DNA of 62,388 nucleotides from a virus (lineage: Duplodnaviria; Caudoviricetes): positions 1 to 62,388 of IMG/VR virus record IMGVR_UViG_3300027985_000703. One strand, written 5' to 3'. The position numbers were made by a program, and so were the translations under genes. A model generated the notes under the pieces. That model was not told the origin of the DNA. It saw nothing but the letters and a program-made list of their open reading frames with translations, and searched no databases. This document shows, piece after piece, positions 1-62,388 of this stretch (positions are counted from its first letter, which is position 1; each line of letters opens with the position of its first letter).

Positions 1-283
1 GAATGCCGCAGCAAATGCAGTGGTGGCATCGTTCGTGGATACCGGCGCCAGCATGAGCCGTTACCGTAACGCCCAACTGGCCCAGCAGAGTGCCTACACC
101 AGGTCTGGGGCAATGACGGTCATCCGCACCGCTGTTGGGGCTTTAGTTAGGACCACGCCCACTGGCTACACCGCCATGCGCCAGTATGGCTCCATCATCG
201 TCAAAGGCGCAGCGTTGACAGACAAGCAGCGCAAAACATGCGAACGCTACTTGGCCAACAGAATAGGAGCAACCCTGCAATGA
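1..283 (+). CDS. C-terminal part of virion/tail lectin-like protein (continuation of gene starting at 61430)
   Basis: Open frame from position 2 to TGA at 281-283 with no clear start/RBS; same frame as the ORF running off the right end if the ends are joined. Confidence 0.7.
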   Translation, partial: NAAANAVVASFVDTGASMSRYRNAQLAQQSAYTRSGAMTVIRTAVGALVRTTPTGYTAMRQYGSIIVKGAALTDKQRKTCERYLANRIGATLQ

Positions 284-687
284 GTGAATGGACACACACC
301 TTAACCATCGCCTGCCCGCAGGCGCTCATGGCAGAGGCCAACCAACTGGCCTTGGCTATCGGCACCAGCCCAGACGATGTGCAGACGTTCCGCAGCGCCG
401 ACTGGACTGATGGCACCAACCTGTTCGCGGTCGCCAATACCCGGGCGGTGGACATGATCTTCGAGTACCTGGCCGGCTACTCGCAGTCCCCGGCCACGCC
501 CGATCTGCCCTATGACCACGCCATGATGCTGGCGGCCATCGACGCGCTGTCGTTCGTGACGGCGACCTACCAGGGGGACGGGACACCGGTCATCACCGGT
601 AACGACCCGACCAAGATTCGGGTAGCCGTGGACATGGAGCCGCTACAAGCCATCAGCCTGTTCGGGTTGAGCCGGCAGACAGAATAA
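280..687 (+). CDS. hypothetical protein, probably tail-associated
   Basis: ATGA overlap with upstream stop, AGGAG RBS, followed by terminator. Confidence 0.7.
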   Translation: MSEWTHTLTIACPQALMAEANQLALAIGTSPDDVQTFRSADWTDGTNLFAVANTRAVDMIFEYLAGYSQSPATPDLPYDHAMMLAAIDALSFVTATYQGDGTPVITGNDPTKIRVAVDMEPLQAISLFGLSRQTE

Positions 688-714
688 GAAAAGGCCCCGC
701 GAGGGGCCTCTTTT
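688..714. terminator. bidirectional intrinsic terminator
   Basis: AAAAGGCCCC-GCGA-GGGGCCTCTTTT between convergent genes. Confidence 0.85.
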
Positions 715-1156
715 ATGCCATGCCTACGCCGGCACGGATGAGTTCGTCACTGTACGGCTGGATGCCGTTCTCGTGGCGGATGATTGCGGCGACCAGCACC
801 GCCAGCACCTGGGGGTCGCCCAGGTAGATGGTCTCGTCGGGCGCTTTGCCGAGGGCGGCGGCCACCCGCTTGACGTAGGCCCCGGTGTCATTCTCAATGG
901 GTGGGGCCCAGCGGTGAATGACCTCCTGCACGGTGTCAATACCCGGGCCGCCAACGCCGGGGGTGCCGTCGCGCTTGGAGTAGTTGCGCAGCACCCGAGC
1001 CATGGCACGGATACCCCACTCGGGGCTGGTGAACCGGCAGAAGCGGCCATCATGCGGCTGCACTGAGTCCAGTCCCTGCCACGGGTTGCGCGGGTTGAAG
1101 TCGATGTTGCCAGGGTTGTGGTTGCGGATCCCCCGCAGGTCGAACGCGAACTTCAT
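713..1156 (-). CDS. lysozyme-like protein (RGIRNxNPGNI family), endolysin or virion muramidase
   Basis: RGIRNHNPGNI, F-x-SPEWGIRA, RWAPPIENDT, AIIRHENG motifs; GGAGG RBS before ATG 1156. Confidence 0.8.
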   Translation of the reverse strand: MKFAFDLRGIRNHNPGNIDFNPRNPWQGLDSVQPHDGRFCRFTSPEWGIRAMARVLRNYSKRDGTPGVGGPGIDTVQEVIHRWAPPIENDTGAYVKRVAAALGKAPDETIYLGDPQVLAVLVAAIIRHENGIQPYSDELIRAGVGMA

Positions 1157-1157
1157 G

Positions 1158-1421
1158 TCAGGCCCTCCACAGGCTGAAAGGGGGTTTGTTGATCTCGTCC
1201 CACTCAATCGAGTTGAAACAGTGGCCCGCGCCGAACCAGGGCATACCGTCGATCAGTAGCTCCATCACCTTGCCCCAGCGCTTGCCCTGGTAGGCGGCAT
1301 AGCCCACCTCGCCACTGATGGTGTGGTCCGGTCGCAGCCAGATCACCCCGCAGATGCCCTGGTCGATGCATAGCAGGATGATGAACAGGCGGTTAGCCAC
1401 CGCCCGCAGGAACTTCTTCAC
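1158..1421 (-). CDS. conserved small phage protein (DQ...PDxTIS...HC motif)
   Basis: GTG start with GGAGG RBS; 87 aa with hydrophobic N-terminus. Confidence 0.7.
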   Translation of the reverse strand: MKKFLRAVANRLFIILLCIDQGICGVIWLRPDHTISGEVGYAAYQGKRWGKVMELLIDGMPWFGAGHCFNSIEWDEINKPPFSLWRA

Positions 1422-1642
1422 GTCGCCTCCTGGGTGAAAAGGAAACGGAGCCGGACACAGCCGGCCTCCTGGTCGATGATCGGTTTGTAGAAGGCCCGGT
1501 CCTGGGTCAGCTCGACCTGGGGCTCGGGCCAGTGGTGGAGGTAGTTGCCGATGCCCTGGGCGGACAGCGCATCACACGCCGCCCGGACAACCGCGCCATA
1601 GTCTTGCGACTGCAGAAGGTGCCGGGCGACGGGGATCTGCAT
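1418..1642 (-). CDS. hypothetical protein (74 aa)
   Basis: TGATG/GTGA coupling with both neighbours. Confidence 0.65.
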   Translation of the reverse strand: MQIPVARHLLQSQDYGAVVRAACDALSAQGIGNYLHHWPEPQVELTQDRAFYKPIIDQEAGCVRLRFLFTQEAT

Positions 1643-2301
1643 CAGGCACCCCGACCCATTTCGCTGTCGACCACCTGCTTGAACAGATAGTCCTTGGCCT
1701 GCTGCGCTGCCGGCAGCTGCTCGAAGGGGACGATGCACGGGTGCTCTTTCTTCTCCGCACTCTTCTCCGGGCCATACACCCACCCTTCGCGCTGCTTCTG
1801 CGCCAACCAGGAACGATGCGATGCGTCCGGGCCGGCGTCAGGGTTGGCCATGTGGAACTCCACGCCCTTGATGGCGGATACACGCTGCCACTCCGGGGCG
1901 TCTTCCCACGCCAATTGAGAGAAGTCACCGAGCGCCCGGCAGTAAGTCCGGTTCATCTCGTGGCACTTCTTGGCGAGGGCCAGGACATCCACTACCGCAC
2001 CGCTCATCAACCGGTAGGCTTCCAGGGCCCACAGCTTCTTGAAGCTGTTCTCGTAGGAGATGGTGCGGCCAATTTCCTCCCGCCAGTTGGCCGGGTCGAT
2101 GCACACCGAGGGGTCGCCCAGCGCCACGAAGCCGTTGTCCATGCGGATACCGCAGAACATCATTTTCTGGCCGGCGATTTCGACGGTCTGGTAGTCAACC
2201 TGAGTGATGCGGCTTTCGATCAGCTCCTTGGATACCCGCTTGCCAGTGCAGCCGAGGTCCGCGCACATCCGTTCGATTTTGTCGTTGTGGGTGCTGGTCA
2301 T
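1642..2301 (-). CDS. N4 gp49/Sf6 gp66-family domain fused to RyR domain
   Basis: N-half: CGIRMDNGFVALG-SVCIDPANW-EIGR-LWALEAYRL; C-half: HRSWLAQKQREGWVYGPEKSAEKKEHPCIVPFEQLP. Confidence 0.8.
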   Translation of the reverse strand: MTSTHNDKIERMCADLGCTGKRVSKELIESRITQVDYQTVEIAGQKMMFCGIRMDNGFVALGDPSVCIDPANWREEIGRTISYENSFKKLWALEAYRLMSGAVVDVLALAKKCHEMNRTYCRALGDFSQLAWEDAPEWQRVSAIKGVEFHMANPDAGPDASHRSWLAQKQREGWVYGPEKSAEKKEHPCIVPFEQLPAAQQAKDYLFKQVVDSEMGRGA

Positions 2302-3356
2302 CAGAAATAGTCTCCGCGTGCTTTGGCCAGGGCTTCGGCGCTCAACTTGCCGAACTGCTCGTCGGACAGCCGGGTGATGTCGAGCTTGGTTTCCTTGTTG
2401 CGGGCCCCTTCACCCTTCAAGCGGGCAGGCGCGGCCTGAACCTTCTCGATCTGCTTGGCCACGTCCTTGGGCTTGGCCGCCGGCTTGACCGGCTTGGCAG
2501 TCTTCTCGGGCTGCTTGGCCACCGGCTTGAGGCCGTTTTCCAGGGCCACCAGGTGAGCGGCACGGCGCAGGGCGGCAGCCGGGGCCTCGCCACGGTCAAT
2601 CAGCAGGTCGCGCAGGGTCACTACTTCCTCGCTCAGGCCCAGGTCCACGCTCGCGCTGTTGGGGTCGAACATCGGGTACTCGGCAGCAACCTCGGTGGCC
2701 GCGGTGCGCAGCTGCGCCAGCTCGCGGTCATAGGACACGGTGTCCTTGGCGATGTTCTGGGTCTGCTCGGTCAGCTGGGTAGCCAGCTTGGTGCCGAAGT
2801 CCTTGAACAGGGCCTTCATCTTGGCGTGGGCACCGGCTTCATCACCCTCGAGCACGGCGCTGAACATGTCCGCAATCGCGGTGTCGTCCACGTCCAGGTC
2901 CACCGGGGCAGCAGCCGGGGCCGCCTGCTTAGGGGCAGCGCCCGGAGTGGCGGCAGCACCGGCTTCCAGTTCCTGGATGCGGGCTTCCAAGGCGCGACGC
3001 TTCTCAATTTCCTTGTTCAGGCGGGAGACAGGGACGCGCTGGTTCTGCTTCTTGGGCTTTTCTTCCGGCTTGGTTTCCTCGCCATCAGCTTCTTCCTCGC
3101 CCTCGGCTTCTTCCTCGCCCTCGGCTTCTTCTTCTTCGGCCCCGGCTTCTTCCTCGCCTTCGGCTTCTTCTTCGGCCCCGGCTTCTTCCTCGCCTTCGGC
3201 TTCTTCGGCCTCGGCTTCTTCGGCCTGGGCTTCTTCTTCTTCGGCTTCCTCGGCTACGAAATCGTCACCGCGATCAGCGTCGCCGGCGGGGACGGCATCG
3301 TCCCAGCTGGTATCGCCACCGAATTCATTGAGACCACCACGGCTGGTATCGGACAT
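2301..3356 (-). CDS. capsid scaffolding protein
   Basis: Directly after portal; very acidic N-terminus, VPxSRLNKEIEKRR coiled coil, basic C-terminal helix. Confidence 0.75.
   Translation of the reverse strand: MSDTSRGGLNEFGGDTSWDDAVPAGDADRGDDFVAEEAEEEEAQAEEAEAEEAEGEEEAGAEEEAEGEEEAGAEEEEAEGEEEAEGEEEADGEETKPEEKPKKQNQRVPVSRLNKEIEKRRALEARIQELEAGAAATPGAAPKQAAPAAAPVDLDVDDTAIADMFSAVLEGDEAGAHAKMKALFKDFGTKLATQLTEQTQNIAKDTVSYDRELAQLRTAATEVAAEYPMFDPNSASVDLGLSEEVVTLRDLLIDRGEAPAAALRRAAHLVALENGLKPVAKQPEKTAKPVKPAAKPKDVAKQIEKVQAAPARLKGEGARNKETKLDITRLSDEQFGKLSAEALAKARGDYF
3088..3253. repeat. degenerate tandem repeat encoding (EEEAEG/EEEAGA)n in scaffold
   Basis: Repeated ttcttcctcgcc(c/t)tcggc units. Confidence 0.8.
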
Positions 3357-5482
3357 TACTTTTTCTCCTTGGACACGGATTTAGGGTCGGGCTTGGGGTT
3401 GAGCTGAGCGCGTAGGGTCTCCAGCGCGAAACTGGAGCCACTACGCAGCTTGTTGAGGTAGCGTTGGTTCTGGTGCGACTGGGCGGCCAGGGTGATGCGC
3501 AGGCTGATGTCGCGCAGCCGCAGCTCCTTCTCCTGCTCCAGTTTTTCCAGTTCCATCGCCGCTTGGTTGTAGCCTTCCAGGGACGCGGCCTTGGCGGCAT
3601 CCAGCATGGCCTTGGCCTTCTTGCCGTCGATCTCGGCTTCGATGTCCTGCACTTCGGCCTGCATCTTGGCCATGGCAGTTTGGAACTCCATCTGCGACAG
3701 CTGCTGCTGTTCCGGGGTCGGTTCGGCAAAGCCCTGCTGGCTCTTGAGCAGTTCGGACAGCTCCTGGCGCTTGCGCAGCTGGCTGTACTGGACCATGACG
3801 AAATCGGGCACGGCCACACCCACTTCCCGCAGGCGCAGTGCCTCGTTGAACTGGGCCTCGGCCGCGGAACCGGTGGCCGGGGCGAAAGCAATGTCCACGT
3901 CATAGTGGCCGGTGGTCACGTCGTTGATGATGTTGCCGTCTTCATCCACGCCGTTGATGAAGCGTTCTTCCTCGACCTCGCCCAGAAGCTCGTCGTCCTT
4001 GGTGACGTTGTAGAACCGGGTGTCGGTGTAGAAGTCCTGCACCAGTTCCAGGATCTTCTCCGCCACCATGCGCCGGCAGCGTTTGAGGTTCTTGAGCACC
4101 ACGGAAATCTGCACCTGGCCCCGGGCCGTCTGCGACTCCAGGGCACGGCCGGAGGCGTCCGGGCGGGACAGGCCGAGCATGGCGGTGGACACGGCGGACA
4201 CATCACGGATGGTCTGCGCCGCCTTCTGGCTGATGCGGTCGATGCCGGAGGGGATCTGGTTCGGCTGGATTTTCTCCGGGGCCTCGGAAGTCTTGCGCTT
4301 GACGATGACCAGGCCTGTCTCGGCACCGCGTTGCTGCAGTTCTTCCTCATCCATGTTCGCCAGGGAGCCTTCCTCAACAATCCAGCCGCTGTTGGCGGTG
4401 GTGTTGACGATGTGCAGCTCCTGGGAACTGGTCTTGTTCAGCAGCTCCTGGGGCGAGGTCAGGTTCGACACGACGCCGAACGGCTTGCCCCGGCGGAAGT
4501 ACGGGAAGAAGGGGACGATGGTAAAGGTGCGGTAGGGCGACCAGTCATCGTGCAGCAACACCTGGTCGGCGCTGACGGTCATCCGCACACGGCGGACGGT
4601 CTTCTCGATCAGGTGCAGCCCGTTCTGCTGGGCGAACGCCTGGGCTTCCTCGGCCTTGACGTGGTGCGGGACCATGCGGAAGTCACCGGTCTCGGGGTCA
4701 ACCCAGTGCATGGCCTTGGTCAGCTTGTAGTGCTGGCACTCGATAACCCGCACGCGCTGGATTTCCCGCTCGGCCTGGTCAATGTGCTGGTCGCCGCCGA
4801 AGGTCGCCGGGTAGAAGTCGATGTCCTTGTCATCCCCGACGTAGCCGTTCCCTACCAGGGTGCGCAGCAGCTCGGCCTTCTTCTCGTCGTACTCGACCTC
4901 CACCTCGTCCGGGGTCATCCAGCGGGAGATAAAGACGCGGTTCCAGGTCTTCGGGTCCATCTCCTTGGCTTCGGGGTCCAGCACCACGTCCACCGGGTCT
5001 TCGCCGGTGATCACCACGTCGCCAAACAAGTTGGTCTCGTACCCGATACGCAGGTCGTAGAAGCCGCGGTCGCCAATGATGCCGTCCGCGAACACGGTAT
5101 CCTCGGTGTCGTCGAACTTGTTCTGTTGCAGGATGTGGCGGGTGAGCTGGTTCAGCTCAAAGGCAGTGTCGCCGCTGCCATTGCGGCGCGGGTTGTACCG
5201 GACCTCGATCCGGCGGTCCATTTGCTCGCCCAGGATGGCGTTCACGGTGGACAGCACCATGTTCAAGGTCAACGCAGGGCGGCCGGCGGCATCCAGACGC
5301 TGCCGGTCGGCCGGATCCCACTGCTCGCCGCAGTAAAAGTTGTCGTTCTTGCGGCTCCGGGCAACAAAGTCTTCGTGGCCGGCGTCGTAGGCGCGTCGGA
5401 ACGCCTCCTGGTTGCGCCGGGCCTTGGTCATATCGTCCCGGTTGATCTCCCCCAGGACATCTTCCTCACGCTCGCGTGCCAT
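3356..5482 (-). CDS. portal protein (P22-like)
   Basis: ~708 aa after terL; FYCGEQW, RPALTLN, FTIVPFFPY, GVVSNLxSPQELLNK motifs. Confidence 0.9.
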   Translation of the reverse strand: MAREREEDVLGEINRDDMTKARRNQEAFRRAYDAGHEDFVARSRKNDNFYCGEQWDPADRQRLDAAGRPALTLNMVLSTVNAILGEQMDRRIEVRYNPRRNGSGDTAFELNQLTRHILQQNKFDDTEDTVFADGIIGDRGFYDLRIGYETNLFGDVVITGEDPVDVVLDPEAKEMDPKTWNRVFISRWMTPDEVEVEYDEKKAELLRTLVGNGYVGDDKDIDFYPATFGGDQHIDQAEREIQRVRVIECQHYKLTKAMHWVDPETGDFRMVPHHVKAEEAQAFAQQNGLHLIEKTVRRVRMTVSADQVLLHDDWSPYRTFTIVPFFPYFRRGKPFGVVSNLTSPQELLNKTSSQELHIVNTTANSGWIVEEGSLANMDEEELQQRGAETGLVIVKRKTSEAPEKIQPNQIPSGIDRISQKAAQTIRDVSAVSTAMLGLSRPDASGRALESQTARGQVQISVVLKNLKRCRRMVAEKILELVQDFYTDTRFYNVTKDDELLGEVEEERFINGVDEDGNIINDVTTGHYDVDIAFAPATGSAAEAQFNEALRLREVGVAVPDFVMVQYSQLRKRQELSELLKSQQGFAEPTPEQQQLSQMEFQTAMAKMQAEVQDIEAEIDGKKAKAMLDAAKAASLEGYNQAAMELEKLEQEKELRLRDISLRITLAAQSHQNQRYLNKLRSGSSFALETLRAQLNPKPDPKSVSKEKK

Positions 5483-5522
5483 TCTCAACCCGATATAGAG
5501 TAAAACTGCAAGCAGTATATAA

Positions 5523-5533
5523 CAGTAACACTG
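5523..5533. promoter_or_regulatory. palindromic operator-like site CAGT-N3-ACTG upstream of portal (variant at 5498-5508)
   Basis: CAGTAACACTG in terL-portal gap next to a minus-strand -10-like element. Confidence 0.75.
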
Positions 5534-5545
5534 GATAAAACAGCG

Positions 5546-7255
5546 TCACGCGGACATAGCCGAGCGTTTCTTGGACCCGGCCTTGACGAAGCGGTCCAGC
5601 TTGTCCATGAAGGACTTTTTGACCACCTGCTTCTGGTTCACGATGCCAAACTGCATCAGCATCTGGCCGATCCACGCCAGCGCGTCCACCTGGTCGTCGT
5701 GTTTGCCCATGGGGAACGTCAGCAGTTCTGCGATCAACGCCTCGACCCACAACGCGCCACGGGGGAAGAACACCTTGCCCTGCTCCATACGACCCTGGAT
5801 GGGTCGGGCGCGGGTCTGTTTGTCCTTGCCCCGGGTGCGCAGCTTCTCGTAGGGGAGGTGCAGCTTGGTTTCCTCGATCCGTTTCAGCAGGAACGGCTCC
5901 AGGGTCATGTCGATGTGGCCGGTTTCGACGCCGAATATCTCCGGGTTCCACCGCTTCTGCAGCTCGAACATTTTGTCGATGATGCCCATGGAGTTCCAGC
6001 GCCCACGGTGCAGGTCCAGCAGGTAGATATTCTGCTGCCGGTCCACGCCCACGACCAGGAACACTGAAAAGTCGTTCGCCTCCGACTGGCCGATGGCCAA
6101 GTCCGCCGCCGCGTAGACCCGCATCTCGCCCAGGGGCGGGGTGGTGTCGTAGTAGCGGATCATGTTCTTGGTGAAGTAGTCACCGTCCTGGGACACCGGG
6201 TTCTGCTGGTACAGCGCCTCCCAGTCTCGCGGCAGCATGGTCCGTTTGATACGGTTCAGCGCCGGCAACGGGTACCGGGCGGTGTGCAGCGCCTCGCCCT
6301 GCTTCCGGTATTCCTCGTCATGCACGGCGATGGCCGGGTAGCGGACCACTTCCCAGCGGTCGGCGTCCTCGGGCCACACGCCGGAGTCGGCCATCTCCCG
6401 TTCGGCCTCTTTCATGACCTCGAGCAGCCAGCCGGACAGGTCGTCCTCATGCCAACGGGTCTGGATGACGAGCACACCGCCGCCGGGTGCCAGTCGGGTG
6501 TAGAAGGTGGACGAGTACCAGTCCTTCACCTTCTGCCGGGTGGTCTCCGACTCGGCTTCCTCGCGGTCTTTTACCGGGTCGTCGATGATGCCGAGGTGCG
6601 CGCCCCGGCCGGTGATCGGGCCCTGCACACCGGCAGCCGTAAAACCGCCGCCTTCGGTGGTCAACCACTTCTCAACCGCCTTCGACTGCTTCGAGAGCCG
6701 GGTTTTGAACACCGTCTGGTACTTTTCCAGCTCCATCATGTCCCGAACCTTGCGCGAGAAGTCCTCGGCCAGGCCGCCGGAGTAGGAACAGGCGATGACT
6801 TCGTGCTTCGGGTTGCGCCCCAAGTACCATCCGGGGAAGGTTTTGGAGCCGATTTCCGATTTCCCGTGCCGCGGGGGCATGAAAATCATCAGTCGGGGCG
6901 ATTCCTTGCGCTCGATGGCCTCGGCAAACCGTTCCAGGCGGGCGCAAATGTCCGCATGCACCCAACCAGGGTCATAGTCGGGGTTCATGCGCTTGATGAA
7001 CGGCAGCAACCGGCGACGTGCCAGTACCCGCTCGGCCAATTCCTGCTTGATGGACGCCTGCAGGTCGAACGCCGTCTGTTCTTCCTGGACGATGCGCTCT
7101 TTCTCCGCCGCGATATTTACCTGGTCGACCGGCAGCGCGTCCTGGTACACCGCCACGCCTTGCTGGATGGCGCATTTCGAGCACAAACCCTCGCTGTAGT
7201 AGAGGCGGGCAGGGTGGGTGCGGCCACAGGACTCGCAAAAGAAGGTCTCACTCAC
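5546..7255 (-). CDS. terL: terminase large subunit
   Basis: Walker A MPPRHGKS, ITGRGAHLGIIDDP Walker B, QTRWHEDDL, C-terminal HDDQVDA nuclease motif; GTG start 7255 with GGAGG. Confidence 0.95.
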   Translation of the reverse strand: MSETFFCESCGRTHPARLYYSEGLCSKCAIQQGVAVYQDALPVDQVNIAAEKERIVQEEQTAFDLQASIKQELAERVLARRRLLPFIKRMNPDYDPGWVHADICARLERFAEAIERKESPRLMIFMPPRHGKSEIGSKTFPGWYLGRNPKHEVIACSYSGGLAEDFSRKVRDMMELEKYQTVFKTRLSKQSKAVEKWLTTEGGGFTAAGVQGPITGRGAHLGIIDDPVKDREEAESETTRQKVKDWYSSTFYTRLAPGGGVLVIQTRWHEDDLSGWLLEVMKEAEREMADSGVWPEDADRWEVVRYPAIAVHDEEYRKQGEALHTARYPLPALNRIKRTMLPRDWEALYQQNPVSQDGDYFTKNMIRYYDTTPPLGEMRVYAAADLAIGQSEANDFSVFLVVGVDRQQNIYLLDLHRGRWNSMGIIDKMFELQKRWNPEIFGVETGHIDMTLEPFLLKRIEETKLHLPYEKLRTRGKDKQTRARPIQGRMEQGKVFFPRGALWVEALIAELLTFPMGKHDDQVDALAWIGQMLMQFGIVNQKQVVKKSFMDKLDRFVKAGSKKRSAMSA

Positions 7256-7748
7256 CCGGAACCTCCACATACTCGCTCGGGGCGAGGGATATGGTCTGCC
7301 CGGTCATGCGCAACAGGTCTTCGTCGCTCATCCCCTCCAGCTGGCCGCGGCTGGTGACCTGGACCTCCACCTTCTCGGGGCTGGCGAGGCCGTGCAGCTT
7401 GACCAGCGAGTCCACCGCTTTGATTTCCTCGGTGGCCGTGGCGGCTTTGGCGTGCGCCTCCAGGTACAGCACCGTCGCGTCGTTGCGGGTGAACTCGATG
7501 GCGCCGGCGGCGATGGCTGTCTGGCGTGACATCTCCCGGAAGTAGGCCAGGGCGTCCTGGACCTCGGGCATTCGGGACAGGTCCACCACTGCCCGCTGGG
7601 GGGTGCTGTACCCGGCAGCCCGGGCGGCGGCCAGGGGGTTGAGCCCACGGGTCCGGTTCAGGACGTAGGCTTCTTCTTGCGAGGTGAGGCGACGGATGCC
7701 CAGCCCCGCATAGTGGGCCTTCATCACGTCCGGGGTGAGATCATCCAT
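7248..7748 (-). CDS. terS: terminase small subunit
   Basis: Upstream of terL; LTSQEEAYV...AAARAAGYS HTH signature. Confidence 0.85.
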   Translation of the reverse strand: MDDLTPDVMKAHYAGLGIRRLTSQEEAYVLNRTRGLNPLAAARAAGYSTPQRAVVDLSRMPEVQDALAYFREMSRQTAIAAGAIEFTRNDATVLYLEAHAKAATATEEIKAVDSLVKLHGLASPEKVEVQVTSRGQLEGMSDEDLLRMTGQTISLAPSEYVEVPGE

Positions 7749-7760
7749 AGGCGTCGTATC

Positions 7761-7771
7761 CAGTAGCACTG
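7761..7771. promoter_or_regulatory. operator-like palindrome upstream of terS
   Basis: CAGTAGCACTG, overlapping a CTGTATC/GATACAG inverted repeat. Confidence 0.7.
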
Positions 7772-8073
7772 TATCTGACAGGATACAGGACGGCTACAAG
7801 TCGAGCAATGAATGGCGTGGGAAAAGGGACTGGGGCAAAATTTGAAAAATTTTTTACAGGGCACTCGCTTTCAAAGGGGGGTGCCCTGTTGCTTTTGTTC
7901 AGGGATAGGGGTCAAACGATACCGTTGAGGGATAGGGGATACTTGTTGGGGGTCGAGGGCTGGTATATGGGTGTCGCCTGTGGAGGGCGCGCCCGGTTGC
8001 TTTCGAGTTTGGTTTCGGCTCCCCAACTCTCGAGCGTTGAACCTACTTAGGAGTCCCATTAAGGAGTAACACC

Positions 8074-8460
8074 ATGGAAGTCATCGACTACATCGCCAAC
8101 CTGACCTGGACGCTGGCCGTACTGCTGGCAGTAGCAGCCACCATCACCCTGCCTGCATTCATTGCAGCATGGGTAGCCCATGCCGTAGCACCGTGGGTGC
8201 AGCGCACACTGCGCACGCTGCGTCGTGCCCAGCGCCAACGCCGGCATGAACGCCTGATGGCGCAGTTCCAAGAGCGAGAGGCATACCTGCATCAGCGCAT
8301 AGCCGCGCTGCGCCTGGAGGGGCAGTTGCTGCGCGTGGAGATTGAGCACCAGCAACGTGTGCGCCAATGGTTCGAGCCTGTGGACATCACATTCAAGGGC
8401 GAGAACACCCAACCGTCACTGGCAGCCATGCCCGTGGCCGACGACAAAATCGACGTGTAA
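8074..8460 (+). CDS. hypothetical membrane-anchored coiled-coil protein (first early gene)
   Basis: TAAGGAG RBS; N-terminal hydrophobic helix followed by Arg-rich coil. Confidence 0.8.
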   Translation: MEVIDYIANLTWTLAVLLAVAATITLPAFIAAWVAHAVAPWVQRTLRTLRRAQRQRRHERLMAQFQEREAYLHQRIAALRLEGQLLRVEIEHQQRVRQWFEPVDITFKGENTQPSLAAMPVADDKIDV

Positions 8461-8471
8461 GGAGTAACACC

Positions 8472-8666
8472 ATGCGTTTAATCATCAAGCTAAGCGTCGT
8501 AACAGTGTGCGGTGGCTTCACCATGCACACCAACAAGGAGCTGTTAGTAGATGCGTCCGTGGTCACCACCTACAAGAGTGGTGACATGAAGATAGGGCGC
8601 GGCAAGGGGGCCATGACCTACATGGCCAAGGAAATAGTCCAAGTGATCCACGTAGATAAGGAGTAG
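8472..8666 (+). CDS. hypothetical protein (64 aa)
   Basis: TAAGGAGTAACACCATG start context. Confidence 0.75.
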   Translation: MRLIIKLSVVTVCGGFTMHTNKELLVDASVVTTYKSGDMKIGRGKGAMTYMAKEIVQVIHVDKE

Positions 8667-8670
8667 CAAC

Positions 8671-8940
8671 ATGAGCAATCGCGAACTGGCCCAGTTAGTG
8701 GCCTCCACCAACACATTCAAGGACGAGCTGGAGAGCCAGCAGTTCGTCGCCCTCGGCACTGTGGGGGAGTGGGAGCCACTGGTATCAGGTGTAGAGGACC
8801 TGTTAGAGCAGCAGGAGTTCGACACCGAGGAAGATTTGGACTACTGGCACGAGCTGGCCGAGGTCATGGCCAACGCCGAGTCAGTAGAGGAAGAAGCCGA
8901 AGACGACAGCGACGACCTTGCTGCCATCTTCGGCCTGTAA
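8671..8940 (+). CDS. highly acidic small protein, possible DNA mimic
   Basis: TAAGGAG RBS; 26 D/E versus 2 K/R in 89 aa. Confidence 0.8.
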   Translation: MSNRELAQLVASTNTFKDELESQQFVALGTVGEWEPLVSGVEDLLEQQEFDTEEDLDYWHELAEVMANAESVEEEAEDDSDDLAAIFGL

Positions 8941-9004
8941 CACAAGTCGCTTCACCAATCGGGGGTGGGCCAACACCCCCACATCGAACACTAGGAGAAA
9001 CACC

Positions 9005-10390
9005 ATGAACACTAACACTCAAACCAAAGTAGAGCAACTGGCCAGCAACCTGCGCGCCCTGAGCGCAGAGCGCACCATCACCCAAACCCCGACCTTCTCC
9101 GAGGTCGTGGTGCCGGAAATCAATCTGGGCTTGTTTGCCCGGACCAACGTCGCGGCCATGGCCAAGGAGGTCAGCCACGCCATGCTCGCCATGCGCGGGG
9201 CGTCCGACCGTTGGAACCGGGACATCAGCGTCCTGCCGGCGCTGCTGGAAGAATCCAGAGAGTGGTGGGTGGAGCACACCCGCGAGCGCGTGGCGGCCTG
9301 CGCCCAGGAAGCCGCAAAGGCCCTGGACCACAAAGGCATGCTGCGGGTGTGGGCCCGGATGCTGGACCAGTTGGCCCTCGAGTACAACACGTTCTGCAAG
9401 AAGCAGGGCATGGTGCTTGAGGGGCTGCGTCATCCCAAGGGTTGGCACACCTGGGACCGTGAGAACGGCCAGGGGGTGGAGTTGGAGCTGAACAGCTTCA
9501 TCGTTCTCACCCTCAAGACGCCCACCAGCTGGACGCGCAAGGCGTTCACCAAGGCGGAGTTGGTCGACTTCATGGTCGGCCGGGGTGAATACGACACCGC
9601 TACCCGGTTCAACCGCGAGGACAACAAGTCCTTGGCGGACCGCTACCCGGTGCGGCTGCACATGGCCGGCCTGCGCGACTTCTTCCTCGATACAGAGGAA
9701 GGCAAGGCCGCGTGGCTGAGCGTGTACAACTCCCCGTTCACAAAGCAACGTCGCAAGGCGTTGATGGAGCAGGATTGGGTGCTGACCAATCCGCCCCGCC
9801 GTTTGTGTGGTGTCGATTCAGACGCCAAGAACGCCTGGGACAAGGCAGCGGAGGCTTTCCCCGAGGGCAAGCGCGGTGCGCCACGCAATGGCGAACTGCA
9901 CCACCTGCTGGGGGCGCTCAACCGCCAGTTCGACTTCGGTGCGGCGCTGCGTGAGCGTTCACTGAACCGGGAGCTGGAGCAGATGATGGCTGCCCAGCGC
10001 GCACTGCACACCGGCATGGCCGATGGCGAGCACGATTGGGAGCTGGGCCGGGATGATTTCCTGGGCACCCAGCACCCGGGCGCCATTGAGCTGCGCACCA
10101 AGTATGAGGACCAGGAGCTGTTCCACGCGCTGGTGCAGGAAGTGCTTCGCAAGGCCAACCTGGCCTTCGAGCCGGTGCATGGCGAGTTGGCGTTCCAATG
10201 GATCGTCAACGAGGCAGAGGGCACCTACACCAAGGTCACGGACAAGAACAAGGCTCGCGCCTTGAGCTACGCCGTGTGGCAGGCCAAGAACGACGCTCGC
10301 AAGGCGGCGGAATGGGAGGAACACCAGACGCTCACCCTGGACAACATCCGGGAGGCAATGGAACGTAACTACATCGACCTGCCGGAATAA
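9005..10390 (+). CDS. hypothetical early protein (461 aa)
   Basis: TAGGAG RBS before ATG 9005; typical codon bias; no recognised motif. Confidence 0.85.
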   Translation: MNTNTQTKVEQLASNLRALSAERTITQTPTFSEVVVPEINLGLFARTNVAAMAKEVSHAMLAMRGASDRWNRDISVLPALLEESREWWVEHTRERVAACAQEAAKALDHKGMLRVWARMLDQLALEYNTFCKKQGMVLEGLRHPKGWHTWDRENGQGVELELNSFIVLTLKTPTSWTRKAFTKAELVDFMVGRGEYDTATRFNREDNKSLADRYPVRLHMAGLRDFFLDTEEGKAAWLSVYNSPFTKQRRKALMEQDWVLTNPPRRLCGVDSDAKNAWDKAAEAFPEGKRGAPRNGELHHLLGALNRQFDFGAALRERSLNRELEQMMAAQRALHTGMADGEHDWELGRDDFLGTQHPGAIELRTKYEDQELFHALVQEVLRKANLAFEPVHGELAFQWIVNEAEGTYTKVTDKNKARALSYAVWQAKNDARKAAEWEEHQTLTLDNIREAMERNYIDLPE

Positions 10391-10392
10391 GC

Positions 10393-10440
10393 AGGGCCAT
10401 ACTCAGGGTCGCCTTCGGGCGGCCCTCATGGATGGCCTTC
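10393..10440 (+). promoter_or_regulatory. extended hairpin with C(UUCG)G loop (terminator or RNA processing site)
   Basis: AGGGTCGCC-TTCG-GGCGGCCCT inside an outer GGCCAT/ATGGCC stem; no U-tract. Confidence 0.55.
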
Positions 10441-10465
10441 ATCCACCAACCAAGGAGTAAACAAC

Positions 10466-10879
10466 ATGAGTGATTTCGACGCCCTGCTCGATGACAGCAT
10501 CGAGAACGAGGCCTTCGGGGAGGAAACCAACCCGCTGGCGGAGCTGCTGCAACAGCCTGTAGTGGCTAAGGCCAAGCGCCGGATCGTGGCATTCAGCCGC
10601 GAGTATTTTGCCTGGCTGAAAGAGATGGCCAAGCCCCGCAAGGCCGTCGCAGTGCTAAAGGCCGTGCTCACTGAGCGCGAGGCCAAGGAGCAATGCCCGT
10701 GCTGTGGTGGCACCGGCGAGTATGTGGGTGCGGCTTACACCACCCGTTGCGCCCGTTGCAAGGGCAAGGGCTACCTGTTCCCGGCCGACATCATGGCCCA
10801 TCGCAAGTGGGAGGACGCCCGCGCTGCCGGCTTACCGCGTGTCCGGGATGACTTTGGCGCGGCCTTCAACTTCGCCTAA
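10466..10879 (+). CDS. protein with DnaJ-type zinc finger
   Basis: CPCCGGTG...CARCKGKG; AAGGAG RBS. Confidence 0.8.
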   Translation: MSDFDALLDDSIENEAFGEETNPLAELLQQPVVAKAKRRIVAFSREYFAWLKEMAKPRKAVAVLKAVLTEREAKEQCPCCGGTGEYVGAAYTTRCARCKGKGYLFPADIMAHRKWEDARAAGLPRVRDDFGAAFNFA

Positions 10880-10941
10880 CCGAAGGCCAATCACCCTCCT
10901 ATCAACCTCTCGCCGCTGTAACGCCTTCTGAGTTCTTTTTA

Positions 10942-10952
10942 CAGTGAGACTG
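10942..10952. promoter_or_regulatory. operator-like palindrome
   Basis: CAGTGAGACTG, intergenic. Confidence 0.65.
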
Positions 10953-11090
10953 CACACGCATTCGACAGCAACCATGCGGTATTCTTCTACCTGACCCACA
11001 CGGGATGGCCCACCAGTCTGTGTTCCCGTTAGCACTGAAGAGCACCCGCTTCGGGGTGTGCGAGTGCGGCCGACCCGCGGTGGTACGCAG

Positions 11091-11245
11091 CGGTGCGGTG
11101 CGGTGCGGTGCGGTGCGTGGATGATGGTTGGTGGATGGGGGTTGGTGGATGATGGATGGAGGGAGCTGGAAGGGGTTGGGGGATGGGCGGTGGATGGAGG
11201 TCGATGGATGTTGGTCGTTGGTCGTTGGATGGAGGGTGGTGGTTG
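11091..11245 (+). repeat. (CGGTG)5 followed by G-rich, C-poor TGGA/TGGT low-complexity tract
   Basis: Directly visible. Confidence 0.9.
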
Positions 11246-11368
11246 ATGAATGAGGTGTATGGGTTAGTGGCTCGGGCGCGAGTGGCCTGGGTCGAGGGGC
11301 ACCGGGCGCTGGCTGAGCAGTACTGGACCCGTGCCAAGCAACGGTTGGTAGCTATTCAAGGATGGTGA
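11246..11368 (+). CDS. hypothetical protein (40 aa)
   Basis: GGAGG upstream of ATG 11246. Confidence 0.5.
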   Translation: MNEVYGLVARARVAWVEGHRALAEQYWTRAKQRLVAIQGW

Positions 11369-11371
11369 GCC

Positions 11372-11626
11372 ATGAACAACTGGCAAATATTGTTAGACGA
11401 GCTGGCGATGGACCAGCTATTTGACCTGCGCCAACAGACCGGGGACGCGGAGTCCTACGGCTTGGCCGTAGCCTGCGTACAGCGGGGCTATGTCGGGGTG
11501 CCCGCGCACCGGGCTCTCGAAATGCTGGCGGACAACCGCTGGCTCAAGATTATTGAGTCCTGGTCGTGTGACCGGGGCTCAATGGCGCCGAACCGGGGTG
11601 ATGCCCGGCGAGGCACATGGCTGTGA
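11372..11626 (+). CDS. hypothetical protein (84 aa)
   Basis: ATG 3 nt after previous stop; plausible composition. Confidence 0.6.
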   Translation: MNNWQILLDELAMDQLFDLRQQTGDAESYGLAVACVQRGYVGVPAHRALEMLADNRWLKIIESWSCDRGSMAPNRGDARRGTWL

Positions 11627-11922
11627 TGGCCAATGGAGCGCAGGAAGGGAACGGGGAACAGTGGTAAGTGAGGGAGGGCCTATGGTCGAGCCGCCGCCGT
11701 TATAGAACGGGCAACACCTGATGGTGCAGTCATGATGCACCCCCCGAGTCCACCATGGTGTGGAGCTGGCAGTTGTCCACCAGTCAGGGTTACTGAATAC
11801 CAACGGCAAGGGGAGCCCGTCACGGGGCCTGTAACCCGTGACCCCCGGCACATGAGAGTGCAGGCTGGTCGTGCCGAGGCGGCCATGAATCCTCGGCAGC
11901 TATTCAAGGACGGAGGTCCACC

Positions 11923-12123
11923 ATGAAAGTCAAACGCACCAGCTACAAGAACCCGTGGTGGATAGCCGTGGATACCACCGGGACCATCGTCGGTGGCGGG
12001 GTGACACCGGCCAAGGCACGCCGTTGGGGCGAAGGCCATGTGGCCACGGTCAGTGCAGCTGCGGCCAACCGTCGCTTGCTCGAGGCCGGGTTATACCCAA
12101 CCGAGTGGCAAATCCCGTTCTAG
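11923..12123 (+). CDS. hypothetical protein (66 aa)
   Basis: GGAGGT RBS. Confidence 0.7.
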   Translation: MKVKRTSYKNPWWIAVDTTGTIVGGGVTPAKARRWGEGHVATVSAAAANRRLLEAGLYPTEWQIPF

Positions 12124-12203
12124 GGCCTCGATTGAGTGGTCTTGACAAAGGTCCGTGGATAGTATCTAACGATGGTGCCACATGGAGATGGTCGAGGGTC
12201 GAG

Positions 12204-12607
12204 ATGCGGGACATGTGGGACAAAACATAGGACTCGTACCGTATCGGTCCCGCATTGTACCGCATTCCGCCCACATTCCTGAACCTGAGTCCCATTTCCA
12301 AGTGGCACCTACATGAGTCTGCTAAGTGGCTGATTTACCAAGGGTTTTGGGAGGGTAACAGCAACCGAAAATGCTCTCTGTACCGATAGTCCCAGATGTA
12401 CCGGTATTTTTTTCAGTTTGGCCTGAGTTAGCACTTTTGATTTTCGATTTTCATTTTCCAGCCGATGCCGAAAAAATGTGGGAATGTGGGACATCCGGTA
12501 CAGAGTGTCCTAAGTCCCTGTTCCATCTACCTTTTTCGACTGTACCGCATTCCTGAAAAAGCGGTACAGATGCGGTTCACGTCCCACTTGTCCCGCTTGT
12601 CCCATAT
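12204..12607. repeat. iteron-like repeat cluster, candidate replication origin
   Basis: About 15 or more degenerate TGT(C/A)CC(A/G)CA copies in both orientations around a T-rich core; imperfect inverted repeat 12376-12414/12470-12505. Confidence 0.7.
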
Positions 12608-12712
12608 CTACCGTCGCTCGGCCACCAACAAAATTTCATGCAACTTTATTCGTGGACAGGGCACAGATATTCCTGTACTACTGGACGCCGCTTTCCACAG
12701 GGGGACTAGGGT

Positions 12713-13078
12713 ATGCTCGACAAGGACCTGCGCCGGTCATGGACCGACGAAATGAACGCCACGCTGCTGGCCGAGTACGGGGTGACACCCAACGCGGAGC
12801 TGGCGGCCAAGCTCGGGAAATCGCAGAAGTCGATGCGCAACCACATCGCTCGGCTGCGTCGCATCAGCGGCATTTCGTTCCCACCCATCCCGCCGCTGGT
12901 ACCCAAACCAGAACCAGAACCGGTGCCCGTCACCCCAGCCCCGGTGCCCGTTGCCGGCGACCCGGTCCACCTGCTGGCGAAGGAGTTCGCCCGTTGGCAG
13001 GTAACGGTGGCCGAGATGCAGCAACACATCGACCGGTTGACTGATGAGCTCCGGTCTCTCAAGGAGGAAGGCAAATGA
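12713..13078 (+). CDS. HTH DNA-binding protein with Pro-rich linker and coiled coil
   Basis: WTDEMNATL...NAELAAKLGKSQKSMRNHIARL. Confidence 0.75.
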   Translation: MLDKDLRRSWTDEMNATLLAEYGVTPNAELAAKLGKSQKSMRNHIARLRRISGISFPPIPPLVPKPEPEPVPVTPAPVPVAGDPVHLLAKEFARWQVTVAEMQQHIDRLTDELRSLKEEGK

Positions 13079-13326
13079 TACTGATGCACAGCGCGTTCAA
13101 CGCCGCCGGCCAACGGGTCGGCGTCATGTTGTCCCTCGCCGGTAGGAACGTGAACCTGGGCGGTGACTTTCTGTCCCGCCCCGGGATACGCGATTTCGTC
13201 GCCAGCCGCCCGGCCCGCTACTGGGTGACCGAATTCCGGGACGCGACCCGCAAGGTAGCCGACTGGAAAGACGTGATGCGTGGCCTGCGTCAGGCGGTCC
13301 GGTTCCAGCGGGCGATTCTGAAATGA
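13075..13326 (+). CDS. hypothetical protein
   Basis: ATGA coupling, AGGAGG RBS. Confidence 0.7.
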   Translation: MILMHSAFNAAGQRVGVMLSLAGRNVNLGGDFLSRPGIRDFVASRPARYWVTEFRDATRKVADWKDVMRGLRQAVRFQRAILK

Positions 13327-13508
13327 GCGCCCGTAAACCCTACGCCGACGACTGGCAGTCGCTCGGTGATGGTGTGGAGTACAGCCCCCACCTGAAACTG
13401 TACTGGTGCAAGGGCCGGGTATACGACGAGCTGTCGGCCATGCACAACGGCATCATCGGCCCTGGTGCCCAGCTGCGCCGGATAATCGCGGAGGACCGGC
13501 AATGTTAA
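13323..13508 (+). CDS. hypothetical protein
   Basis: ATGA coupling. Confidence 0.6.
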   Translation: MSARKPYADDWQSLGDGVEYSPHLKLYWCKGRVYDELSAMHNGIIGPGAQLRRIIAEDRQC

Positions 13509-13840
13509 TCAACCGACAGTGGTTGCAGGACCGCAAGGCCTGCGAGCCGGGAGTGGAATGGTTCCTCGAGCAGCAACGCATATTGATGGAGCCGGAGGAC
13601 GTGGAGGCGGACAAGCCGCTCGAGGACATGCTGGTGCTGCGGGCGCTGAGCATGGACCTGTACTGGGCCTCTTTCAACAACATCGACGAGGTGCGGACCA
13701 TCCGCGACTACTGGAAATGGTTCAGCTTGAACCTGGCCGTCGCCTACACCGCCGAGGTCCAGCAGCTGCAGGCCCGGGTAGCGGACCTGGAAGGTGAGGT
13801 GGCCGCCCAGCGGGCGTTCCTGGAAGATTTCGAGGGGTAG
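13502..13840 (+). CDS. WLx4ACx2Gx2WF-family paralogue 1
   Basis: MLINRQWLQDRKACEPGVEWF; GGAGG RBS. Confidence 0.85.
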   Translation: MLINRQWLQDRKACEPGVEWFLEQQRILMEPEDVEADKPLEDMLVLRALSMDLYWASFNNIDEVRTIRDYWKWFSLNLAVAYTAEVQQLQARVADLEGEVAAQRAFLEDFEG

Positions 13841-13843
13841 TGT

Positions 13844-14128
13844 ATGTGGCTTACTGAACAGTGGTTGGTAGCCAACTGGGCCTGCGACGCTGGCATTGCA
13901 TGGTTCAACGACAGCCTGCGCCGCCGGACCCGTGACGAAGACAAAGCCTCGGTGGCCATGGTCACCGTTTGGTTGCGGGTGGACATGAAGCAGGCGTACC
14001 AGGACCGCGACTTCGATAAGGCCGCGCACCTGATGGGCTACCTGGCCTGGCTGTGTCAAAGGCTGGCCGAGCAAAACAGCCGCCAATCCAAGGAGCAGGC
14101 GGACAAGGAGGTGCAAGATGCAGATTGA
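13844..14128 (+). CDS. WLx4ACx2Gx2WF-family paralogue 2
   Basis: MWLTEQWLVANWACDAGIAWF...GYLAWL. Confidence 0.85.
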   Translation: MWLTEQWLVANWACDAGIAWFNDSLRRRTRDEDKASVAMVTVWLRVDMKQAYQDRDFDKAAHLMGYLAWLCQRLAEQNSRQSKEQADKEVQDAD

Positions 14129-14426
14129 CGAACACTGGCTGCGCGTAAGGAACGCCTGCCTTGATGGACAAGGCTGGTTCCAGAAGGAGTTTGGCAAATA
14201 TATAGAGGCCACGGACCGCGGCCCCACCGTGGAGGATGTGACCTGCGCCCTGAGCGAGGCGATCACCAACGCCTTCGACCCAGAGTGGCAGAACGCGGAA
14301 GGCGCCCGGGTGCTGGGCTACCTGGAGTGGCTGGCCGACCGCCTGGCCGACGACCTGGTGAAAGCCAAGGCGGACATCGCCGCGCTGCAGGCCGAGCTGG
14401 CCCAATTCACCGAAGGGGGTGAGTGA
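14118..14426 (+). CDS. WLx4ACx2Gx2WF-family paralogue 3
   Basis: MQIDEHWLRVRNACLDGQGWF...GYLEWL; AAGGAGGT RBS. Confidence 0.85.
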   Translation: MQIDEHWLRVRNACLDGQGWFQKEFGKYIEATDRGPTVEDVTCALSEAITNAFDPEWQNAEGARVLGYLEWLADRLADDLVKAKADIAALQAELAQFTEGGE

Positions 14427-14731
14427 TGATCGCCATCGACTTGTTATGGCTGCGCCAGCGCCATGCCTGCCTGGAAGGTCAGCGGTGGTTCATCGGCGCA
14501 GACAAACAGTACAGCATCACGCCCGGCCAGCCGGTGCCGACCATGATAGTCATGGGCTGGTTAAAGAGCGACATCCGCGCAGCGGCCTTCAACGGGGAAC
14601 AGACCGCCGTAGTTAACCTGACCAGCTATGTGGACTGGCTGATGATTCACGTCCTGTGCGAGTGCAGCCGGCAGGAGAAGATCGTCCACGAGCTGGAACG
14701 CAAACTCAAAGCCATGGAGGGCCGCCCATGA
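14426..14731 (+). CDS. WLx4ACx2Gx2WF-family paralogue 4
   Basis: MIAIDLLWLRQRHACLEGQRWF...SYVDWL. Confidence 0.85.
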   Translation: MIAIDLLWLRQRHACLEGQRWFIGADKQYSITPGQPVPTMIVMGWLKSDIRAAAFNGEQTAVVNLTSYVDWLMIHVLCECSRQEKIVHELERKLKAMEGRP

Positions 14732-15072
14732 ACATCAACCTGCAATGGCTCCAGGAGCACCGAGCCTGCCCCGAGGGCCGGGCCTGGTTCATCCACACCT
14801 GCCGCGCCCATGGTCGAGACCACAACAGCGACGTGCCCTTGGAGCTGGTCACCGGCTGGCTGCGCGTCGCCATCGCCAAAGCGTCCCGGGCCCAGCGGCC
14901 GATAAGCGTGTGGGGACTGGCCGGCTACCTGGAATGGCTGTGCGATACCCTGGCTCAGGAAGCGAAAGCCAACAAGCAACTGCGCTGGCCCGAGGGGCTG
15001 ATCACCGCGGACTTTGCCGAACTGGAAGCCCGTGTCACTACCATGCCAAAAGGAGAGACCCCATGCGAATAA
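14728..15072 (+). CDS. WLx4ACx2Gx2WF-family paralogue 5
   Basis: MNINLQWLQEHRACPEGRAWF...GYLEWL; GGAGG RBS. Confidence 0.85.
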   Translation: MNINLQWLQEHRACPEGRAWFIHTCRAHGRDHNSDVPLELVTGWLRVAIAKASRAQRPISVWGLAGYLEWLCDTLAQEAKANKQLRWPEGLITADFAELEARVTTMPKGETPCE

Positions 15073-15383
15073 CGATGAAATGGCTCGAGCGTAACAGCGC
15101 CTGCTACAACGGCAAGCACTGGTTCATAAGCAACTTCCCGCAACACGAGACCTTGCCCCCGGAACACTGCGATGTGGTGCGCAAGCTCGACGAACAAAGC
15201 GATTCGGCCCGGGCCGGAGATCATGTACCTACGGCCGTAATTTTGGACAGCTACATCCTCTGGATGGCGATCAACCTGGGCGATGAGGCCACGCGCCAGC
15301 AATACGATAACGGGGCCTTGCAGCAGCGCATCAACGACCTGCGCAACCAGCTGCAAGCCGCGGGTATGGAGCCGTGCGAATGA
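15063..15383 (+). CDS. WLx4ACx2Gx2WF-family paralogue 6
   Basis: MRITMKWLERNSACYNGKHWF...SYILWM; AAGGAG RBS. Confidence 0.85.
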   Translation: MRITMKWLERNSACYNGKHWFISNFPQHETLPPEHCDVVRKLDEQSDSARAGDHVPTAVILDSYILWMAINLGDEATRQQYDNGALQQRINDLRNQLQAAGMEPCE

Positions 15384-15532
15384 ACCTGCTGACTCAAATC
15401 ACCTGGGAGGACCTGAAAACCGCGCTGCTGCTGGTGTTCCTGGCCATGGTGTCCTGTTCCGGCGCGGTGCTGCTGCTGGGCCTGCGCATCAAACACGTCC
15501 GTGACAGGAGGGAACGTGACCGGAGTAAATGA
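15380..15532 (+). CDS. small membrane protein (50 aa, not in ORF track)
   Basis: MNLLTQITWEDLKTALLLVFLAMVSCSGAVLLLGLRIKHVRDRRERDRSK; ATGA coupling. Confidence 0.65.
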   Translation: MNLLTQITWEDLKTALLLVFLAMVSCSGAVLLLGLRIKHVRDRRERDRSK

Positions 15533-16019
15533 TTTCTGGACAGTCTCTCGCATAGAGACCATCAAGCGTGAGACCGGATACCTGCAGGATGCCGAACTGG
15601 CCAAGGCCATCGGCGTGAGCAAGGGAGCCCTGCGCACCAAACAGTACGAGCTGGGGTTGTTATTGCGCCTGCCGAAGCGACCGCTGGACGCATACCACCG
15701 CTACGAGTACAGCACCAAGGTGTTGCTGGACAAGGGCTACCTGAAACACCTGGAGCCAATGCCCTTCACCGCCGAGGGCCCCTGGTCCACCTACGACCTG
15801 CGCCGGACACAGTATTTCTACGGCCTGGTGACGGTGGAGCGCCTGGCCAAGGCCCTGGGCCGCTCGCCCGATGCCGTGCGCGCCAAGGTGCATGACATGA
15901 ACTGGGACATCGGCAAGAGCTTCGAGTACCGCCGCAACGCCCGCGGGGTGCCGAACTGGTTGCGCATCTTCAATGACATGCGTACCGCCACCATCCAACT
16001 GCAACAGGAGGTTGCATGA
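15516..16019 (+). CDS. protein with two HTH-like repeats
   Basis: DAELAKAIGVSKGALRTK and VERLAKALGRSPDAVRAK; AGGAGG RBS before GTG. Confidence 0.75.
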   Translation: MTGVNDFWTVSRIETIKRETGYLQDAELAKAIGVSKGALRTKQYELGLLLRLPKRPLDAYHRYEYSTKVLLDKGYLKHLEPMPFTAEGPWSTYDLRRTQYFYGLVTVERLAKALGRSPDAVRAKVHDMNWDIGKSFEYRRNARGVPNWLRIFNDMRTATIQLQQEVA

Positions 16020-17017
16020 AAACCGAACCGTTCGACCTGGATAAGGCGCTCAAGGGCCACCCCCTCATCACCAACGCCGGCGAGAAAGCGGTCAACTTCA
16101 GTCCACGGATCCCAGGCCGCTGCACCCTCCCGGGCTACGCCTTCGCGGCCGTCGTAAACGGAGTGTACCGAACCTACACCGACAAAGGGGTGTACCACCG
16201 ACCCAACCCGAACGGCCCCAACGACCTGCTACTGGACGTAAGCGAGGTCCACCCGTTCAAGGTCGGGGATGTTGTGCGCCCGACCAAGGGCAGCACCCCG
16301 GCCGAGTACCTGGGTAAGCAACCGCTCGTCCAGGTTGTCAGTACCGACCGCGAAACCTTCCGCGGCCGCGTGAACGGCGTTGAGCGCCTGTTCCGCTACA
16401 CAGGCTGCGCGCACCTGAACGACGGCGACTGGGAGTTGAGCACCCCGAAACCGGCCCCGATGCCGGCACCGCCGACCCACGCACCGGCACCGCCGACCCA
16501 CGCAGTGTTCGACCCGGTGCAGGCGCTGAATGGTCACCCGCTGATCCTCAGTAGCGGGGACGAGGTAATCAATTTCAAGCGCCGGCGCTGGACCCACCCG
16601 GACGACGACTTCCCGTACAAGGGAGAGTTCACGAAGGCCGACGACACCGTGGTCAAGCTGCTGTTCACCCGCCACGGGGTATCCAACACAAATGGGGCTC
16701 ACTTGCGGATGGACATGACCCGGCCGTGGGTTGCCCCGTTCGACCTGGACAAGGCGCTGGCGGGCCACCCGCTGGTGACGCGGGACGGCCGCCCAGTGTC
16801 CAATTTCCGCGAGCGCAAGACGGCACCCGCCGGGACGACGTACCCGTTCCTGGCTGATGTACCGTGCAAAGGTCACGAGCAAGACAAGGCCGAAGAAGCC
16901 TACACAGCCAAGGGCGAATACTGCGTGGACGGGGGTTTTGACGGCCGGACCAGCCGCGGCCGCGACCTGTTGCTGGACATCCGCACGCTGTACCGGAAGA
17001 AAGTTTGTAAACGCTGA
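16016..17017 (+). CDS. protein with three FDLDKALxGHPL repeats
   Basis: Three internal repeats plus an FKVGDVVR module; AGGAGGT RBS. Confidence 0.8.
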   Translation: MKTEPFDLDKALKGHPLITNAGEKAVNFSPRIPGRCTLPGYAFAAVVNGVYRTYTDKGVYHRPNPNGPNDLLLDVSEVHPFKVGDVVRPTKGSTPAEYLGKQPLVQVVSTDRETFRGRVNGVERLFRYTGCAHLNDGDWELSTPKPAPMPAPPTHAPAPPTHAVFDPVQALNGHPLILSSGDEVINFKRRRWTHPDDDFPYKGEFTKADDTVVKLLFTRHGVSNTNGAHLRMDMTRPWVAPFDLDKALAGHPLVTRDGRPVSNFRERKTAPAGTTYPFLADVPCKGHEQDKAEEAYTAKGEYCVDGGFDGRTSRGRDLLLDIRTLYRKKVCKR

Positions 17018-17035
17018 TTGTTGTTGAGTGTGAAG

Positions 17036-17073
17036 CCAGTTCCCCCGGACCGCACCCCGGCCGGGGGCTTTTT
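17036..17073 (+). terminator. intrinsic terminator
   Basis: CCCCCGG...CCGGGGG followed by CTTTTT. Confidence 0.7.
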
Positions 17074-17093
17074 ACCGCCACTAGGAGCCATGA

Positions 17094-17465
17094 ATGAACC
17101 CCATCCTACCGCACACCGCGCAAGTTGACCTGGACGACCAGGCCCGCACCAAGGAACTGTTAGCCCGTTGCGCCAAAGCCGCCAACCTGCTGTACGACCC
17201 GGAACACGGCCTGGCCTCCAAGGACGGGCTGGCCTGGGAGCCGTGGAACCCGCTGGAGGACGACGACCAGGCCCAGGCGCTCGCCATCACCTTCGGGTTG
17301 GAGATGGCGCTGTTCGCCAAGGTGCGCGCCCTGATTGGGCCGGACCAGTACATGATGCTGGAGGCGTGTGTCACCGGCCGCGACCAGCTCGAAGTAACCC
17401 GGACCCTGCTGGTCTACGGGACCATCCAACTGGCCGAAGAAAAGCGTCAAGGAGCACTGTCATGA
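17094..17465 (+). CDS. conserved phage protein (WNPLxDD motif)
   Basis: WEPWNPLEDDDQAQALA; TAGGAG RBS. Confidence 0.75.
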   Translation: MNPILPHTAQVDLDDQARTKELLARCAKAANLLYDPEHGLASKDGLAWEPWNPLEDDDQAQALAITFGLEMALFAKVRALIGPDQYMMLEACVTGRDQLEVTRTLLVYGTIQLAEEKRQGALS

Positions 17466-17731
17466 AGAAACTGTCCGCCAAGCAATTCCTGAACGAGGAA
17501 CTGCGCCACCGCCTGCGCCACATGCGCGAAGACCTGGGGCTGTCCCGGCCGAAGATGGCCGAGCTGTTAGACCTGCCAGCGACCACGCTCAAGAACTATG
17601 AGCTGGGCTACCGCGAAACGTCCGCGCTGGTACTGCTGGCGGTGCTCAACCACGACGACGCCAGCATCCGCGCCTGGGGCGAGTACCTGACCAAGGTCGA
17701 CGCGCCGGTGCCGAAGGTGGGGGGCAACTGA
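17462..17731 (+). CDS. XRE-family HTH regulator
   Basis: LRHMREDLGLSRPKMAELLDLPATTLKNYELGYR. Confidence 0.85.
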   Translation: MKKLSAKQFLNEELRHRLRHMREDLGLSRPKMAELLDLPATTLKNYELGYRETSALVLLAVLNHDDASIRAWGEYLTKVDAPVPKVGGN

Positions 17732-18018
17732 TGCGATACGACAACATCGAAACCGCCAAAATGTGGACCCTGAACACGGGGCATGTGTCCCGTGACGAAG
17801 CCGCCATGCTGGACGACGCCAATTGCACCATCAAAGCCATGGACAGCGACTACGGGTGGTTGATTTACACCCACCAGGGGCTTGGCGAGGAAGAACTGGT
17901 GGAGTACCCGAATGTGATAGCCATCATGCGCGCCGCCGTAGACGCCGGCATCGAGTGGCTGCGCTTCGACCGCGACGCCGAGCTGTACCCAGAACACTTC
18001 CCGACATTCGACTGGTAG
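17731..18018 (+). CDS. conserved hypothetical (LNTGHVS...YGW...WLRFDRDA)
   Basis: Motif pattern resembling DUF5983-like proteins; TGATG coupling. Confidence 0.7.
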   Translation: MRYDNIETAKMWTLNTGHVSRDEAAMLDDANCTIKAMDSDYGWLIYTHQGLGEEELVEYPNVIAIMRAAVDAGIEWLRFDRDAELYPEHFPTFDW

Positions 18019-18029
18019 GAGGGCAACTG

Positions 18030-18347
18030 ATGGAGCTCAAACACTACCGCAACGGTCGCTGGTACAAAGTCCGCCCCACGGCGGCCACCGCCAAAGGCGT
18101 GCATGACCTGCTGCGCCGGGCGCTGAAAGCCCAGCTGCGCAACGCCCGCGCCAACCTGCAGACGCTCCGGTCCGTGAACAACCATTGCGCCACCGAGAAC
18201 CGTGAGCTGCGCCACCGCTGCAGCTGCCAGGCCACCACCATCGCCGCGCTGCTGGAGTTCAAGAAAGCCGTGGCGGAGATGATGGACCTCAAGGTCCACG
18301 ACGACGACCAGAAGGTGCTGAAAAAGCTGCGGAGGAACGTGCTGTGA
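18030..18347 (+). CDS. hypothetical coiled-coil protein
   Basis: AGGAGG RBS before ATG 18030. Confidence 0.7.
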   Translation: MELKHYRNGRWYKVRPTAATAKGVHDLLRRALKAQLRNARANLQTLRSVNNHCATENRELRHRCSCQATTIAALLEFKKAVAEMMDLKVHDDDQKVLKKLRRNVL

Positions 18348-18520
18348 CCCGAAATTACAGTAAGGGTGAATTCGTCACCCTGCACCGGGACGCCACCGAT
18401 GTGCAGAAAGCCCTGAACCAGTGGCGGCACCAGTACGCCATGGAGATCATCCACACCCGGTCCACTGACGGCGGCTTTATCCACATGTTGCTGTTCCGTG
18501 AGCCGCTGCCCAAGGAGTGA
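18344..18520 (+). CDS. hypothetical protein (58 aa, not in ORF track)
   Basis: GTGA coupling, GGAGG RBS; fills the gap exactly. Confidence 0.6.
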   Translation: MTRNYSKGEFVTLHRDATDVQKALNQWRHQYAMEIIHTRSTDGGFIHMLLFREPLPKE

Positions 18521-18524
18521 TGAA

Positions 18525-18770
18525 ATGAGCGCCCGTTTGAGTGAACGCCAAATCATAGTCGTCGATGAGTTCGACGGCTTTACCGAGGTCGCGCTGGACA
18601 TTTCCAGAACCGAAGCCGAGCAGATAGCCAAGGAACAGGGCTGGCATATCGAAACGGTGAACTGGGGCGATGGCACGGTAGAAACCGACGCCTTCCGCGA
18701 CCCGGACGACCAAAACAGTCCGCTGCTGATCTGCGTAGATGGCTGCCCGGCCTCCTTTTACAGTCAATAG
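18525..18770 (+). CDS. acidic hypothetical protein
   Basis: AAGGAG RBS. Confidence 0.7.
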   Translation: MSARLSERQIIVVDEFDGFTEVALDISRTEAEQIAKEQGWHIETVNWGDGTVETDAFRDPDDQNSPLLICVDGCPASFYSQ

Positions 18771-18777
18771 GTGACAC

Positions 18778-19812
18778 ATGGACAACCCCAACATAGCCGA
18801 CTTGTTAGTGGCATTGGTCAATGCCTGGAACACGCACAGCGAGGACTTCGACGCCGCGCTGGAAGAACTGGACACCCTGCGGGCCCAGCCCAAGCCCGAC
18901 CCCTGGGCCGGTGCCCGCGAAAAGGCGGCCCATGCCGCCACCCAGGCCGAATTGACCGCGGCCAAGACCCGCATCACGCAGCTGGAACTCGAAGTAGACG
19001 CCCTGCGCACCTGCCATGCCAGCGACATGCAGCGTATGAACGCGGCCAACCAGACACTGCAGACCGAGCTGGACAAAGTGCGCGGTGACTGGGCCGACAG
19101 CCGGGAAGCCCTGGCCGAAGTCCGGGAGCGGCTGGAGGCGGAATGTGCCGAGCACACGCGCAGCCTGAGCACCCTGAGCTTCGCCCGCAAGGAGTTGCGC
19201 ACGGCCCTGGCCGAGAGCGACACCCTGCGCAAGGAGGCCAAGCGCCTACGGGAGCAGGCCAAACGCAACAAGGACTCCATCGACAAGTCCCAGGCCCTCA
19301 TCAAGCGCCTGGAAGCCCAGGTGAAGGTCGCCAGCAACCGCGACTACGACGAGCTGGCCGGCCGCTATCAGCACGCCATCCAGACCCTGAAATCGAAGAA
19401 GGCGACCCAAACCTACCTGGGGGCCGTGGGCATCTTCCACAAGGGCGATCACCATGCGGTCACCTGGCCGCAGCTGATGACCCTCGAGAACCAGAAGGGC
19501 GAACGCTTCAACCAACGGCCGCTGCTGTACATGCACCAGAGCGGGCGAGGGGCGCTGCTGACCCTGGACCCGGACGACCGGACCCTGACCATGGCCAAGG
19601 CACCTGCCGGCGGGCTCAAGCCGCCAAAAGAGCTGCTGGAATTTGCCGGCGAGTGGCTGCACCGGGTCAACATCGAGCAGGGCGGGCAGATCAAGCCCCT
19701 GGACCTCGAGTGCCGCAACTACAACAAGGACCGGGCCGATGCGCTGGCCAGCAGCAACCCGGGGCTGGTGCAGGAGGTCAAGAATGCCTGTGCGAAAGCG
19801 AACGCCGCTTAG
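18778..19812 (+). CDS. long coiled-coil protein with globular C-terminal domain
   Basis: 344 aa, heptad-rich N-terminal two thirds. Confidence 0.8.
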   Translation: MDNPNIADLLVALVNAWNTHSEDFDAALEELDTLRAQPKPDPWAGAREKAAHAATQAELTAAKTRITQLELEVDALRTCHASDMQRMNAANQTLQTELDKVRGDWADSREALAEVRERLEAECAEHTRSLSTLSFARKELRTALAESDTLRKEAKRLREQAKRNKDSIDKSQALIKRLEAQVKVASNRDYDELAGRYQHAIQTLKSKKATQTYLGAVGIFHKGDHHAVTWPQLMTLENQKGERFNQRPLLYMHQSGRGALLTLDPDDRTLTMAKAPAGGLKPPKELLEFAGEWLHRVNIEQGGQIKPLDLECRNYNKDRADALASSNPGLVQEVKNACAKANAA

Positions 19813-20017
19813 CGACTGGCTGGACACACCGACCAAGATCGTCCTGCGGCAACTGTGGCGCGACGGTGTGCCCGGCCCGGAACTGGCACGCAAGTTCGAC
19901 CTGCCGATCCGGATAGTGCATCGCCTGTGCGCCGGCATCACCCAGGACACGGTCAAGCGCCAGGCCTACATCGACAACCAGGAACGGCACCGGCTGGTGC
20001 AGGGGGACGCAAAATGA
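19784..20017 (+). CDS. small HTH-like protein
   Basis: GVPGPELARKFDLPIRIVHRLC; AGGAGGT RBS. Confidence 0.7.
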   Translation: MPVRKRTPLSDWLDTPTKIVLRQLWRDGVPGPELARKFDLPIRIVHRLCAGITQDTVKRQAYIDNQERHRLVQGDAK

Positions 20018-20343
20018 CGACCAAGGAAAGGCTGCTGGCCATCTGGTACGGCTACGAAAACCAGATACCGGGTTTTCGACAGTGCTTAGGGCTGTGCTCG
20101 AACCTGATAGGGGCAACCGACGAAAACGATCTGCCGGACTTCTGGCTGGAACGCCAGAGCCAATGCTGGGGTGAACACTCAGACCGCAAATTCACACCGG
20201 TGCCGCACCCGACGGAAGCCGGGGCGGCCGCATCCAGGATTGCATACCACGACCACCACAACAAATACACGGGCGAGTACGGGCAATTGCGCCGCGAGCT
20301 GGCCTACTTCCTGGCCCACGAACTGATTGCCGAGGGCCGCTGA
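20014..20343 (+). CDS. hypothetical protein
   Basis: ATGA coupling; GLCSN...W...PVP...YTGEYGxLRRELA pattern seen in small phage proteins. Confidence 0.7.
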   Translation: MTTKERLLAIWYGYENQIPGFRQCLGLCSNLIGATDENDLPDFWLERQSQCWGEHSDRKFTPVPHPTEAGAAASRIAYHDHHNKYTGEYGQLRRELAYFLAHELIAEGR

Positions 20344-20344
20344 C

Positions 20345-20551
20345 ATGTGGAAACGCTGCACAAAAGGGGTCCGGCGTGGCCTGCCGCTGTATGTGCGGCG
20401 CGTCGACTACCGGAACAGGGAATTTGCCGTGCATCACCCGACCAGGGGCTACCTGACCATCTGCCAGGTGTCCCGCGAGAGTTGCTACAACCCGGCCCGA
20501 ATGCGTGAACTGGCGCAAAAGGCCGCTCAACTACTGACGAAGGACCAATGA
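20345..20551 (+). CDS. hypothetical protein
   Basis: ATG immediately after upstream stop. Confidence 0.6.
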   Translation: MWKRCTKGVRRGLPLYVRRVDYRNREFAVHHPTRGYLTICQVSRESCYNPARMRELAQKAAQLLTKDQ

Positions 20552-21045
20552 CCATGAACGAAGTTGCCAAGCAAGAAGCTGCCCCGACCACCGTGATCGA
20601 AATCAACGGCGTCAAGCTCGAGGTGGACCTGCGTTCCGCCCGTCGCATCGACACCCTGCGCGTGGGCGACCGTGTGAAGCTGCTGGAAAAGACCAGCTAT
20701 GGCGGACCCATCGTCCACCACGGCGTAGTCGCCGGCTTCGATCCGTTCCCGAGCCAGCCGACCATCATCGTGGCCTATTTGAAGCTGAACTACTCCGAGT
20801 CGACCATAGAGTTCGCCTACCTGAACGCCACCCCCGGCGCGGAGAACAAGTTCGAGCTGGTGGCCAGCATCGACCATGAGTTGCCGGTCGAGGAAGGTGA
20901 AATCGTGGCCAAAATGGACAGGGAGATTGCCAAGAAACAGGCCGAGATTGCCGACCTGGAGCGCAAGAAGAAGTACTTCCTGGACTGCTTCGGGGCCTAC
21001 TTCCCCGAGGCCCGCGTGCCCGTGACCGTCGACAGCGCCGAGTAA
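20548..21045 (+). CDS. conserved hypothetical phage protein
   Basis: IEINGVKLEVDLR...LRVGDRVKLL...F-x-SQPTIIVAYL; strong codon bias. Confidence 0.8.
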   Translation: MTMNEVAKQEAAPTTVIEINGVKLEVDLRSARRIDTLRVGDRVKLLEKTSYGGPIVHHGVVAGFDPFPSQPTIIVAYLKLNYSESTIEFAYLNATPGAENKFELVASIDHELPVEEGEIVAKMDREIAKKQAEIADLERKKKYFLDCFGAYFPEARVPVTVDSAE

Positions 21046-21086
21046 CCCCAAACCGGGCCGGGTAACACCGGCCCCTGGAGATGACC

Positions 21087-21461
21087 ATGGACAAGACCAT
21101 TCACTTGAACTGCTGCTCCGGCGGCACCAGTGACCTGGGCGAGTACGACCACCTGGCCCTGGGCTATGTGTGGTGCTACGACCTGGGCGAAGACGGAACC
21201 TGCTGTGAGATGGTGGACGAGGCGTTCAAGGCCCCAACCGAAAACGACCTTGCCGAGGGCGTGAAGCATCACTTCTGGACCCTGTACGGCTACCTGGAGG
21301 ACGGCAGCTGCGAGGTGCTGCACGATGAGGAAGTCCCACAGCGGATGTTCCAGAAACTGCAGGAAATATGGTTGGCCCACCCACGCTTCGCCGGCGAGGT
21401 CACGGGCTTGTACGGCCTGATGGCCCACATAGACATGGGGCCCAACCATGGAGAAGCGTGA
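21087..21461 (+). CDS. acidic Cys-containing hypothetical protein
   Basis: GGAG RBS. Confidence 0.7.
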   Translation: MDKTIHLNCCSGGTSDLGEYDHLALGYVWCYDLGEDGTCCEMVDEAFKAPTENDLAEGVKHHFWTLYGYLEDGSCEVLHDEEVPQRMFQKLQEIWLAHPRFAGEVTGLYGLMAHIDMGPNHGEA

Positions 21462-21678
21462 GTATTACGACCGCTGCGCCCAACAGGACTGGTTCTACGC
21501 CTTCGCGGACGACCCAAAAGAGTTCTGGCCGGCGGACCAGGAGCACAAGATCCTGAAAAGCCTGGCCGACTCGGACCCCGAGCTGGACACCATCTTCGCG
21601 GCCTTCTGCGAGTGGCGCAACGACCGCATCAACCACGGCTACGGGCCGGCGATGCCGAAATGGGGGCAGTTCCAATGA
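21448..21678 (+). CDS. hypothetical protein (DWFYAFADD motif)
   Basis: Resembles the common phage (H/Q)DW.Y..SDD family. Confidence 0.7.
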   Translation: MEKREYYDRCAQQDWFYAFADDPKEFWPADQEHKILKSLADSDPELDTIFAAFCEWRNDRINHGYGPAMPKWGQFQ

Positions 21679-21739
21679 CCAAGCAATACCTGACCGTGCC
21701 TGACCTGTGGGACGAGATCAACCACATAAAGGATAAAAA

Positions 21740-23740
21740 ATGAACCCGAATCTACGACCGCGCTATGCGAAGGCCATCGAGCAGATGAAGGAAGCGTTCG
21801 GTTTGGACGCCATCATCAGCCTGGACTATGAGACCTTCTACGGTAAGGGCTACAGCCTCAAAAACCGGACCTATGCCGAGTACATCATGGACCCCCGCTT
21901 CAAGGTCATGATGCTGGGGGTGGCCGAGGACAACGAACCGACGACCATCCTGGACCGGCACGAGATTGAAGAATACCTGATCGGCCTGCGCGACCGGCAA
22001 CTGGCCGGCGAGCGCCTGGGCATCATCGCCCAAAACACCGAATTCGACTCGGACATCAACCTGTGGCGGTTCGGCCTGCGCTTCGACTGGTACTTCGACG
22101 CCATGCTGATCTCCCGCCTGCGGTTCGTGAACCGTAGCGCCGCGCTCAAGGCCCACTGCGAATGCGTGTGGCCCGACGACCCGCTGATGCGCAAGGGCAC
22201 CGAGCTGGCCAGCGCCGAGGGCGTGGACGACTATCACGAGGCCGGTATCTACGAGCCCATGTCCGGCTACTGCGCCGACGACGTGGAGCTGACCCGCGCC
22301 CTGGTGTGCGAGCACTGGCTGTCCGGCCGGGTACCGATGAACGAGTGGCTGATGATGCACATCACCATCCGCGGCTCGGTGGAGCCCCAGTTCTTCATCG
22401 ACCAGCCGTTGCTGGACGAGGTGCTGGTGGACGACGCCAAGGACAAGCAGGACAAGGTGGCCGCCGCCATCGAGCACCTGAAAGCCCTGGGCATCACCGA
22501 CGTGCGGGACAAGACCTTCGCCAGCAACGACCAGTATGTGGCCCTGCTGCGCGACCTGGGCGTCACCATCCCCTACAAGCTGAACGCCAAGTTCGAGATG
22601 ACACCGGCGCTGGGCAAGACCGACCAGGAGTATGTGCAGTTCCAGATCGACCACCCGGAGCACCAGACCGTGTTCGCGGCCCGGGAGACCATCAAGTCGA
22701 CCATCGCCACCAGCCGGGCCACCCGGTTGAAGAACACCGCCAACATGCTGCCGTTGGATGGCTTCCTGCCGTTCCCGCTGAACTACCACAAGGCCCACAC
22801 CGGCCGCTGGTCGGGCGCGCAGAAGCTGAACATGCAGAACCTGCAGCGCGGATCCAAGCACCGGCTGTGTCTGCAAGCGCCGCCCGGCTACGTCATAGTG
22901 GTACGGGACTTGTCTGGCATCGAAATGCGGATGAACCTGTGGTTCTGCGAGCAGGACGACCTGCTGGAACTGGTGCGCGATGGCGGGGACATTTACTGCA
23001 AGGCCGCCGAGGGCATTTACGGACACCCTGTCAACAAAAAGGAACACCCGCTGGAACGCCAGGTAGGCAAGGTAGAAGTTCTCGGCCTGGGCTACGGCAT
23101 GGGCTGGTGTACCTTCCAGGCGACCATGGCCGGCGGCCCGATGGGCATGGACCCCATCTTCTTCCCGGACAGCTTCTGTAAGCAGGTGAAGAACGCCTAC
23201 GACCGCGACAACCCGATGATCAAGCAGATGTGGAACTTCCTGGGCAAGGTAGTCATTCCGGCCATGACGGACCCCGCCTGCGACCTGAGATTCGGCCGCC
23301 ACGGCTGCGTCCACGCCCAGCACCAGAAGATCGTGCTGCCGTCCGGCCGCGAGCTGCAGTACCCCGACCTGCACTGCCATGTCGATGAGGACGGGAAGGG
23401 GGTATGGAGCGAGTACCGCTACGACGACGGCACCCGGGACCGCTGGAAGAACGTGATCTGGAAGAAACTCTACGGCGGACTGCTGCTGGAAAACATCATC
23501 CAGGCCCTGGCCCGCGATGTGATCGCCTACCACATGGGTCTGACCGAACAAATGGTGCAGAAGGACGAGTGGGGCTGGGTAGCCGGCTCGGTACACGATG
23601 AAGTCCTGGTACTCACCGACCGCGAAAAGGCCGACCAGACCTACGACGAGATCGGCACCATCATGGCCACCCCGCCGCAGTGGTGCTTCGACCTGCCGCT
23701 GGCGTCCGAGGGCGGCTGGGCAGAGAACTACAGCAAATAA
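21740..23740 (+). CDS. polA: DNA polymerase family A with 3'-5' exonuclease
   Basis: ExoI LDYETFY, HTGRWSG, motif A RDLSGIEMR, motif B ERQVGKVEVLGLGYG, motif C VHDE. Confidence 0.95.
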   Translation: MNPNLRPRYAKAIEQMKEAFGLDAIISLDYETFYGKGYSLKNRTYAEYIMDPRFKVMMLGVAEDNEPTTILDRHEIEEYLIGLRDRQLAGERLGIIAQNTEFDSDINLWRFGLRFDWYFDAMLISRLRFVNRSAALKAHCECVWPDDPLMRKGTELASAEGVDDYHEAGIYEPMSGYCADDVELTRALVCEHWLSGRVPMNEWLMMHITIRGSVEPQFFIDQPLLDEVLVDDAKDKQDKVAAAIEHLKALGITDVRDKTFASNDQYVALLRDLGVTIPYKLNAKFEMTPALGKTDQEYVQFQIDHPEHQTVFAARETIKSTIATSRATRLKNTANMLPLDGFLPFPLNYHKAHTGRWSGAQKLNMQNLQRGSKHRLCLQAPPGYVIVVRDLSGIEMRMNLWFCEQDDLLELVRDGGDIYCKAAEGIYGHPVNKKEHPLERQVGKVEVLGLGYGMGWCTFQATMAGGPMGMDPIFFPDSFCKQVKNAYDRDNPMIKQMWNFLGKVVIPAMTDPACDLRFGRHGCVHAQHQKIVLPSGRELQYPDLHCHVDEDGKGVWSEYRYDDGTRDRWKNVIWKKLYGGLLLENIIQALARDVIAYHMGLTEQMVQKDEWGWVAGSVHDEVLVLTDREKADQTYDEIGTIMATPPQWCFDLPLASEGGWAENYSK

Positions 23741-23746
23741 CCACCT

Positions 23747-23768
23747 GGCCCCTGCGGGGGCCTTTTTT
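23747..23768 (+). terminator. intrinsic terminator
   Basis: GGCCCC-TGCG-GGGGCC-TTTTTT. Confidence 0.85.
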
Positions 23769-23782
23769 CATAGGAGGCGGTC

Positions 23783-23896
23783 ATGCAACGCGGAACCATC
23801 TGTGTGGAACGCAGCGTGCGCGGTGAACTGGTCTGGTGCCGGCTGTACTACCAGCACCAGTACCGGGAGTGGACCAGCTGTTTCAGCGTACTGTAG
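23783..23896 (+). CDS. hypothetical protein (37 aa)
   Basis: TAGGAGG RBS; MQRGTICVERSVRGELVWCRLYYQHQYREWTSCFSVL. Confidence 0.55.
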   Translation: MQRGTICVERSVRGELVWCRLYYQHQYREWTSCFSVL

Positions 23897-23907
23897 GGAG
23901 ACGGATC

Positions 23908-24510
23908 ATGATGACCCTGAAAGAGGCGTTCGAAGACTGGAAAGAAAACATCCGCCCGAGCGTCATTGAACAATACAGCGAAGACGACGAACCGGCCCTG
24001 GCCGAGTCGTGGAGCGACTACACCGACGCCCTGTGCACGGACGGCGAAATCGGCCGGCTGCAGTACCACTATTGCCCGGCCGAAGACGACCCAATGCCGG
24101 ATGACGACCGGGAGTTCATCCTGGACGCCATGGATGTAAGCATGACCTACCGCCGCGTCCCGTATCGCCACGATGGGGTACATAGCCAATGGGACAATAC
24201 AGCAAGCCACTGGGAAATCACTCTGATACGCGGCGAGCGCCGGTTCATTATCGAAGACTCCATGGGCTCGGCACACACCCCGCCGCCCTGCCGCGAGGAC
24301 GTGCTGAACTGCCTGCTGCTTGACGCCCGCGCCGGCGAGCTGGACTTTGACGACTTCGTGTCCGACGTGGGCTACGAAACCGGGGAACCCGAGGACCGGC
24401 GCAGGGCCCTGCGGATGCACCAAGCCTGTAAAGACCAGCGCCGCAACATGCGCTCCCTGTTCACGCCGCAGGAACTTGAGGACCTGGGCCAACTGTTCGA
24501 GGACTACTGA
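23908..24510 (+). CDS. acidic two-domain hypothetical protein
   Basis: GGGAG RBS; DEPALAESWSDYTDALCTDGEI N-domain and VLNCLLLDA...FDDFVSDVGY C-domain. Confidence 0.8.
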   Translation: MMTLKEAFEDWKENIRPSVIEQYSEDDEPALAESWSDYTDALCTDGEIGRLQYHYCPAEDDPMPDDDREFILDAMDVSMTYRRVPYRHDGVHSQWDNTASHWEITLIRGERRFIIEDSMGSAHTPPPCREDVLNCLLLDARAGELDFDDFVSDVGYETGEPEDRRRALRMHQACKDQRRNMRSLFTPQELEDLGQLFEDY

Positions 24511-24511
24511 C

Positions 24512-24826
24512 ATGAGCGACTTCAAAACCGGGTCCGTCATCAGCGGCACCCACCGGCTGCAGGACATCCTGCCGAAGCTGCTGGACGAGCTGCGCGAACG
24601 CAACCCGACCGCCTACGCGCAGCTGTGCCTTACGCCCTTCGGCCCCATCCCGTCGCACGCGATGGAGGATGAGAACGCCGACTGGTGGGAGGGGGACGAC
24701 CCCATCTATCTGTACGACGAACTGATAACCGAGCTGGATTACACCGCCCCCGAGGGGTACTACTTCGGCACCCATCCCGGCGACGGTTCCGATTATGGTT
24801 TTTGGAACATGGAGGATGAATCATGA
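24512..24826 (+). CDS. acidic conserved phage protein
   Basis: GSVISGTHR...APEGYYFGTHPGDGSDYGFW. Confidence 0.8.
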   Translation: MSDFKTGSVISGTHRLQDILPKLLDELRERNPTAYAQLCLTPFGPIPSHAMEDENADWWEGDDPIYLYDELITELDYTAPEGYYFGTHPGDGSDYGFWNMEDES

Positions 24827-25209
24827 GCGCAACAACCCGTCTGGACCCGAACAACCTGCCGACAGAAATCGTCACGGCCGCGGCAACCCTGCGGCGTTTC
24901 TTCCGAGAGCACAACATCACGCACTGGCAACTGGACGCGGTGTGCAGTACCGCCTCTCTGGACGAGATAAAAGACCGGATGGTGGCCTACCGAACCCAAT
25001 TGATAGGCGCTCAGGAGCGCGTGGCAGCCGAGCTGCAAAAGGCCCACGACGCCTGTAACCACGCCGCACTGAACGGCAGTATCTCCGCCCAGGTAGGTAC
25101 GCAGATGCGCCAACACACCCTTGAACGCGCCTACAGCCTGGTGCTGGGGCTGCCGGAGACCGCGGAACAGTTCGTGGACGAGCTGCGCCGCCTCGGATTG
25201 AGAAACTAG
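24823..25209 (+). CDS. hypothetical protein
   Basis: GGAGG RBS, ATGA coupling. Confidence 0.75.
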   Translation: MSATTRLDPNNLPTEIVTAAATLRRFFREHNITHWQLDAVCSTASLDEIKDRMVAYRTQLIGAQERVAAELQKAHDACNHAALNGSISAQVGTQMRQHTLERAYSLVLGLPETAEQFVDELRRLGLRN

Positions 25210-25220
25210 GAGACACGACC

Positions 25221-25299
25221 ATGAGCGCAACAATCCGTCTGGACCTACCCGAGCCGCATCGAAGCCGCCCTGGAGCTGCACGAGGTGGACAATGACTAG
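25221..25299 (+). pseudogene. internally deleted paralogue remnant of the 24823 gene
   Basis: TAGGAG RBS; first 25 nt nearly identical to start of 24823 gene; joins out of frame to SRIEAALELHEVDND-stop. Confidence 0.5.
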
Positions 25300-26014
25300 C
25301 CCTGATGCCACTGAGGTAATCGAACTATGGGTGTTTGACCACCACCCCAACCCAAAGGCCGTGCTAGACACCCAGCGCGATTGGGACGTGTGCGAGGGGG
25401 ACTGGCACGCCCATATCTACCAGATGCTGTCCGAACAATGGCAGGAAGACCTGGGCATCATCGTACCGCCCAAGCACATGCGGTTCAGTGGCTTCAGCTA
25501 CCAAGGTGACGGCGCGAGCTTCACCCGAGCGGAGATTGACTGGGCCACGCTGCTGGACAAGAAAGATGCCGAATGGGACATCAAGCGCCGGTTCCCGCTG
25601 CTAAGCAAGTTCTACAATCACCTGCCGCAGCCCTGCTTCACCGTCATCAACCACCACTACGTCCACGCCCGCACGGTGAGTATCGAAATCGAATGGAACT
25701 ACCACGACCTGGACGAACTGGGCGTCGAGTGCCTGCACCTGCAGTACCCGAACCTACCCGCCTGGTGGGAGATCCAGCGCATGGGGGACGACGCCAAACA
25801 ATGGTATCAAGACGCCAGTGAACGCTTTACCAACCGCGCCCAGCATGAGCTGAATGGCCTGGGCGAGCTGGTGATCGACCTACTGCATGAGCTGATGGAC
25901 GAGCTCTACTCAACACTGGGCGACGAGTTCGAGTATCTGACCGGAGACACCAACCTGGAAGAAGCGTTTTCCAACTCGGATTACCTGTTCGACATAGATG
26001 GCATGTTGCACTAG
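25292..26014 (+). CDS. conserved protein of FSGFxxQGDGA family (often labelled antitoxin on plasmids/ICEs)
   Basis: FSGFSYQGDGASF, HHYVHARTV, EFEYLT...YLFDIDG. Confidence 0.75.
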   Translation: MTSPDATEVIELWVFDHHPNPKAVLDTQRDWDVCEGDWHAHIYQMLSEQWQEDLGIIVPPKHMRFSGFSYQGDGASFTRAEIDWATLLDKKDAEWDIKRRFPLLSKFYNHLPQPCFTVINHHYVHARTVSIEIEWNYHDLDELGVECLHLQYPNLPAWWEIQRMGDDAKQWYQDASERFTNRAQHELNGLGELVIDLLHELMDELYSTLGDEFEYLTGDTNLEEAFSNSDYLFDIDGMLH

Positions 26015-26023
26015 CCAGCCGTG

Positions 26024-26034
26024 CAGTAACACTG
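26024..26034. promoter_or_regulatory. operator-like palindrome abutting extended -10 (TGc-TAGTAT) of replication operon
   Basis: GCAGTAACACTGCTAGTAT. Confidence 0.75.
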
Positions 26035-26064
26035 CTAGTATCAAAGGCCACCTCAACTACAAGC

Positions 26065-26283
26065 ATGAAATCCATGGACATTGCCGACTACGCCGACGAG
26101 CACATGGCGCAAGTACAGGCGGCCCGTATTGCTGAAATCCGGTCAAAGACTGGGCCAAAGCCTACGGGTCGCTGTTTTTACTGCGGGGCGCCGTTAGAAC
26201 CCGAACAATTATTCTGTGATGCCGACTGCCGCGACGACTACGAGTTCGAGCAGGCAGCCAAAGAGCGCAAGGGGAGGGTGTAG
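26065..26283 (+). CDS. TraR/DksA-like C4 zinc-finger protein (start may be 26074)
   Basis: N-terminal DIAD, CFYCG...FCDADCRDDYE. Confidence 0.75.
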   Translation: MKSMDIADYADEHMAQVQAARIAEIRSKTGPKPTGRCFYCGAPLEPEQLFCDADCRDDYEFEQAAKERKGRV

Positions 26284-26285
26284 CA

Positions 26286-28820
26286 ATGCAACTGCAGTTC
26301 CTGACCGCCGCGGTCGGCCCGATGCGCAAAGCCTTCGGAGTAGAAGGCGGCATCGACAAAGCATACCCGAAGGCATCCAAGGTCACTACCCACGACGAAG
26401 ACGTTTCCCTGGACGCTGCCGGACTGGCCGCCTACCGGGAACTGCTCGCTGAGTACGCCGCCAAGGGCGCATCGCTCTACAAGGGTATAACCTCCAAGCC
26501 GCTGCTGAACCAGTCCCGCAAGGGCCTGACCGACAGCCAGCGCAAGACCAACCTGCTGATCCTCGACATCGACGGGCTGCGCCTGCCGAACGTCGCCGTG
26601 CCACCATCAGTAACCGACAAGCACGTCCGCACCTGTGCCGAGGCCATCGTCTCCTTGTTACCGGCCCCGCTGAATGCCGCCTCCTATGTGGCCGTGGCCT
26701 CCAGCTCGTTCGGCCGCAAGGACGACCAGTTGAACATGCACCTGCATTTCTTCCTGGCCCGCGAAGTGGTGCCGGCGGCGCTCAAGACCTGGATCCGCGG
26801 CCTGAACGTCGGTATCGAGGCGGTGGAGAAGCAACTGTCGTTGACCCCCTCCATGCAGTCGGTCAAATCCACCATCGACCCCTGCCTGGCCGAGAACTCG
26901 CGGATCGTCTACATCGCCCCGCCCGAATTCGGCCCGGACGCGGACAACCCGTTCGCTGACGACCGGCACCGGATCGTGCTGGTGGACAAGGGCGAGCCGG
27001 TGGTGGACCTGCACCCGCTGCTGGCCGAGACCAACGCCACCTCCATCGCGGCGAAGATCGAGCGCAAGCGCAAGGACTTGCTGCGCGTGCTGGGGATCAG
27101 CCCCAAAGAACACCGCACCACCCGGTTGAAGACCGAGGCGGGGGAAATCGAGGTCATCACCAACCCGCACCACATCCAGATGAATTTCGTTCACGCGGAC
27201 CATCAATACGCCCGCTACAACGTGAACAACGGGGACAGCAACGCCTACTGGGTGGAGCTGAAAAACCCACTGGTGGTGCATTGCTTCAAGCCGGACGAGA
27301 AGCCGTTCCTGTTCGAGCAGGCGAACAAGGACATGTACGACTGGCACGTCCGTGAATTCGGTGGCCCAGTCACCAAAATGACCGACGACGCCGGCCGGAC
27401 CCGCAACATCACGCCGCTGCTGTTCCAGGATTTCGACACCAACAACCTGTACCGGGTCGAGTACGACCAGGACGAGGACGAGCTGGTGCGCCTGGCGGTC
27501 ACCAACAAGGACAACGCGGAACACTGGCTGCGCGAGTACGGTATGCCAATGCCGGACACCATCCCGACCTACTATCGGGAGATGCAGCCGAAGATGGACC
27601 GCTGTTTCGACGCCGAACGCCGGCTGGTGAACATGTTCAGCCCCACCCGGTTCATGCGCCACAAGCAGGGCGAGGAACTACGGGCCGACCTGAAAACCTG
27701 TCACGCGCTGCACGGCCAGTGCCCGACCATCTACACCGTGGTCTCGCACATGCTGAACTACGACGACGAGTCGATAGCCCGCTTCCTGAACTGGTTGGCC
27801 TTCATCTACCAGTACCGGGAAAAGGCCAAGACCGCGTGGTTACTGCACGGCACCCAGGGCACCGGTAAGGGCCTTTTCTTTCACCGGGTACTCAAGCCAC
27901 TGTTCGGCCAGCACGCGATGGTGAAAACCCTCGAGCGCATCGCGGACGACCAGTTCAACGCCTGGGAAGAAAGCGCGCTGCTGGTGCTGGTGGACGAGTT
28001 CAACGTCGGCAACGCCTCATCCGGGGTCTCCAAGACCGCGTCCCGGCTCAAGAACATGATCACCGAGCCGTCGACCACCATCCGTAAAATGCGGACCGAC
28101 CAGATAGAGGCACCCAGCTACTCGTCGTTCCTGTTCGCCACCAACGACATCGGGGCGTTGAACATCACCCCTGACGACCGCCGCTGGAACATCGCCCCGC
28201 GCCAGGAAGGCAAGCTGGTGGAGGTGCTGCCGCAGTTGCACACCGACCCGGCCGAGGTAGACCGGATCATCGACGCCGAACTGGCCGACTTCTCCGCGTT
28301 CCTGCGCAGTTTCCGCGTGGCCCGCGACAAGGTACAGGCACCGATGGCCGGGGAAGCCAAACGTGAAGCGATCGAAGCAGCCATGGACAGCACCACCCGG
28401 TTCTTCCGCGCCGTCATGGCCGGGGAGCTGGCCGAGTTCCTGCCCGAGCTGCTGGCCCGCCCGAACGAGTTGCTGCAGCGCGAGCAGCTGTTGATCCAAG
28501 GCGTGAAATCCATCCTGCGCCGCTGGGTCTCCTGCTGCAACAAGGGCACCGCCCATGTGCCGCTGACCGACCTGCGGGTTATCTACTCCTACCGCGCCGG
28601 CAAGGACATCAACCAGAACGCATTCAGCCGCATGTTGACCTCCCACGCCGTGAAGTCGGAGCAGACCCGCCGCGACTACCTGGACAAGAGCGCCAGCAAC
28701 GTGCGCGGGGTGTCGGTGAACTGGGTACTGCCGGAAGCCGAGCTGCTGGCCCTACAGGCCCAGCTAGGCCAGGTGCCAGGCGTAGCGCCAATAGACCCGA
28801 GCATGGACGCAGCCAGTTAG
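26286..28820 (+). CDS. primase-helicase (prim-pol N-domain + SF3/DUF5906-type NTPase)
   Basis: LILDIDG and HLHFFL primase motifs; Walker A GTQGTGKG, Walker B VLVDE, FATN, DRRW. Confidence 0.9.
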   Translation: MQLQFLTAAVGPMRKAFGVEGGIDKAYPKASKVTTHDEDVSLDAAGLAAYRELLAEYAAKGASLYKGITSKPLLNQSRKGLTDSQRKTNLLILDIDGLRLPNVAVPPSVTDKHVRTCAEAIVSLLPAPLNAASYVAVASSSFGRKDDQLNMHLHFFLAREVVPAALKTWIRGLNVGIEAVEKQLSLTPSMQSVKSTIDPCLAENSRIVYIAPPEFGPDADNPFADDRHRIVLVDKGEPVVDLHPLLAETNATSIAAKIERKRKDLLRVLGISPKEHRTTRLKTEAGEIEVITNPHHIQMNFVHADHQYARYNVNNGDSNAYWVELKNPLVVHCFKPDEKPFLFEQANKDMYDWHVREFGGPVTKMTDDAGRTRNITPLLFQDFDTNNLYRVEYDQDEDELVRLAVTNKDNAEHWLREYGMPMPDTIPTYYREMQPKMDRCFDAERRLVNMFSPTRFMRHKQGEELRADLKTCHALHGQCPTIYTVVSHMLNYDDESIARFLNWLAFIYQYREKAKTAWLLHGTQGTGKGLFFHRVLKPLFGQHAMVKTLERIADDQFNAWEESALLVLVDEFNVGNASSGVSKTASRLKNMITEPSTTIRKMRTDQIEAPSYSSFLFATNDIGALNITPDDRRWNIAPRQEGKLVEVLPQLHTDPAEVDRIIDAELADFSAFLRSFRVARDKVQAPMAGEAKREAIEAAMDSTTRFFRAVMAGELAEFLPELLARPNELLQREQLLIQGVKSILRRWVSCCNKGTAHVPLTDLRVIYSYRAGKDINQNAFSRMLTSHAVKSEQTRRDYLDKSASNVRGVSVNWVLPEAELLALQAQLGQVPGVAPIDPSMDAAS

Positions 28821-28859
28821 GCTGCGCTCCTTTTACAGTAATGGTGAACGAGGACCACT

Positions 28860-29723
28860 ATGAATTTCGCAGACGCACTGAAAAAACGGGCCGAGGAAAA
28901 GGGCCATGTGGCCATCGAAGCTACCAAGCCGGTAGTGGAGAAGGCCGAGGATAAAGGCGCATTCGCCGCCGCCCTGGCCAAGCGTAACGAGGCCAAGGAC
29001 CCCAACGCCATCGACGTGGAGTTCGGCACGGGCACCATCCCGGTGTGGTCGTTCTCGACCCTCAAGGACTATGAGGCCTGTCCGTTCCGCGTGTACTTAT
29101 CCAAGGTCGAGAAGCTGAAACAGAAGCAGTCCGACGCAGCGACCCGGGGCGAGCGAATGCACCAGGAAGCCGAGGACTATGTGCGCGAGGGCGGGGAAGT
29201 CCCGACCAGCCTGCGCAAGTTCGACCTGCGATTCCAGGAGCTGGCCGACCTGTTCAGACAGGGCAAGGTGGTCATGGAGGAAAACTGGGGCATCCGCAAG
29301 GACTGGTCGCCCTGCGGCTGGAAGGAAGACGGCCTGTGGGGCCGGGCCAAGCTGGACGTGTTCGTGCAGGAAAGCGAGACCTCGGCGCGGATCATCGACC
29401 ACAAGTCCGGCCGCAAGTTCGGCAATGAGCTGAAACACAGCGACCAGGGCCTGAGCTATGCGCTGCACGCGTACCACCGTTTTCCGGCCATCGAGGTGTT
29501 CAAGACCGAGTTTTGGTATCTCGACCACGGGCAGGTGATGGAGCGCACCTTCACGCGCCGCCAGCTGGGGATCCTGCTGCCGCGCTACCACCACCGGGCC
29601 ATGGACTTCACCGTGGCAACGCAGTTCCCGGCCAAGCCGAACTGTGTCAACTGCCGCTGGTGTGCCTACGGCAAGAGCAAGTACGGCACCGGCGACTGCA
29701 TCTATGCGGAGGAAGCGGTATGA
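28860..29723 (+). CDS. PD-(D/E)XK Cas4/RecB-like exonuclease
   Basis: WSFSTLKDYEACP, RGERMH, KLD...IIDHKSG, C-terminal CxxCxWC...C. Confidence 0.9.
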   Translation: MNFADALKKRAEEKGHVAIEATKPVVEKAEDKGAFAAALAKRNEAKDPNAIDVEFGTGTIPVWSFSTLKDYEACPFRVYLSKVEKLKQKQSDAATRGERMHQEAEDYVREGGEVPTSLRKFDLRFQELADLFRQGKVVMEENWGIRKDWSPCGWKEDGLWGRAKLDVFVQESETSARIIDHKSGRKFGNELKHSDQGLSYALHAYHRFPAIEVFKTEFWYLDHGQVMERTFTRRQLGILLPRYHHRAMDFTVATQFPAKPNCVNCRWCAYGKSKYGTGDCIYAEEAV

Positions 29724-31078
29724 GCCCGACCTTCACCCCTATGGCCCACCAGAAGCAATTTGCGGAGCTGTGGGGCCGCAACCAGCGAATGCTGAACACG
29801 TCGGGCTGCGGGACCGGTAAAACCGGGGCCTGCATCCTGGCGGTGGAACAAAACTGGGCGGGGGCCCGGGTACTGGTCCTGGGACCGCTGTCCATCCTGC
29901 AGCCGGCCTGGGGCGGCGACCTGGCCAAGTTCGCGCCCGAAGCAACGGTGGCCATCGCCTACGCCAAGAACCGCCGCGAGGTGTTCGAGAAAAGTAACGC
30001 CCAGTGGGTGATCTGCAACCACGACGGCATCAAGGACGTGGTGGAAAACGGCTGGCACCGCCATTTTGACGTGCTGATCGTGGATGAGGCGGATGCCTTC
30101 CGCAACAAGGACAGCCAACGCTCCAAGGCCCTGGCCAAGGCGGCGGAGGAAGTGCCCATCATCACGCTAATGACCGGCACGCCAACGCCGAAATCCATCA
30201 CGGACATTTGGCACCTGGCGTTTTGCGTGGACCGCGGGGAGCGGCTGGGGCGGAATTTCTTCGGCTTCCGCAACAACGTCTGCACCCCGATCCCCCTCAA
30301 GGCCAACGCGACCAAGTGGGTGGACAAGCCCCAGGCCCGCGACGTGGTGTCTGCGCTGCTGACCGACATCACCTTCCGGGTGAGCCTGGACGAAGTGACG
30401 GAGCTGCCGCCGCTGATCACCCGCACCGTGCCGGTGGTCCTGCCGCCCAAGCTGATGGCCATGTACCGCCAGATGCAGCGCGAGTCCGCCATGCTACTGG
30501 AGAGCGGGGAGATCCTGACTGCGGTCCATGCCGGTGCCCGGGTGGCGAAGCTGCTGCAGATCCTGTCCGGTGCCGTCTACGACGAGCGCGGGGTAGCGAA
30601 AGACCTGCACAAGGAACGCCACGAACTGGTGCTGGACCTGGCCTGTGAGTCGGACGCCTCCCTGGTAGCGTTCCAGTGGGAGCACCAGCGCCACGGTCTG
30701 GAAGCCGAGGCCAAGAAGCGCAAGCTCGAGTTCGGGATCATCGACGGCTCGGTGCCGGTCAAGCGCCGGGAGCAGATTGTCGCGGACTTCCAAGCCGGCA
30801 ACCTGCAAACGATTTTCGCCCACCCGGCCGCCGCCGGCCACGGCCTGACCCTGACCCGGGGCAACCGGGTGGTGTGGGCAAGCCCGACCAACCGGGCCGA
30901 CCTGTACGAGCAATTTATCCACCGGATCTACCGCAAGGGCCAGGAGCGGAAGTGCGAAATCCTGCACGTCGCCGCCGCCGGCACTGCGGAAGAAGATGTG
31001 TATGCCAACACCGGGCAGAAGCATCACAACATGTTGGACCTGCTGGGTCTGATGCTGAAACTGCAACACGCAGCGTAA
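29720..31078 (+). CDS. SNF2-like SF2 helicase
   Basis: GCGTGKT, IVDEA, MTGTP, AAGHGLTL, QFIHRIYRKGQ. Confidence 0.9.
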   Translation: MSPTFTPMAHQKQFAELWGRNQRMLNTSGCGTGKTGACILAVEQNWAGARVLVLGPLSILQPAWGGDLAKFAPEATVAIAYAKNRREVFEKSNAQWVICNHDGIKDVVENGWHRHFDVLIVDEADAFRNKDSQRSKALAKAAEEVPIITLMTGTPTPKSITDIWHLAFCVDRGERLGRNFFGFRNNVCTPIPLKANATKWVDKPQARDVVSALLTDITFRVSLDEVTELPPLITRTVPVVLPPKLMAMYRQMQRESAMLLESGEILTAVHAGARVAKLLQILSGAVYDERGVAKDLHKERHELVLDLACESDASLVAFQWEHQRHGLEAEAKKRKLEFGIIDGSVPVKRREQIVADFQAGNLQTIFAHPAAAGHGLTLTRGNRVVWASPTNRADLYEQFIHRIYRKGQERKCEILHVAAAGTAEEDVYANTGQKHHNMLDLLGLMLKLQHAA

Positions 31079-31108
31079 CCATTAACCGTGAACAAAAGGA
31101 AAATGACA

Positions 31109-31513
31109 ATGAACCAATTCTCCCATGACGTAGAAATGCTGTCCGTCGCCCACTTCGACCGCCTGCACGCCATCACCTGGGCCGCCCGCTGTGCCGCGCA
31201 AGGCCTGAAAGACATCCAGGGCAAGATGGATGATGCCAACGAAGCCCTGGCCGCGGCCCGTAGCTGCATCCAGAAGGCCAACGACGAGTGCAACTTCGAC
31301 AACCTGGCGTCCTACACCAAGGCCGCCCAGAAGTCGCAAAAGCAGCTGGAAGCCCTGCGCGCCAAGTTCCAGGAGGCCGAGGAAGTCCTGCGCACCAACA
31401 TGAACTACCTGGACAACTGGGAATCCGTGTGCCAAGCCCGGCCGGAGCCCGAAGCGGAACCCGAAGAACCGCAGTACCAGGGCGAGAACGACCAGCAGGA
31501 GAACGCAGCATGA
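31109..31513 (+). CDS. hypothetical coiled-coil protein
   Basis: AAAGGA RBS. Confidence 0.7.
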   Translation: MNQFSHDVEMLSVAHFDRLHAITWAARCAAQGLKDIQGKMDDANEALAAARSCIQKANDECNFDNLASYTKAAQKSQKQLEALRAKFQEAEEVLRTNMNYLDNWESVCQARPEPEAEPEEPQYQGENDQQENAA

Positions 31514-31878
31514 AGGAAGTCATCACCCGCATTTTCGCCCTGAAAGCCGATCTGGATGCCGCCAACGCAGCCGTGAAGGAGATCAAGGAGCGGTATGACG
31601 CTGCAGTAAACGAAGCCATTGCCGAGCTGCTGGAGGCCGGGGTCGACCGCATGGCCATTGCCGGCATGGGTTCCGTGACCCTGAAAGAGGAAGTCGTGGC
31701 CAACGTGGACGACTGGGACGCGTTCTACGCCTACATCAAGGAGAACGATGCGTTCTTCCTGATGCAGCGCCGACCGGCAACCAACGCGTGCCGCGAAGCC
31801 TGGCAGATGGGCGAGTCCATCCCCGGGGTGGTGCCGTTCACCCAGAACAAGCTGTCGGTCACGAAATCGCGCGGATAG
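31510..31878 (+). CDS. conserved replication-module protein (VxDWDAFYAYI...LMQRR)
   Basis: AGGAG RBS; family commonly adjacent to SSB-like genes. Confidence 0.8.
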   Translation: MKEVITRIFALKADLDAANAAVKEIKERYDAAVNEAIAELLEAGVDRMAIAGMGSVTLKEEVVANVDDWDAFYAYIKENDAFFLMQRRPATNACREAWQMGESIPGVVPFTQNKLSVTKSRG

Positions 31879-31917
31879 CAGGGAACCTGTTGCAGTCAGA
31901 TCCAGTAGTGCTATCAT
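31879..31917 (+). promoter_or_regulatory. sigma70-like promoter with overlapping operator variants
   Basis: TTGCAG-N16-TATCAT with extended TG; CAGGGAACCTG (31879) and CAGTAGTGCTA (31903) 24 bp apart. Confidence 0.65.
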
Positions 31918-31923
31918 GACTGT

Positions 31924-31976
31924 ACCCCGTGAAGTGTGCATCACGAAAGGCCCCGAGTTGTTACCGGGGCCTTTGT
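31924..31976 (+). ncRNA. candidate ~50-nt sRNA or attenuator (hairpin + terminator-like hairpin)
   Basis: CGTGA/TCACG hairpin, then AAAGGCCCCG...CGGGGCCTTTGT directly after the promoter. Confidence 0.45.
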
Positions 31977-31984
31977 CTCAGCGA

Positions 31985-32312
31985 CATAATGGACACTGCC
32001 CTGGCCGTTGCCTTCCCTGAATCGGATGGCTACATGTAGGTCTGCGGTGTGGTTAGGGCAGTGTCCATTGTGCCGACCGGACGCGGCGCAATAAAGTCCC
32101 CGGATGCGTGCAGCGGGGGAGTCGAGCTTGCCGACGATAACTGCAAGCACAAAACTGGGATGGCACCACGAAGCACTGATAGGACTGGGCTGAAAGATTG
32201 TCCAGAAATCCGGCAGACCGCAGTGCCATCCACAGTTGTGTCGAACAGGCGGTCGAAAGACCCAAGGCGAGCCGTGACCCGCGATGCCTGCAATGCGACA
32301 GGAGTCACCGGC
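31985..32312 (+). ncRNA. candidate large structured RNA
   Basis: 22-bp stem 31985-32006/32051-32072 with three G-U pairs, ~17-bp bulged stem 32148-32166/32223-32240, GAAA tetraloop hairpin and further stems; no credible CDS. Confidence 0.65.
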
Positions 32313-32355
32313 ACAACCACCAACCATTAACGATTGAACCATTAAGGAACCAACC

Positions 32356-33072
32356 ATGACCAAATCTACCGATGTAGCTATCAAGGGCCAAGCCACCAAC
32401 CTGGAACGCCGCCAACAACAAGTCGGCCGCGGCTCCGAGAACGTGACCAAGGACGACCTGGCGCTGCCCCGCCTGAAACTGCTGCAGGCCCTCAACCCGG
32501 AAGTGACCAAGGGCTCCGCCCAGTACATCCCCGAGGCTGAGACCGGCATGATCATGAACAGCCTGAACAGCAAACTGTTCAACAAGCTGTTCATCATCAA
32601 CCTGCACTACGACCGCAAGACCGTGGTGTGGCGCAAGCGCAAGTTCGGCGGCGGTATGTTCGGCACCTACATGGACGAAGCCGAGGCGCTGCAAGCCCTG
32701 GCCGATGCCAAGGAAGACGCGGCCCAGTACGACATTTCCGACAACCCCACCCACCTGGTGATGCTGCTGTCCGACAGCGGTGAACCCATGGGCGTGGCGC
32801 TGCTGGATATGCCGGGCACCAAGGCCAAAATCTCCCGCAAGTGGAACTCTCTGATCGCCGAGCAGGAAGAAGCGGGTAACCCGCGCTTCGGCTGCGTGTG
32901 GGAGCTGGGCGTCACCAACGAGACTTCCCAGAACGGCCCGTACTTCAACTACGATATTGACTTCGTGGTGGTGGCACCGGACGAAATCTACGCTGCAGCG
33001 GAGAACGCCTTTAACTCCTTCTTCGGCCAGGCCGCAAGCCAGCCGCAGGAGCAGGATGAAGACGCAGCCTGA
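32356..33072 (+). CDS. putative ssDNA-binding/replication protein
   Basis: GSENVTKDDLALPRLKLLQALNPEV family motif, aromatic residues, acidic tail; TAAGGA RBS; highly biased codons. Confidence 0.75.
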   Translation: MTKSTDVAIKGQATNLERRQQQVGRGSENVTKDDLALPRLKLLQALNPEVTKGSAQYIPEAETGMIMNSLNSKLFNKLFIINLHYDRKTVVWRKRKFGGGMFGTYMDEAEALQALADAKEDAAQYDISDNPTHLVMLLSDSGEPMGVALLDMPGTKAKISRKWNSLIAEQEEAGNPRFGCVWELGVTNETSQNGPYFNYDIDFVVVAPDEIYAAAENAFNSFFGQAASQPQEQDEDAA

Positions 33073-33091
33073 TAGCAGGCAGTAACGAACT

Positions 33092-33117
33092 GGCACCCTC
33101 GGGTGCCTTTTCCTTTT
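33092..33117 (+). terminator. intrinsic terminator
   Basis: GGCACC-CTCG-GGTGCC-TTTTCCTTTT. Confidence 0.8.
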
Positions 33118-33130
33118 CAGGAGGAACCGT

Positions 33131-33427
33131 ATGGCTACACCGAGACAAGAACCCGAAAAAGAATTCACGCTCAACGAGCTGATCACGCTGCTGGACCCGG
33201 ACATGACGCCGTCACCGATGGTTGTCCGTGCCGCCCGCAAGCGCCTGGTGCAGCAGCGCCGCTTTGCCGAGTTCGTGATGCACGCGCCGGTGGGCACCGG
33301 CATCTGCTGCTGCGGCGAGAGCATGGACAACCACCCCAGCACCGACCACCAGCCGGTGGACGAGTGGGTCAATCACGTTTACCACCAGCTCGAGGAACTG
33401 GGCTGCCTGCCGGAGCAGAAAGAATGA
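33131..33427 (+). CDS. hypothetical Cys/His protein
   Basis: GICCCGESMDNH...DH; AGGAGG RBS. Confidence 0.75.
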   Translation: MATPRQEPEKEFTLNELITLLDPDMTPSPMVVRAARKRLVQQRRFAEFVMHAPVGTGICCCGESMDNHPSTDHQPVDEWVNHVYHQLEELGCLPEQKE

Positions 33428-33675
33428 TGTTCCTGAACGGGTACAAGGTGATCGTGGTGCCGCCCACCAGAACCTACACCCGCATACCGAAGCAGACCAA
33501 ATCCAAGGTAGGGCGACGCTGGGTGCAGGTCCGACGCTTGCTGGAGGTGCGCGAGCTGCTGGCCAACGACAAAGTGCTGGTCCATGAAGGGGACCGCACG
33601 ATCATGATGAACGCCTATACCCATGCCCAACTCATTAAGGAAATCCGGGCCGGAGAGTGGGAGGGGGTTATATGA
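33424..33675 (+). CDS. hypothetical basic protein
   Basis: ATGA coupling. Confidence 0.65.
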   Translation: MMFLNGYKVIVVPPTRTYTRIPKQTKSKVGRRWVQVRRLLEVRELLANDKVLVHEGDRTIMMNAYTHAQLIKEIRAGEWEGVI

Positions 33676-33902
33676 CCGAACCCAATATCTGGTGGCTGCT
33701 GTACTGCACGGCCGCCGCACTGATCGCCGCGCCCTTTTGGGCGTACATAGCGCAGCTCGACCGGAAGGAATCCGCCAGCGCGGTCGGGCCTTTACACCCG
33801 ATCAGCTTCGTGATGCTGTCGATGATGGGCCCGGTGCTGATCACCGCAATAGCCATTGCAGCAACCATAATCACCGCATTCGAGCATAGGAGAACCGCAT
33901 GA
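33672..33902 (+). CDS. small two-TM membrane protein
   Basis: Two hydrophobic segments; GGAGG RBS. Confidence 0.65.
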   Translation: MTEPNIWWLLYCTAAALIAAPFWAYIAQLDRKESASAVGPLHPISFVMLSMMGPVLITAIAIAATIITAFEHRRTA

Positions 33903-34300
33903 CCGAATCCGACTACACCCAGGCGGTGCACAAGCGCCTGCCGGAACATGTCTTCGCCTGGAAGATCCGCGACGACTACCAGGGCGGGGTGCCGGACGCC
34001 TTCTACCGGCGAAAGGACGGCCTGCCGGGCAAGATACTGTGGATCGAGTACAAGTACCTCAAGCAGCTGCCGGCCCGGCCGGACACCTACGTCAAGCCGG
34101 ACCTGAGCACCCTGCAGAAGCAGTGGGCGCGCATGGCCGAAGGGGCGGGGGAGCAAGTGCGCGTGATTGTAGGCTTCGGGTCGAAAGGCGTGGTCTATGA
34201 TTTACCGGAAGCCTTGACCGGCATCCCAAACCAAGAGTTCCAGAACCGCCTGCGGAGTTACCAAGAGATTGCGGCCGAGATCGCATCACTGGTAGGATGA
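33899..34300 (+). CDS. VRR-NUC/Holliday junction resolvase-like nuclease
   Basis: MTESDY, GGVPD, WIEYK, LSTLQKQW. Confidence 0.85.
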   Translation: MTESDYTQAVHKRLPEHVFAWKIRDDYQGGVPDAFYRRKDGLPGKILWIEYKYLKQLPARPDTYVKPDLSTLQKQWARMAEGAGEQVRVIVGFGSKGVVYDLPEALTGIPNQEFQNRLRSYQEIAAEIASLVG

Positions 34301-34344
34301 TCGGACGAATAATAACGTAGTCTGTTTACGTCCGGTTAAAATTG

Positions 34345-34355
34345 CAGTTATACTG
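34345..34355. promoter_or_regulatory. operator-like palindrome overlapping the -10 (TATACT) of the regulator promoter
   Basis: TTTACG-N18-TATACT with CAGTTATACTG. Confidence 0.75.
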
Positions 34356-34396
34356 GAACCCGTTACCCAAGCACAACGCCACGAAACGGGGGTTTT

Positions 34397-35041
34397 ATGG
34401 CACGCAAAAGACCAGAGCTTTACGGGCCGGACACGCACAAGCGTATCCTGGCCGCATGGGCGGCGTACAAGGACAGCACGCGGGCAACCCAAGCCGATGG
34501 GGCGAAAGCCCTGGGCATGGGGACTTCTGGCTTTAGTCAGTACCTTCGCGCTGAGATACCCTTAAACACCGACTTCATCATCAAGTTCGCCCAGCTCGTC
34601 GGGGTCCAACCCAGCGAATTGGCCACGGAATTGGCGGTGACTCCTATGTCTTTGCGACCGGCTAAAACCACGCTTCCGGTCAAGCTGACATTGGCCGGGC
34701 GTAAACCCGAGCACAGGAGCATTCTAGTGGATTCAGTTGGTGTGACATTGGACGCCTACGCGGTGGAGGTGGATGTGGTAGGGGCGCTGTACCCGAAAGG
34801 GACGTTCCTCATCGTGTCCGACACGCTGCCGAGGGAAGGAGACCTGGTGATAGTGGACATTGACGGCTCACCGCTGTTCGGCCCACTGCACTATGACGAG
34901 GCGCGGAACACCTGGTGGGTGGAACATACCCGCAACGCCCGTATTGAGGCCATCGACCTGGAACCGGGTCAGTCGCCGCAGCGAGTGTCCGGGGTGCATT
35001 ACCCCGAGGTCAAAGCGCATCGAGCTTTCGTAGCCGCGTAA
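34397..35041 (+). CDS. CI-like regulator (N-terminal HTH, degenerate S24-like C-domain)
   Basis: TQADGAKALGMGTSGFSQYLRAEIPLN resembles the lambda CI HTH; AYAVEV...YPKGTFLIV...EGDLVIV. Confidence 0.85.
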   Translation: MARKRPELYGPDTHKRILAAWAAYKDSTRATQADGAKALGMGTSGFSQYLRAEIPLNTDFIIKFAQLVGVQPSELATELAVTPMSLRPAKTTLPVKLTLAGRKPEHRSILVDSVGVTLDAYAVEVDVVGALYPKGTFLIVSDTLPREGDLVIVDIDGSPLFGPLHYDEARNTWWVEHTRNARIEAIDLEPGQSPQRVSGVHYPEVKAHRAFVAA

Positions 35042-35046
35042 CCAAC

Positions 35047-35069
35047 AAGGGAGGGGCAACCCTCCCTTA
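35047..35069 (+). terminator. hairpin terminator
   Basis: AAGGGAGGG-GCAA-CCCTCCCTT. Confidence 0.7.
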
Positions 35070-35086
35070 TCTACGGCTTTTGAATA

Positions 35087-35097
35087 CAGTAACACTG
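35087..35097. promoter_or_regulatory. operator-like palindrome upstream of nucleotide metabolism genes
   Basis: CAGTAACACTG overlapping GGAG RBS. Confidence 0.75.
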
Positions 35098-35106
35098 GAG
35101 ATATGA

Positions 35107-35535
35107 ATGGCAGTAACAGCTGGTGGCATCTTAGCCGAAGGCGTCGGCATCCTGACCGAGCGCGGCAAGACCTATGACAAGCCGAGCGGCGAACGCTCGA
35201 TGGAGAAAACCGTGGCCGTGTTCAACCTGCACCATGGCCTGAACCTGACCGAAGCCCAGGGCTGGCATTTCATGCAGATCCTCAAGGACGTGCGGCTGTT
35301 CACCAAAGACGGCTACCACCACGACAGCGCCCTGGACGGCACCAACTACTCCGCCCTGAAAGGCGAGGCCCGGCACCGGGAATTCGCAGAGAAGGCACCG
35401 GTAGAGCCGCTGAAGCATGTGTTCTATGACCTGCAAGGCAACCCCTTGGACAGCGACCCGCACCCGCACATCGGCATCCTGGGTGTTGGCGACGCCATCC
35501 CCTGCACCGTAGCCGAAGCCGGGGGTGCGGCATGA
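35107..35535 (+). CDS. DUF6378-like protein
   Basis: ERGKTYD...GERSM...GWHFMQILKDVR...HHDSALDGTNY. Confidence 0.75.
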   Translation: MAVTAGGILAEGVGILTERGKTYDKPSGERSMEKTVAVFNLHHGLNLTEAQGWHFMQILKDVRLFTKDGYHHDSALDGTNYSALKGEARHREFAEKAPVEPLKHVFYDLQGNPLDSDPHPHIGILGVGDAIPCTVAEAGGAA

Positions 35536-35975
35536 CCAAGTGGGATGCCCGCTACCTGGGGCTGGCCGAGCTGATGAGCACCTGGAGCAAAGACCCCAGC
35601 AAGCAAGTCGGTGCCGCCATCATGCGCCCGGACAAAACCGTGGCCTCGACCGGCTTCAACGGCCTGCCATCGAGCGTCCCGGACACCCCGGCGGTGCTGC
35701 ACGACCGGCAACTGAAACTGGAGCTGGTGGTACACGCCGAGATCAACGCCATCCAGAACGCCCTATGGGAGGACCTGCGCGGCTACACCATGTTCGTGTT
35801 CCCGCTGCCGCCCTGTGCCGAGTGCGCCGACCGCATCATCCACGAGGGCATCCAGCGCGTGGTGGCCCCCGCCATCTACCCGGAAAGCCGCTGGTTCGAC
35901 TCCTGCACCGAAGGGCGCGCCAAGCTGGAAGCCGCCGGCGTGGAAGTGGAGTGGGTGCGGAGGTGGGATGACTGA
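35532..35975 (+). CDS. dCMP deaminase
   Basis: SKDPSKQVGA, GFNG, HAEINAI, PCAECA. Confidence 0.95.
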   Translation: MTKWDARYLGLAELMSTWSKDPSKQVGAAIMRPDKTVASTGFNGLPSSVPDTPAVLHDRQLKLELVVHAEINAIQNALWEDLRGYTMFVFPLPPCAECADRIIHEGIQRVVAPAIYPESRWFDSCTEGRAKLEAAGVEVEWVRRWDD

Positions 35976-36183
35976 GCAGCACTGGCACCCTGACTACTGG
36001 TGCAACCTGAACAAGATGCAAGAGCTGTTCGGCTACTCCCCGAACGCCCTGCGCTGCAAGATCACCCGCCAGCAATGGCCAGAAGGGGACTTGTGGTGCA
36101 AAACGCCCGACAACCGCCTGGTGATGAACCCCCTGCGGTTCAGCCAGTGGCTGGCGTCCAACACGAATAAGAGAACTGCATGA
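35968..36183 (+). CDS. excisionase-like winged-helix protein
   Basis: GYSPNALRCKI...WPEGDLWCKTPDNRLVMN...W; GGAGGT RBS. Confidence 0.7.
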   Translation: MTEQHWHPDYWCNLNKMQELFGYSPNALRCKITRQQWPEGDLWCKTPDNRLVMNPLRFSQWLASNTNKRTA

Positions 36184-36536
36184 CCCAGATCGCCAAACCC
36201 GCGGCCTTGTTACTGGCGGCCGCCCTAACGTCCTGCACCGCCCCGGCGTTCGCCATCACCGTTTCGGTGGCCCGCCCGGCGATGGTGCGCCCCATAACCG
36301 TTCGCCCGGCAGTACGCCCAACCATCAGCCCCGTATCAAGGACCACACCCCATGTCGAGAATAGCCGTCCGCATCGTTCAGGATTCTTCTTTCAGCCGCT
36401 TATGGCTCCGCCCCGCAAGAGTGACGACCTTTGTCCTCGAGTACCCGCGGATCGTCCACGCCGAACTGATGACGCACCGTGTATTCAGCCGCAACAGCTC
36501 GAGCAGCCGCGCCATCCCCATCGAGGCGGTAATTGA
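36180..36536 (+). CDS. putative exported protein/lipoprotein, Pro/Arg-rich, overlapping thyX
   Basis: ATGA coupling; signal peptide with LTSC lipobox-like motif. Confidence 0.55.
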   Translation: MTQIAKPAALLLAAALTSCTAPAFAITVSVARPAMVRPITVRPAVRPTISPVSRTTPHVENSRPHRSGFFFQPLMAPPRKSDDLCPRVPADRPRRTDDAPCIQPQQLEQPRHPHRGGN

Positions 36537-37224
36537 GCAAACATGCAAGAACCCGGTGATCCCGCTGCACATCGGTGCCAACCAGCCCGGCATGGTGGCC
36601 GATGAAGAACTGAGCCCGATGGACAAGGCCCAGGCCATCGCCATCTGGAAGCAGCACGCCAAGGATTCGCGCAAGGCCGCCCGCCGGCTGGCCAAGCTGG
36701 GGGTACACAAGCAGGTTGCCAACCGCGTGCTGGAGGCCCACCAGCACATGAAGGTGGTCCTGACCGGCACCGACTTCGACAACTTCTTCGCCCTGCGCAC
36801 CGATAAGGGTGCCGACCCGCATATCCGCGAGCTGGCGAAACAAATGTGGGTGGCCTACCAGCACAGCCAGCCGATGACGCTGAAACGCGGCGAGTGGCAC
36901 CTGCCGTTCATCGAGCGCAACCGGGTCGGGAGTCTGCTGGTCTACCGCAGCGAAGGCCGCGTGCTGTCCGAGGAAGAAGCGCTGATGGTATCCGCCAGCG
37001 CCTGCGCCCAGGTCAGCTACCGCAAGGAGGACTTGTCGCTGGACAAAGCCCAGCGTATCTTCGCCCGCCTGGCCGGCAGCCGCCCAATCCACGCCTCGCC
37101 CTTCGAGCACCAGGCCCAGCCGCTGTTCCTGCCCACCAGCCGCTGCCGCAACTTCCGGGGCTGGCGTCAGCTGCGCACGCTGATCCCCAACGACACCATC
37201 ACCGAGTTCAAGGAGGTCGCATGA
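36352..37224 (+). CDS. thyX: flavin-dependent thymidylate synthase
   Basis: YPRIVHAELMTHRVFSRNSSSSRAIP, HKQVANRVLE, NFFALR, HASPFEHQA. Confidence 0.9.
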   Translation: MSRIAVRIVQDSSFSRLWLRPARVTTFVLEYPRIVHAELMTHRVFSRNSSSSRAIPIEAVIEQTCKNPVIPLHIGANQPGMVADEELSPMDKAQAIAIWKQHAKDSRKAARRLAKLGVHKQVANRVLEAHQHMKVVLTGTDFDNFFALRTDKGADPHIRELAKQMWVAYQHSQPMTLKRGEWHLPFIERNRVGSLLVYRSEGRVLSEEEALMVSASACAQVSYRKEDLSLDKAQRIFARLAGSRPIHASPFEHQAQPLFLPTSRCRNFRGWRQLRTLIPNDTITEFKEVA

Positions 37225-37517
37225 GGGTGGAACAGTTACTCGAGCGTTACCGGGTGCGCGCCGGGTGTGCAGTCAACAAACTGGAGGTGGGGGCGCGGGG
37301 TAACGAACTGCGCCACGCTGTCATGGACCGCCTGCGCCGGGACATGGCCGCCCACACCGTGGAGCACAACCTGCACACCGAAACCCGGAACTTCCACACC
37401 ATGTTCAGCATCGACGCCTATGTAATCCCGGTGGATGAACTGCACCGAGTGCTGCAGATGATGGCCATGGACCTGGAGCGTATGAACCGACAATTCGAGG
37501 TACCATATGTGCGGTGA
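37221..37517 (+). CDS. hypothetical protein
   Basis: AAGGAGGT RBS. Confidence 0.75.
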   Translation: MRVEQLLERYRVRAGCAVNKLEVGARGNELRHAVMDRLRRDMAAHTVEHNLHTETRNFHTMFSIDAYVIPVDELHRVLQMMAMDLERMNRQFEVPYVR

Positions 37518-37725
37518 GCCGCAGCAAGCCACCCCGCAGACCAACCCGATACTGCGATACTGGGCCAAGCCCACGCGCTCGAACGCCATCAAGGCCAAGT
37601 GCGCCGAGTGCATGGGCTGCACCGTGAAAGCCACCGAACCGGGCTTCCGGGTGCTGATCCGCGACTGCGGCAGCAGCCAATGCCCGCTATTCCCCTGGCG
37701 ACCGTACCAGGTAAAGGTAAAATGA
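37507..37725 (+). CDS. small Cys4 zinc-binding protein
   Basis: AIKAKCAECMG...C...CPLFPWRP. Confidence 0.75.
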   Translation: MCGEPQQATPQTNPILRYWAKPTRSNAIKAKCAECMGCTVKATEPGFRVLIRDCGSSQCPLFPWRPYQVKVK

Positions 37726-37727
37726 CA

Positions 37728-37752
37728 AAGGCCCCCAACACGGGGGCCTTAC
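37728..37752. terminator. hairpin terminator
   Basis: AAGGCCCCC-AACAC-GGGGGCCTT. Confidence 0.7.
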
Positions 37753-37767
37753 TTATTGGAGGTTGCA

Positions 37768-38007
37768 ATGAGCCACCTATTCGCCTACAACAAAGGGCCG
37801 CTACCGGTAGCCCTGGAGCTGCGCCTGGACACCGTGGTGCAGGACATCGACCCGGAGTGCCGGCTGGAGAGCAACTGCGCCGGCGGCAACCGCACAGTGT
37901 TCTGGGTATCCGCCCCGGACCACTACGCCACGGCCGAGTACGCCGAGCGCCGCACCAGCATCCTCAAGGCCATCCGCGACACGCTGGTGGCGCAGGTCAG
38001 GCGATAG
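37768..38007 (+). CDS. hypothetical protein
   Basis: GGAGGT RBS. Confidence 0.7.
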   Translation: MSHLFAYNKGPLPVALELRLDTVVQDIDPECRLESNCAGGNRTVFWVSAPDHYATAEYAERRTSILKAIRDTLVAQVRR

Positions 38008-38015
38008 CAGCTCGC

Positions 38016-40034
38016 TCACAAGAATGTACCGGTGTCTTTCTTGAACACGGTAAGCTGTATGTCCTGCGAATATACAGATACCTGCGCGCCATAAGTACAC
38101 TTGAACCGCAGCTCGACGCCAACGTTCCCGCTCGCGCCTACAGTAACGCCGGGGATTTTTACCGTCGTAGAGGCTTGGTACTCCTTAGAAAATTTGGTGA
38201 CCCCGCCCACTATTACTTCAACCGTGATGTAGCCAGATGTTGCAGTTACATAAAAGTCAGACACCAGCAGCCACCGGTCAAAGGATGCTCCTGCCAGGGT
38301 AGTGCTAATGATGTTGATCCAGTTCCCGCCGGCGTAACTGGTAGCACCACCCCAAGACCAGTTCTTCATCGCGGTAATGTCACCCACGATCTGGTTGGCG
38401 TTCAGCGTGCCCTGGATGGTGCAGTTGCTTGAAATGGTGCAGTTACTAAACGTCCCGCCGGTCGCTGTCACCGTGCCGGTGAACGTACCGCCCGTGGCGT
38501 AGAGGTTGTTGGTCTTGAGCTGGCCGGTGCTTTCGATGAAGGTGTTATACCCGGAATACGGGCCGCCCGTACCAATGCCGAGCGTACCGCCACGCAGCGC
38601 CGTACCGGTGATAGTGCCGCCGGTGATGTTGATGGCGTTCAGGGTCAGGGCGTTTATCCGGGCAGCCGTGATCTCCCCGGCGGCCAGGGTCTGAATATAG
38701 GCCGTGTCGATGGCGGCATTGTTGATCAGCACCTGGCCGCCACTGACCGCCAGTAGCGCCTTGTAGCTGTTGGTCGGGTCGTTGGGGTCGAACACATAGA
38801 AGCGGGATGCGGCCACCGCCACTTCCGACTGCCCGCCGGTGCCGGTCCAGACGCCGATCCCGGCCTTGATGTCGCCCACCTGGGAACGCACCGACCACAT
38901 AGCCCCGGCACCCAGCGAGAAACTAACCCCGGTGATGAACCAGTGGTGGTTGGTGTCGTTGTAGTTCAGTTGCACCCACAACTGGGCCTGGGCCGCGTCG
39001 GCAGGCACGGTCAGCGTGCCGGCAATCTGCTTCCAGGTCGACGACGTGGTGCGGGTCACTGCCCCGGTCCAGGCCAACACGCTTCCATCCTTGCGAGTGA
39101 ACTTGGCGCCAATCTGGATTTGCGGGGCGGTGGCGTCGTAGGTGGCGCACAGCATGGAGAAACTGAGCAAGTCCCCTGGCACCACGTCGATGGTCTTGCC
39201 TAGTGTGTCCCGGTTTTGGATCCGCAGCACGTTGGAAACCGGGCATGACGCGGGGACCGTGCCATCGCTCGATGGGTAGACTGCACCGGATATACCAAAG
39301 CCGTGCGGCAAACCGCCGGCAAAGGCCGGGTTGAGGAACAGGTTGGTGGTGTTGCCCTCGGCCACCTGGACGAGGCCAGGGATCTCCGAAATAGATTCGG
39401 AGAGCGTCTGGGCTAAGTGGCTTTCCTGAATCTGCGCGCTCAGCTGCTCAAGCAGATAGGTCGGGGCGTGCGGGTGAAACAGGAACGTGCCGCCGACCGC
39501 GTGGATGGGGCCGGCTTGCTGCGACTGGTTGACGTGCCGTACCCAAACGTAATACCCGTAGCCGGTGCGAACTGACAAGCCCACCGCCGCCGAGCTGGAG
39601 GAACCAGCCAGCATGGTGTCCAGGTCCAGCGCCGGCGCATCCACCGGGTCGTTATTGCCGTCCACCGCCGTTTGCTGCAGGTAGACTTCGGTGTGCGAAT
39701 GCCCGTTGTACCGGGGCAAGTCCCACTGCACGAAAACACCGCCCACATAGTTGGTGACGCCAACCCCGCTCGGGGTGGTCGGCCGGTCGACCGGGGAATA
39801 CGCCTGCACGCCGCCCTGGTCGATGAGCCCCTGCAAGGCCCCGGCAATCGCGGCCGTGCCGCCACCGCTGCGGGCCCCAAGGTCACGATAAGTTACCGCC
39901 TGGTCCAGCTCGCTACCGCGACCTTGGCCGGCGAGGATCTGCACCACCTCGCGCATGGCGCTCATGAACGGGCGCAACGCCTTGGGGGTGTCAGAAGGGA
40001 TAGCCGGGATCGCCGGCTGCTTGGGCTTGGCCAT
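38016..40034 (-). CDS. tail fibre / host-specificity protein with carbohydrate-binding insert
   Basis: FnIII-like YYVWVRHVN, CBM-like NLFLNPAF...WKQIAGTLTVPADA, DUF1983-like AVAASRFYV, G/T-rich ITGGTITG repeats. Confidence 0.8.
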   Translation of the reverse strand: MAKPKQPAIPAIPSDTPKALRPFMSAMREVVQILAGQGRGSELDQAVTYRDLGARSGGGTAAIAGALQGLIDQGGVQAYSPVDRPTTPSGVGVTNYVGGVFVQWDLPRYNGHSHTEVYLQQTAVDGNNDPVDAPALDLDTMLAGSSSSAAVGLSVRTGYGYYVWVRHVNQSQQAGPIHAVGGTFLFHPHAPTYLLEQLSAQIQESHLAQTLSESISEIPGLVQVAEGNTTNLFLNPAFAGGLPHGFGISGAVYPSSDGTVPASCPVSNVLRIQNRDTLGKTIDVVPGDLLSFSMLCATYDATAPQIQIGAKFTRKDGSVLAWTGAVTRTTSSTWKQIAGTLTVPADAAQAQLWVQLNYNDTNHHWFITGVSFSLGAGAMWSVRSQVGDIKAGIGVWTGTGGQSEVAVAASRFYVFDPNDPTNSYKALLAVSGGQVLINNAAIDTAYIQTLAAGEITAARINALTLNAINITGGTITGTALRGGTLGIGTGGPYSGYNTFIESTGQLKTNNLYATGGTFTGTVTATGGTFSNCTISSNCTIQGTLNANQIVGDITAMKNWSWGGATSYAGGNWINIISTTLAGASFDRWLLVSDFYVTATSGYITVEVIVGGVTKFSKEYQASTTVKIPGVTVGASGNVGVELRFKCTYGAQVSVYSQDIQLTVFKKDTGTFL

Positions 40035-41743
40035 CAGTCATTCAGCTCCGCAATGCTGTGGGCGAGGGCAACGCTGTGTACTTGGGGCGTACCCTCGACC
40101 TTGAACCACCAATCTCGAGCACGAAGCCCGCCCGGAAGCGCGAACGGGGCGGCCGAGGCCACCGTCTTGACGAACGTCATCACCGTGCCGGACTCGCGCC
40201 GGGCATAGACAGTGAGGGTCAGCGGGTAGGATTCACTGACCACCTTGGCGTGAGCGAACGCCGCCACCGGTGAGGGCAGCCGATACTCCTTGGTCTTGTA
40301 GGTCAGTGTCAGGCGGTTGTTGAAGTCGGAATTGAACTTCATCACCGTGCGCGTGGCGTCACCCCGGGCGACATAGTGCAGCTCGCCAGTGCCGTCCACG
40401 GTCCAGTGCAGCGTCGGGTCCAGCGCCAGCTCCCGGATACCGTCATCCGGGGCCTGGGGGTTGAACACCAGCGCGTTCTGGTTGGCCCGCAGAATGAACA
40501 CCCGGCCGTCGTAGTGGGCCAGGCGCATGGAGCTGGGGGTGAGCGCCGCCCAGTCCACGTCCATGTAGTAATCGCGGCTGACCACCTGCACCTGGGTACC
40601 GCGCAGCGCCACCAGACCGAACGGGCTGGCGTAGAACACCGTGCCGTCCACTTCGACGGCGGCATCCTGACTGACGCAGGGCAGGGGCTCGGGAATACGA
40701 ATGGGGGACATCGCCTCCGGGCTCAGGCCCTGGAACACATAGGGTACGCCCTTGGTCAGCACCACCACGTCGCCGCCGGCCAGCAGACAGGTCACGATGT
40801 CGTCGTTCACCGACTGCTGGTAACGGATCGGCCACGCGTGGGTGGTGCCGGGCTCGCTGAACGCCATCTCGCGCAGCGTGTGGCCGAACATGAAGCCGGA
40901 TGGGTGGGCACCGATGTGCCGCAACGGGCCGTTGGGGAACAGGCTGGTGTTATCGTCCGGCGGCCCGAACCAGTCGTCGGTGATCATCGCTTCTTGCAGC
41001 GACTCACTGGGCGACCGGTCGATGTAGCTGGTGGTGCCCAGGGCGACCTCGGCCACGAACTGGAACACCCCGGTACCGTTGCTGCCGTAGTTGGCGCGGT
41101 AGATACGCCACACCGACCCGGTGCCGAAGTTGTAGCTGCCGGTAGGGACGGCAGGGCGGCTGATGGTGGTCTGGGTATCGGTGTAAACCACCCCCGAAAC
41201 GGTGTACTCCTTCATGTCGCAGGCGGCGGATACCAGGCTGCCCGGACCTTCCCGGCCCCAGGCATCGACCCACGTCACCTTGTAGTAGACGGTGAACAGG
41301 TCCAGATCGTCGGCGTTGGCCGGTGCTGCCGGGCGCGTACCATCGGCGTTGGTGGCCACCGCCACGCTCGGGGCCGCGGGTTGCGGGATCCCCAAACGGT
41401 AAGTGAGCGTCGGGTACGGGGCAGCCGTCAGGGCCACATCGGCGCGGGACACCTTGGGGTAGCTTTCATCCGTGATGCAGGCGTAGGCATTGGCATCGTT
41501 GACCAGCGGCGCTTGCACCGCCTCGGCCCGGTTCTGCCAGGTGAACCAGTGGGTGTTGCGGTAGCGAAACCAGTAGTTCGAGTTCACCGGCAAGGTGACA
41601 CCGGCGCTGGACGGGTTAGCCCAGGACTCAAGCAGCCCGCGGCCGGCACGGGCATTCAGCGCCTGCACCGCCAGGCCATCGGCCAGTTGGGTGGGTTTGT
41701 ACTTGGGCGCGGTGCCCTTGAACTCATCGACGCGCAGTCGCAT
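40034..41743 (-). CDS. tail nozzle/stabilisation-type virion protein
   Basis: 569 aa beta-rich; FKGTAP, FSEPG..HAWP, PCVSQ, VFYASPFGLV. Confidence 0.75.
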   Translation of the reverse strand: MRLRVDEFKGTAPKYKPTQLADGLAVQALNARAGRGLLESWANPSSAGVTLPVNSNYWFRYRNTHWFTWQNRAEAVQAPLVNDANAYACITDESYPKVSRADVALTAAPYPTLTYRLGIPQPAAPSVAVATNADGTRPAAPANADDLDLFTVYYKVTWVDAWGREGPGSLVSAACDMKEYTVSGVVYTDTQTTISRPAVPTGSYNFGTGSVWRIYRANYGSNGTGVFQFVAEVALGTTSYIDRSPSESLQEAMITDDWFGPPDDNTSLFPNGPLRHIGAHPSGFMFGHTLREMAFSEPGTTHAWPIRYQQSVNDDIVTCLLAGGDVVVLTKGVPYVFQGLSPEAMSPIRIPEPLPCVSQDAAVEVDGTVFYASPFGLVALRGTQVQVVSRDYYMDVDWAALTPSSMRLAHYDGRVFILRANQNALVFNPQAPDDGIRELALDPTLHWTVDGTGELHYVARGDATRTVMKFNSDFNNRLTLTYKTKEYRLPSPVAAFAHAKVVSESYPLTLTVYARRESGTVMTFVKTVASAAPFALPGGLRARDWWFKVEGTPQVHSVALAHSIAELND

Positions 41744-42032
41744 TGAAAGTCCCCTTCTGCATCTGGTCCTCGAGCACGGTCACGCGAATGACCAGGTTCT
41801 GTAGTCGGCCCTCGCTGTCCTTGACCGCCATCCGCACGTCCTGCACCGTGGCGACGCTGTGCTCGAGGCGCGTCTGCAGGACGGCCTGGGACTCTTTGAG
41901 CTTGTCCAGATCCCCGAACAGTCGGTCGAAGGACGCCTGGAACAGCACCCCTATGACCATCAGGAGCATGGAGGACAACAGGGTGATGACCCCGGCATTG
42001 CGGTTTAAGGTGTCCGTGGCCGACTCCGACAT
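41724..42032 (-). CDS. single-TM coiled-coil protein (possible lysis accessory)
   Basis: GGAG RBS; TM helix then heptads; own TATAAT upstream. Confidence 0.65.
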   Translation of the reverse strand: MSESATDTLNRNAGVITLLSSMLLMVIGVLFQASFDRLFGDLDKLKESQAVLQTRLEHSVATVQDVRMAVKDSEGRLQNLVIRVTVLEDQMQKGTFNATARR

Positions 42033-42081
42033 GGGCGCTCCAACAAAGAAAATGGCTGGTTGATTACCAGCCATTATATAC

Positions 42082-42116
42082 CAGTGCTACTGCATTTTAC
42101 GATTACAGTATCACCG
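42082..42116. promoter_or_regulatory. paired operator-like sites next to minus-strand TATAAT
   Basis: CAGTGCTACTG (42082) and CAGTATCACCG (42106). Confidence 0.75.
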
Positions 42117-45100
42117 TCCGTTGCCTCCAACCATATCCATAACCCAAGCCTTGGCCCAGGGCAGCTGGTTGGACACCGGCAGCGCTTCGGCCAGCTTGGT
42201 TCCCGCCTTTTTGGATGGGTCGGCCAAATCAGTCATCAACCACTCGATGGTAGGGTTCATCCCGGCCAGCATGGCTGAGAACATCCCCTCGTGCTCGTAC
42301 GCCACGCGGGGGGAGGCCAACAGCTGGGCATGTGCCTGCATACCGGTAGCGTTGAACACCCGGGCCAACTTCTCGTCAAAGCTTTGCGGCATACCGCGCC
42401 CACGGGTCAACAGCGGCGGGTACTTGATCATCTCCCGCAGCCACTCGGCCAGCGACCCGAGGGCCATGGACGCCACTGCGAAACCGGCTGTCATCGCCAT
42501 GGCCTGGGAGATGCTGCCGTTGCGGCCCTCGTTGTAGACGCCCATATGCACCCGGTCTACCAGGCCGTATATGAACTTCTTGAGCGAGGCGAACACCTGG
42601 AAGCGCGGGTCGGACATCCACAGCGGCATGGCCCCAGCCTCGGGGTTGGTCATGGCCTGGAGCACGAAGCGGTGCAGCGCGTCCTTGTACTCGGGGCTGC
42701 TGGTTTCGGCGGCCTTCTCCGGGTCGATCTGCAGCTCCTTGAGATACCGCTGTGAAGTGGGGTCTCCGGCCGCAGCCTTGGCAGAGTGCTCCTTGAGGAA
42801 GCCCTGGGCCTGAACCAGCGACTGCATCCGTTGCAGGTTGGTGAGTGCGACCTGCCCGTTCATCTTGAACATCACCCCGGCCACCTTACTCGCCGTCTTG
42901 CCAACGGTCAGCTCATCCATCATGTAGAGCTGTTGCATGGCGTGGCGGGTCACTTCGGTGTCAATGATGCCCAGCTCGTCGGCCAGCGCCCGCAACCCCC
43001 CGCGGTCGCTGATCGCCAGCCGGTACAAGTCCGAGGTCAACACCTGCAGCTGGGCACGGAGCCCGCGCTTGGCCCGCACGGCCACAACAGCGGTCTCGGG
43101 GATGGAGGCCACCGCCGAGAACAGCAGGTAACGGGCGGCCGTCGCCGCGAAGAAACCGGCGTTCACGGCGCGGACCCAATTCGGCAGGTTGTGTCCCATG
43201 GAACCGGTGATGGCGGACATGAGCTGGCGGACCTCGGACCGGTCAGACTCGCTAATGGTCTCCATCAATGCCTTGTACTGAAACGAGCTGTCGAAATAGT
43301 CCTTGCCGTTCTTGGTCTTGCGCAGCAGGCCGTATTCCTTGCCCCACTCGGCGTACCGGGCGGCGCTGCGCACAAAGCCGGTGATCACCTCGGGGGCGTC
43401 GGTGCGCAGGAAGCCCAACTCGCGCAACTTGGGCAGGGCCGCTTTCAGCTTCGCCAAATCCTTTCGGGTGCCCAGAATGGACTTCACGGTCTCGCTACCG
43501 GCAAACACCTCGAAGCCCGGCACCCCCTCGGACAGGTGCAGGGCCTTAACCAGCTCGTCCACCTTAACCACGCCATTCTGGTTGAGTACCTCACGGAACT
43601 CGGCCATGCGCTCGTGGATGCGGCCGAGATTCAGCACGGTTGGGGCGCCATCCAGCTCGAATGTGGGGTCCACCTTCTTAATTTCCGCCACAATCTTGCC
43701 CAGCTCCCGGGACAACTTGCGGGCCAGCAGCGTGTTCTTGCCGTCGACCAAATCCTCGTAGCCGCGCTGCAGCCCCTTCGGGGTCTTGCCGTCAGCGCCG
43801 TGCAGAACGCCGGCCATCCAGGATACCCAGCGCTGCTGCCGCAGCCGCCAGTTGACCTCGAAGCGGTCGGACTTCTCGCGCAACAAGCCACTGATGCGGC
43901 CCAGCCGCCCCTTGGTGGTCTGCCGGAACACCTTGCTTAGGCCGTTGATCACCCTGCGGGCGCCGTGGTGTCGGTTATTGCCGAACACGGTTTGCTGCTT
44001 TTTGCGCAGCCCCGCCACCAGTTTAGTGGCGTTGACCGAGTCGCCCTCCACCTCGCCGTTGGTCAGGCGCTCGATGGCCTGTTTCACCGCCTTGGGGGCA
44101 GATTCCAGGGCTTCCTGGTTGACCTTCGCCGCCTTGGACTGGCTCTCGGCGTCGTGATCGCGCAGCTGCTCCAGTGCTTCGCGCTTACTGCGCAGGTCGG
44201 CATCGGCGGCGTCCATCTGCTTTTGCAGCTCGGCGTGCTCCTGGCGCAGCTTGGCTTCGTCCAGACCTTCTGACAAGACCCGCTGCTTGAGGGCCGCCAG
44301 TTCGGTTTCAATACGGCTGGTATCCCGTTGTGCCGCCGGCGGGAGATCTTTGAGCCGCTGTTCCAGTTTGGCCTGCTCGTTCTTGAGCCGGTTAGCCTCC
44401 ATCCGCAGCCGATTGTACACGTTGCGTTCCAGGTTAGGCTGCGCCCGGATGCTGTTCTCAATCGCGTCGATGCGGGCCTGTAGCTCGGCAATCTCATTGG
44501 GCGCACGGCGGCGAATGCGCTCGGCCAGCGTGTTGCGGGGCGCGGGCTTGTCGAGCTGCTTCTGCAGTTGCTGGATGCGATCGAACACCCGCAGCTTGTC
44601 ACCCACCGCGGCCACGGCGTCCGAACGCTCGCGCACGACCTCAACCGCATTGGCCACGGCTTCCTGCTGGGCCTCTGAACCGGGCTTGTAGCGACGGCCG
44701 ACAGACTGGGTAGCCGGGGCTTCCGTGAGCTTCGCCTTGGGCTCCTGGTCGGCGGGCGAGGTCTTGGCCGCCTGCTCTTTGGCAGCCAATTGCTGGCGCT
44801 CCAACTCCAGTGCACGTTGTTCCAGTCGCTGGACGGTAGCCTCGACTTCGGGGCGCGCAACCCGAGAACGGCCCTGAGCGTCCATACCCGACACCAGGCG
44901 ACGCAGCCGAGCCTGCTCGTTCAGCAGTTCGGCTCGGCGCTGTTGGACCTCTTGCAGGATGCGCCCCCGCTGGGCCTGTAATTCGGCGTCCGATTGGCCA
45001 ATGCGCGACAGCCAGGAATGCGCTTGCTCGCGGGTAATCGACCCCCGTTCAACCGCTTTGGTGAGCTGGCCTGATGCTGTAACCCGCTCCACCTGGTTGG

Positions 45101-48100
45101 CGTGCAACTGGGTGTCGATGTCCTCCACCTGACGCGGGGCCGCCTTCTGCTGGACCGGGGCCTCGCCACCGGTCGTGTTCTCGGGCGCGGTAGTGTTGTT
45201 CAGGTCGCGCTCGAGGTAGGCCAGCTCCTGGTCTACTTCCCGCAACCGGTTTGGTAGGGCGTTGCGCTCGGCCTCGGACAACGCCGCCAGTTCTTCGTGC
45301 AGCGCCAGGTTTTTGTGTGCCGCCGCCAACTGATCCTTGGTCTGCGCCAATTCTACCGCTGGGTCTTCGGCCTGGTGTCGCGCCGGCTTGCCGTCCTGCA
45401 CCGAGCGCAGCGGTTTCCAGCCCTTGCTGGCCAGTTGGGCGGGGGCCTCGTCCGGTAAGCGCGTCGGGTCGGAGTCGTGCGCGTGGCTGTCGTTGGTGTC
45501 CTTGTCCAGTTGGTCGCGGTCGACCTTGGCGATAGTGCCATCCTGCTCGCGGTAAACGACCTCGTCGCGGTTAACATAACGGGCGGTGGGGTCGGTTTCA
45601 GGGTCGAAATACGCGCCGCGGTCGTCGGGGCCGCCTTCCTTGGCCCAGCCGGCGGAGCGATCATCGTCGCGGTAAAGCCCGGCGATAGCGGCGTCACGCT
45701 CTGCCTCCAGCTCGGCCACCCGGGTGGTCAGTTTGGTAGCAAAACCTTTGTCGGCCGGTTCGCCTTTGGCCGCCCGACGATTCTGGCGGTTCAGCTCGGA
45801 GCGCAGGTAGCCGATGTCCTCGGATTTCAGCAGTGCTGCTTGGTCCTGGCGCTCATAAATCTTCTGCAGCGCCGGCTTAACGTCGCCCCAGGTCCAAAAC
45901 GCTTCCGGCGAGCGCGGGTCGCGGTAGATAACCGTGCTGTCGGGGATCATGTTGTCGGTGATGCGCAACTTAGGGTTGGAGTCCAGCAGCTTGGCGATGC
46001 CTTCGGAGAACGCACGGGCCAGCACCTCCTTGAACCCCGCCTGCCGGGTCTCACCGTTCTTGCCCACCTCGGTGAGCTGCAGATCGCCGTTACTGTCCAT
46101 CCGCTGCTGGTCAATCAGCCCTTCGCGGGTCAGGCGCTGGGCGTCAAAGGCCGCAGGCGTGGCAGAACCGTCGCTCGCTTCTTCCTCCAGCCACAAGGCC
46201 GCCTTGCCTGCCGCGTTCGCACGCTTATTACCCGCTAAAGCCGCACGCTCGTGCAGGGGGCGGCGGTCGACCGCCGTTCCATCAACCGCAACCCCATCGG
46301 GGAACAGGCCGTGCCGTTCCAGTACCTCGACCGCGCCGGCATTGTCGCCGGCGGCGATGCGGTCCTTGAGGGTCTGCAGCATCTTGGGCGTGACCTTGCG
46401 CACGTCCTTGTGCTGCTGCACATCGCCGTGGTCCGCTGCCGCCCGCTCGCTGGCCTGGTCGCTGCGGGTCAGGATAACCGCGGCGTCTTTCTCCGAACCG
46501 GTGCGGACACCGGCCTTGGCCCCCGTCTTCTGGCTGTAGGCGGTTACAGTCGCCTCGATCTCCGGGTACTCGGTGTGCAGCTTGTTGGCCTGCCGGGTGT
46601 TGTATTCACCGAGCACACCGGTAAGGTCCACACCGGGCAGCATCGCCTGCAGTTGGCCGACAACGCTGCGGGCGTAGCCAGTCTGCCGGCGGTAATGGTT
46701 TACGGCCTCAATGGCATCAACCGCGTTCAAGTGTTCGCCGTCAGTGACCGACAACTCGCCCGTGCCGAGGGTGTCCTGGGCATCATTACCGCCCCAGGTG
46801 TCACCGCTCTCCCGGTCAGACTGCATCATGTCAACTTGCTGGTCCTGGCTAAACTCGTCGCCCGCGTCCTGGGTGAATTCATCCTGGGTTTCCAGCTCCT
46901 TGCCGTAACCCAACTCGGCGCTATCGCCCACGGTTTCGTCGCTGGCGGCCTTGGCCTGCTGCTCGTCCCGGTACTTGAACAGTCGGGCCCGGACCGTGGC
47001 CTCAACCTGGGCGCGGGCCGAATCCTGCTTGTCGGCGGGCAGGGCGGCGATCATCTGCTCGGCCTGGCCCACCAGCTCCGCTACCTTGCGCACCGCCTGC
47101 TCCCCGCCGGGCAGTTTGCGCACCACATCCACCAGGGTGTTGGTCGGCAGTTCCGCATCGGAGACGCCGGCCTTGCGCTCACCGCCGAGGGGTGCCGGAT
47201 CCGGTTTAGTTGGGCGACGCTGGGCATCCACCGCTTCCTGGTAGGTAGCCCGCCAGTCGTATTGCCGACCGCTTGCGTAGGCATCATCGCGTTCGACATT
47301 GCGCTCAAACACCCGCAGCACGTCGGACAGCACCGAGTTCTCGGCCTTCATGCGCGAGATGTCGTCCTTGAACTGGCGCTTGCGGACCTGGCCGTCCGTG
47401 TCCTTGTACTCGCCCTTCGTCAGCGCATCGGTGGCCGCCTTGAGCACAGCACGCTCCCGCTCGGTTTCCTCGTACTTAGTACCGCCGCGGCGGGATTCCT
47501 TGTACTTGGCCGACAACTCAGTGCGCAGATCCTCCACCCTCTGGCGCAAGTGCAGGTTTACCGCGTCCGCCGGGGCGGTACTGAACACGGAGCCCACTTT
47601 GCGGGCAGTAGGGTCCGCCAGGTAGGCCACCAGTTCATGGTCGGACAGCTCACCGGTCTGCAGAAGTTTGCCAACCTCGTTGAGCGGCAGCAACTTGCCA
47701 TCGGGGCCAGTAACCATGCGCGCCACCTCGTCGTAACGCACCTGGGGCAGGGGTTCGATGTCATCGGCCTGAACAGCGTGCATCTTGCCGGAACCACTAA
47801 CGGTACGCTGCTCACCGACATCCTTGAGCACGTCGCCCGGGGTCGGCGCAACTTCGCCCGCTTCCGCCTTGGTGGGGTCGGCGCGGAGGGCAGCACCCAC
47901 CATGTTCTCGGTGGAAACCTGACCGTCAGGAGTGGCCTGGCGGCCATCCTCCATGGCGCGGTCGAGGTAGTCACGCTCCAGGGCGGTGCGCTCGGCCATG
48001 GCCGCCTGGTCGACATATTCGGCCAAGTTCTTGCGGGCGTATGCAGTTGCGTGCCCCAGGGAAGCGGCCCCGACGTTAATGGCCCCGCCAGTGAGCGCCC

Positions 48101-49457
48101 CGCGCAAGCCGGCGTCAACCATCTGCGCGACATCGAAATCGCCTGCGTCCAGATGGTCATCCGCGTTGATGTGTACCGCCTGTTCAACGGCCATCTGTGC
48201 CGCACCGACCACGCCGCCGACGCCTGCGCCGGTAGCAAAGCCCTTAACCGCCCCCACGACTTTACCCGCCTGGGCGGCGACGGTTTTTTCCACCGCCTCG
48301 CCAACCCCGGCAGCTTTCATGAATGAATGCACGGGCACCAAGGCGGTAGCCACACCCAAGCCGGCACCGGCGGCACCACTGGCCAGTGGGGAGTTGCCAA
48401 TCTGCTCGTCGCTGAGACCGGCATTCTTCATGCGGGCGTAGGCGGAACCGGTGGCCTGCGTGCCGGCGGACAGCGCCCCCGGGACAGTAGCGCCGATCAG
48501 GGCACCAGACTTTTCGACAGCAGCGATGCGGGCCCCCATACCGGGGTAGGCCATGGCCTTAGACACCGCTTGGGCTCCGAACTTGCGGGTCAGCGCCCCA
48601 ATGGCCGCGTGACGGGCGGCAACAACCCCGACACCGGCGCCCGTCATAGCCAGGATGAGGTCCGGGATCGCCATCAGCACGTTTTCCCCCAAAACCTCGG
48701 CCCCGTAGGTGAGCGCACGGTCGGTTTTTTCTTTGAGCGATAGGTGTTTGCCGTCTTCGCCGGTGTAAATGTCGGTGAAGCTGGCCACCCGCGCCGGGTT
48801 AACCGCCAGATCAAGGGTGTTGTCCTGCCGAACCTGTTGGCCGTAGTCAGCCATGTGCTGGTCGCCCAGCTTGCGGCCGGCAAACTCGGCTGCGGCACCG
48901 AGGACCATTTGTGTGCCGTCAATCCCGCGGTCTACCGCGTCACGGAACACGCCCTTGCTCTTGCGCGAAGGGACGGGGGCCATCAACGCGGGGTTAGGCT
49001 GGAAGGGGGTGGAGTTATCCCGAACGAACTGGTCAACGGCACCGGACAGCTCGGGGTGCGCGGGATCACGCGGCAAGCCGAGGGAAGCGCGAACGGTGCC
49101 GGACGTGCGGGCACCCTCGATAGCAGGGTCAATGCCATCAAACGCAGTCGGGGTAGCGAGGCCAAGCTGAGCCAATTGAACGCCGATGTTGTTGCCTTCG
49201 GCGTCCAGGTAATCGCCCTTGCCCCGGTTGTGGCCGCCACTTTCGCCGTCCCGAATGTGGATCTGCTCGGTGATAACCTGGGCTATGAGGCCGGCCACCT
49301 GACCGGGGACAGTGGCCTTTTCCTGGGAATTGAAGCCGGCGGCACGAACACCTGGGCGCTGCCCATCAATGAACGCGGTGTCGCCATCGTAAAATTCAGT
49401 GTTCGATGATCGGGGGTCGTCGCCGTTGTGGGTGACGATAATATCTTTCCAGCCCAT
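42111..49457 (-). CDS. giant internal virion/DNA ejection protein (2448 aa)
   Basis: Last of a run of Ala/Gln/Gly-rich genes after the head-tail adaptors; Gly/Ala hydrophobic segment, long coiled coils, helical C-domain. Confidence 0.8.
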   Translation of the reverse strand: MGWKDIIVTHNGDDPRSSNTEFYDGDTAFIDGQRPGVRAAGFNSQEKATVPGQVAGLIAQVITEQIHIRDGESGGHNRGKGDYLDAEGNNIGVQLAQLGLATPTAFDGIDPAIEGARTSGTVRASLGLPRDPAHPELSGAVDQFVRDNSTPFQPNPALMAPVPSRKSKGVFRDAVDRGIDGTQMVLGAAAEFAGRKLGDQHMADYGQQVRQDNTLDLAVNPARVASFTDIYTGEDGKHLSLKEKTDRALTYGAEVLGENVLMAIPDLILAMTGAGVGVVAARHAAIGALTRKFGAQAVSKAMAYPGMGARIAAVEKSGALIGATVPGALSAGTQATGSAYARMKNAGLSDEQIGNSPLASGAAGAGLGVATALVPVHSFMKAAGVGEAVEKTVAAQAGKVVGAVKGFATGAGVGGVVGAAQMAVEQAVHINADDHLDAGDFDVAQMVDAGLRGALTGGAINVGAASLGHATAYARKNLAEYVDQAAMAERTALERDYLDRAMEDGRQATPDGQVSTENMVGAALRADPTKAEAGEVAPTPGDVLKDVGEQRTVSGSGKMHAVQADDIEPLPQVRYDEVARMVTGPDGKLLPLNEVGKLLQTGELSDHELVAYLADPTARKVGSVFSTAPADAVNLHLRQRVEDLRTELSAKYKESRRGGTKYEETERERAVLKAATDALTKGEYKDTDGQVRKRQFKDDISRMKAENSVLSDVLRVFERNVERDDAYASGRQYDWRATYQEAVDAQRRPTKPDPAPLGGERKAGVSDAELPTNTLVDVVRKLPGGEQAVRKVAELVGQAEQMIAALPADKQDSARAQVEATVRARLFKYRDEQQAKAASDETVGDSAELGYGKELETQDEFTQDAGDEFSQDQQVDMMQSDRESGDTWGGNDAQDTLGTGELSVTDGEHLNAVDAIEAVNHYRRQTGYARSVVGQLQAMLPGVDLTGVLGEYNTRQANKLHTEYPEIEATVTAYSQKTGAKAGVRTGSEKDAAVILTRSDQASERAAADHGDVQQHKDVRKVTPKMLQTLKDRIAAGDNAGAVEVLERHGLFPDGVAVDGTAVDRRPLHERAALAGNKRANAAGKAALWLEEEASDGSATPAAFDAQRLTREGLIDQQRMDSNGDLQLTEVGKNGETRQAGFKEVLARAFSEGIAKLLDSNPKLRITDNMIPDSTVIYRDPRSPEAFWTWGDVKPALQKIYERQDQAALLKSEDIGYLRSELNRQNRRAAKGEPADKGFATKLTTRVAELEAERDAAIAGLYRDDDRSAGWAKEGGPDDRGAYFDPETDPTARYVNRDEVVYREQDGTIAKVDRDQLDKDTNDSHAHDSDPTRLPDEAPAQLASKGWKPLRSVQDGKPARHQAEDPAVELAQTKDQLAAAHKNLALHEELAALSEAERNALPNRLREVDQELAYLERDLNNTTAPENTTGGEAPVQQKAAPRQVEDIDTQLHANQVERVTASGQLTKAVERGSITREQAHSWLSRIGQSDAELQAQRGRILQEVQQRRAELLNEQARLRRLVSGMDAQGRSRVARPEVEATVQRLEQRALELERQQLAAKEQAAKTSPADQEPKAKLTEAPATQSVGRRYKPGSEAQQEAVANAVEVVRERSDAVAAVGDKLRVFDRIQQLQKQLDKPAPRNTLAERIRRRAPNEIAELQARIDAIENSIRAQPNLERNVYNRLRMEANRLKNEQAKLEQRLKDLPPAAQRDTSRIETELAALKQRVLSEGLDEAKLRQEHAELQKQMDAADADLRSKREALEQLRDHDAESQSKAAKVNQEALESAPKAVKQAIERLTNGEVEGDSVNATKLVAGLRKKQQTVFGNNRHHGARRVINGLSKVFRQTTKGRLGRISGLLREKSDRFEVNWRLRQQRWVSWMAGVLHGADGKTPKGLQRGYEDLVDGKNTLLARKLSRELGKIVAEIKKVDPTFELDGAPTVLNLGRIHERMAEFREVLNQNGVVKVDELVKALHLSEGVPGFEVFAGSETVKSILGTRKDLAKLKAALPKLRELGFLRTDAPEVITGFVRSAARYAEWGKEYGLLRKTKNGKDYFDSSFQYKALMETISESDRSEVRQLMSAITGSMGHNLPNWVRAVNAGFFAATAARYLLFSAVASIPETAVVAVRAKRGLRAQLQVLTSDLYRLAISDRGGLRALADELGIIDTEVTRHAMQQLYMMDELTVGKTASKVAGVMFKMNGQVALTNLQRMQSLVQAQGFLKEHSAKAAAGDPTSQRYLKELQIDPEKAAETSSPEYKDALHRFVLQAMTNPEAGAMPLWMSDPRFQVFASLKKFIYGLVDRVHMGVYNEGRNGSISQAMAMTAGFAVASMALGSLAEWLREMIKYPPLLTRGRGMPQSFDEKLARVFNATGMQAHAQLLASPRVAYEHEGMFSAMLAGMNPTIEWLMTDLADPSKKAGTKLAEALPVSNQLPWAKAWVMDMVGGNGR

Positions 49458-49471
49458 GCGCTTTATCCGTC

Positions 49472-49482
49472 CAGTAATACTG
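49472..49482. promoter_or_regulatory. operator-like palindrome upstream of giant gene
   Basis: CAGTAATACTG just downstream of minus-strand TAGAAT. Confidence 0.75.
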
Positions 49483-49519
49483 CACACCATTCTAACACCG
49501 GCGCTGGATGCGGGGTAAG

Positions 49520-49541
49520 CAAAAGGGCCCGAAGGCCCTTG
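49520..49541 (-). terminator. intrinsic terminator
   Basis: Minus strand AAGGGCC-TTCG-GGCCCTTTT. Confidence 0.8.
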
Positions 49542-49557
49542 ATTATCTGCTATACCG

Positions 49558-51468
49558 CTAGTTGGTGTGGCCGAGAAGCCGGTCCAGTTTGGCCTGGTCC
49601 GCCGGACTTAGGCGCGGGTTCCTTGCCGGGGCCGTGGGCCGGGACAGGTCGACCGGAGGCACGATAGGCGCGGTGCTGCCAGCGGGAGCGGGGGCCGGCG
49701 TCGTAGTCCCGCCGGTTCCGGCGGCCCGGTCGACAAAGTTCTGTAGCAGTACCCGGCGGTTCTGGACAGGGACGCCGTCAACGTCCGCCTGGTGCATCAA
49801 CGCCCCCACATCCTGGTAGGTTAGCCCGGAGACGTTCATCTTTTTCTCGATGTCGTCGCTGAACGCCGCCAACTCGGAGCGGCTGACCCCGATCATGGCA
49901 TAGGTCATCGCAGCCAGGGCGGCATTACCGGAGTCCATCCCCTTGTCTTTGCCCCGAAGCGCATTGTAGTAGCCCGCAGCGATGTCGATGGTCTGGGTGC
50001 GGCTGTAGTCATCCTGCAGCGTGTTGCCCATCAAATACAACGCCCCCATAGCTTGCCGCTGAAACTCGCCGGCCATAGCCTCGTATTTGGCTTTGTTGTC
50101 CTCGAAATCCTTGTTGGACTTGTAGCCGTTGAGCGCAGTGTCGTAGACCAACTGTTCCGTGCCGGCCAGCTCCTGCCGGAAGGCCGTTCTCTGCTTGCGC
50201 AGTTCAGCCGCGGTGGTCTTGCTTTCGTTGGCCTGTTTGTTCCGATAATACTCGGCCTGCGCACCGGTGAGCCCGATCTGCGCCTGCAGCTGCTGGATTT
50301 TGAGCCCCGCTTCCTGCATCGCGTAGCGCGAGGCGACCTTCAACTGAATTTCCGCCGCCCGCAACTGGGTGCTGTCGAGCTTGTACTTCTGCTTCAACTC
50401 CTGGAACTGGGCGGTGTTCATGTTGGCGTATCCGGTCTGCGCCACGTTCATGGCCTCGGACCCGGAGTAGACCCCAGCACGGAAACCGAGCACCGCCAGT
50501 TTGACCCGCTGGCGTTGGCTGACCTCGGCCATACGGATTTTGCCAGCGTCCAGCTTGTCGACCACCTTCTGGTCGTGGTGGTCCAGTTTGATCTTGGCCG
50601 GAGAGTTCAGGACCAACTCAAACCGCTTGGGGTCATGAACATCGGCCCGCGCCACCTTGTTAGGGTCCGGCTGCGCGGCAACGGGGGCCGCGTTACTCGG
50701 CACACCCGCCCAGTTGGATTGTTGCGACTGGTCGGGCAGCTGCTGCGGCAACTGGTCCGGGCCAGGGGCGGCGGACTGCAACGGCGGCTGTGTCGGACCC
50801 GGGACCGCGCCGGACCAGTTGGACCTGGGCGGGGCGGGTTGAGCGTTTTGCGGGGGTTGTGCCAGGTCGGTGGCGGCGAGCGCGGTCTGACCGGGGGCGG
50901 TAACGAACCCGTTTTCATCCATCTGCAGCCCGAAGTGGTTGCGGGTCAGCGCCTCCATGGCCTGCGGATCGCCGTTGGTAGCGGCAATCTGCTGTTGGAC
51001 GTAGGTAAGGACCGCCTTGGACTGGCCGGCCGGGATGCGCAAGGGGGCCGAATTGTTGTTGGTGGGGTCCACGGTCAAGGGCGCAGCAGTCTGACCCTCG
51101 GCATCTGCCAGGCCGAGCCCGACGCTTCCATCGGCCTGGGGCGAGAACACCAGGCGGCGGCCGAGACCGCTGTTGCCGCGTTGTTCGTTCAGTGCCGGGA
51201 TGTGCGGGGTGACAGCATCGGCCACCTGCTGTGCTTGCTGGGCGGTGCCGTCGTCCAGCGACAGGCCGGGAACGCCACCACCGCTCTCGAGCTGTTCAAC
51301 CCACCGATCCTGGTATTGCTTCTGCTCCTTCATGGCGTCGAGCTGCATACGCCCGGACTCCATCTGCAGGGCGTGGGACTCCTGATCCATGCGCAACCGA
51401 GCCCGATCTTGACGAGCTTGGTGGTAGCGGTCCATCGCCCCCAGGAAATAATCTGCTGCTTCTGCCAT
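49558..51468 (-). CDS. internal virion/ejection protein
   Basis: 636 aa Q/A/P-rich; position in operon. Confidence 0.7.
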   Translation of the reverse strand: MAEAADYFLGAMDRYHQARQDRARLRMDQESHALQMESGRMQLDAMKEQKQYQDRWVEQLESGGGVPGLSLDDGTAQQAQQVADAVTPHIPALNEQRGNSGLGRRLVFSPQADGSVGLGLADAEGQTAAPLTVDPTNNNSAPLRIPAGQSKAVLTYVQQQIAATNGDPQAMEALTRNHFGLQMDENGFVTAPGQTALAATDLAQPPQNAQPAPPRSNWSGAVPGPTQPPLQSAAPGPDQLPQQLPDQSQQSNWAGVPSNAAPVAAQPDPNKVARADVHDPKRFELVLNSPAKIKLDHHDQKVVDKLDAGKIRMAEVSQRQRVKLAVLGFRAGVYSGSEAMNVAQTGYANMNTAQFQELKQKYKLDSTQLRAAEIQLKVASRYAMQEAGLKIQQLQAQIGLTGAQAEYYRNKQANESKTTAAELRKQRTAFRQELAGTEQLVYDTALNGYKSNKDFEDNKAKYEAMAGEFQRQAMGALYLMGNTLQDDYSRTQTIDIAAGYYNALRGKDKGMDSGNAALAAMTYAMIGVSRSELAAFSDDIEKKMNVSGLTYQDVGALMHQADVDGVPVQNRRVLLQNFVDRAAGTGGTTTPAPAPAGSTAPIVPPVDLSRPTAPARNPRLSPADQAKLDRLLGHTN

Positions 51469-51472
51469 CACA

Positions 51473-52069
51473 TCACCCAATCGCGCCGCCAACGGCGCTG
51501 CCAAGACTCGCTCCGGCCGCTGCACCGGCAGGGCCACCGTAGATACCGCCGATCACCGCGCCGCCGAGGGACAGCAGCTGACCGGTAAACGACTTCTTGG
51601 CTGCTGCCGCCGCCTGCTTGCGCTGCTGCTCGTTGGCCGCGAACTGCGTCAGGTTGGCAGAGCCATTGTTGATCATATCCTCGCTGACCTGCATGAGGTC
51701 TGAACGCAGCGACTCGTTGCGGCTACGCTGCTGCGCCCGGGCGGTGTTGACCGCACTACCGGCACTGAGGGCCGCCAGCCCGTTCTGGCTGTGGGACACC
51801 TGCATCCGTTGCGCGGCCGTCAACCCGCCGGCATAGCGGGACTGGGTACGGGCGCTCATGGCGGACAACTGGCCGGGGAGCAGCTTGGCCTGCCGCTGCG
51901 CCGACGCCACCAGCGACCGGGAGTTGGTGTCCCCCGCCAACTCGTCCAGCAGCGGGACGTAGTTCTTCTCGAAATTCGCCTGTCGTTGCTGGTACAGGCC
52001 GGAGAGCACCTGTTCGTGGTTCTGGCCAGACCTGATCGTCGCCAGCGCGGGTTGATTGAAAAATGCCAT
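51473..52069 (-). CDS. internal virion (pilot-like) protein
   Basis: Q/A-rich with C-terminal glycine zipper GGAVIGGIYGGPAGAAAGASLG; GGAGG RBS. Confidence 0.7.
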   Translation of the reverse strand: MAFFNQPALATIRSGQNHEQVLSGLYQQRQANFEKNYVPLLDELAGDTNSRSLVASAQRQAKLLPGQLSAMSARTQSRYAGGLTAAQRMQVSHSQNGLAALSAGSAVNTARAQQRSRNESLRSDLMQVSEDMINNGSANLTQFAANEQQRKQAAAAAKKSFTGQLLSLGGAVIGGIYGGPAGAAAGASLGSAVGGAIG

Positions 52070-52701
52070 CAACGCTTCCTCCCGTTAGCAAACCGGCGAC
52101 TAGGGCCGCTTGCCACCGAACCCGAGCCGAACAGCTGGTCCTGATACGCCGCGTCGAGCGCGTTCTGCTCGTTCCAGTAGTCGTTGTTGATTTTCCCGGA
52201 TTCGCCGGCTTTGTTGACGCCGTAGGCCGCAGCCACGCTGCCGGCATTGATGAGCTGGCTGCGCTTATCAGTGCGTTCCTGGAACCGGCGCATCTCGGCA
52301 TCGTTGGCGATCCGTGCCAGGGCTGACTGCCCTTGGAGGGTCCGCGTCTGCCCGGCCAAGCCGCCTTTGGCACCCCCCATCAGCCGACTGGTGCCGCCAA
52401 TCGCCGCCGTGTTGCGGGCGGTCAGGGCCCCCAGGCTTTGGCTGGCGGCCATGTTGCTGCTGTGTTCAGCCACCGCCATCGGGTTGCCCCGCAGCCGTTT
52501 GACCTGTGCCGCCGCCAGGGACGAAATGTCCGCGCTGGTAGCACCGGCCTCGCGGTGGCCAGTCTCACGCTTCACGTCGGCCAGGTAGCCGTCGAGAACC
52601 TTGCCCTGGTAGCCCTGGCCGAGGTCGAGCATCCGCTGCGCATTGCGGGCGGCTACCTTCTCATACTCGGGCGTCTTGGGCTTTTTGCTGCCACCTGCCA
52701 T
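52069..52701 (-). CDS. internal virion protein
   Basis: MAGGSKKPKTP start typical of podophage ejection proteins; AAGGAG RBS. Confidence 0.7.
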   Translation of the reverse strand: MAGGSKKPKTPEYEKVAARNAQRMLDLGQGYQGKVLDGYLADVKRETGHREAGATSADISSLAAAQVKRLRGNPMAVAEHSSNMAASQSLGALTARNTAAIGGTSRLMGGAKGGLAGQTRTLQGQSALARIANDAEMRRFQERTDKRSQLINAGSVAAAYGVNKAGESGKINNDYWNEQNALDAAYQDQLFGSGSVASGPSRRFANGRKR

Positions 52702-53093
52702 CAGAGGCTCCTTGCGTAAGTCACTTCCACCGGGCGGAAGCCCAGCGGCGGGGCCACCCGTTCCCAGCCCTGGCGGGCAGTACGGAACTGCAGCTCCTTG
52801 AAACCATACCGGCGGGCAAGCTCGGCCACACCGTCCAGGGCGGCGGACAAGTCGCTGATCGCGCCGGTGAACGCCGCCGCCACCCACACCAGCAAAACAT
52901 CCTCGTCGACTGCGGTCAGGACGACGAAACCCTCGTCACCCACCCAATGCAGCGTGGCCGAGGGCGTGAACAGGGCGTCGAACACATCGTCGGGATCCTC
53001 ACCGATGCCCGTGGCGGCGGCATGGACCGCCGGGTGGATACGGGCTATCGCATGGGCCAGTTCGCCCAGTGGCACCGCCTCAGAGACCACCAT
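52701..53093 (-). CDS. GNAT-like virion-module protein
   Basis: GFVVLT...LLVWVAAA...ARRYGFKELQFRTARQGWERV. Confidence 0.7.
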   Translation of the reverse strand: MVVSEAVPLGELAHAIARIHPAVHAAATGIGEDPDDVFDALFTPSATLHWVGDEGFVVLTAVDEDVLLVWVAAAFTGAISDLSAALDGVAELARRYGFKELQFRTARQGWERVAPPLGFRPVEVTYARSL

Positions 53094-53640
53094 ACCGGAC
53101 CCTCATAACCCGGCCGCTGTTGCGACCCGTTGCATGGGACCGTGCCCGGTCGATACCGGTTCGGTACAGCTGCCGGTGGTAGTCGGCCAGTTTGGCGTCG
53201 AACCAGCCATACTGGGGCAGCGCGTACAACCGGGCCAGCGCCCCCGAAGTCAGGGTCTCAAGCCAGGGCTCCACGATCTCGTAGTCCATGTCCCCGTCCA
53301 GCGGGGCGATGGTCAGGCTGATCTCCAGTTCCAAGTCGCCCTCGAAGCCCTCGGGTATGTAGACCCGGCCGGCGTTGACGGTCGGCCAGGGCACCCCTTC
53401 GGTGAACACGACATGGTTGCCGTCGATAGCCACGCGGCGGATACCCACCGCCGACGTGCCCCAGGGGATGTCCAGCGTGTAGTAGTTGTCCGGCACAACG
53501 GTGAGTTGCAGCGTCACCCGGTACACGTTGGTCTCGCGCAGGAACTCAGCGGTGGCAAACCGGGCGCAGCGTTCGTGCAGCACCGGCATTGCATCAGGGA
53601 TTTCTGCGGCCGACAACGCGGCGATGGTCTGGATCAGCAT
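53080..53640 (-). CDS. head-tail adaptor-like protein
   Basis: EFLRETNVYR, GALARLYALP..W; position in operon. Confidence 0.7.
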   Translation of the reverse strand: MLIQTIAALSAAEIPDAMPVLHERCARFATAEFLRETNVYRVTLQLTVVPDNYYTLDIPWGTSAVGIRRVAIDGNHVVFTEGVPWPTVNAGRVYIPEGFEGDLELEISLTIAPLDGDMDYEIVEPWLETLTSGALARLYALPQYGWFDAKLADYHRQLYRTGIDRARSHATGRNSGRVMRVRYGGL

Positions 53641-53643
53641 TCG

Positions 53644-54273
53644 TTACGACCCCTGTTTGGTCAGCCCCATGGCCGCGTCGAACAAGGCTTTGTGCTCGGC
53701 GGCACGGGAGCGGGATTCCTCGCTCTCGAGCTGCTTGAGGTAGGCCCGGTAGCAAACGTAGTCGACCAAGGGTGCCAGGTATATGTCCGCCACCGGCAGC
53801 AAGTCCGTGGTGGCCGTCACCGGAGCCGGCTTGGCGCAATAGGTGACACTCAACTTGCCCGTACCGTCGTTCGGTGGGTACACCCAAAAACCCATCGGAT
53901 CGACTTCGGACGGCATGACCTGCGACACCAGGGCTGCCGGGGTCGCCAGCTGCCAGTCGGGCATCAGCGCATCCATCTGCGCGATGGGGAAAGTACGACA
54001 GAACCGCCCGGGGGCGGCAGGTGTTCCGTTGTGGTTGACCCGTAGCACCTTGAGGCCACCGCTGGGCAGCTTCTGGAGCGTACCGGCCACCAGCGACACT
54101 TCGCTAGTAACAGCCCCGGCCGCCGGGTTGTGCCGCAGCACCTCCAACGCGCCTTCATTGATGTGCTGGTACAGCTCAGTGTCGAGCCACTGCACGCCAC
54201 CGGTCTCTTTATCGCCCAGCAGCTCCCGTGCGCGGGTAAAGATCTCCTGGACCGTCAGCGTTCCGGCAGCCAT
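53644..54273 (-). CDS. head-tail adaptor (DUF6682-like)
   Basis: W.DTELYQHINEG, LVAGTLQKLP, FWVYPP, LVDYVCYRAY. Confidence 0.8.
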   Translation of the reverse strand: MAAGTLTVQEIFTRARELLGDKETGGVQWLDTELYQHINEGALEVLRHNPAAGAVTSEVSLVAGTLQKLPSGGLKVLRVNHNGTPAAPGRFCRTFPIAQMDALMPDWQLATPAALVSQVMPSEVDPMGFWVYPPNDGTGKLSVTYCAKPAPVTATTDLLPVADIYLAPLVDYVCYRAYLKQLESEESRSRAAEHKALFDAAMGLTKQGS

Positions 54274-54279
54274 GGCTCA

Positions 54280-54459
54280 TTACTCCTTGGCAGCAGCGCC
54301 GCGCTTCTTGGTCTCGACAACCGGCACCAGGCCAGCTTCGATGCAATCTTGTTCGTGTGCCTCGGGCACCTCACGCTCCTGGCCGGCGTCAAAGTGAACG
54401 ACGTGGCCGGAAGGGGTACACACACGAAGGTCGGTAGTTCGGTGGTTCTTGAAAATCAT
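54280..54459 (-). CDS. small protein downstream of capsid (59 aa, not in ORF track)
   Basis: TAGGAG RBS; MIFKNHRTTDLRVCTPSGHVVHFDAGQEREVPEAHEQDCIEAGLVPV... Confidence 0.75.
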   Translation of the reverse strand: MIFKNHRTTDLRVCTPSGHVVHFDAGQEREVPEAHEQDCIEAGLVPVVETKKRGAAAKE

Positions 54460-54469
54460 GCGACGCTCC

Positions 54470-54512
54470 TAAAAAAAGGGGGTGACGGGCTGTCCGGGGC
54501 CCGCCACCCCAA
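54470..54512 (-). terminator. intrinsic terminator after major capsid gene
   Basis: Long GC stem followed by T7 on the minus strand. Confidence 0.8.
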
Positions 54513-54517
54513 ACCGA

Positions 54518-55642
54518 TTACACAGCCATGTCGACCGCGATAACGCCGTAGTCCTGCTTGACGGTGCCGTCAGCGGACATCTTGGCGCCCTTGAACTTGG
54601 GCTTCTTGAAGCCGAAAATCTTGCCGTAAGCGATACCCTGGGTGTTGCCGTAGTCCATGTGGTCGCGCTCGTCCCACTCACCGACGCCCAGGTCAACGAA
54701 GGCCAGCGCCTGAGCACCACACAGCAGCGCACGGGAACCGTCGATGGCGTTGGCTGCACCCCACTTGGTGACAGCGCCCTTGGTGGTGTAGACGTGACGG
54801 AACTCGTGGATCATCATGCCGTCGACCATGAAGGACTCGGTGCCGGCCCACAGCGGGTTGGCGGTACCACGGGCCAGAGCCAGCTGGCTGTTGGCCATGA
54901 AGTCGGCGTCCAGTTTCAGGTTGGCCATGGCCGCCGGGTTCAGGAACAGGTGGTAGATCTCACTGTTGCCCGCACCGCGCACACCGCGCAGGTAGCGTTC
55001 CTTGGCAATCGCCTGCAGCTGGACGATGTGCTTGTAGCCCATCTTGTCGCCGGCGGTGATTGCGGTGGTGTCGCCCTGCGCGATAGTGGTGCCGCTGATA
55101 CGCAGGTGGCGCTCGGAAGACGGCGCGGCCACGTCGGCGGCATAGGCCAGGTCGCCCAGGTTCTGGCCGGTGGTCTTGACAGCACGGGCCTTGCCGTTGG
55201 TGTGGTTGGTGTAGGCGATACCGGCCATGGTAAGGAACGCCAGCTGGTCCATGCGGTCCGCCAGCCAGTAGGACAGCTGGTCCTTGGCTTCGGTACGGAA
55301 GTTCACAACGGACTTCTGGTTGTTCAGCTTACCGGTGGTGACGTGACCGTTACGCAGCTGGTCGATCTGGATCACGTCATCGTAGGCTTTCAGTGCAGCC
55401 TCGTTGCCGGCCAGAGTGTAATCCCCGACCACGCCATCTTCTTCGATGTCCGGTACGAGGGTGATGGTGGCTTGGGTGCCGCGCTCGGTCTTGGTCAGCT
55501 CGGTGATGCGCTGGATCAGGGCATTCTTACCGGTGCCGGTAAAGCGGGTCATGAAGGAGTTTTCGCGGGCCTGGTGCCATACATCACGGGACCAGACGTT
55601 CTTTTGCTCGCTAGTGAGCGCGGTAAAGTTAGTAGCTGCCAT
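54518..55642 (-). CDS. major capsid protein (N4 gp56/DUF4043-like)
   Basis: TNFTALT, IQRITELTK, LAGNE, IQIDQLRNG, RALLCGAQAL, DYGVIAVD; strongly biased codons. Confidence 0.92.
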   Translation of the reverse strand: MAATNFTALTSEQKNVWSRDVWHQARENSFMTRFTGTGKNALIQRITELTKTERGTQATITLVPDIEEDGVVGDYTLAGNEAALKAYDDVIQIDQLRNGHVTTGKLNNQKSVVNFRTEAKDQLSYWLADRMDQLAFLTMAGIAYTNHTNGKARAVKTTGQNLGDLAYAADVAAPSSERHLRISGTTIAQGDTTAITAGDKMGYKHIVQLQAIAKERYLRGVRGAGNSEIYHLFLNPAAMANLKLDADFMANSQLALARGTANPLWAGTESFMVDGMMIHEFRHVYTTKGAVTKWGAANAIDGSRALLCGAQALAFVDLGVGEWDERDHMDYGNTQGIAYGKIFGFKKPKFKGAKMSADGTVKQDYGVIAVDMAV

Positions 55643-55810
55643 TGCTGCCTCTGCAAGTTGTTGTCCTGACCGCTAGGAACAAGCGGCAAGGACGGGGAAA
55701 TTCCGTTCTCTGTGCTTGTCCCTTGACGCGGGGCGGACGCTTGCGCAGTGGAGCCTGGCTGCGGGCAGGGGCCGGGTGACGGGGGCCAATCGAAATTACC
55801 GCCATGATAG

Positions 55811-55845
55811 CAGTGTTACTGGGGAAATAGAATACAGTTACACTG
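55811..55845. promoter_or_regulatory. paired perfect operators in divergent capsid/tail promoter region
   Basis: CAGTGTTACTG (55811) and CAGTTACACTG (55835); minus-strand TGc-TATCAT adjacent. Confidence 0.8.
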
Positions 55846-55901
55846 TAAAAACAACGTGCCCGGTGAGATAATGCCCAAAATCCACCTTCCGAGGGCCCAC
55901 A

Positions 55902-56273
55902 ATGGCGGACCAACTCGACTTTGACATTGATGTTACCGAGGGTGCGGACTTTCAGATGGAGATGCACCTGGGGGAGGACGGGTTAGACCTGGACCTCACC
56001 GGGGCGACTTTTCTGGCGCAGATCCGCGACGACTTCCAACAAACGTCCCCTGTCCGGGCGACCTTCACGGTCAGCGCCCCCATTCCGACAAATGGCAAGT
56101 TCTACCTGCAGCTGGCCAACGCCGACACCGTGAACCTGTTTCCCGCCGCCGGCCCACTGCAGCGGCAAACCCGCGGGGGTTTCTATGACGTGTTCATGAC
56201 GCTCAACAACGTCCGTACCCGTCTGGTCGGCGGGCGGGTGTTGTACCACCAAGCGATCTCCCGGAGTGTATAA
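55902..56273 (+). CDS. tail-fibre adaptor-like virion protein
   Basis: EGADF...DLTGATFLAQIR...YDVFMT...RLVGG. Confidence 0.75.
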   Translation: MADQLDFDIDVTEGADFQMEMHLGEDGLDLDLTGATFLAQIRDDFQQTSPVRATFTVSAPIPTNGKFYLQLANADTVNLFPAAGPLQRQTRGGFYDVFMTLNNVRTRLVGGRVLYHQAISRSV

Positions 56274-58376
56274 ATGGCCTTTACTCTGACGATTACCCCT
56301 CCGGCAAACGGGGCTAGTGCCGTGGTGCAGCCGGGCGGGAGCACGACCATGACCGTGGCGGCGAGCGCACCCCCCACGGCGGTGAGCGTGGCCGCTACAC
56401 CGGGACAAGTGCCAGCCGCCGTGATCGCCGCGACCTTGGCAACCATGGCCGCCAACGAAGCTGCCGCAGCCGCCAGTGAGGTCGCCGCAGCCAACAGTGA
56501 AGCTGCCGCAGCCGCCAGTGAGGTCGCCGCAGCCAACAGTGAAGCTGCCGCAGCCAACAGTGAAGCTGCCGCAGCCGCCAGTGAAGCTGCCGCAGCCGCC
56601 AGTGAGGTCGCCGCAGCCAACAGTGAAGCTGCCGCAGCCAACAGTGAAGCTGCCGCAGCCAACAGTGAAGCTGCCGCAGCCGCCAGTGCTACATCAGCTT
56701 CGGGCAGTGCCACCACCGCCACCACCAAAGCGGGGGAGGCGGCCGCAAGTGCTACCAGCGCATCGGCTAGTGCCACCACCGCCACCACGCAGGCGGGGGT
56801 AGCCACCACGCAGGCGGGCAACGCAAGCGCCAGCGCAGCAGCAGCCGCCGCATCCGCTGCCGCTGCCGCCACAGCGGTCGACAACTTCGATGACACCTAC
56901 CTGGGCGCAAAAACCAGCGACCCGGCCCTAGACAACGATGGTGACCCCCTGACCATCGGGGCCATGTACTTCGACAGCGTGGGCGGCCAGATGCGCCTAT
57001 ACACCGCCATCGGTTGGGTAGATATTTCAACCGCGGTGGCCACGACACTGGAACGATTCCGGTTCACCGCCAGCGCCGGGCAGACCGTGTTCAGTGGTGC
57101 CGACGATAGCGCCCGCACGCTGACCCTGACCCCTGCCTTTGCCGCCGTGCTGCTTAACGGGGCGCTGCTGGATGAATCCGACTACACCGTGACGGGTAGC
57201 AGCGTGACCCTGGTCAGCGGCGCAACCGCCGGTGATGAGCTGGTCGTACTGGCATTCGGGGTGTTCCAGGCCGCAGACACCGTAAGCAAGAGCCTAGGCG
57301 GCACCTTCGACGGTCCGGTAAACCATGCGGGGACACTGAAAAGGGGCGGTGTCGACGTGGCGGTGGAAACCGGTCTGGGGCTGCGCAACAAGATCGTAGA
57401 TGGCCGGTTTGATTTCTGGTACGAGGGCACCAGCCAGACCACGATGGGCTACGGCTCCGCAACCATGTGGGTGTCCCACAACGCCGGGTCGACAAAAGTC
57501 CACTCGCGGCAGGCGCTAACTCCCGGTGTAGACCTCCCGGCGGTCGAGTGCCCCTCAGCCAAGCACTACTCGCGCACGGTCGTTACCTCCGTTGCGGGGG
57601 CGTCAAACAATGCTTTGCTGTACCACCGGATCGAAGACGTGCGTGTGCTGGCGGGTAAGAACGCAGTGCTGTCGTTCTATGCCCGCGCCGACGCCCCAAA
57701 GAACATGACCGCCGAGCTGAACCAGCATTTCGGTAGCGGGGGCAGCGCCAATGTTGAAGGCATTGGGACCACGAAACTGGCGCTGACCACCGAGTGGGCG
57801 CGGTACAAAGTGCCGGTGGCCATCCCGAGCGTGCAGGGGAAGACCATTGTCGACGGCACTAATTGTTACCTGCGAGTGCTCTTGTGGTTCGACGCCGGCA
57901 GCGACTACGCCGCCCGGACAGATTCTCTGGGCCAACAGTCCGGCACCTTCGACATTGCCTGCGTGCAGCTGGAAGAGGGCACGGAAATGACGCCGTTCGA
58001 GGAATTGCCGTTGAGCTTGAGCATGGCCCGGGTGGACAGGTACTACGAAACCTCTTACCCCCACGAAACCGTGTTGGGGGCCATCACCTACAACGGGTCG
58101 CATGGCGTTCGGGCCGCCGCAGCTACCGTCACGCTGCAGTGCGGGATACGGTTCCGCGCCCAGAAACGGGCCTTGCCAGCGGTCGCTATATATAACCCGT
58201 CCACGGGGGCTTCCGCCTCGGTTCGGGATGCCTCCGCCTCGACAGACGTGGCCGTTACATCCCCCGTCAGCGGCGAAGGGTACAGCCGAAACGGACTGCT
58301 AGCCATCACCCTTGCGACTACGGCGACGGCGATTAACGCCTATTACCTGCATTTCGTGGCAGACGCCCGCCTCTAA
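56274..58376 (+). CDS. tail fibre protein
   Basis: Ala-rich heptad shaft, FDDTYLGAKTSDPALDNDGDPL anchor motif, TASAGQTVF, RNKIVDGRFDFW...QLEEG..TPFE...RYYE. Confidence 0.88.
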   Translation: MAFTLTITPPANGASAVVQPGGSTTMTVAASAPPTAVSVAATPGQVPAAVIAATLATMAANEAAAAASEVAAANSEAAAAASEVAAANSEAAAANSEAAAAASEAAAAASEVAAANSEAAAANSEAAAANSEAAAAASATSASGSATTATTKAGEAAASATSASASATTATTQAGVATTQAGNASASAAAAAASAAAAATAVDNFDDTYLGAKTSDPALDNDGDPLTIGAMYFDSVGGQMRLYTAIGWVDISTAVATTLERFRFTASAGQTVFSGADDSARTLTLTPAFAAVLLNGALLDESDYTVTGSSVTLVSGATAGDELVVLAFGVFQAADTVSKSLGGTFDGPVNHAGTLKRGGVDVAVETGLGLRNKIVDGRFDFWYEGTSQTTMGYGSATMWVSHNAGSTKVHSRQALTPGVDLPAVECPSAKHYSRTVVTSVAGASNNALLYHRIEDVRVLAGKNAVLSFYARADAPKNMTAELNQHFGSGGSANVEGIGTTKLALTTEWARYKVPVAIPSVQGKTIVDGTNCYLRVLLWFDAGSDYAARTDSLGQQSGTFDIACVQLEEGTEMTPFEELPLSLSMARVDRYYETSYPHETVLGAITYNGSHGVRAAAATVTLQCGIRFRAQKRALPAVAIYNPSTGASASVRDASASTDVAVTSPVSGEGYSRNGLLAITLATTATAINAYYLHFVADARL
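56457..56687 (+). repeat. 11 x 21-bp tandem repeat encoding E(A/V)AAA(A/N)S
   Basis: GA(A/G)G(CT/TC)GCCGCAGCC(GC/AA)CAGT units. Confidence 0.95.
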
Positions 58377-58391
58377 TACCAGGAGACCAAC

Positions 58392-58838
58392 ATGAACATC
58401 CTTTCCATGAAATACGGCAACCAGGAGGGCACCACCCTCCGCGTCACCCATGACGGCGGCGAGTGCTCCGTGCCCTGGCCCTGCCACACCTGGCACGGCG
58501 AACACATCCAGCAGGCGCTGGGTAACGGTATGGCCATTGCGCCGTGCATGACCCCGGAAGAACTGGCCGCCAAGACCGCCGCGGAAACCGCCGCTGCCGC
58601 CAAAGCCGCCCGCGATGCCGCTGTAGCGGCGATCACGGTGGAAGTGGCCGGCAAGGTGTTCGATGGCGATGAGGTGGCCCAAACCAGAATGGCCCGCGCC
58701 ATCCAAGTGGCGGAGATCACCGGACTGACCAGCACCAACTGGAAGCTGGCCGACAACAGCATGGTGACGGTGACACTGGACGAGTTGAAGCAGGCGCTGG
58801 CGCTGGCCATGCAGGCACAAGGCGCGTTGTGGGTATAA
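58392..58838 (+). CDS. tail fibre assembly protein (DUF4376-like)
   Basis: FDGDEVAQTRMARAI, WKLADN, ELKQAL. Confidence 0.85.
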   Translation: MNILSMKYGNQEGTTLRVTHDGGECSVPWPCHTWHGEHIQQALGNGMAIAPCMTPEELAAKTAAETAAAAKAARDAAVAAITVEVAGKVFDGDEVAQTRMARAIQVAEITGLTSTNWKLADNSMVTVTLDELKQALALAMQAQGALWV

Positions 58839-58850
58839 GGAGCGGGACCG

Positions 58851-60713
58851 ATGAGTAAAGCCAGAACGCTCGCCGCCGTTGCCCGAGTGAACATCCCCAT
58901 CAAGCGGCACTCGTGCCTGGCAGACCTGTGCGGCGACAGCGAAGTGGCGTTGGGGCAGATCGTGGACACCGTGGACTACTACGCGGGATGGGCGATCTCC
59001 CTAGACGAGCCCCTTGGCGGCAACCGATACATCGTCGTATCTGCGGCTACGGGCACACATGACGGCGGCAGCCACATTGACCTCCCGGCGTCGGGCCTCC
59101 AAGCCAAGGCCCTGTTCCCGAACAACGAGGTCCGGCCGGAACAGTTCGGGCTGATTGGCGATTATGTATTCACGCCACACTCAGGAACGGACAACACCGT
59201 GCAGTGCCGGAGGATGTTCAACTATGCCGCCATTGACGGGAAAACCATACGCCTGTCAGCGGGTAAGAAATACCTAACAGACAGCATCTACCTATACAAC
59301 GACGCCACATTGAACCCGGACTACCCCTCCCGGGCGGGTCGGATCCGTATCCAGGGCGCGGCCATGGGTCTAGCGACCGGCGATATAGAGCCGCAGGGCT
59401 GCGGGTTCGCCCACATCAACGGGTCCGCGGGCAAGTTGTTTGAGGTGGGGGGCCGATTCTCGTTCACCACGGCGGGGTCGGCCGGCAGCATGATCGAGAT
59501 GGATAACATGGTCTTGATCGGCGGGGACACGACAGCGGACGTGCTGTTCATTGAGGGTTCTGAGGGGCAAATGTCCTTCAAGAATATGATCATCCGTGGC
59601 AGGAACCCGGCAGGTAACGGCGTTACCGAGGCCACAACCTGGGCCACAACATGGGAAAACGTCCTTATCCGCGGGGACGCCGACTCGGTCACCCCGATCG
59701 GTTGGACAGGGATCGGTCTGAACATCACCGCGTCGGATAAGTTGTCCGGGGGGTCTCCGATCGCGGATGGTCAGAATAACATGAAGGTGTACCGCAACGT
59801 GGAGGTGTACAAGTTTGGGCGGAACATCGAAATCGGCCGAAAGGCGGTGGACAGGGGGACATTTGCCCCCTTGGTGTTCATCGGTGGTCAGGCGTCACAG
59901 GCGGAGCACCACAACCTGATATTGGGCGGCGGAGCCTACGCCTGCCTGTTTCTGGGGTGGCAGTCAGAAGGCGCTTACAAGAACGGCATCTTCGTGGACC
60001 GCAACGACCCGGTGACCGCCAATGACCTCCCACGCTCAAACAAGTTCATCTCCTGCTATCTGACGAATAACGGCAAGATAGTGGATGGGTCCAGCAACGA
60101 GTTCCAGGTGTGTGTGAAAGAGGGGGATGGCGTTGAGTTCGACTCCATGGTGCTCAACAACTCCAATTCGGGGTTCTACATAGACGTGCCCGCCGGCGCC
60201 AATAACGTGCTGATACGCAGACCATTGTTCCGAACGGTGACCGCCTACGGCCAAGCGAACGGGACTGGCATAAAAGTGGTGACGGGCGGGGCGTTGTCCG
60301 ACACCATGCTGGAAAACCCAACCTTCAACCAGAACTTCTCCGTGAATGTGGACGACACCAGCGGCGCGCTGGCTATCGCCGCGTCCGGTGGGTACCTGTC
60401 GATCTCAAACAACAGCGCCACGCCGTCACTCTACACGGGTGCAGCAGGAAAGTTCGTTAAGCACCTGAACTTCAACAATACGTCGCCAACAACAGTCACC
60501 GACATAACGGGGCCCTCGACTACATGGGGGCAACTAGCCATGGAGCACCATGTTGTACACATAACGTTCTCGAACACCCTGACGACCATCCAGTCCAATG
60601 GCAACATTTTCTTGGCCGGCAGCGCGGACTTCACCCCGACGACAAACAAAGGGTCTATGACCCTGATGCGCGTCGGGTCTAAGTGGATCGAGGTGAGCCG
60701 ATCCTCGGGCTGA
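58851..60713 (+). CDS. tailspike / putative polysaccharide depolymerase (beta-helix)
   Basis: N-terminal GGNRYIVV...DGGSHIDL, PEQFG..GD...TDNT entry motif, N/G/I-rich beta repeats. Confidence 0.82.
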   Translation: MSKARTLAAVARVNIPIKRHSCLADLCGDSEVALGQIVDTVDYYAGWAISLDEPLGGNRYIVVSAATGTHDGGSHIDLPASGLQAKALFPNNEVRPEQFGLIGDYVFTPHSGTDNTVQCRRMFNYAAIDGKTIRLSAGKKYLTDSIYLYNDATLNPDYPSRAGRIRIQGAAMGLATGDIEPQGCGFAHINGSAGKLFEVGGRFSFTTAGSAGSMIEMDNMVLIGGDTTADVLFIEGSEGQMSFKNMIIRGRNPAGNGVTEATTWATTWENVLIRGDADSVTPIGWTGIGLNITASDKLSGGSPIADGQNNMKVYRNVEVYKFGRNIEIGRKAVDRGTFAPLVFIGGQASQAEHHNLILGGGAYACLFLGWQSEGAYKNGIFVDRNDPVTANDLPRSNKFISCYLTNNGKIVDGSSNEFQVCVKEGDGVEFDSMVLNNSNSGFYIDVPAGANNVLIRRPLFRTVTAYGQANGTGIKVVTGGALSDTMLENPTFNQNFSVNVDDTSGALAIAASGGYLSISNNSATPSLYTGAAGKFVKHLNFNNTSPTTVTDITGPSTTWGQLAMEHHVVHITFSNTLTTIQSNGNIFLAGSADFTPTTNKGSMTLMRVGSKWIEVSRSSG

Positions 60714-60734
60714 TGACCGGGCAACAACAACAAC

Positions 60735-60754
60735 AAGGGGCCTGCGGGCCCCTT
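60735..60754. terminator. terminator hairpin between convergent genes
   Basis: AAGGGGCC-TGCG-GGCCCCTT. Confidence 0.75.
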
Positions 60755-60758
60755 CATG

Positions 60759-60938
60759 TTACTTCAACCATTTGTCCGGCAGCACCATACCCAGGAAACC
60801 AGCCAGGCCGATACCAAAGGTGATGACCACCTCCTGGTGCTCGGGGCTCCAGTGCGCGCCCAGCGCCGCAGCGCCGATGACAATGCCGCGCCAGGTGGAC
60901 GGCTCTTTCAGTCGGTTGAGGATGTAACCAAGGACCAT
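60759..60938 (-). CDS. holin-like two-TM protein (59 aa, not in ORF track)
   Basis: AAAGGAG RBS; MVLGYILNRLKEPSTWRGIVIGAAALGAHWSPEHQEVVITFGIGLAGFLGMVLPDKWLK. Confidence 0.75.
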   Translation of the reverse strand: MVLGYILNRLKEPSTWRGIVIGAAALGAHWSPEHQEVVITFGIGLAGFLGMVLPDKWLK

Positions 60939-60992
60939 ATCGTCGCTCCTTTAGTGGACGCCGCCCGGGGCGGGTGGCACCGCTACAAGGTA

Positions 60993-61027
60993 CAGTAAAA
61001 CTGCTTGCTTCGCGAGCAGGAATACTG
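60993..61027. promoter_or_regulatory. paired operator-like sites in divergent holin/tail region
   Basis: CAGTAAAACTG (60993) and CAGGAATACTG (61017). Confidence 0.75.
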
Positions 61028-61085
61028 TAATTGCCGGCGCTCGGGTGCGATAATGGGGCTCCACCTTTACTGTGAGCCCGACACC

Positions 61086-61430
61086 ATGAACCTCTACACC
61101 GCTTTCCTCACCATCCCGATCAACGACAGTGTGTCCCCGGCCCTGGATGTCAGCGACGCGCCACTGGTCGGCATCATCATGCCCGCCGCTTGGACCGCCG
61201 CCGCCCTCAACCTGGAAGTGTCTGCAGACGGCACCCGCTGGTGCAAACCCTACGACGCCTACGGCTCCGCCGTGGCCTCGCTGGCGACCCCGGTCGTGGA
61301 CGGTGCCTATGCGGTAGACTTCTCGGCCCTGTTGCCATGGCGCTGGGTTCGCCTGCGCTCCGGCACCAGCGGCTCCCCGGTGAACCAGGCCGCCGCCCGT
61401 ACCATCACCATGCTGCAGCGGGGTATGTAA
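61086..61430 (+). CDS. small beta-sandwich virion protein
   Basis: LVGIIMPAAWTAAALNLEVSADG..W...WVRLRSGT...Q.AARTI. Confidence 0.75.
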   Translation: MNLYTAFLTIPINDSVSPALDVSDAPLVGIIMPAAWTAAALNLEVSADGTRWCKPYDAYGSAVASLATPVVDGAYAVDFSALLPWRWVRLRSGTSGSPVNQAAARTITMLQRGM

Positions 61431-62388
61431 TGGATCTGGCACTGCTGACTAAAGCACCGCTGGCGGTGCAAGTGCGGCGGGCGCTGAACGGGTTGGACTT
61501 TGCATGGCACGACCCGTTCGACCTCGCCACCATGTTCCAAGACTCCGCTGGCACGACCCCGGTCACTGCTGTAGAGCAGCCTGTTGGGTTGCATCTGGAT
61601 AAGAGCATGGGGTTGCAGCTTGGGCCGGAGCTGGTGACAAATGGGGCGTTTGATAGTGACGTTACAGGATGGAACAATACTTCAACACCTGTAAGCGTGG
61701 AATCTGTTAATGGGGTGTTGAATGTGACAGTTGATGGACCAGGTGAGGGCGTAAATCAATCATTCACAACTGTAGCCGGAAGAACATATAAATTTACTCT
61801 ATCGTATGATGTTGGGACGTTAAATACTGGGTCAATGGCTGCTAGTTTTGGTGCTTCTGTGTTTTTCATTACCGGGTCTGGAATAAAGACATTTTACGCT
61901 GTGGCTACATCTGCTACCACAAATATCATAGTTAGGTCAGCAGGAACTGCCGGGGTGTATAGCGGAACATTTACCGCAGACAACATAACAGTCAAAGAAC
62001 TCCCCGGCTACCACGCCACCCAAAGCATCACCGCCAGTCGGCCTACGCTGTCGGCAAGGTATAATCTGCTGACCAAGACAGAGGATTTTGCGGATGCGGT
62101 GTGGGTTAAGAGTGCTACATCTATAAATAGTGACGCAATAAATGGCCCGATAGGTGCAATTGAGTTTGCTGATAAAATTGTAGAATCAGCGTCAACAGCT
62201 CCGCATAACATAGCGCAGATTGCCGGTATAGTTTCTGGTGTTGAGTACCTGATTTCTGCTTATGTTAAAGCATCTGAGATGCATTTTGCTTTTATCTCAT
62301 TCAATGCAACAGCACACGCAATCGCTGTAGATTTAACCAGTGGCGCTGTTGGCGTAGTAACAGGGACCCCAACAAATCTAGCATCTCT
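61430..62388 (+). CDS. virion/tail protein with inserted carbohydrate-binding-like domains (runs off right end; not in ORF track)
   Basis: TAATG coupling; open to the end; TMFQDSAGTTPVTAVEQPVGLHLDKS, ELVTNGAFDSDVTGW, HATQSITASRPTLSARYNLLTKTEDF. Confidence 0.8.
   Translation, partial: MDLALLTKAPLAVQVRRALNGLDFAWHDPFDLATMFQDSAGTTPVTAVEQPVGLHLDKSMGLQLGPELVTNGAFDSDVTGWNNTSTPVSVESVNGVLNVTVDGPGEGVNQSFTTVAGRTYKFTLSYDVGTLNTGSMAASFGASVFFITGSGIKTFYAVATSATTNIIVRSAGTAGVYSGTFTADNITVKELPGYHATQSITASRPTLSARYNLLTKTEDFADAVWVKSATSINSDAINGPIGAIEFADKIVESASTAPHNIAQIAGIVSGVEYLISAYVKASEMHFAFISFNATAHAIAVDLTSGAVGVVTGTPTNLAS

Follow-up and report, generated by a model that had tools for sequence, protein, structure and literature searches.

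Six tandem paralogues with a YdhT_N-like head in the early, accessory arm of an uncultured podovirus-like phage

Phage proteins in which a YdhT_N head (PF27195) is followed by an Imm5_like domain (PF21805) are the closest described counterparts of the locus that we report here. They run to about 160 to 220 aa (e.g., P0014, P0015, and, in IMG/VR, L009-L130), often carry Ala-rich tracts, and are found singly or at most in pairs. The head takes its Pfam name from Escherichia coli YdhT (b1669), an uncharacterized chromosomal protein with a repeat-rich C-terminal region that is encoded in the ydhYVWXUT cluster. YdhT_N heads are frequent in phage genomes and have no known role there; the papers listed for YdhT and for phage Imm5 offer no function for the YdhT N-terminal domain, and some of those on YdhT have the gene as a table entry only. 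Tandem sets of small immunity-type genes are described for the polyimmunity loci of polymorphic toxin systems, as outlined by Zhang et al. (2012, PMC3482391).

The window (the whole stretch of DNA analyzed here, 62,388 nt) holds a tandem array of six small genes whose products carry such a head (Table 1). An earlier note on this DNA had described six packed or overlapping ORFs of 94 to 114 aa, and the description is borne out, with all six on one strand. Its remark that three members were hidden in mis-started ORFs is true for a naive first-start ORF list, in which p1, p5, and p6 lie inside ORFs of 144, 138, and 212 aa, respectively. At the array junctions, genes overlap by 1 to 11 nt or leave a 3-nt gap, a purine-rich Shine-Dalgarno-like stretch lies directly 5' of each gene, and the six genes are translationally coupled. 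Overlaps are also present at either end of the array, between the ATG start of p1 and the stop of a 61-aa ORF upstream and between the stop of p6 and the start of a 50-aa ORF containing a single hydrophobic segment.

Table 1. Genes of the tandem array and features of their products
Gene	Position in window	Strand	Product
p1	13502-13840	+	112 aa, pI 4.3; YdhT_N-like head, variable middle, amphipathic C-terminal helix
p2	13844-14128	+	94 aa, pI 5.1; array head and YxxWL helix; short, polar tail
p3	14118-14426	+	102 aa, pI 4.3; four modelled helices; modelled parallel homodimer
p4	14426-14731	+	101 aa from ATG, pI 7.8; alternative GTG at 14423 gives 102 aa
p5	14728-15072	+	114 aa, pI 6.4; Pro/Gly breaks in tail
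p6	15063-15383	+	106 aa, pI 5.3; most diverged of the six

A chance origin of the shared motif is excluded: across all six reading frames of the window, AC..G..WF turns up six times, always within the array, against an average of 0.025 (maximum, 1) in 200 shuffles. Leave-one-out HMMs built from five members recovered the omitted sixth at E values of 1.3e-11 to 1.6e-20 and gave no further match at E ≤ 10 among the window's 898 stop-to-stop ORFs. The family has exactly six copies in the whole genome, and, judged by their sequences, the six proteins are true paralogues.

The [IL]x3WLx4ACx2Gx2WF head that had been called invariant is exact in all six proteins, and the second motif, Yx2W[LFM], is likewise present in each, beginning at residues 64 to 70, which is 43 to 49 residues beyond WF. 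Invariant columns (p1 numbering) are M1, W7, L8, A13, C14, G17, W20, F21, V45, Y70, and W73. Pairwise protein identity is 21 to 34%, and by region it amounts to 46% in the head, 18% in the middle, 30% in the YxxW helix, and 25% in the tail. The earlier claim that no DNA-level repeat is present is nearly true; the exception is a set of short stretches, 40 to 45 nt long and 60 to 75% identical, beneath the two conserved motifs. With 21 to 34% identity in protein and 60 to 75% in the best DNA stretches, the divergence of the paralogues at the DNA level is presumably saturated. The structural part of the earlier reading (a shared scaffold, a hypervariable middle, a position in the early region, and an old diversification) is upheld. 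Divergence this extreme, judged from a single genome, might instead mark the six as duplicates that drift neutrally or decay and have no functions of their own. We consider this very improbable, given that all six frames are intact and furnished with ribosome-binding sites, that 11 invariant positions are kept in every copy, and that the GC3 of the array frames, 0.77 to 0.88, is what one expects of coding DNA (0.88 to 0.89 in the genes for DNA polymerase and primase).

The ten invariant residues besides the start Met (W, L, A, C, G, W, F, V, Y, and W) are all apolar or small and, for that reason, most likely form the core of the domain. No invariant polar residue is present among the six aligned proteins, and no catalytic signature is apparent in them. 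The proteins are acidic to neutral (pI 4.3 to 7.8), which does not suggest DNA binding.

The array does have a described family: the head appears from profile comparisons to be the N-terminal domain that Pfam names YdhT_N, a recently catalogued and mostly viral domain that is common in phages. No described function was found for this domain, nor had the earlier note named one for such an array. The accession PF27195 itself comes only from precomputed annotations and ESM Atlas labels. The array profile A1 matches P0008, P0009, P0010, P0012, P0013, and both heads of the ankyrin protein P0011, with P0008 and P0009 reached by the A1 HMM at E values of about 1e-4 among 1.84e9 proteins, and the precomputed annotation PF27195 is attached to P0008, P0009, and P0014. 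Profile alignment of A1 with hhalign gave 92.9% against P0015 and 97.8% (E = 7.9e-13) against 49 viral heads, the latter over the first 26 columns only. Residues 1 to 80 of p5 share 170 features (feature score, 0.93) with a YdhT_N cluster of the ESM Atlas and reach a TM score of 0.63 to an Atlas cluster that is 100% YdhT_N, both sides being predicted models; the whole of p3, again with predicted models on both sides, reaches just 0.35 to 0.48 against YdhT_N-labelled Atlas clusters. The second-helix motif is harder to place: MAFFT positions it differently in A2 and A4, and the hhalign match stops short of it.

Searches of curated collections returned little. A Pfam scan of the six with a model set that lacks PF27195 gave no match reaching any cutoff, and scans against PHROG, NCBIfam, and PADLOC gave nothing curated or meaningful. 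None of the six matches Imm5_like (PF21805) at E ≤ 1; P0014 and P0015 match it above the cutoff, at 1.9e-6 and 2.6e-6. Elsewhere, the modules behind the YdhT_N head include Imm5_like, LRR-like, beta-helix, ankyrin, MORN, collagen, and bactofilin types, and these partner modules are binding scaffolds.

Set against the YdhT_N plus Imm5_like proteins, the array shares the motif M-x-I-T-x-x-W-L-x4-A-C-x2-G-x2-W-F from residue 1, what looks like the same subsequent [WY]xxW[L] helix, and a viral location amid small same-strand ORFs. It differs in what follows: an Imm5_like domain (E about 2e-6) in the relatives, and in the array proteins, which have no Imm5_like match, a single amphipathic helix at the end. 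About 20 extra residues lie between WF and YxxW in the array (43 to 49 residues, compared with about 25 to the [WY]xxW[LT] of YdhT_N relatives), and the array numbers six genes in place of one or two. E. coli YdhT has, by eye, a similar N-terminal layout (I-T at positions 3 and 4, WF around position 20, FP-x-GG, and then W...W-L) but is missing the motif's A-C and G, and its hhalign probability against the array profile is 0.6%. With no AC..G core in YdhT, this failure to align is hardly informative on the rest of the family. With polyimmunity loci, as outlined in the paper cited above, the array has its tandem organization in common, and the wider head family includes fusions to a domain that takes its name from Imm5; the array consists of paralogues in the early arm of a lytic-type phage, in contrast to the heterogeneous mix of such loci.

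Each array protein is predicted to comprise a four-helix YdhT_N-like domain of about 75 residues and then one long amphipathic helix. The AF2 model of whole p3 (pLDDT 86.0) places helices at residues 5-10, 15-32, 38-52, and 60-99, and the model of the p3 head alone (pLDDT 88.2) leaves the four helices unchanged. Foldseek comparisons with the PDB and with BFVD gave nothing at E ≤ 0.001. The best VIA Z scores, 6.8 and 6.4, were to YmgB (2oxl_B; rmsd 3.0 and 3.1; 62 aligned) and fall below the helical background, and Tad1 appeared in the fold searches in rows at E values of 5 to 9 only. That nothing rose above the helical background for the whole-p3 and head-only models does not make the fold new. 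Sequence searches of the PDB with profiles A1 and A4 had best E values of only 0.98 and 0.27.

As a homodimer, p3 scored 0.52, compared with 0.01 for the best of three controls; among proteins of solved structure, 20 of 30 one-chain pairs and 1 of 23 single chains attain the score mark applied. At least 96% of contacts recurred between runs, with a partner pLDDT of at least 81. In the model, the interface is formed by residues 62-97 and 37-53, with residues 2-36 outside it, and each of residues 69, 73, 76, 80, 83, 87, 90, and 94 contacts its own counterpart, a pattern that implies a parallel zipper. The amphipathic C-terminal helix of p3, the one paralogue modelled in this way, is thus predicted to pair two chains in parallel. 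Coiled-coil tails had been claimed for all six proteins; the claim is convincing for p3 and p1, moderate for p4 to p6, and weak for p2, whose tail is short and polar. Apolar residues fill 9 consecutive a/d positions in p3, 7 in p1, 5 in p5, 5 in p6, 4 in p4, and 3 in p2, and Pro/Gly breaks interrupt the tails of p5 and p6.

As candidate roles, the earlier note had offered a panel of inhibitors or decoys or the subunits of one hetero-oligomer. Genes that overlap or abut on one strand in one operon are what one would expect if the six were subunits of a single hetero-oligomer, made in near-equal amounts through translational coupling, in which the C-terminal helices pair mutually and the heads form a composite assembly. 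The modelled interface (helix 3 plus tail) coincides with the variable parts of the proteins, as partner coevolution would predict. We nonetheless regard such an assembly as unlikely: the p3 homodimer model already passes its controls, the tail of p2 is short and polar, and relatives are nearly always single (27 of 28 loci examined; heads in 79 of 80 viral stretches among the matches listed), which indicates that the fold works without paralogous partners.

The suggestion that the invariant Cys binds metal or is catalytic is weakened by the apolar or small character of the conserved positions, by its being the sole invariant Cys, and by the exclusion of residues 2-36 from the interface; its persistence speaks for it. 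No other residue persists as well across the wider family as this Cys, which may yet have a chemical role. It is invariant in all six paralogues and is kept, even where G, W, or F has changed, in 13 of 14 relatives that fail the strict motif, including 8 of the 9 retrieved by a pattern that does not demand it. Modelled immediately ahead of helix 2 (residues 15-31/32), Cys14 could be a reactive thiol at the N terminus of that helix, acting as a redox switch, in covalent capture, or as an inter-subunit metal ligand, with the head as the active module and the remainder of the protein supplying specificity. This seems to us distinctly unlikely. A catalytic or metal site would need a further invariant Cys, His, Asp, or Glu, and none is present; the p3 dimer model does not bring the two Cys14 residues together; E. 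coli YdhT is without this Cys; and the conservation would be explained equally well by a small residue buried where two helices meet in a tight turn. Bolder, and in our judgment a long shot, is the idea that the YdhT_N head is a general Cys-dependent "warhead or adaptor" on phage binding modules, deployed here as six orthogonal coiled-coil dimers, each for a different host defense or toxin variant. Such a panel, if real, would be the phage-side counterpart of bacterial polyimmunity loci.

The array lies in the early/accessory arm of a roughly 62-kb podovirus-like phage, its early timing being judged from gene order. The DNA polymerase of the closest phage is 62% identical, yet the family is absent from that phage at E ≤ 10, and its early arm has no ORF in common with 8-20 kb of the window. 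A phage with the same replication genes but without the family marks the array as accessory. Neither a toxin gene, nor a secretion marker, nor an Imm5/Imm5_like domain is present here. Weak HTH signals were found in the flanking ORFs at 12713-13078, 15501-16019, and 17168-17731, the last with an HTH_31 match at 5.8e-6. These flanks, together with the position of the array upstream of the replication module, would suit regulators of the phage's own program, acting on the host or phage polymerase or on the neighboring HTH-type proteins and not in counter-defense. That role is improbable, in that the nearest relative manages the same replication genes without the family, one regulatory step would scarcely call for six diverged copies, and the proteins show no DNA-binding signature and an acidic pI.

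The reading that we tentatively prefer, at somewhat less than even odds, is that the six are dimeric, nonenzymatic, early binding proteins with differing surfaces, the outcome of a lineage-specific, six-fold tandem expansion of the short YdhT_N form. The connections between H2, H3, and H4 are about 20 residues longer than those of relatives and hypervariable; the C-terminal amphipathic helix would pair the chains in parallel, as in the p3 model; and each paralogue would expose its own surface on the common scaffold early in infection. We infer that the products may be accessory host-interaction factors of the immunity or anti-defense kind that work by stoichiometric binding, a role that we favor over one in core replication or in the virion. 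Several observations weigh against this preferred reading: the profile-profile match spans the first 26 residues only, the near-universal Cys could mean chemistry and not packing, the tight coupling of six genes is equally compatible with a hetero-complex, and the dimer model covers one paralogue, with the p2 tail a poor zipper.

Six natural variants of one scaffold within one operon make up a compact system in which to ask what the head does, how important the Cys is, and whether specificity lies in the variable middle. Should they bind host defense or toxin proteins, a large domain family that is mostly viral would gain a function, and the array would exemplify the expansion of a gene family within an accessory region of a phage. 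The six come from one uncultured phage, so that their practical value hinges on heterologous tests.

The short form is almost unique. Among 1.84 billion representative proteins, a profile search returned 13 matches, six of them the window's own. P0007 (717 aa), matched in six stretches, was rejected as spurious, being a repeat protein of low complexity. P0008, the closest outsider, has no relative in viral or metagenome contigs. Searching DNA for two heads separated by a 250- to 280-nt gap, a pattern blind to other spacings or altered motifs, yielded eight metagenome and two genome stretches and no short-form array; a second such array was seen neither among these matches nor among the viral stretches listed. 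Megablast of positions 12000-17000 against isolated phages found no match, tblastn of p5 found nothing at E ≤ 1, and the neighboring gene at 16016-17017 has no relative in IMG/VR. A search with P0015 matched one record, Methanosarcina virus MetMV, and of the word-based homologue searches one returned the window's own proteins only and another a few relatives. A 14,552-nt contig from an independent assembler, which may derive from the source sample, is identical over 13319-16500 and carries the array without an internal joint. No RNA run is listed among the sequencing runs that match; two runs, perhaps from the source sample, match fully, and a third, from the same sample, matches with a small share.

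The six genes of the array are intact, co-transcribable paralogues that share a YdhT_N-type head and a predicted helical fold. The array comprises six ORFs of 94 to 114 aa (13502-15383), and because neighbors are separated by 3 nt or overlap by 1 to 11 nt, with a purine-rich ribosome-binding stretch before each, they constitute one translationally coupled block. Overall protein identity among the products, p1 to p6, is 21 to 34%: 46% in the head (the N-terminal motif [IL]x3WLx4ACx2Gx2WF), 30% in the helix bearing the second motif, Yx2W[LFM] (the YxxW helix), 25% in the tail, and 18% in the middle. Eleven alignment columns are invariant (M1, W7, L8, A13, C14, G17, W20, F21, V45, Y70, and W73). 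The six-frame translation of the window contains AC..G..WF six times, always in the array, against 0.025 per shuffled genome; a profile search of the whole genome returned exactly six members, and leave-one-out profiles recovered every omitted member (E of 1e-11 to 1e-20) but no further ORF of the 898. Third-position GC (0.77 to 0.88) is in line with that of bona fide genes, DNA-level likeness is faint and confined to motif-coding stretches (60 to 75% over 40 to 45 nt), and a contig from a second assembler, its sample possibly identical to the source, crosses the array without change or joint. Motif count, leave-one-out profiles, GC, DNA comparison, and this contig thus bear out the earlier note, which had described six diverged paralogous ORFs with no visible DNA-level repeat. 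The coiled-coil tail that it ascribed to all six is predicted strongly in p1 and p3, moderately in p4 to p6, and weakly in p2. The proteins are acidic to neutral (pI 4.3 to 7.8). That they are decaying duplicates is highly improbable. A P-C-E terminus, and with it a second shared Cys, is found in p5 (15055-15072) and p6 (15366-15383) only.

Scans of p1 to p6 against Pfam, PHROG, NCBIfam, and PADLOC gave no match. The array had been taken to lack a known family; its head, however, links it to YdhT_N (PF27195, so labelled in the ESM Atlas), a domain for which our literature search yielded no described function. Searched against 1.84 billion representative proteins at a cutoff of E<=1e-3, the six-member profile matched 13 proteins, six of them the window's own (one a 74-aa p1 fragment). 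One match, P0007, was discarded as a low-complexity repeat. The remaining six (P0008 to P0013) all start M-x-I-[TN]-x-x-[WM]-L-x4-A-C-x-[ED]-G-x2-W-F; further relatives, P0014 and P0015, came from a second search. Precomputed Pfam annotation places PF27195 on P0008, P0009, and P0014 and PF21805 on P0014 and P0015; a Pfam scan confirmed the latter as Imm5_like (E of about 2e-6, over cutoff). In hhalign, the array profile scored 92.9% against P0015 and 97.8% against 49 viral heads (E of 7.9e-13, first 26 residues only). Residues 1 to 80 of p5 gave a protein-language-model feature score of 0.93 to a YdhT_N cluster (170 shared features), and their predicted structure a TM of 0.63 to a cluster with YdhT_N in 100% of members. 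Escherichia coli K-12 YdhT, which lacks the AC..G core, gave no alignment to the array profile (0.6%); it is a diverged family member and no useful reference. The array proteins probably belong to the YdhT_N family and work like it, and the array is very likely a tandem expansion of a short-form YdhT_N protein, that is, a YdhT_N-like domain followed by an amphipathic helix.

Scanning IMG/VR with the relatives' patterns yielded 42 confirmed loci, and an exact back-translated head pattern yielded 91 stretches. The head always occupies the extreme N terminus. Most of these loci and stretches encode a long form of 160 to 220 aa, in which Imm5_like and often Ala-rich tracts follow the head; other modules in that position are LRR-like or G-I-K-A-G beta-helix-like repeats, ankyrin repeats (P0011), and modules that the Atlas labels MORN, collagen, or bactofilin. 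At loci L051 to L130, many long-form relatives have low-complexity tracts, rich in Ala or in Ala and Tyr, downstream of Imm5_like. In P0011 (349 aa), one YdhT_N head starts at residue 1 and another at residue 221, both with ankyrin repeats behind them; the protein resembles a pair that was duplicated or read through. Of 28 motif-matching loci, 27 have a single copy and L032 has two; among the matches listed (80 of the 91 stretches), 79 have a single copy and L063 has two. A few other viral or metagenome contigs carry a second long-form YdhT_N/Imm5_like gene, either next to the first or at a distance from it: L032 (5432-6100), L063 (2302-4107), the one contig of L044 and L046, and L144. Duplication thus recurs in the family.

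The array proteins differ from the Imm5_like kind: none of the six matches that domain, and one long helix stands in place of the second domain. From WF to the [WY]xxW[L] helix they span 43 to 49 residues versus about 25 in relatives, the roughly 20 extra residues coming after the head and helix 3 with its conserved Val. The 1.84-billion-protein library contained no short-form relatives beyond the distant profile matches, and P0008 (133 aa), the closest outsider, had no relatives in viral or metagenome contigs. A two-head DNA pattern (exact motif, 250- to 280-nt spacing) found no other short-form array in metagenome and genome contigs. The nearest phage relative, the IMG/VR provirus record L007, has no family member at E<=10, and upstream of its polymerase (1-10000) it shares no ORF with the window's 8 to 20 kb; the array therefore lies in a fast-turnover accessory region. 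Between L007 and window positions 8000-20300, conservation is limited to three ORFs adjoining the polymerase, the early arm being otherwise wholly unshared. The array is a real, unusual architecture, from one uncultured phage, in a family without a described function.

Whole p3 and its first 80 residues were each modeled with AlphaFold2 (pLDDT 86.0 and, for the shorter stretch with its 55-sequence alignment, 88.2), and both models contain the same four helices (5-10, 15-31/32, 38-52, and 60 onward). Neither found a convincing match among solved and viral predicted structures; the best, YmgB (Z of 6.8 and 6.4), falls inside the helical-protein background. A two-copy p3 model passed its controls, scoring 0.52 against 0.01 for the best of three, a mark reached by 20 of 30 solved one-chain pairs and 1 of 23 solved single chains. 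Contact agreement among runs was at least 96%, and partner pLDDT at least 81. The predicted interface is a parallel zipper with i-to-i contacts at 69, 73, 76, 80, 83, 87, 90, and 94, buttressed by helix 3 (37-53); residues 2 to 36, the conserved head, are not among the confident contacts. Modeling thus supports binding by p3, the one paralogue modeled, as a parallel homodimer. That modeled homodimer, and the single-copy state of relatives, argue against the six being subunits of a single hetero-oligomer, which is unlikely even though tight translational coupling is consistent with it.

The invariant residues are all apolar or small, and p1 to p6 show no enzymatic or DNA-binding signature. No residue persists in the family more than the Cys of the head: it is kept in 13 of 14 loci failing the strict motif, including 8 of 9 found by a Cys-free pattern, even where G, W, or F is changed. 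Its persistence would suit a Cys-dependent activity, but no other polar residue is conserved, and we regard such activity as quite unlikely. The conserved residues probably form a scaffold core, on which the enlarged, variable region of helices 2 to 4 and the tail would lend every paralogue a distinct surface and perhaps a dimer specificity of its own. The proteins would then bind other proteins early in infection, a role that fits a family in which the head is often joined to binding repeats or to a domain of the immunity type. A panel of dimeric proteins that bind host factors is a tentative reading, plausible if somewhat short of probable; regulators of the phage's own program are an improbable one. 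Likeness to bacterial polyimmunity loci (PMC3482391) is conceptual.

The genome is complete (CheckV 99; 62,388 bp, IMG/VR virus record). Its DNA polymerase is <=32% identical to homologues from isolated phages (Rhizobium RHph_TM3_14A, Pseudomonas KPP25/phiR18, and Aeromonas phiA008) and 62% identical to that of L007. The array lies about 5.5 kb into an arm beginning near 8,070, with the polymerase 6.4 kb downstream, and gene order only would make this arm "early."

Features of the array and its surroundings
Feature	Coordinates	Strand	Remarks
Non-coding stretch	12124-12712		590 bp; followed by three small ORFs, then the array
ORF	12713-13078		Weak to moderate HTH
p1	13502-13840	+	
p2	13844-14128	+	
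p3	14118-14426	+	
p4	14426-14731	+	
p5	14728-15072	+	
p6	15063-15383	+	
50-aa ORF	15380-15532		ATG overlaps p6 stop (ATGA); one 21-residue hydrophobic segment, basic tail
ORF	15501-16019		Weak to moderate HTH; phrog_323 "transcriptional regulator, D5-like" match, 1.9e-7
333-aa ORF	16016-17017		Three internal repeats, each starting F-D-L-D-K-A-L-x-G-H-P-L
ORF	17168-17731		Weak to moderate HTH; best HTH_31, 5.8e-6
Portal, large terminase, major head, internal virion protein, 2,459-aa ORF, tail-fibre genes		-	
DNA polymerase, primase/helicase, exonuclease, helicase, thymidylate synthase		+	

By its hydrophobic segment and basic tail, the 50-aa ORF is probably a small membrane protein, and its overlap with p6 suggests co-translation with the array. 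The repeats of the 333-aa ORF may be variable or mis-assembled in number or phase, because Logan contigs there show a joint going back 473 (from 16500 to 16028) as well as a deletion of 3 nt at 16479. The non-coding stretch, just upstream of the array operon, has lower GC, a promoter-like pair (TTGACA...TAGTAT) near 12141-12170, and short motifs, GTCCCAC-like and GTACCGCATTCC-like, repeated many times in either orientation.
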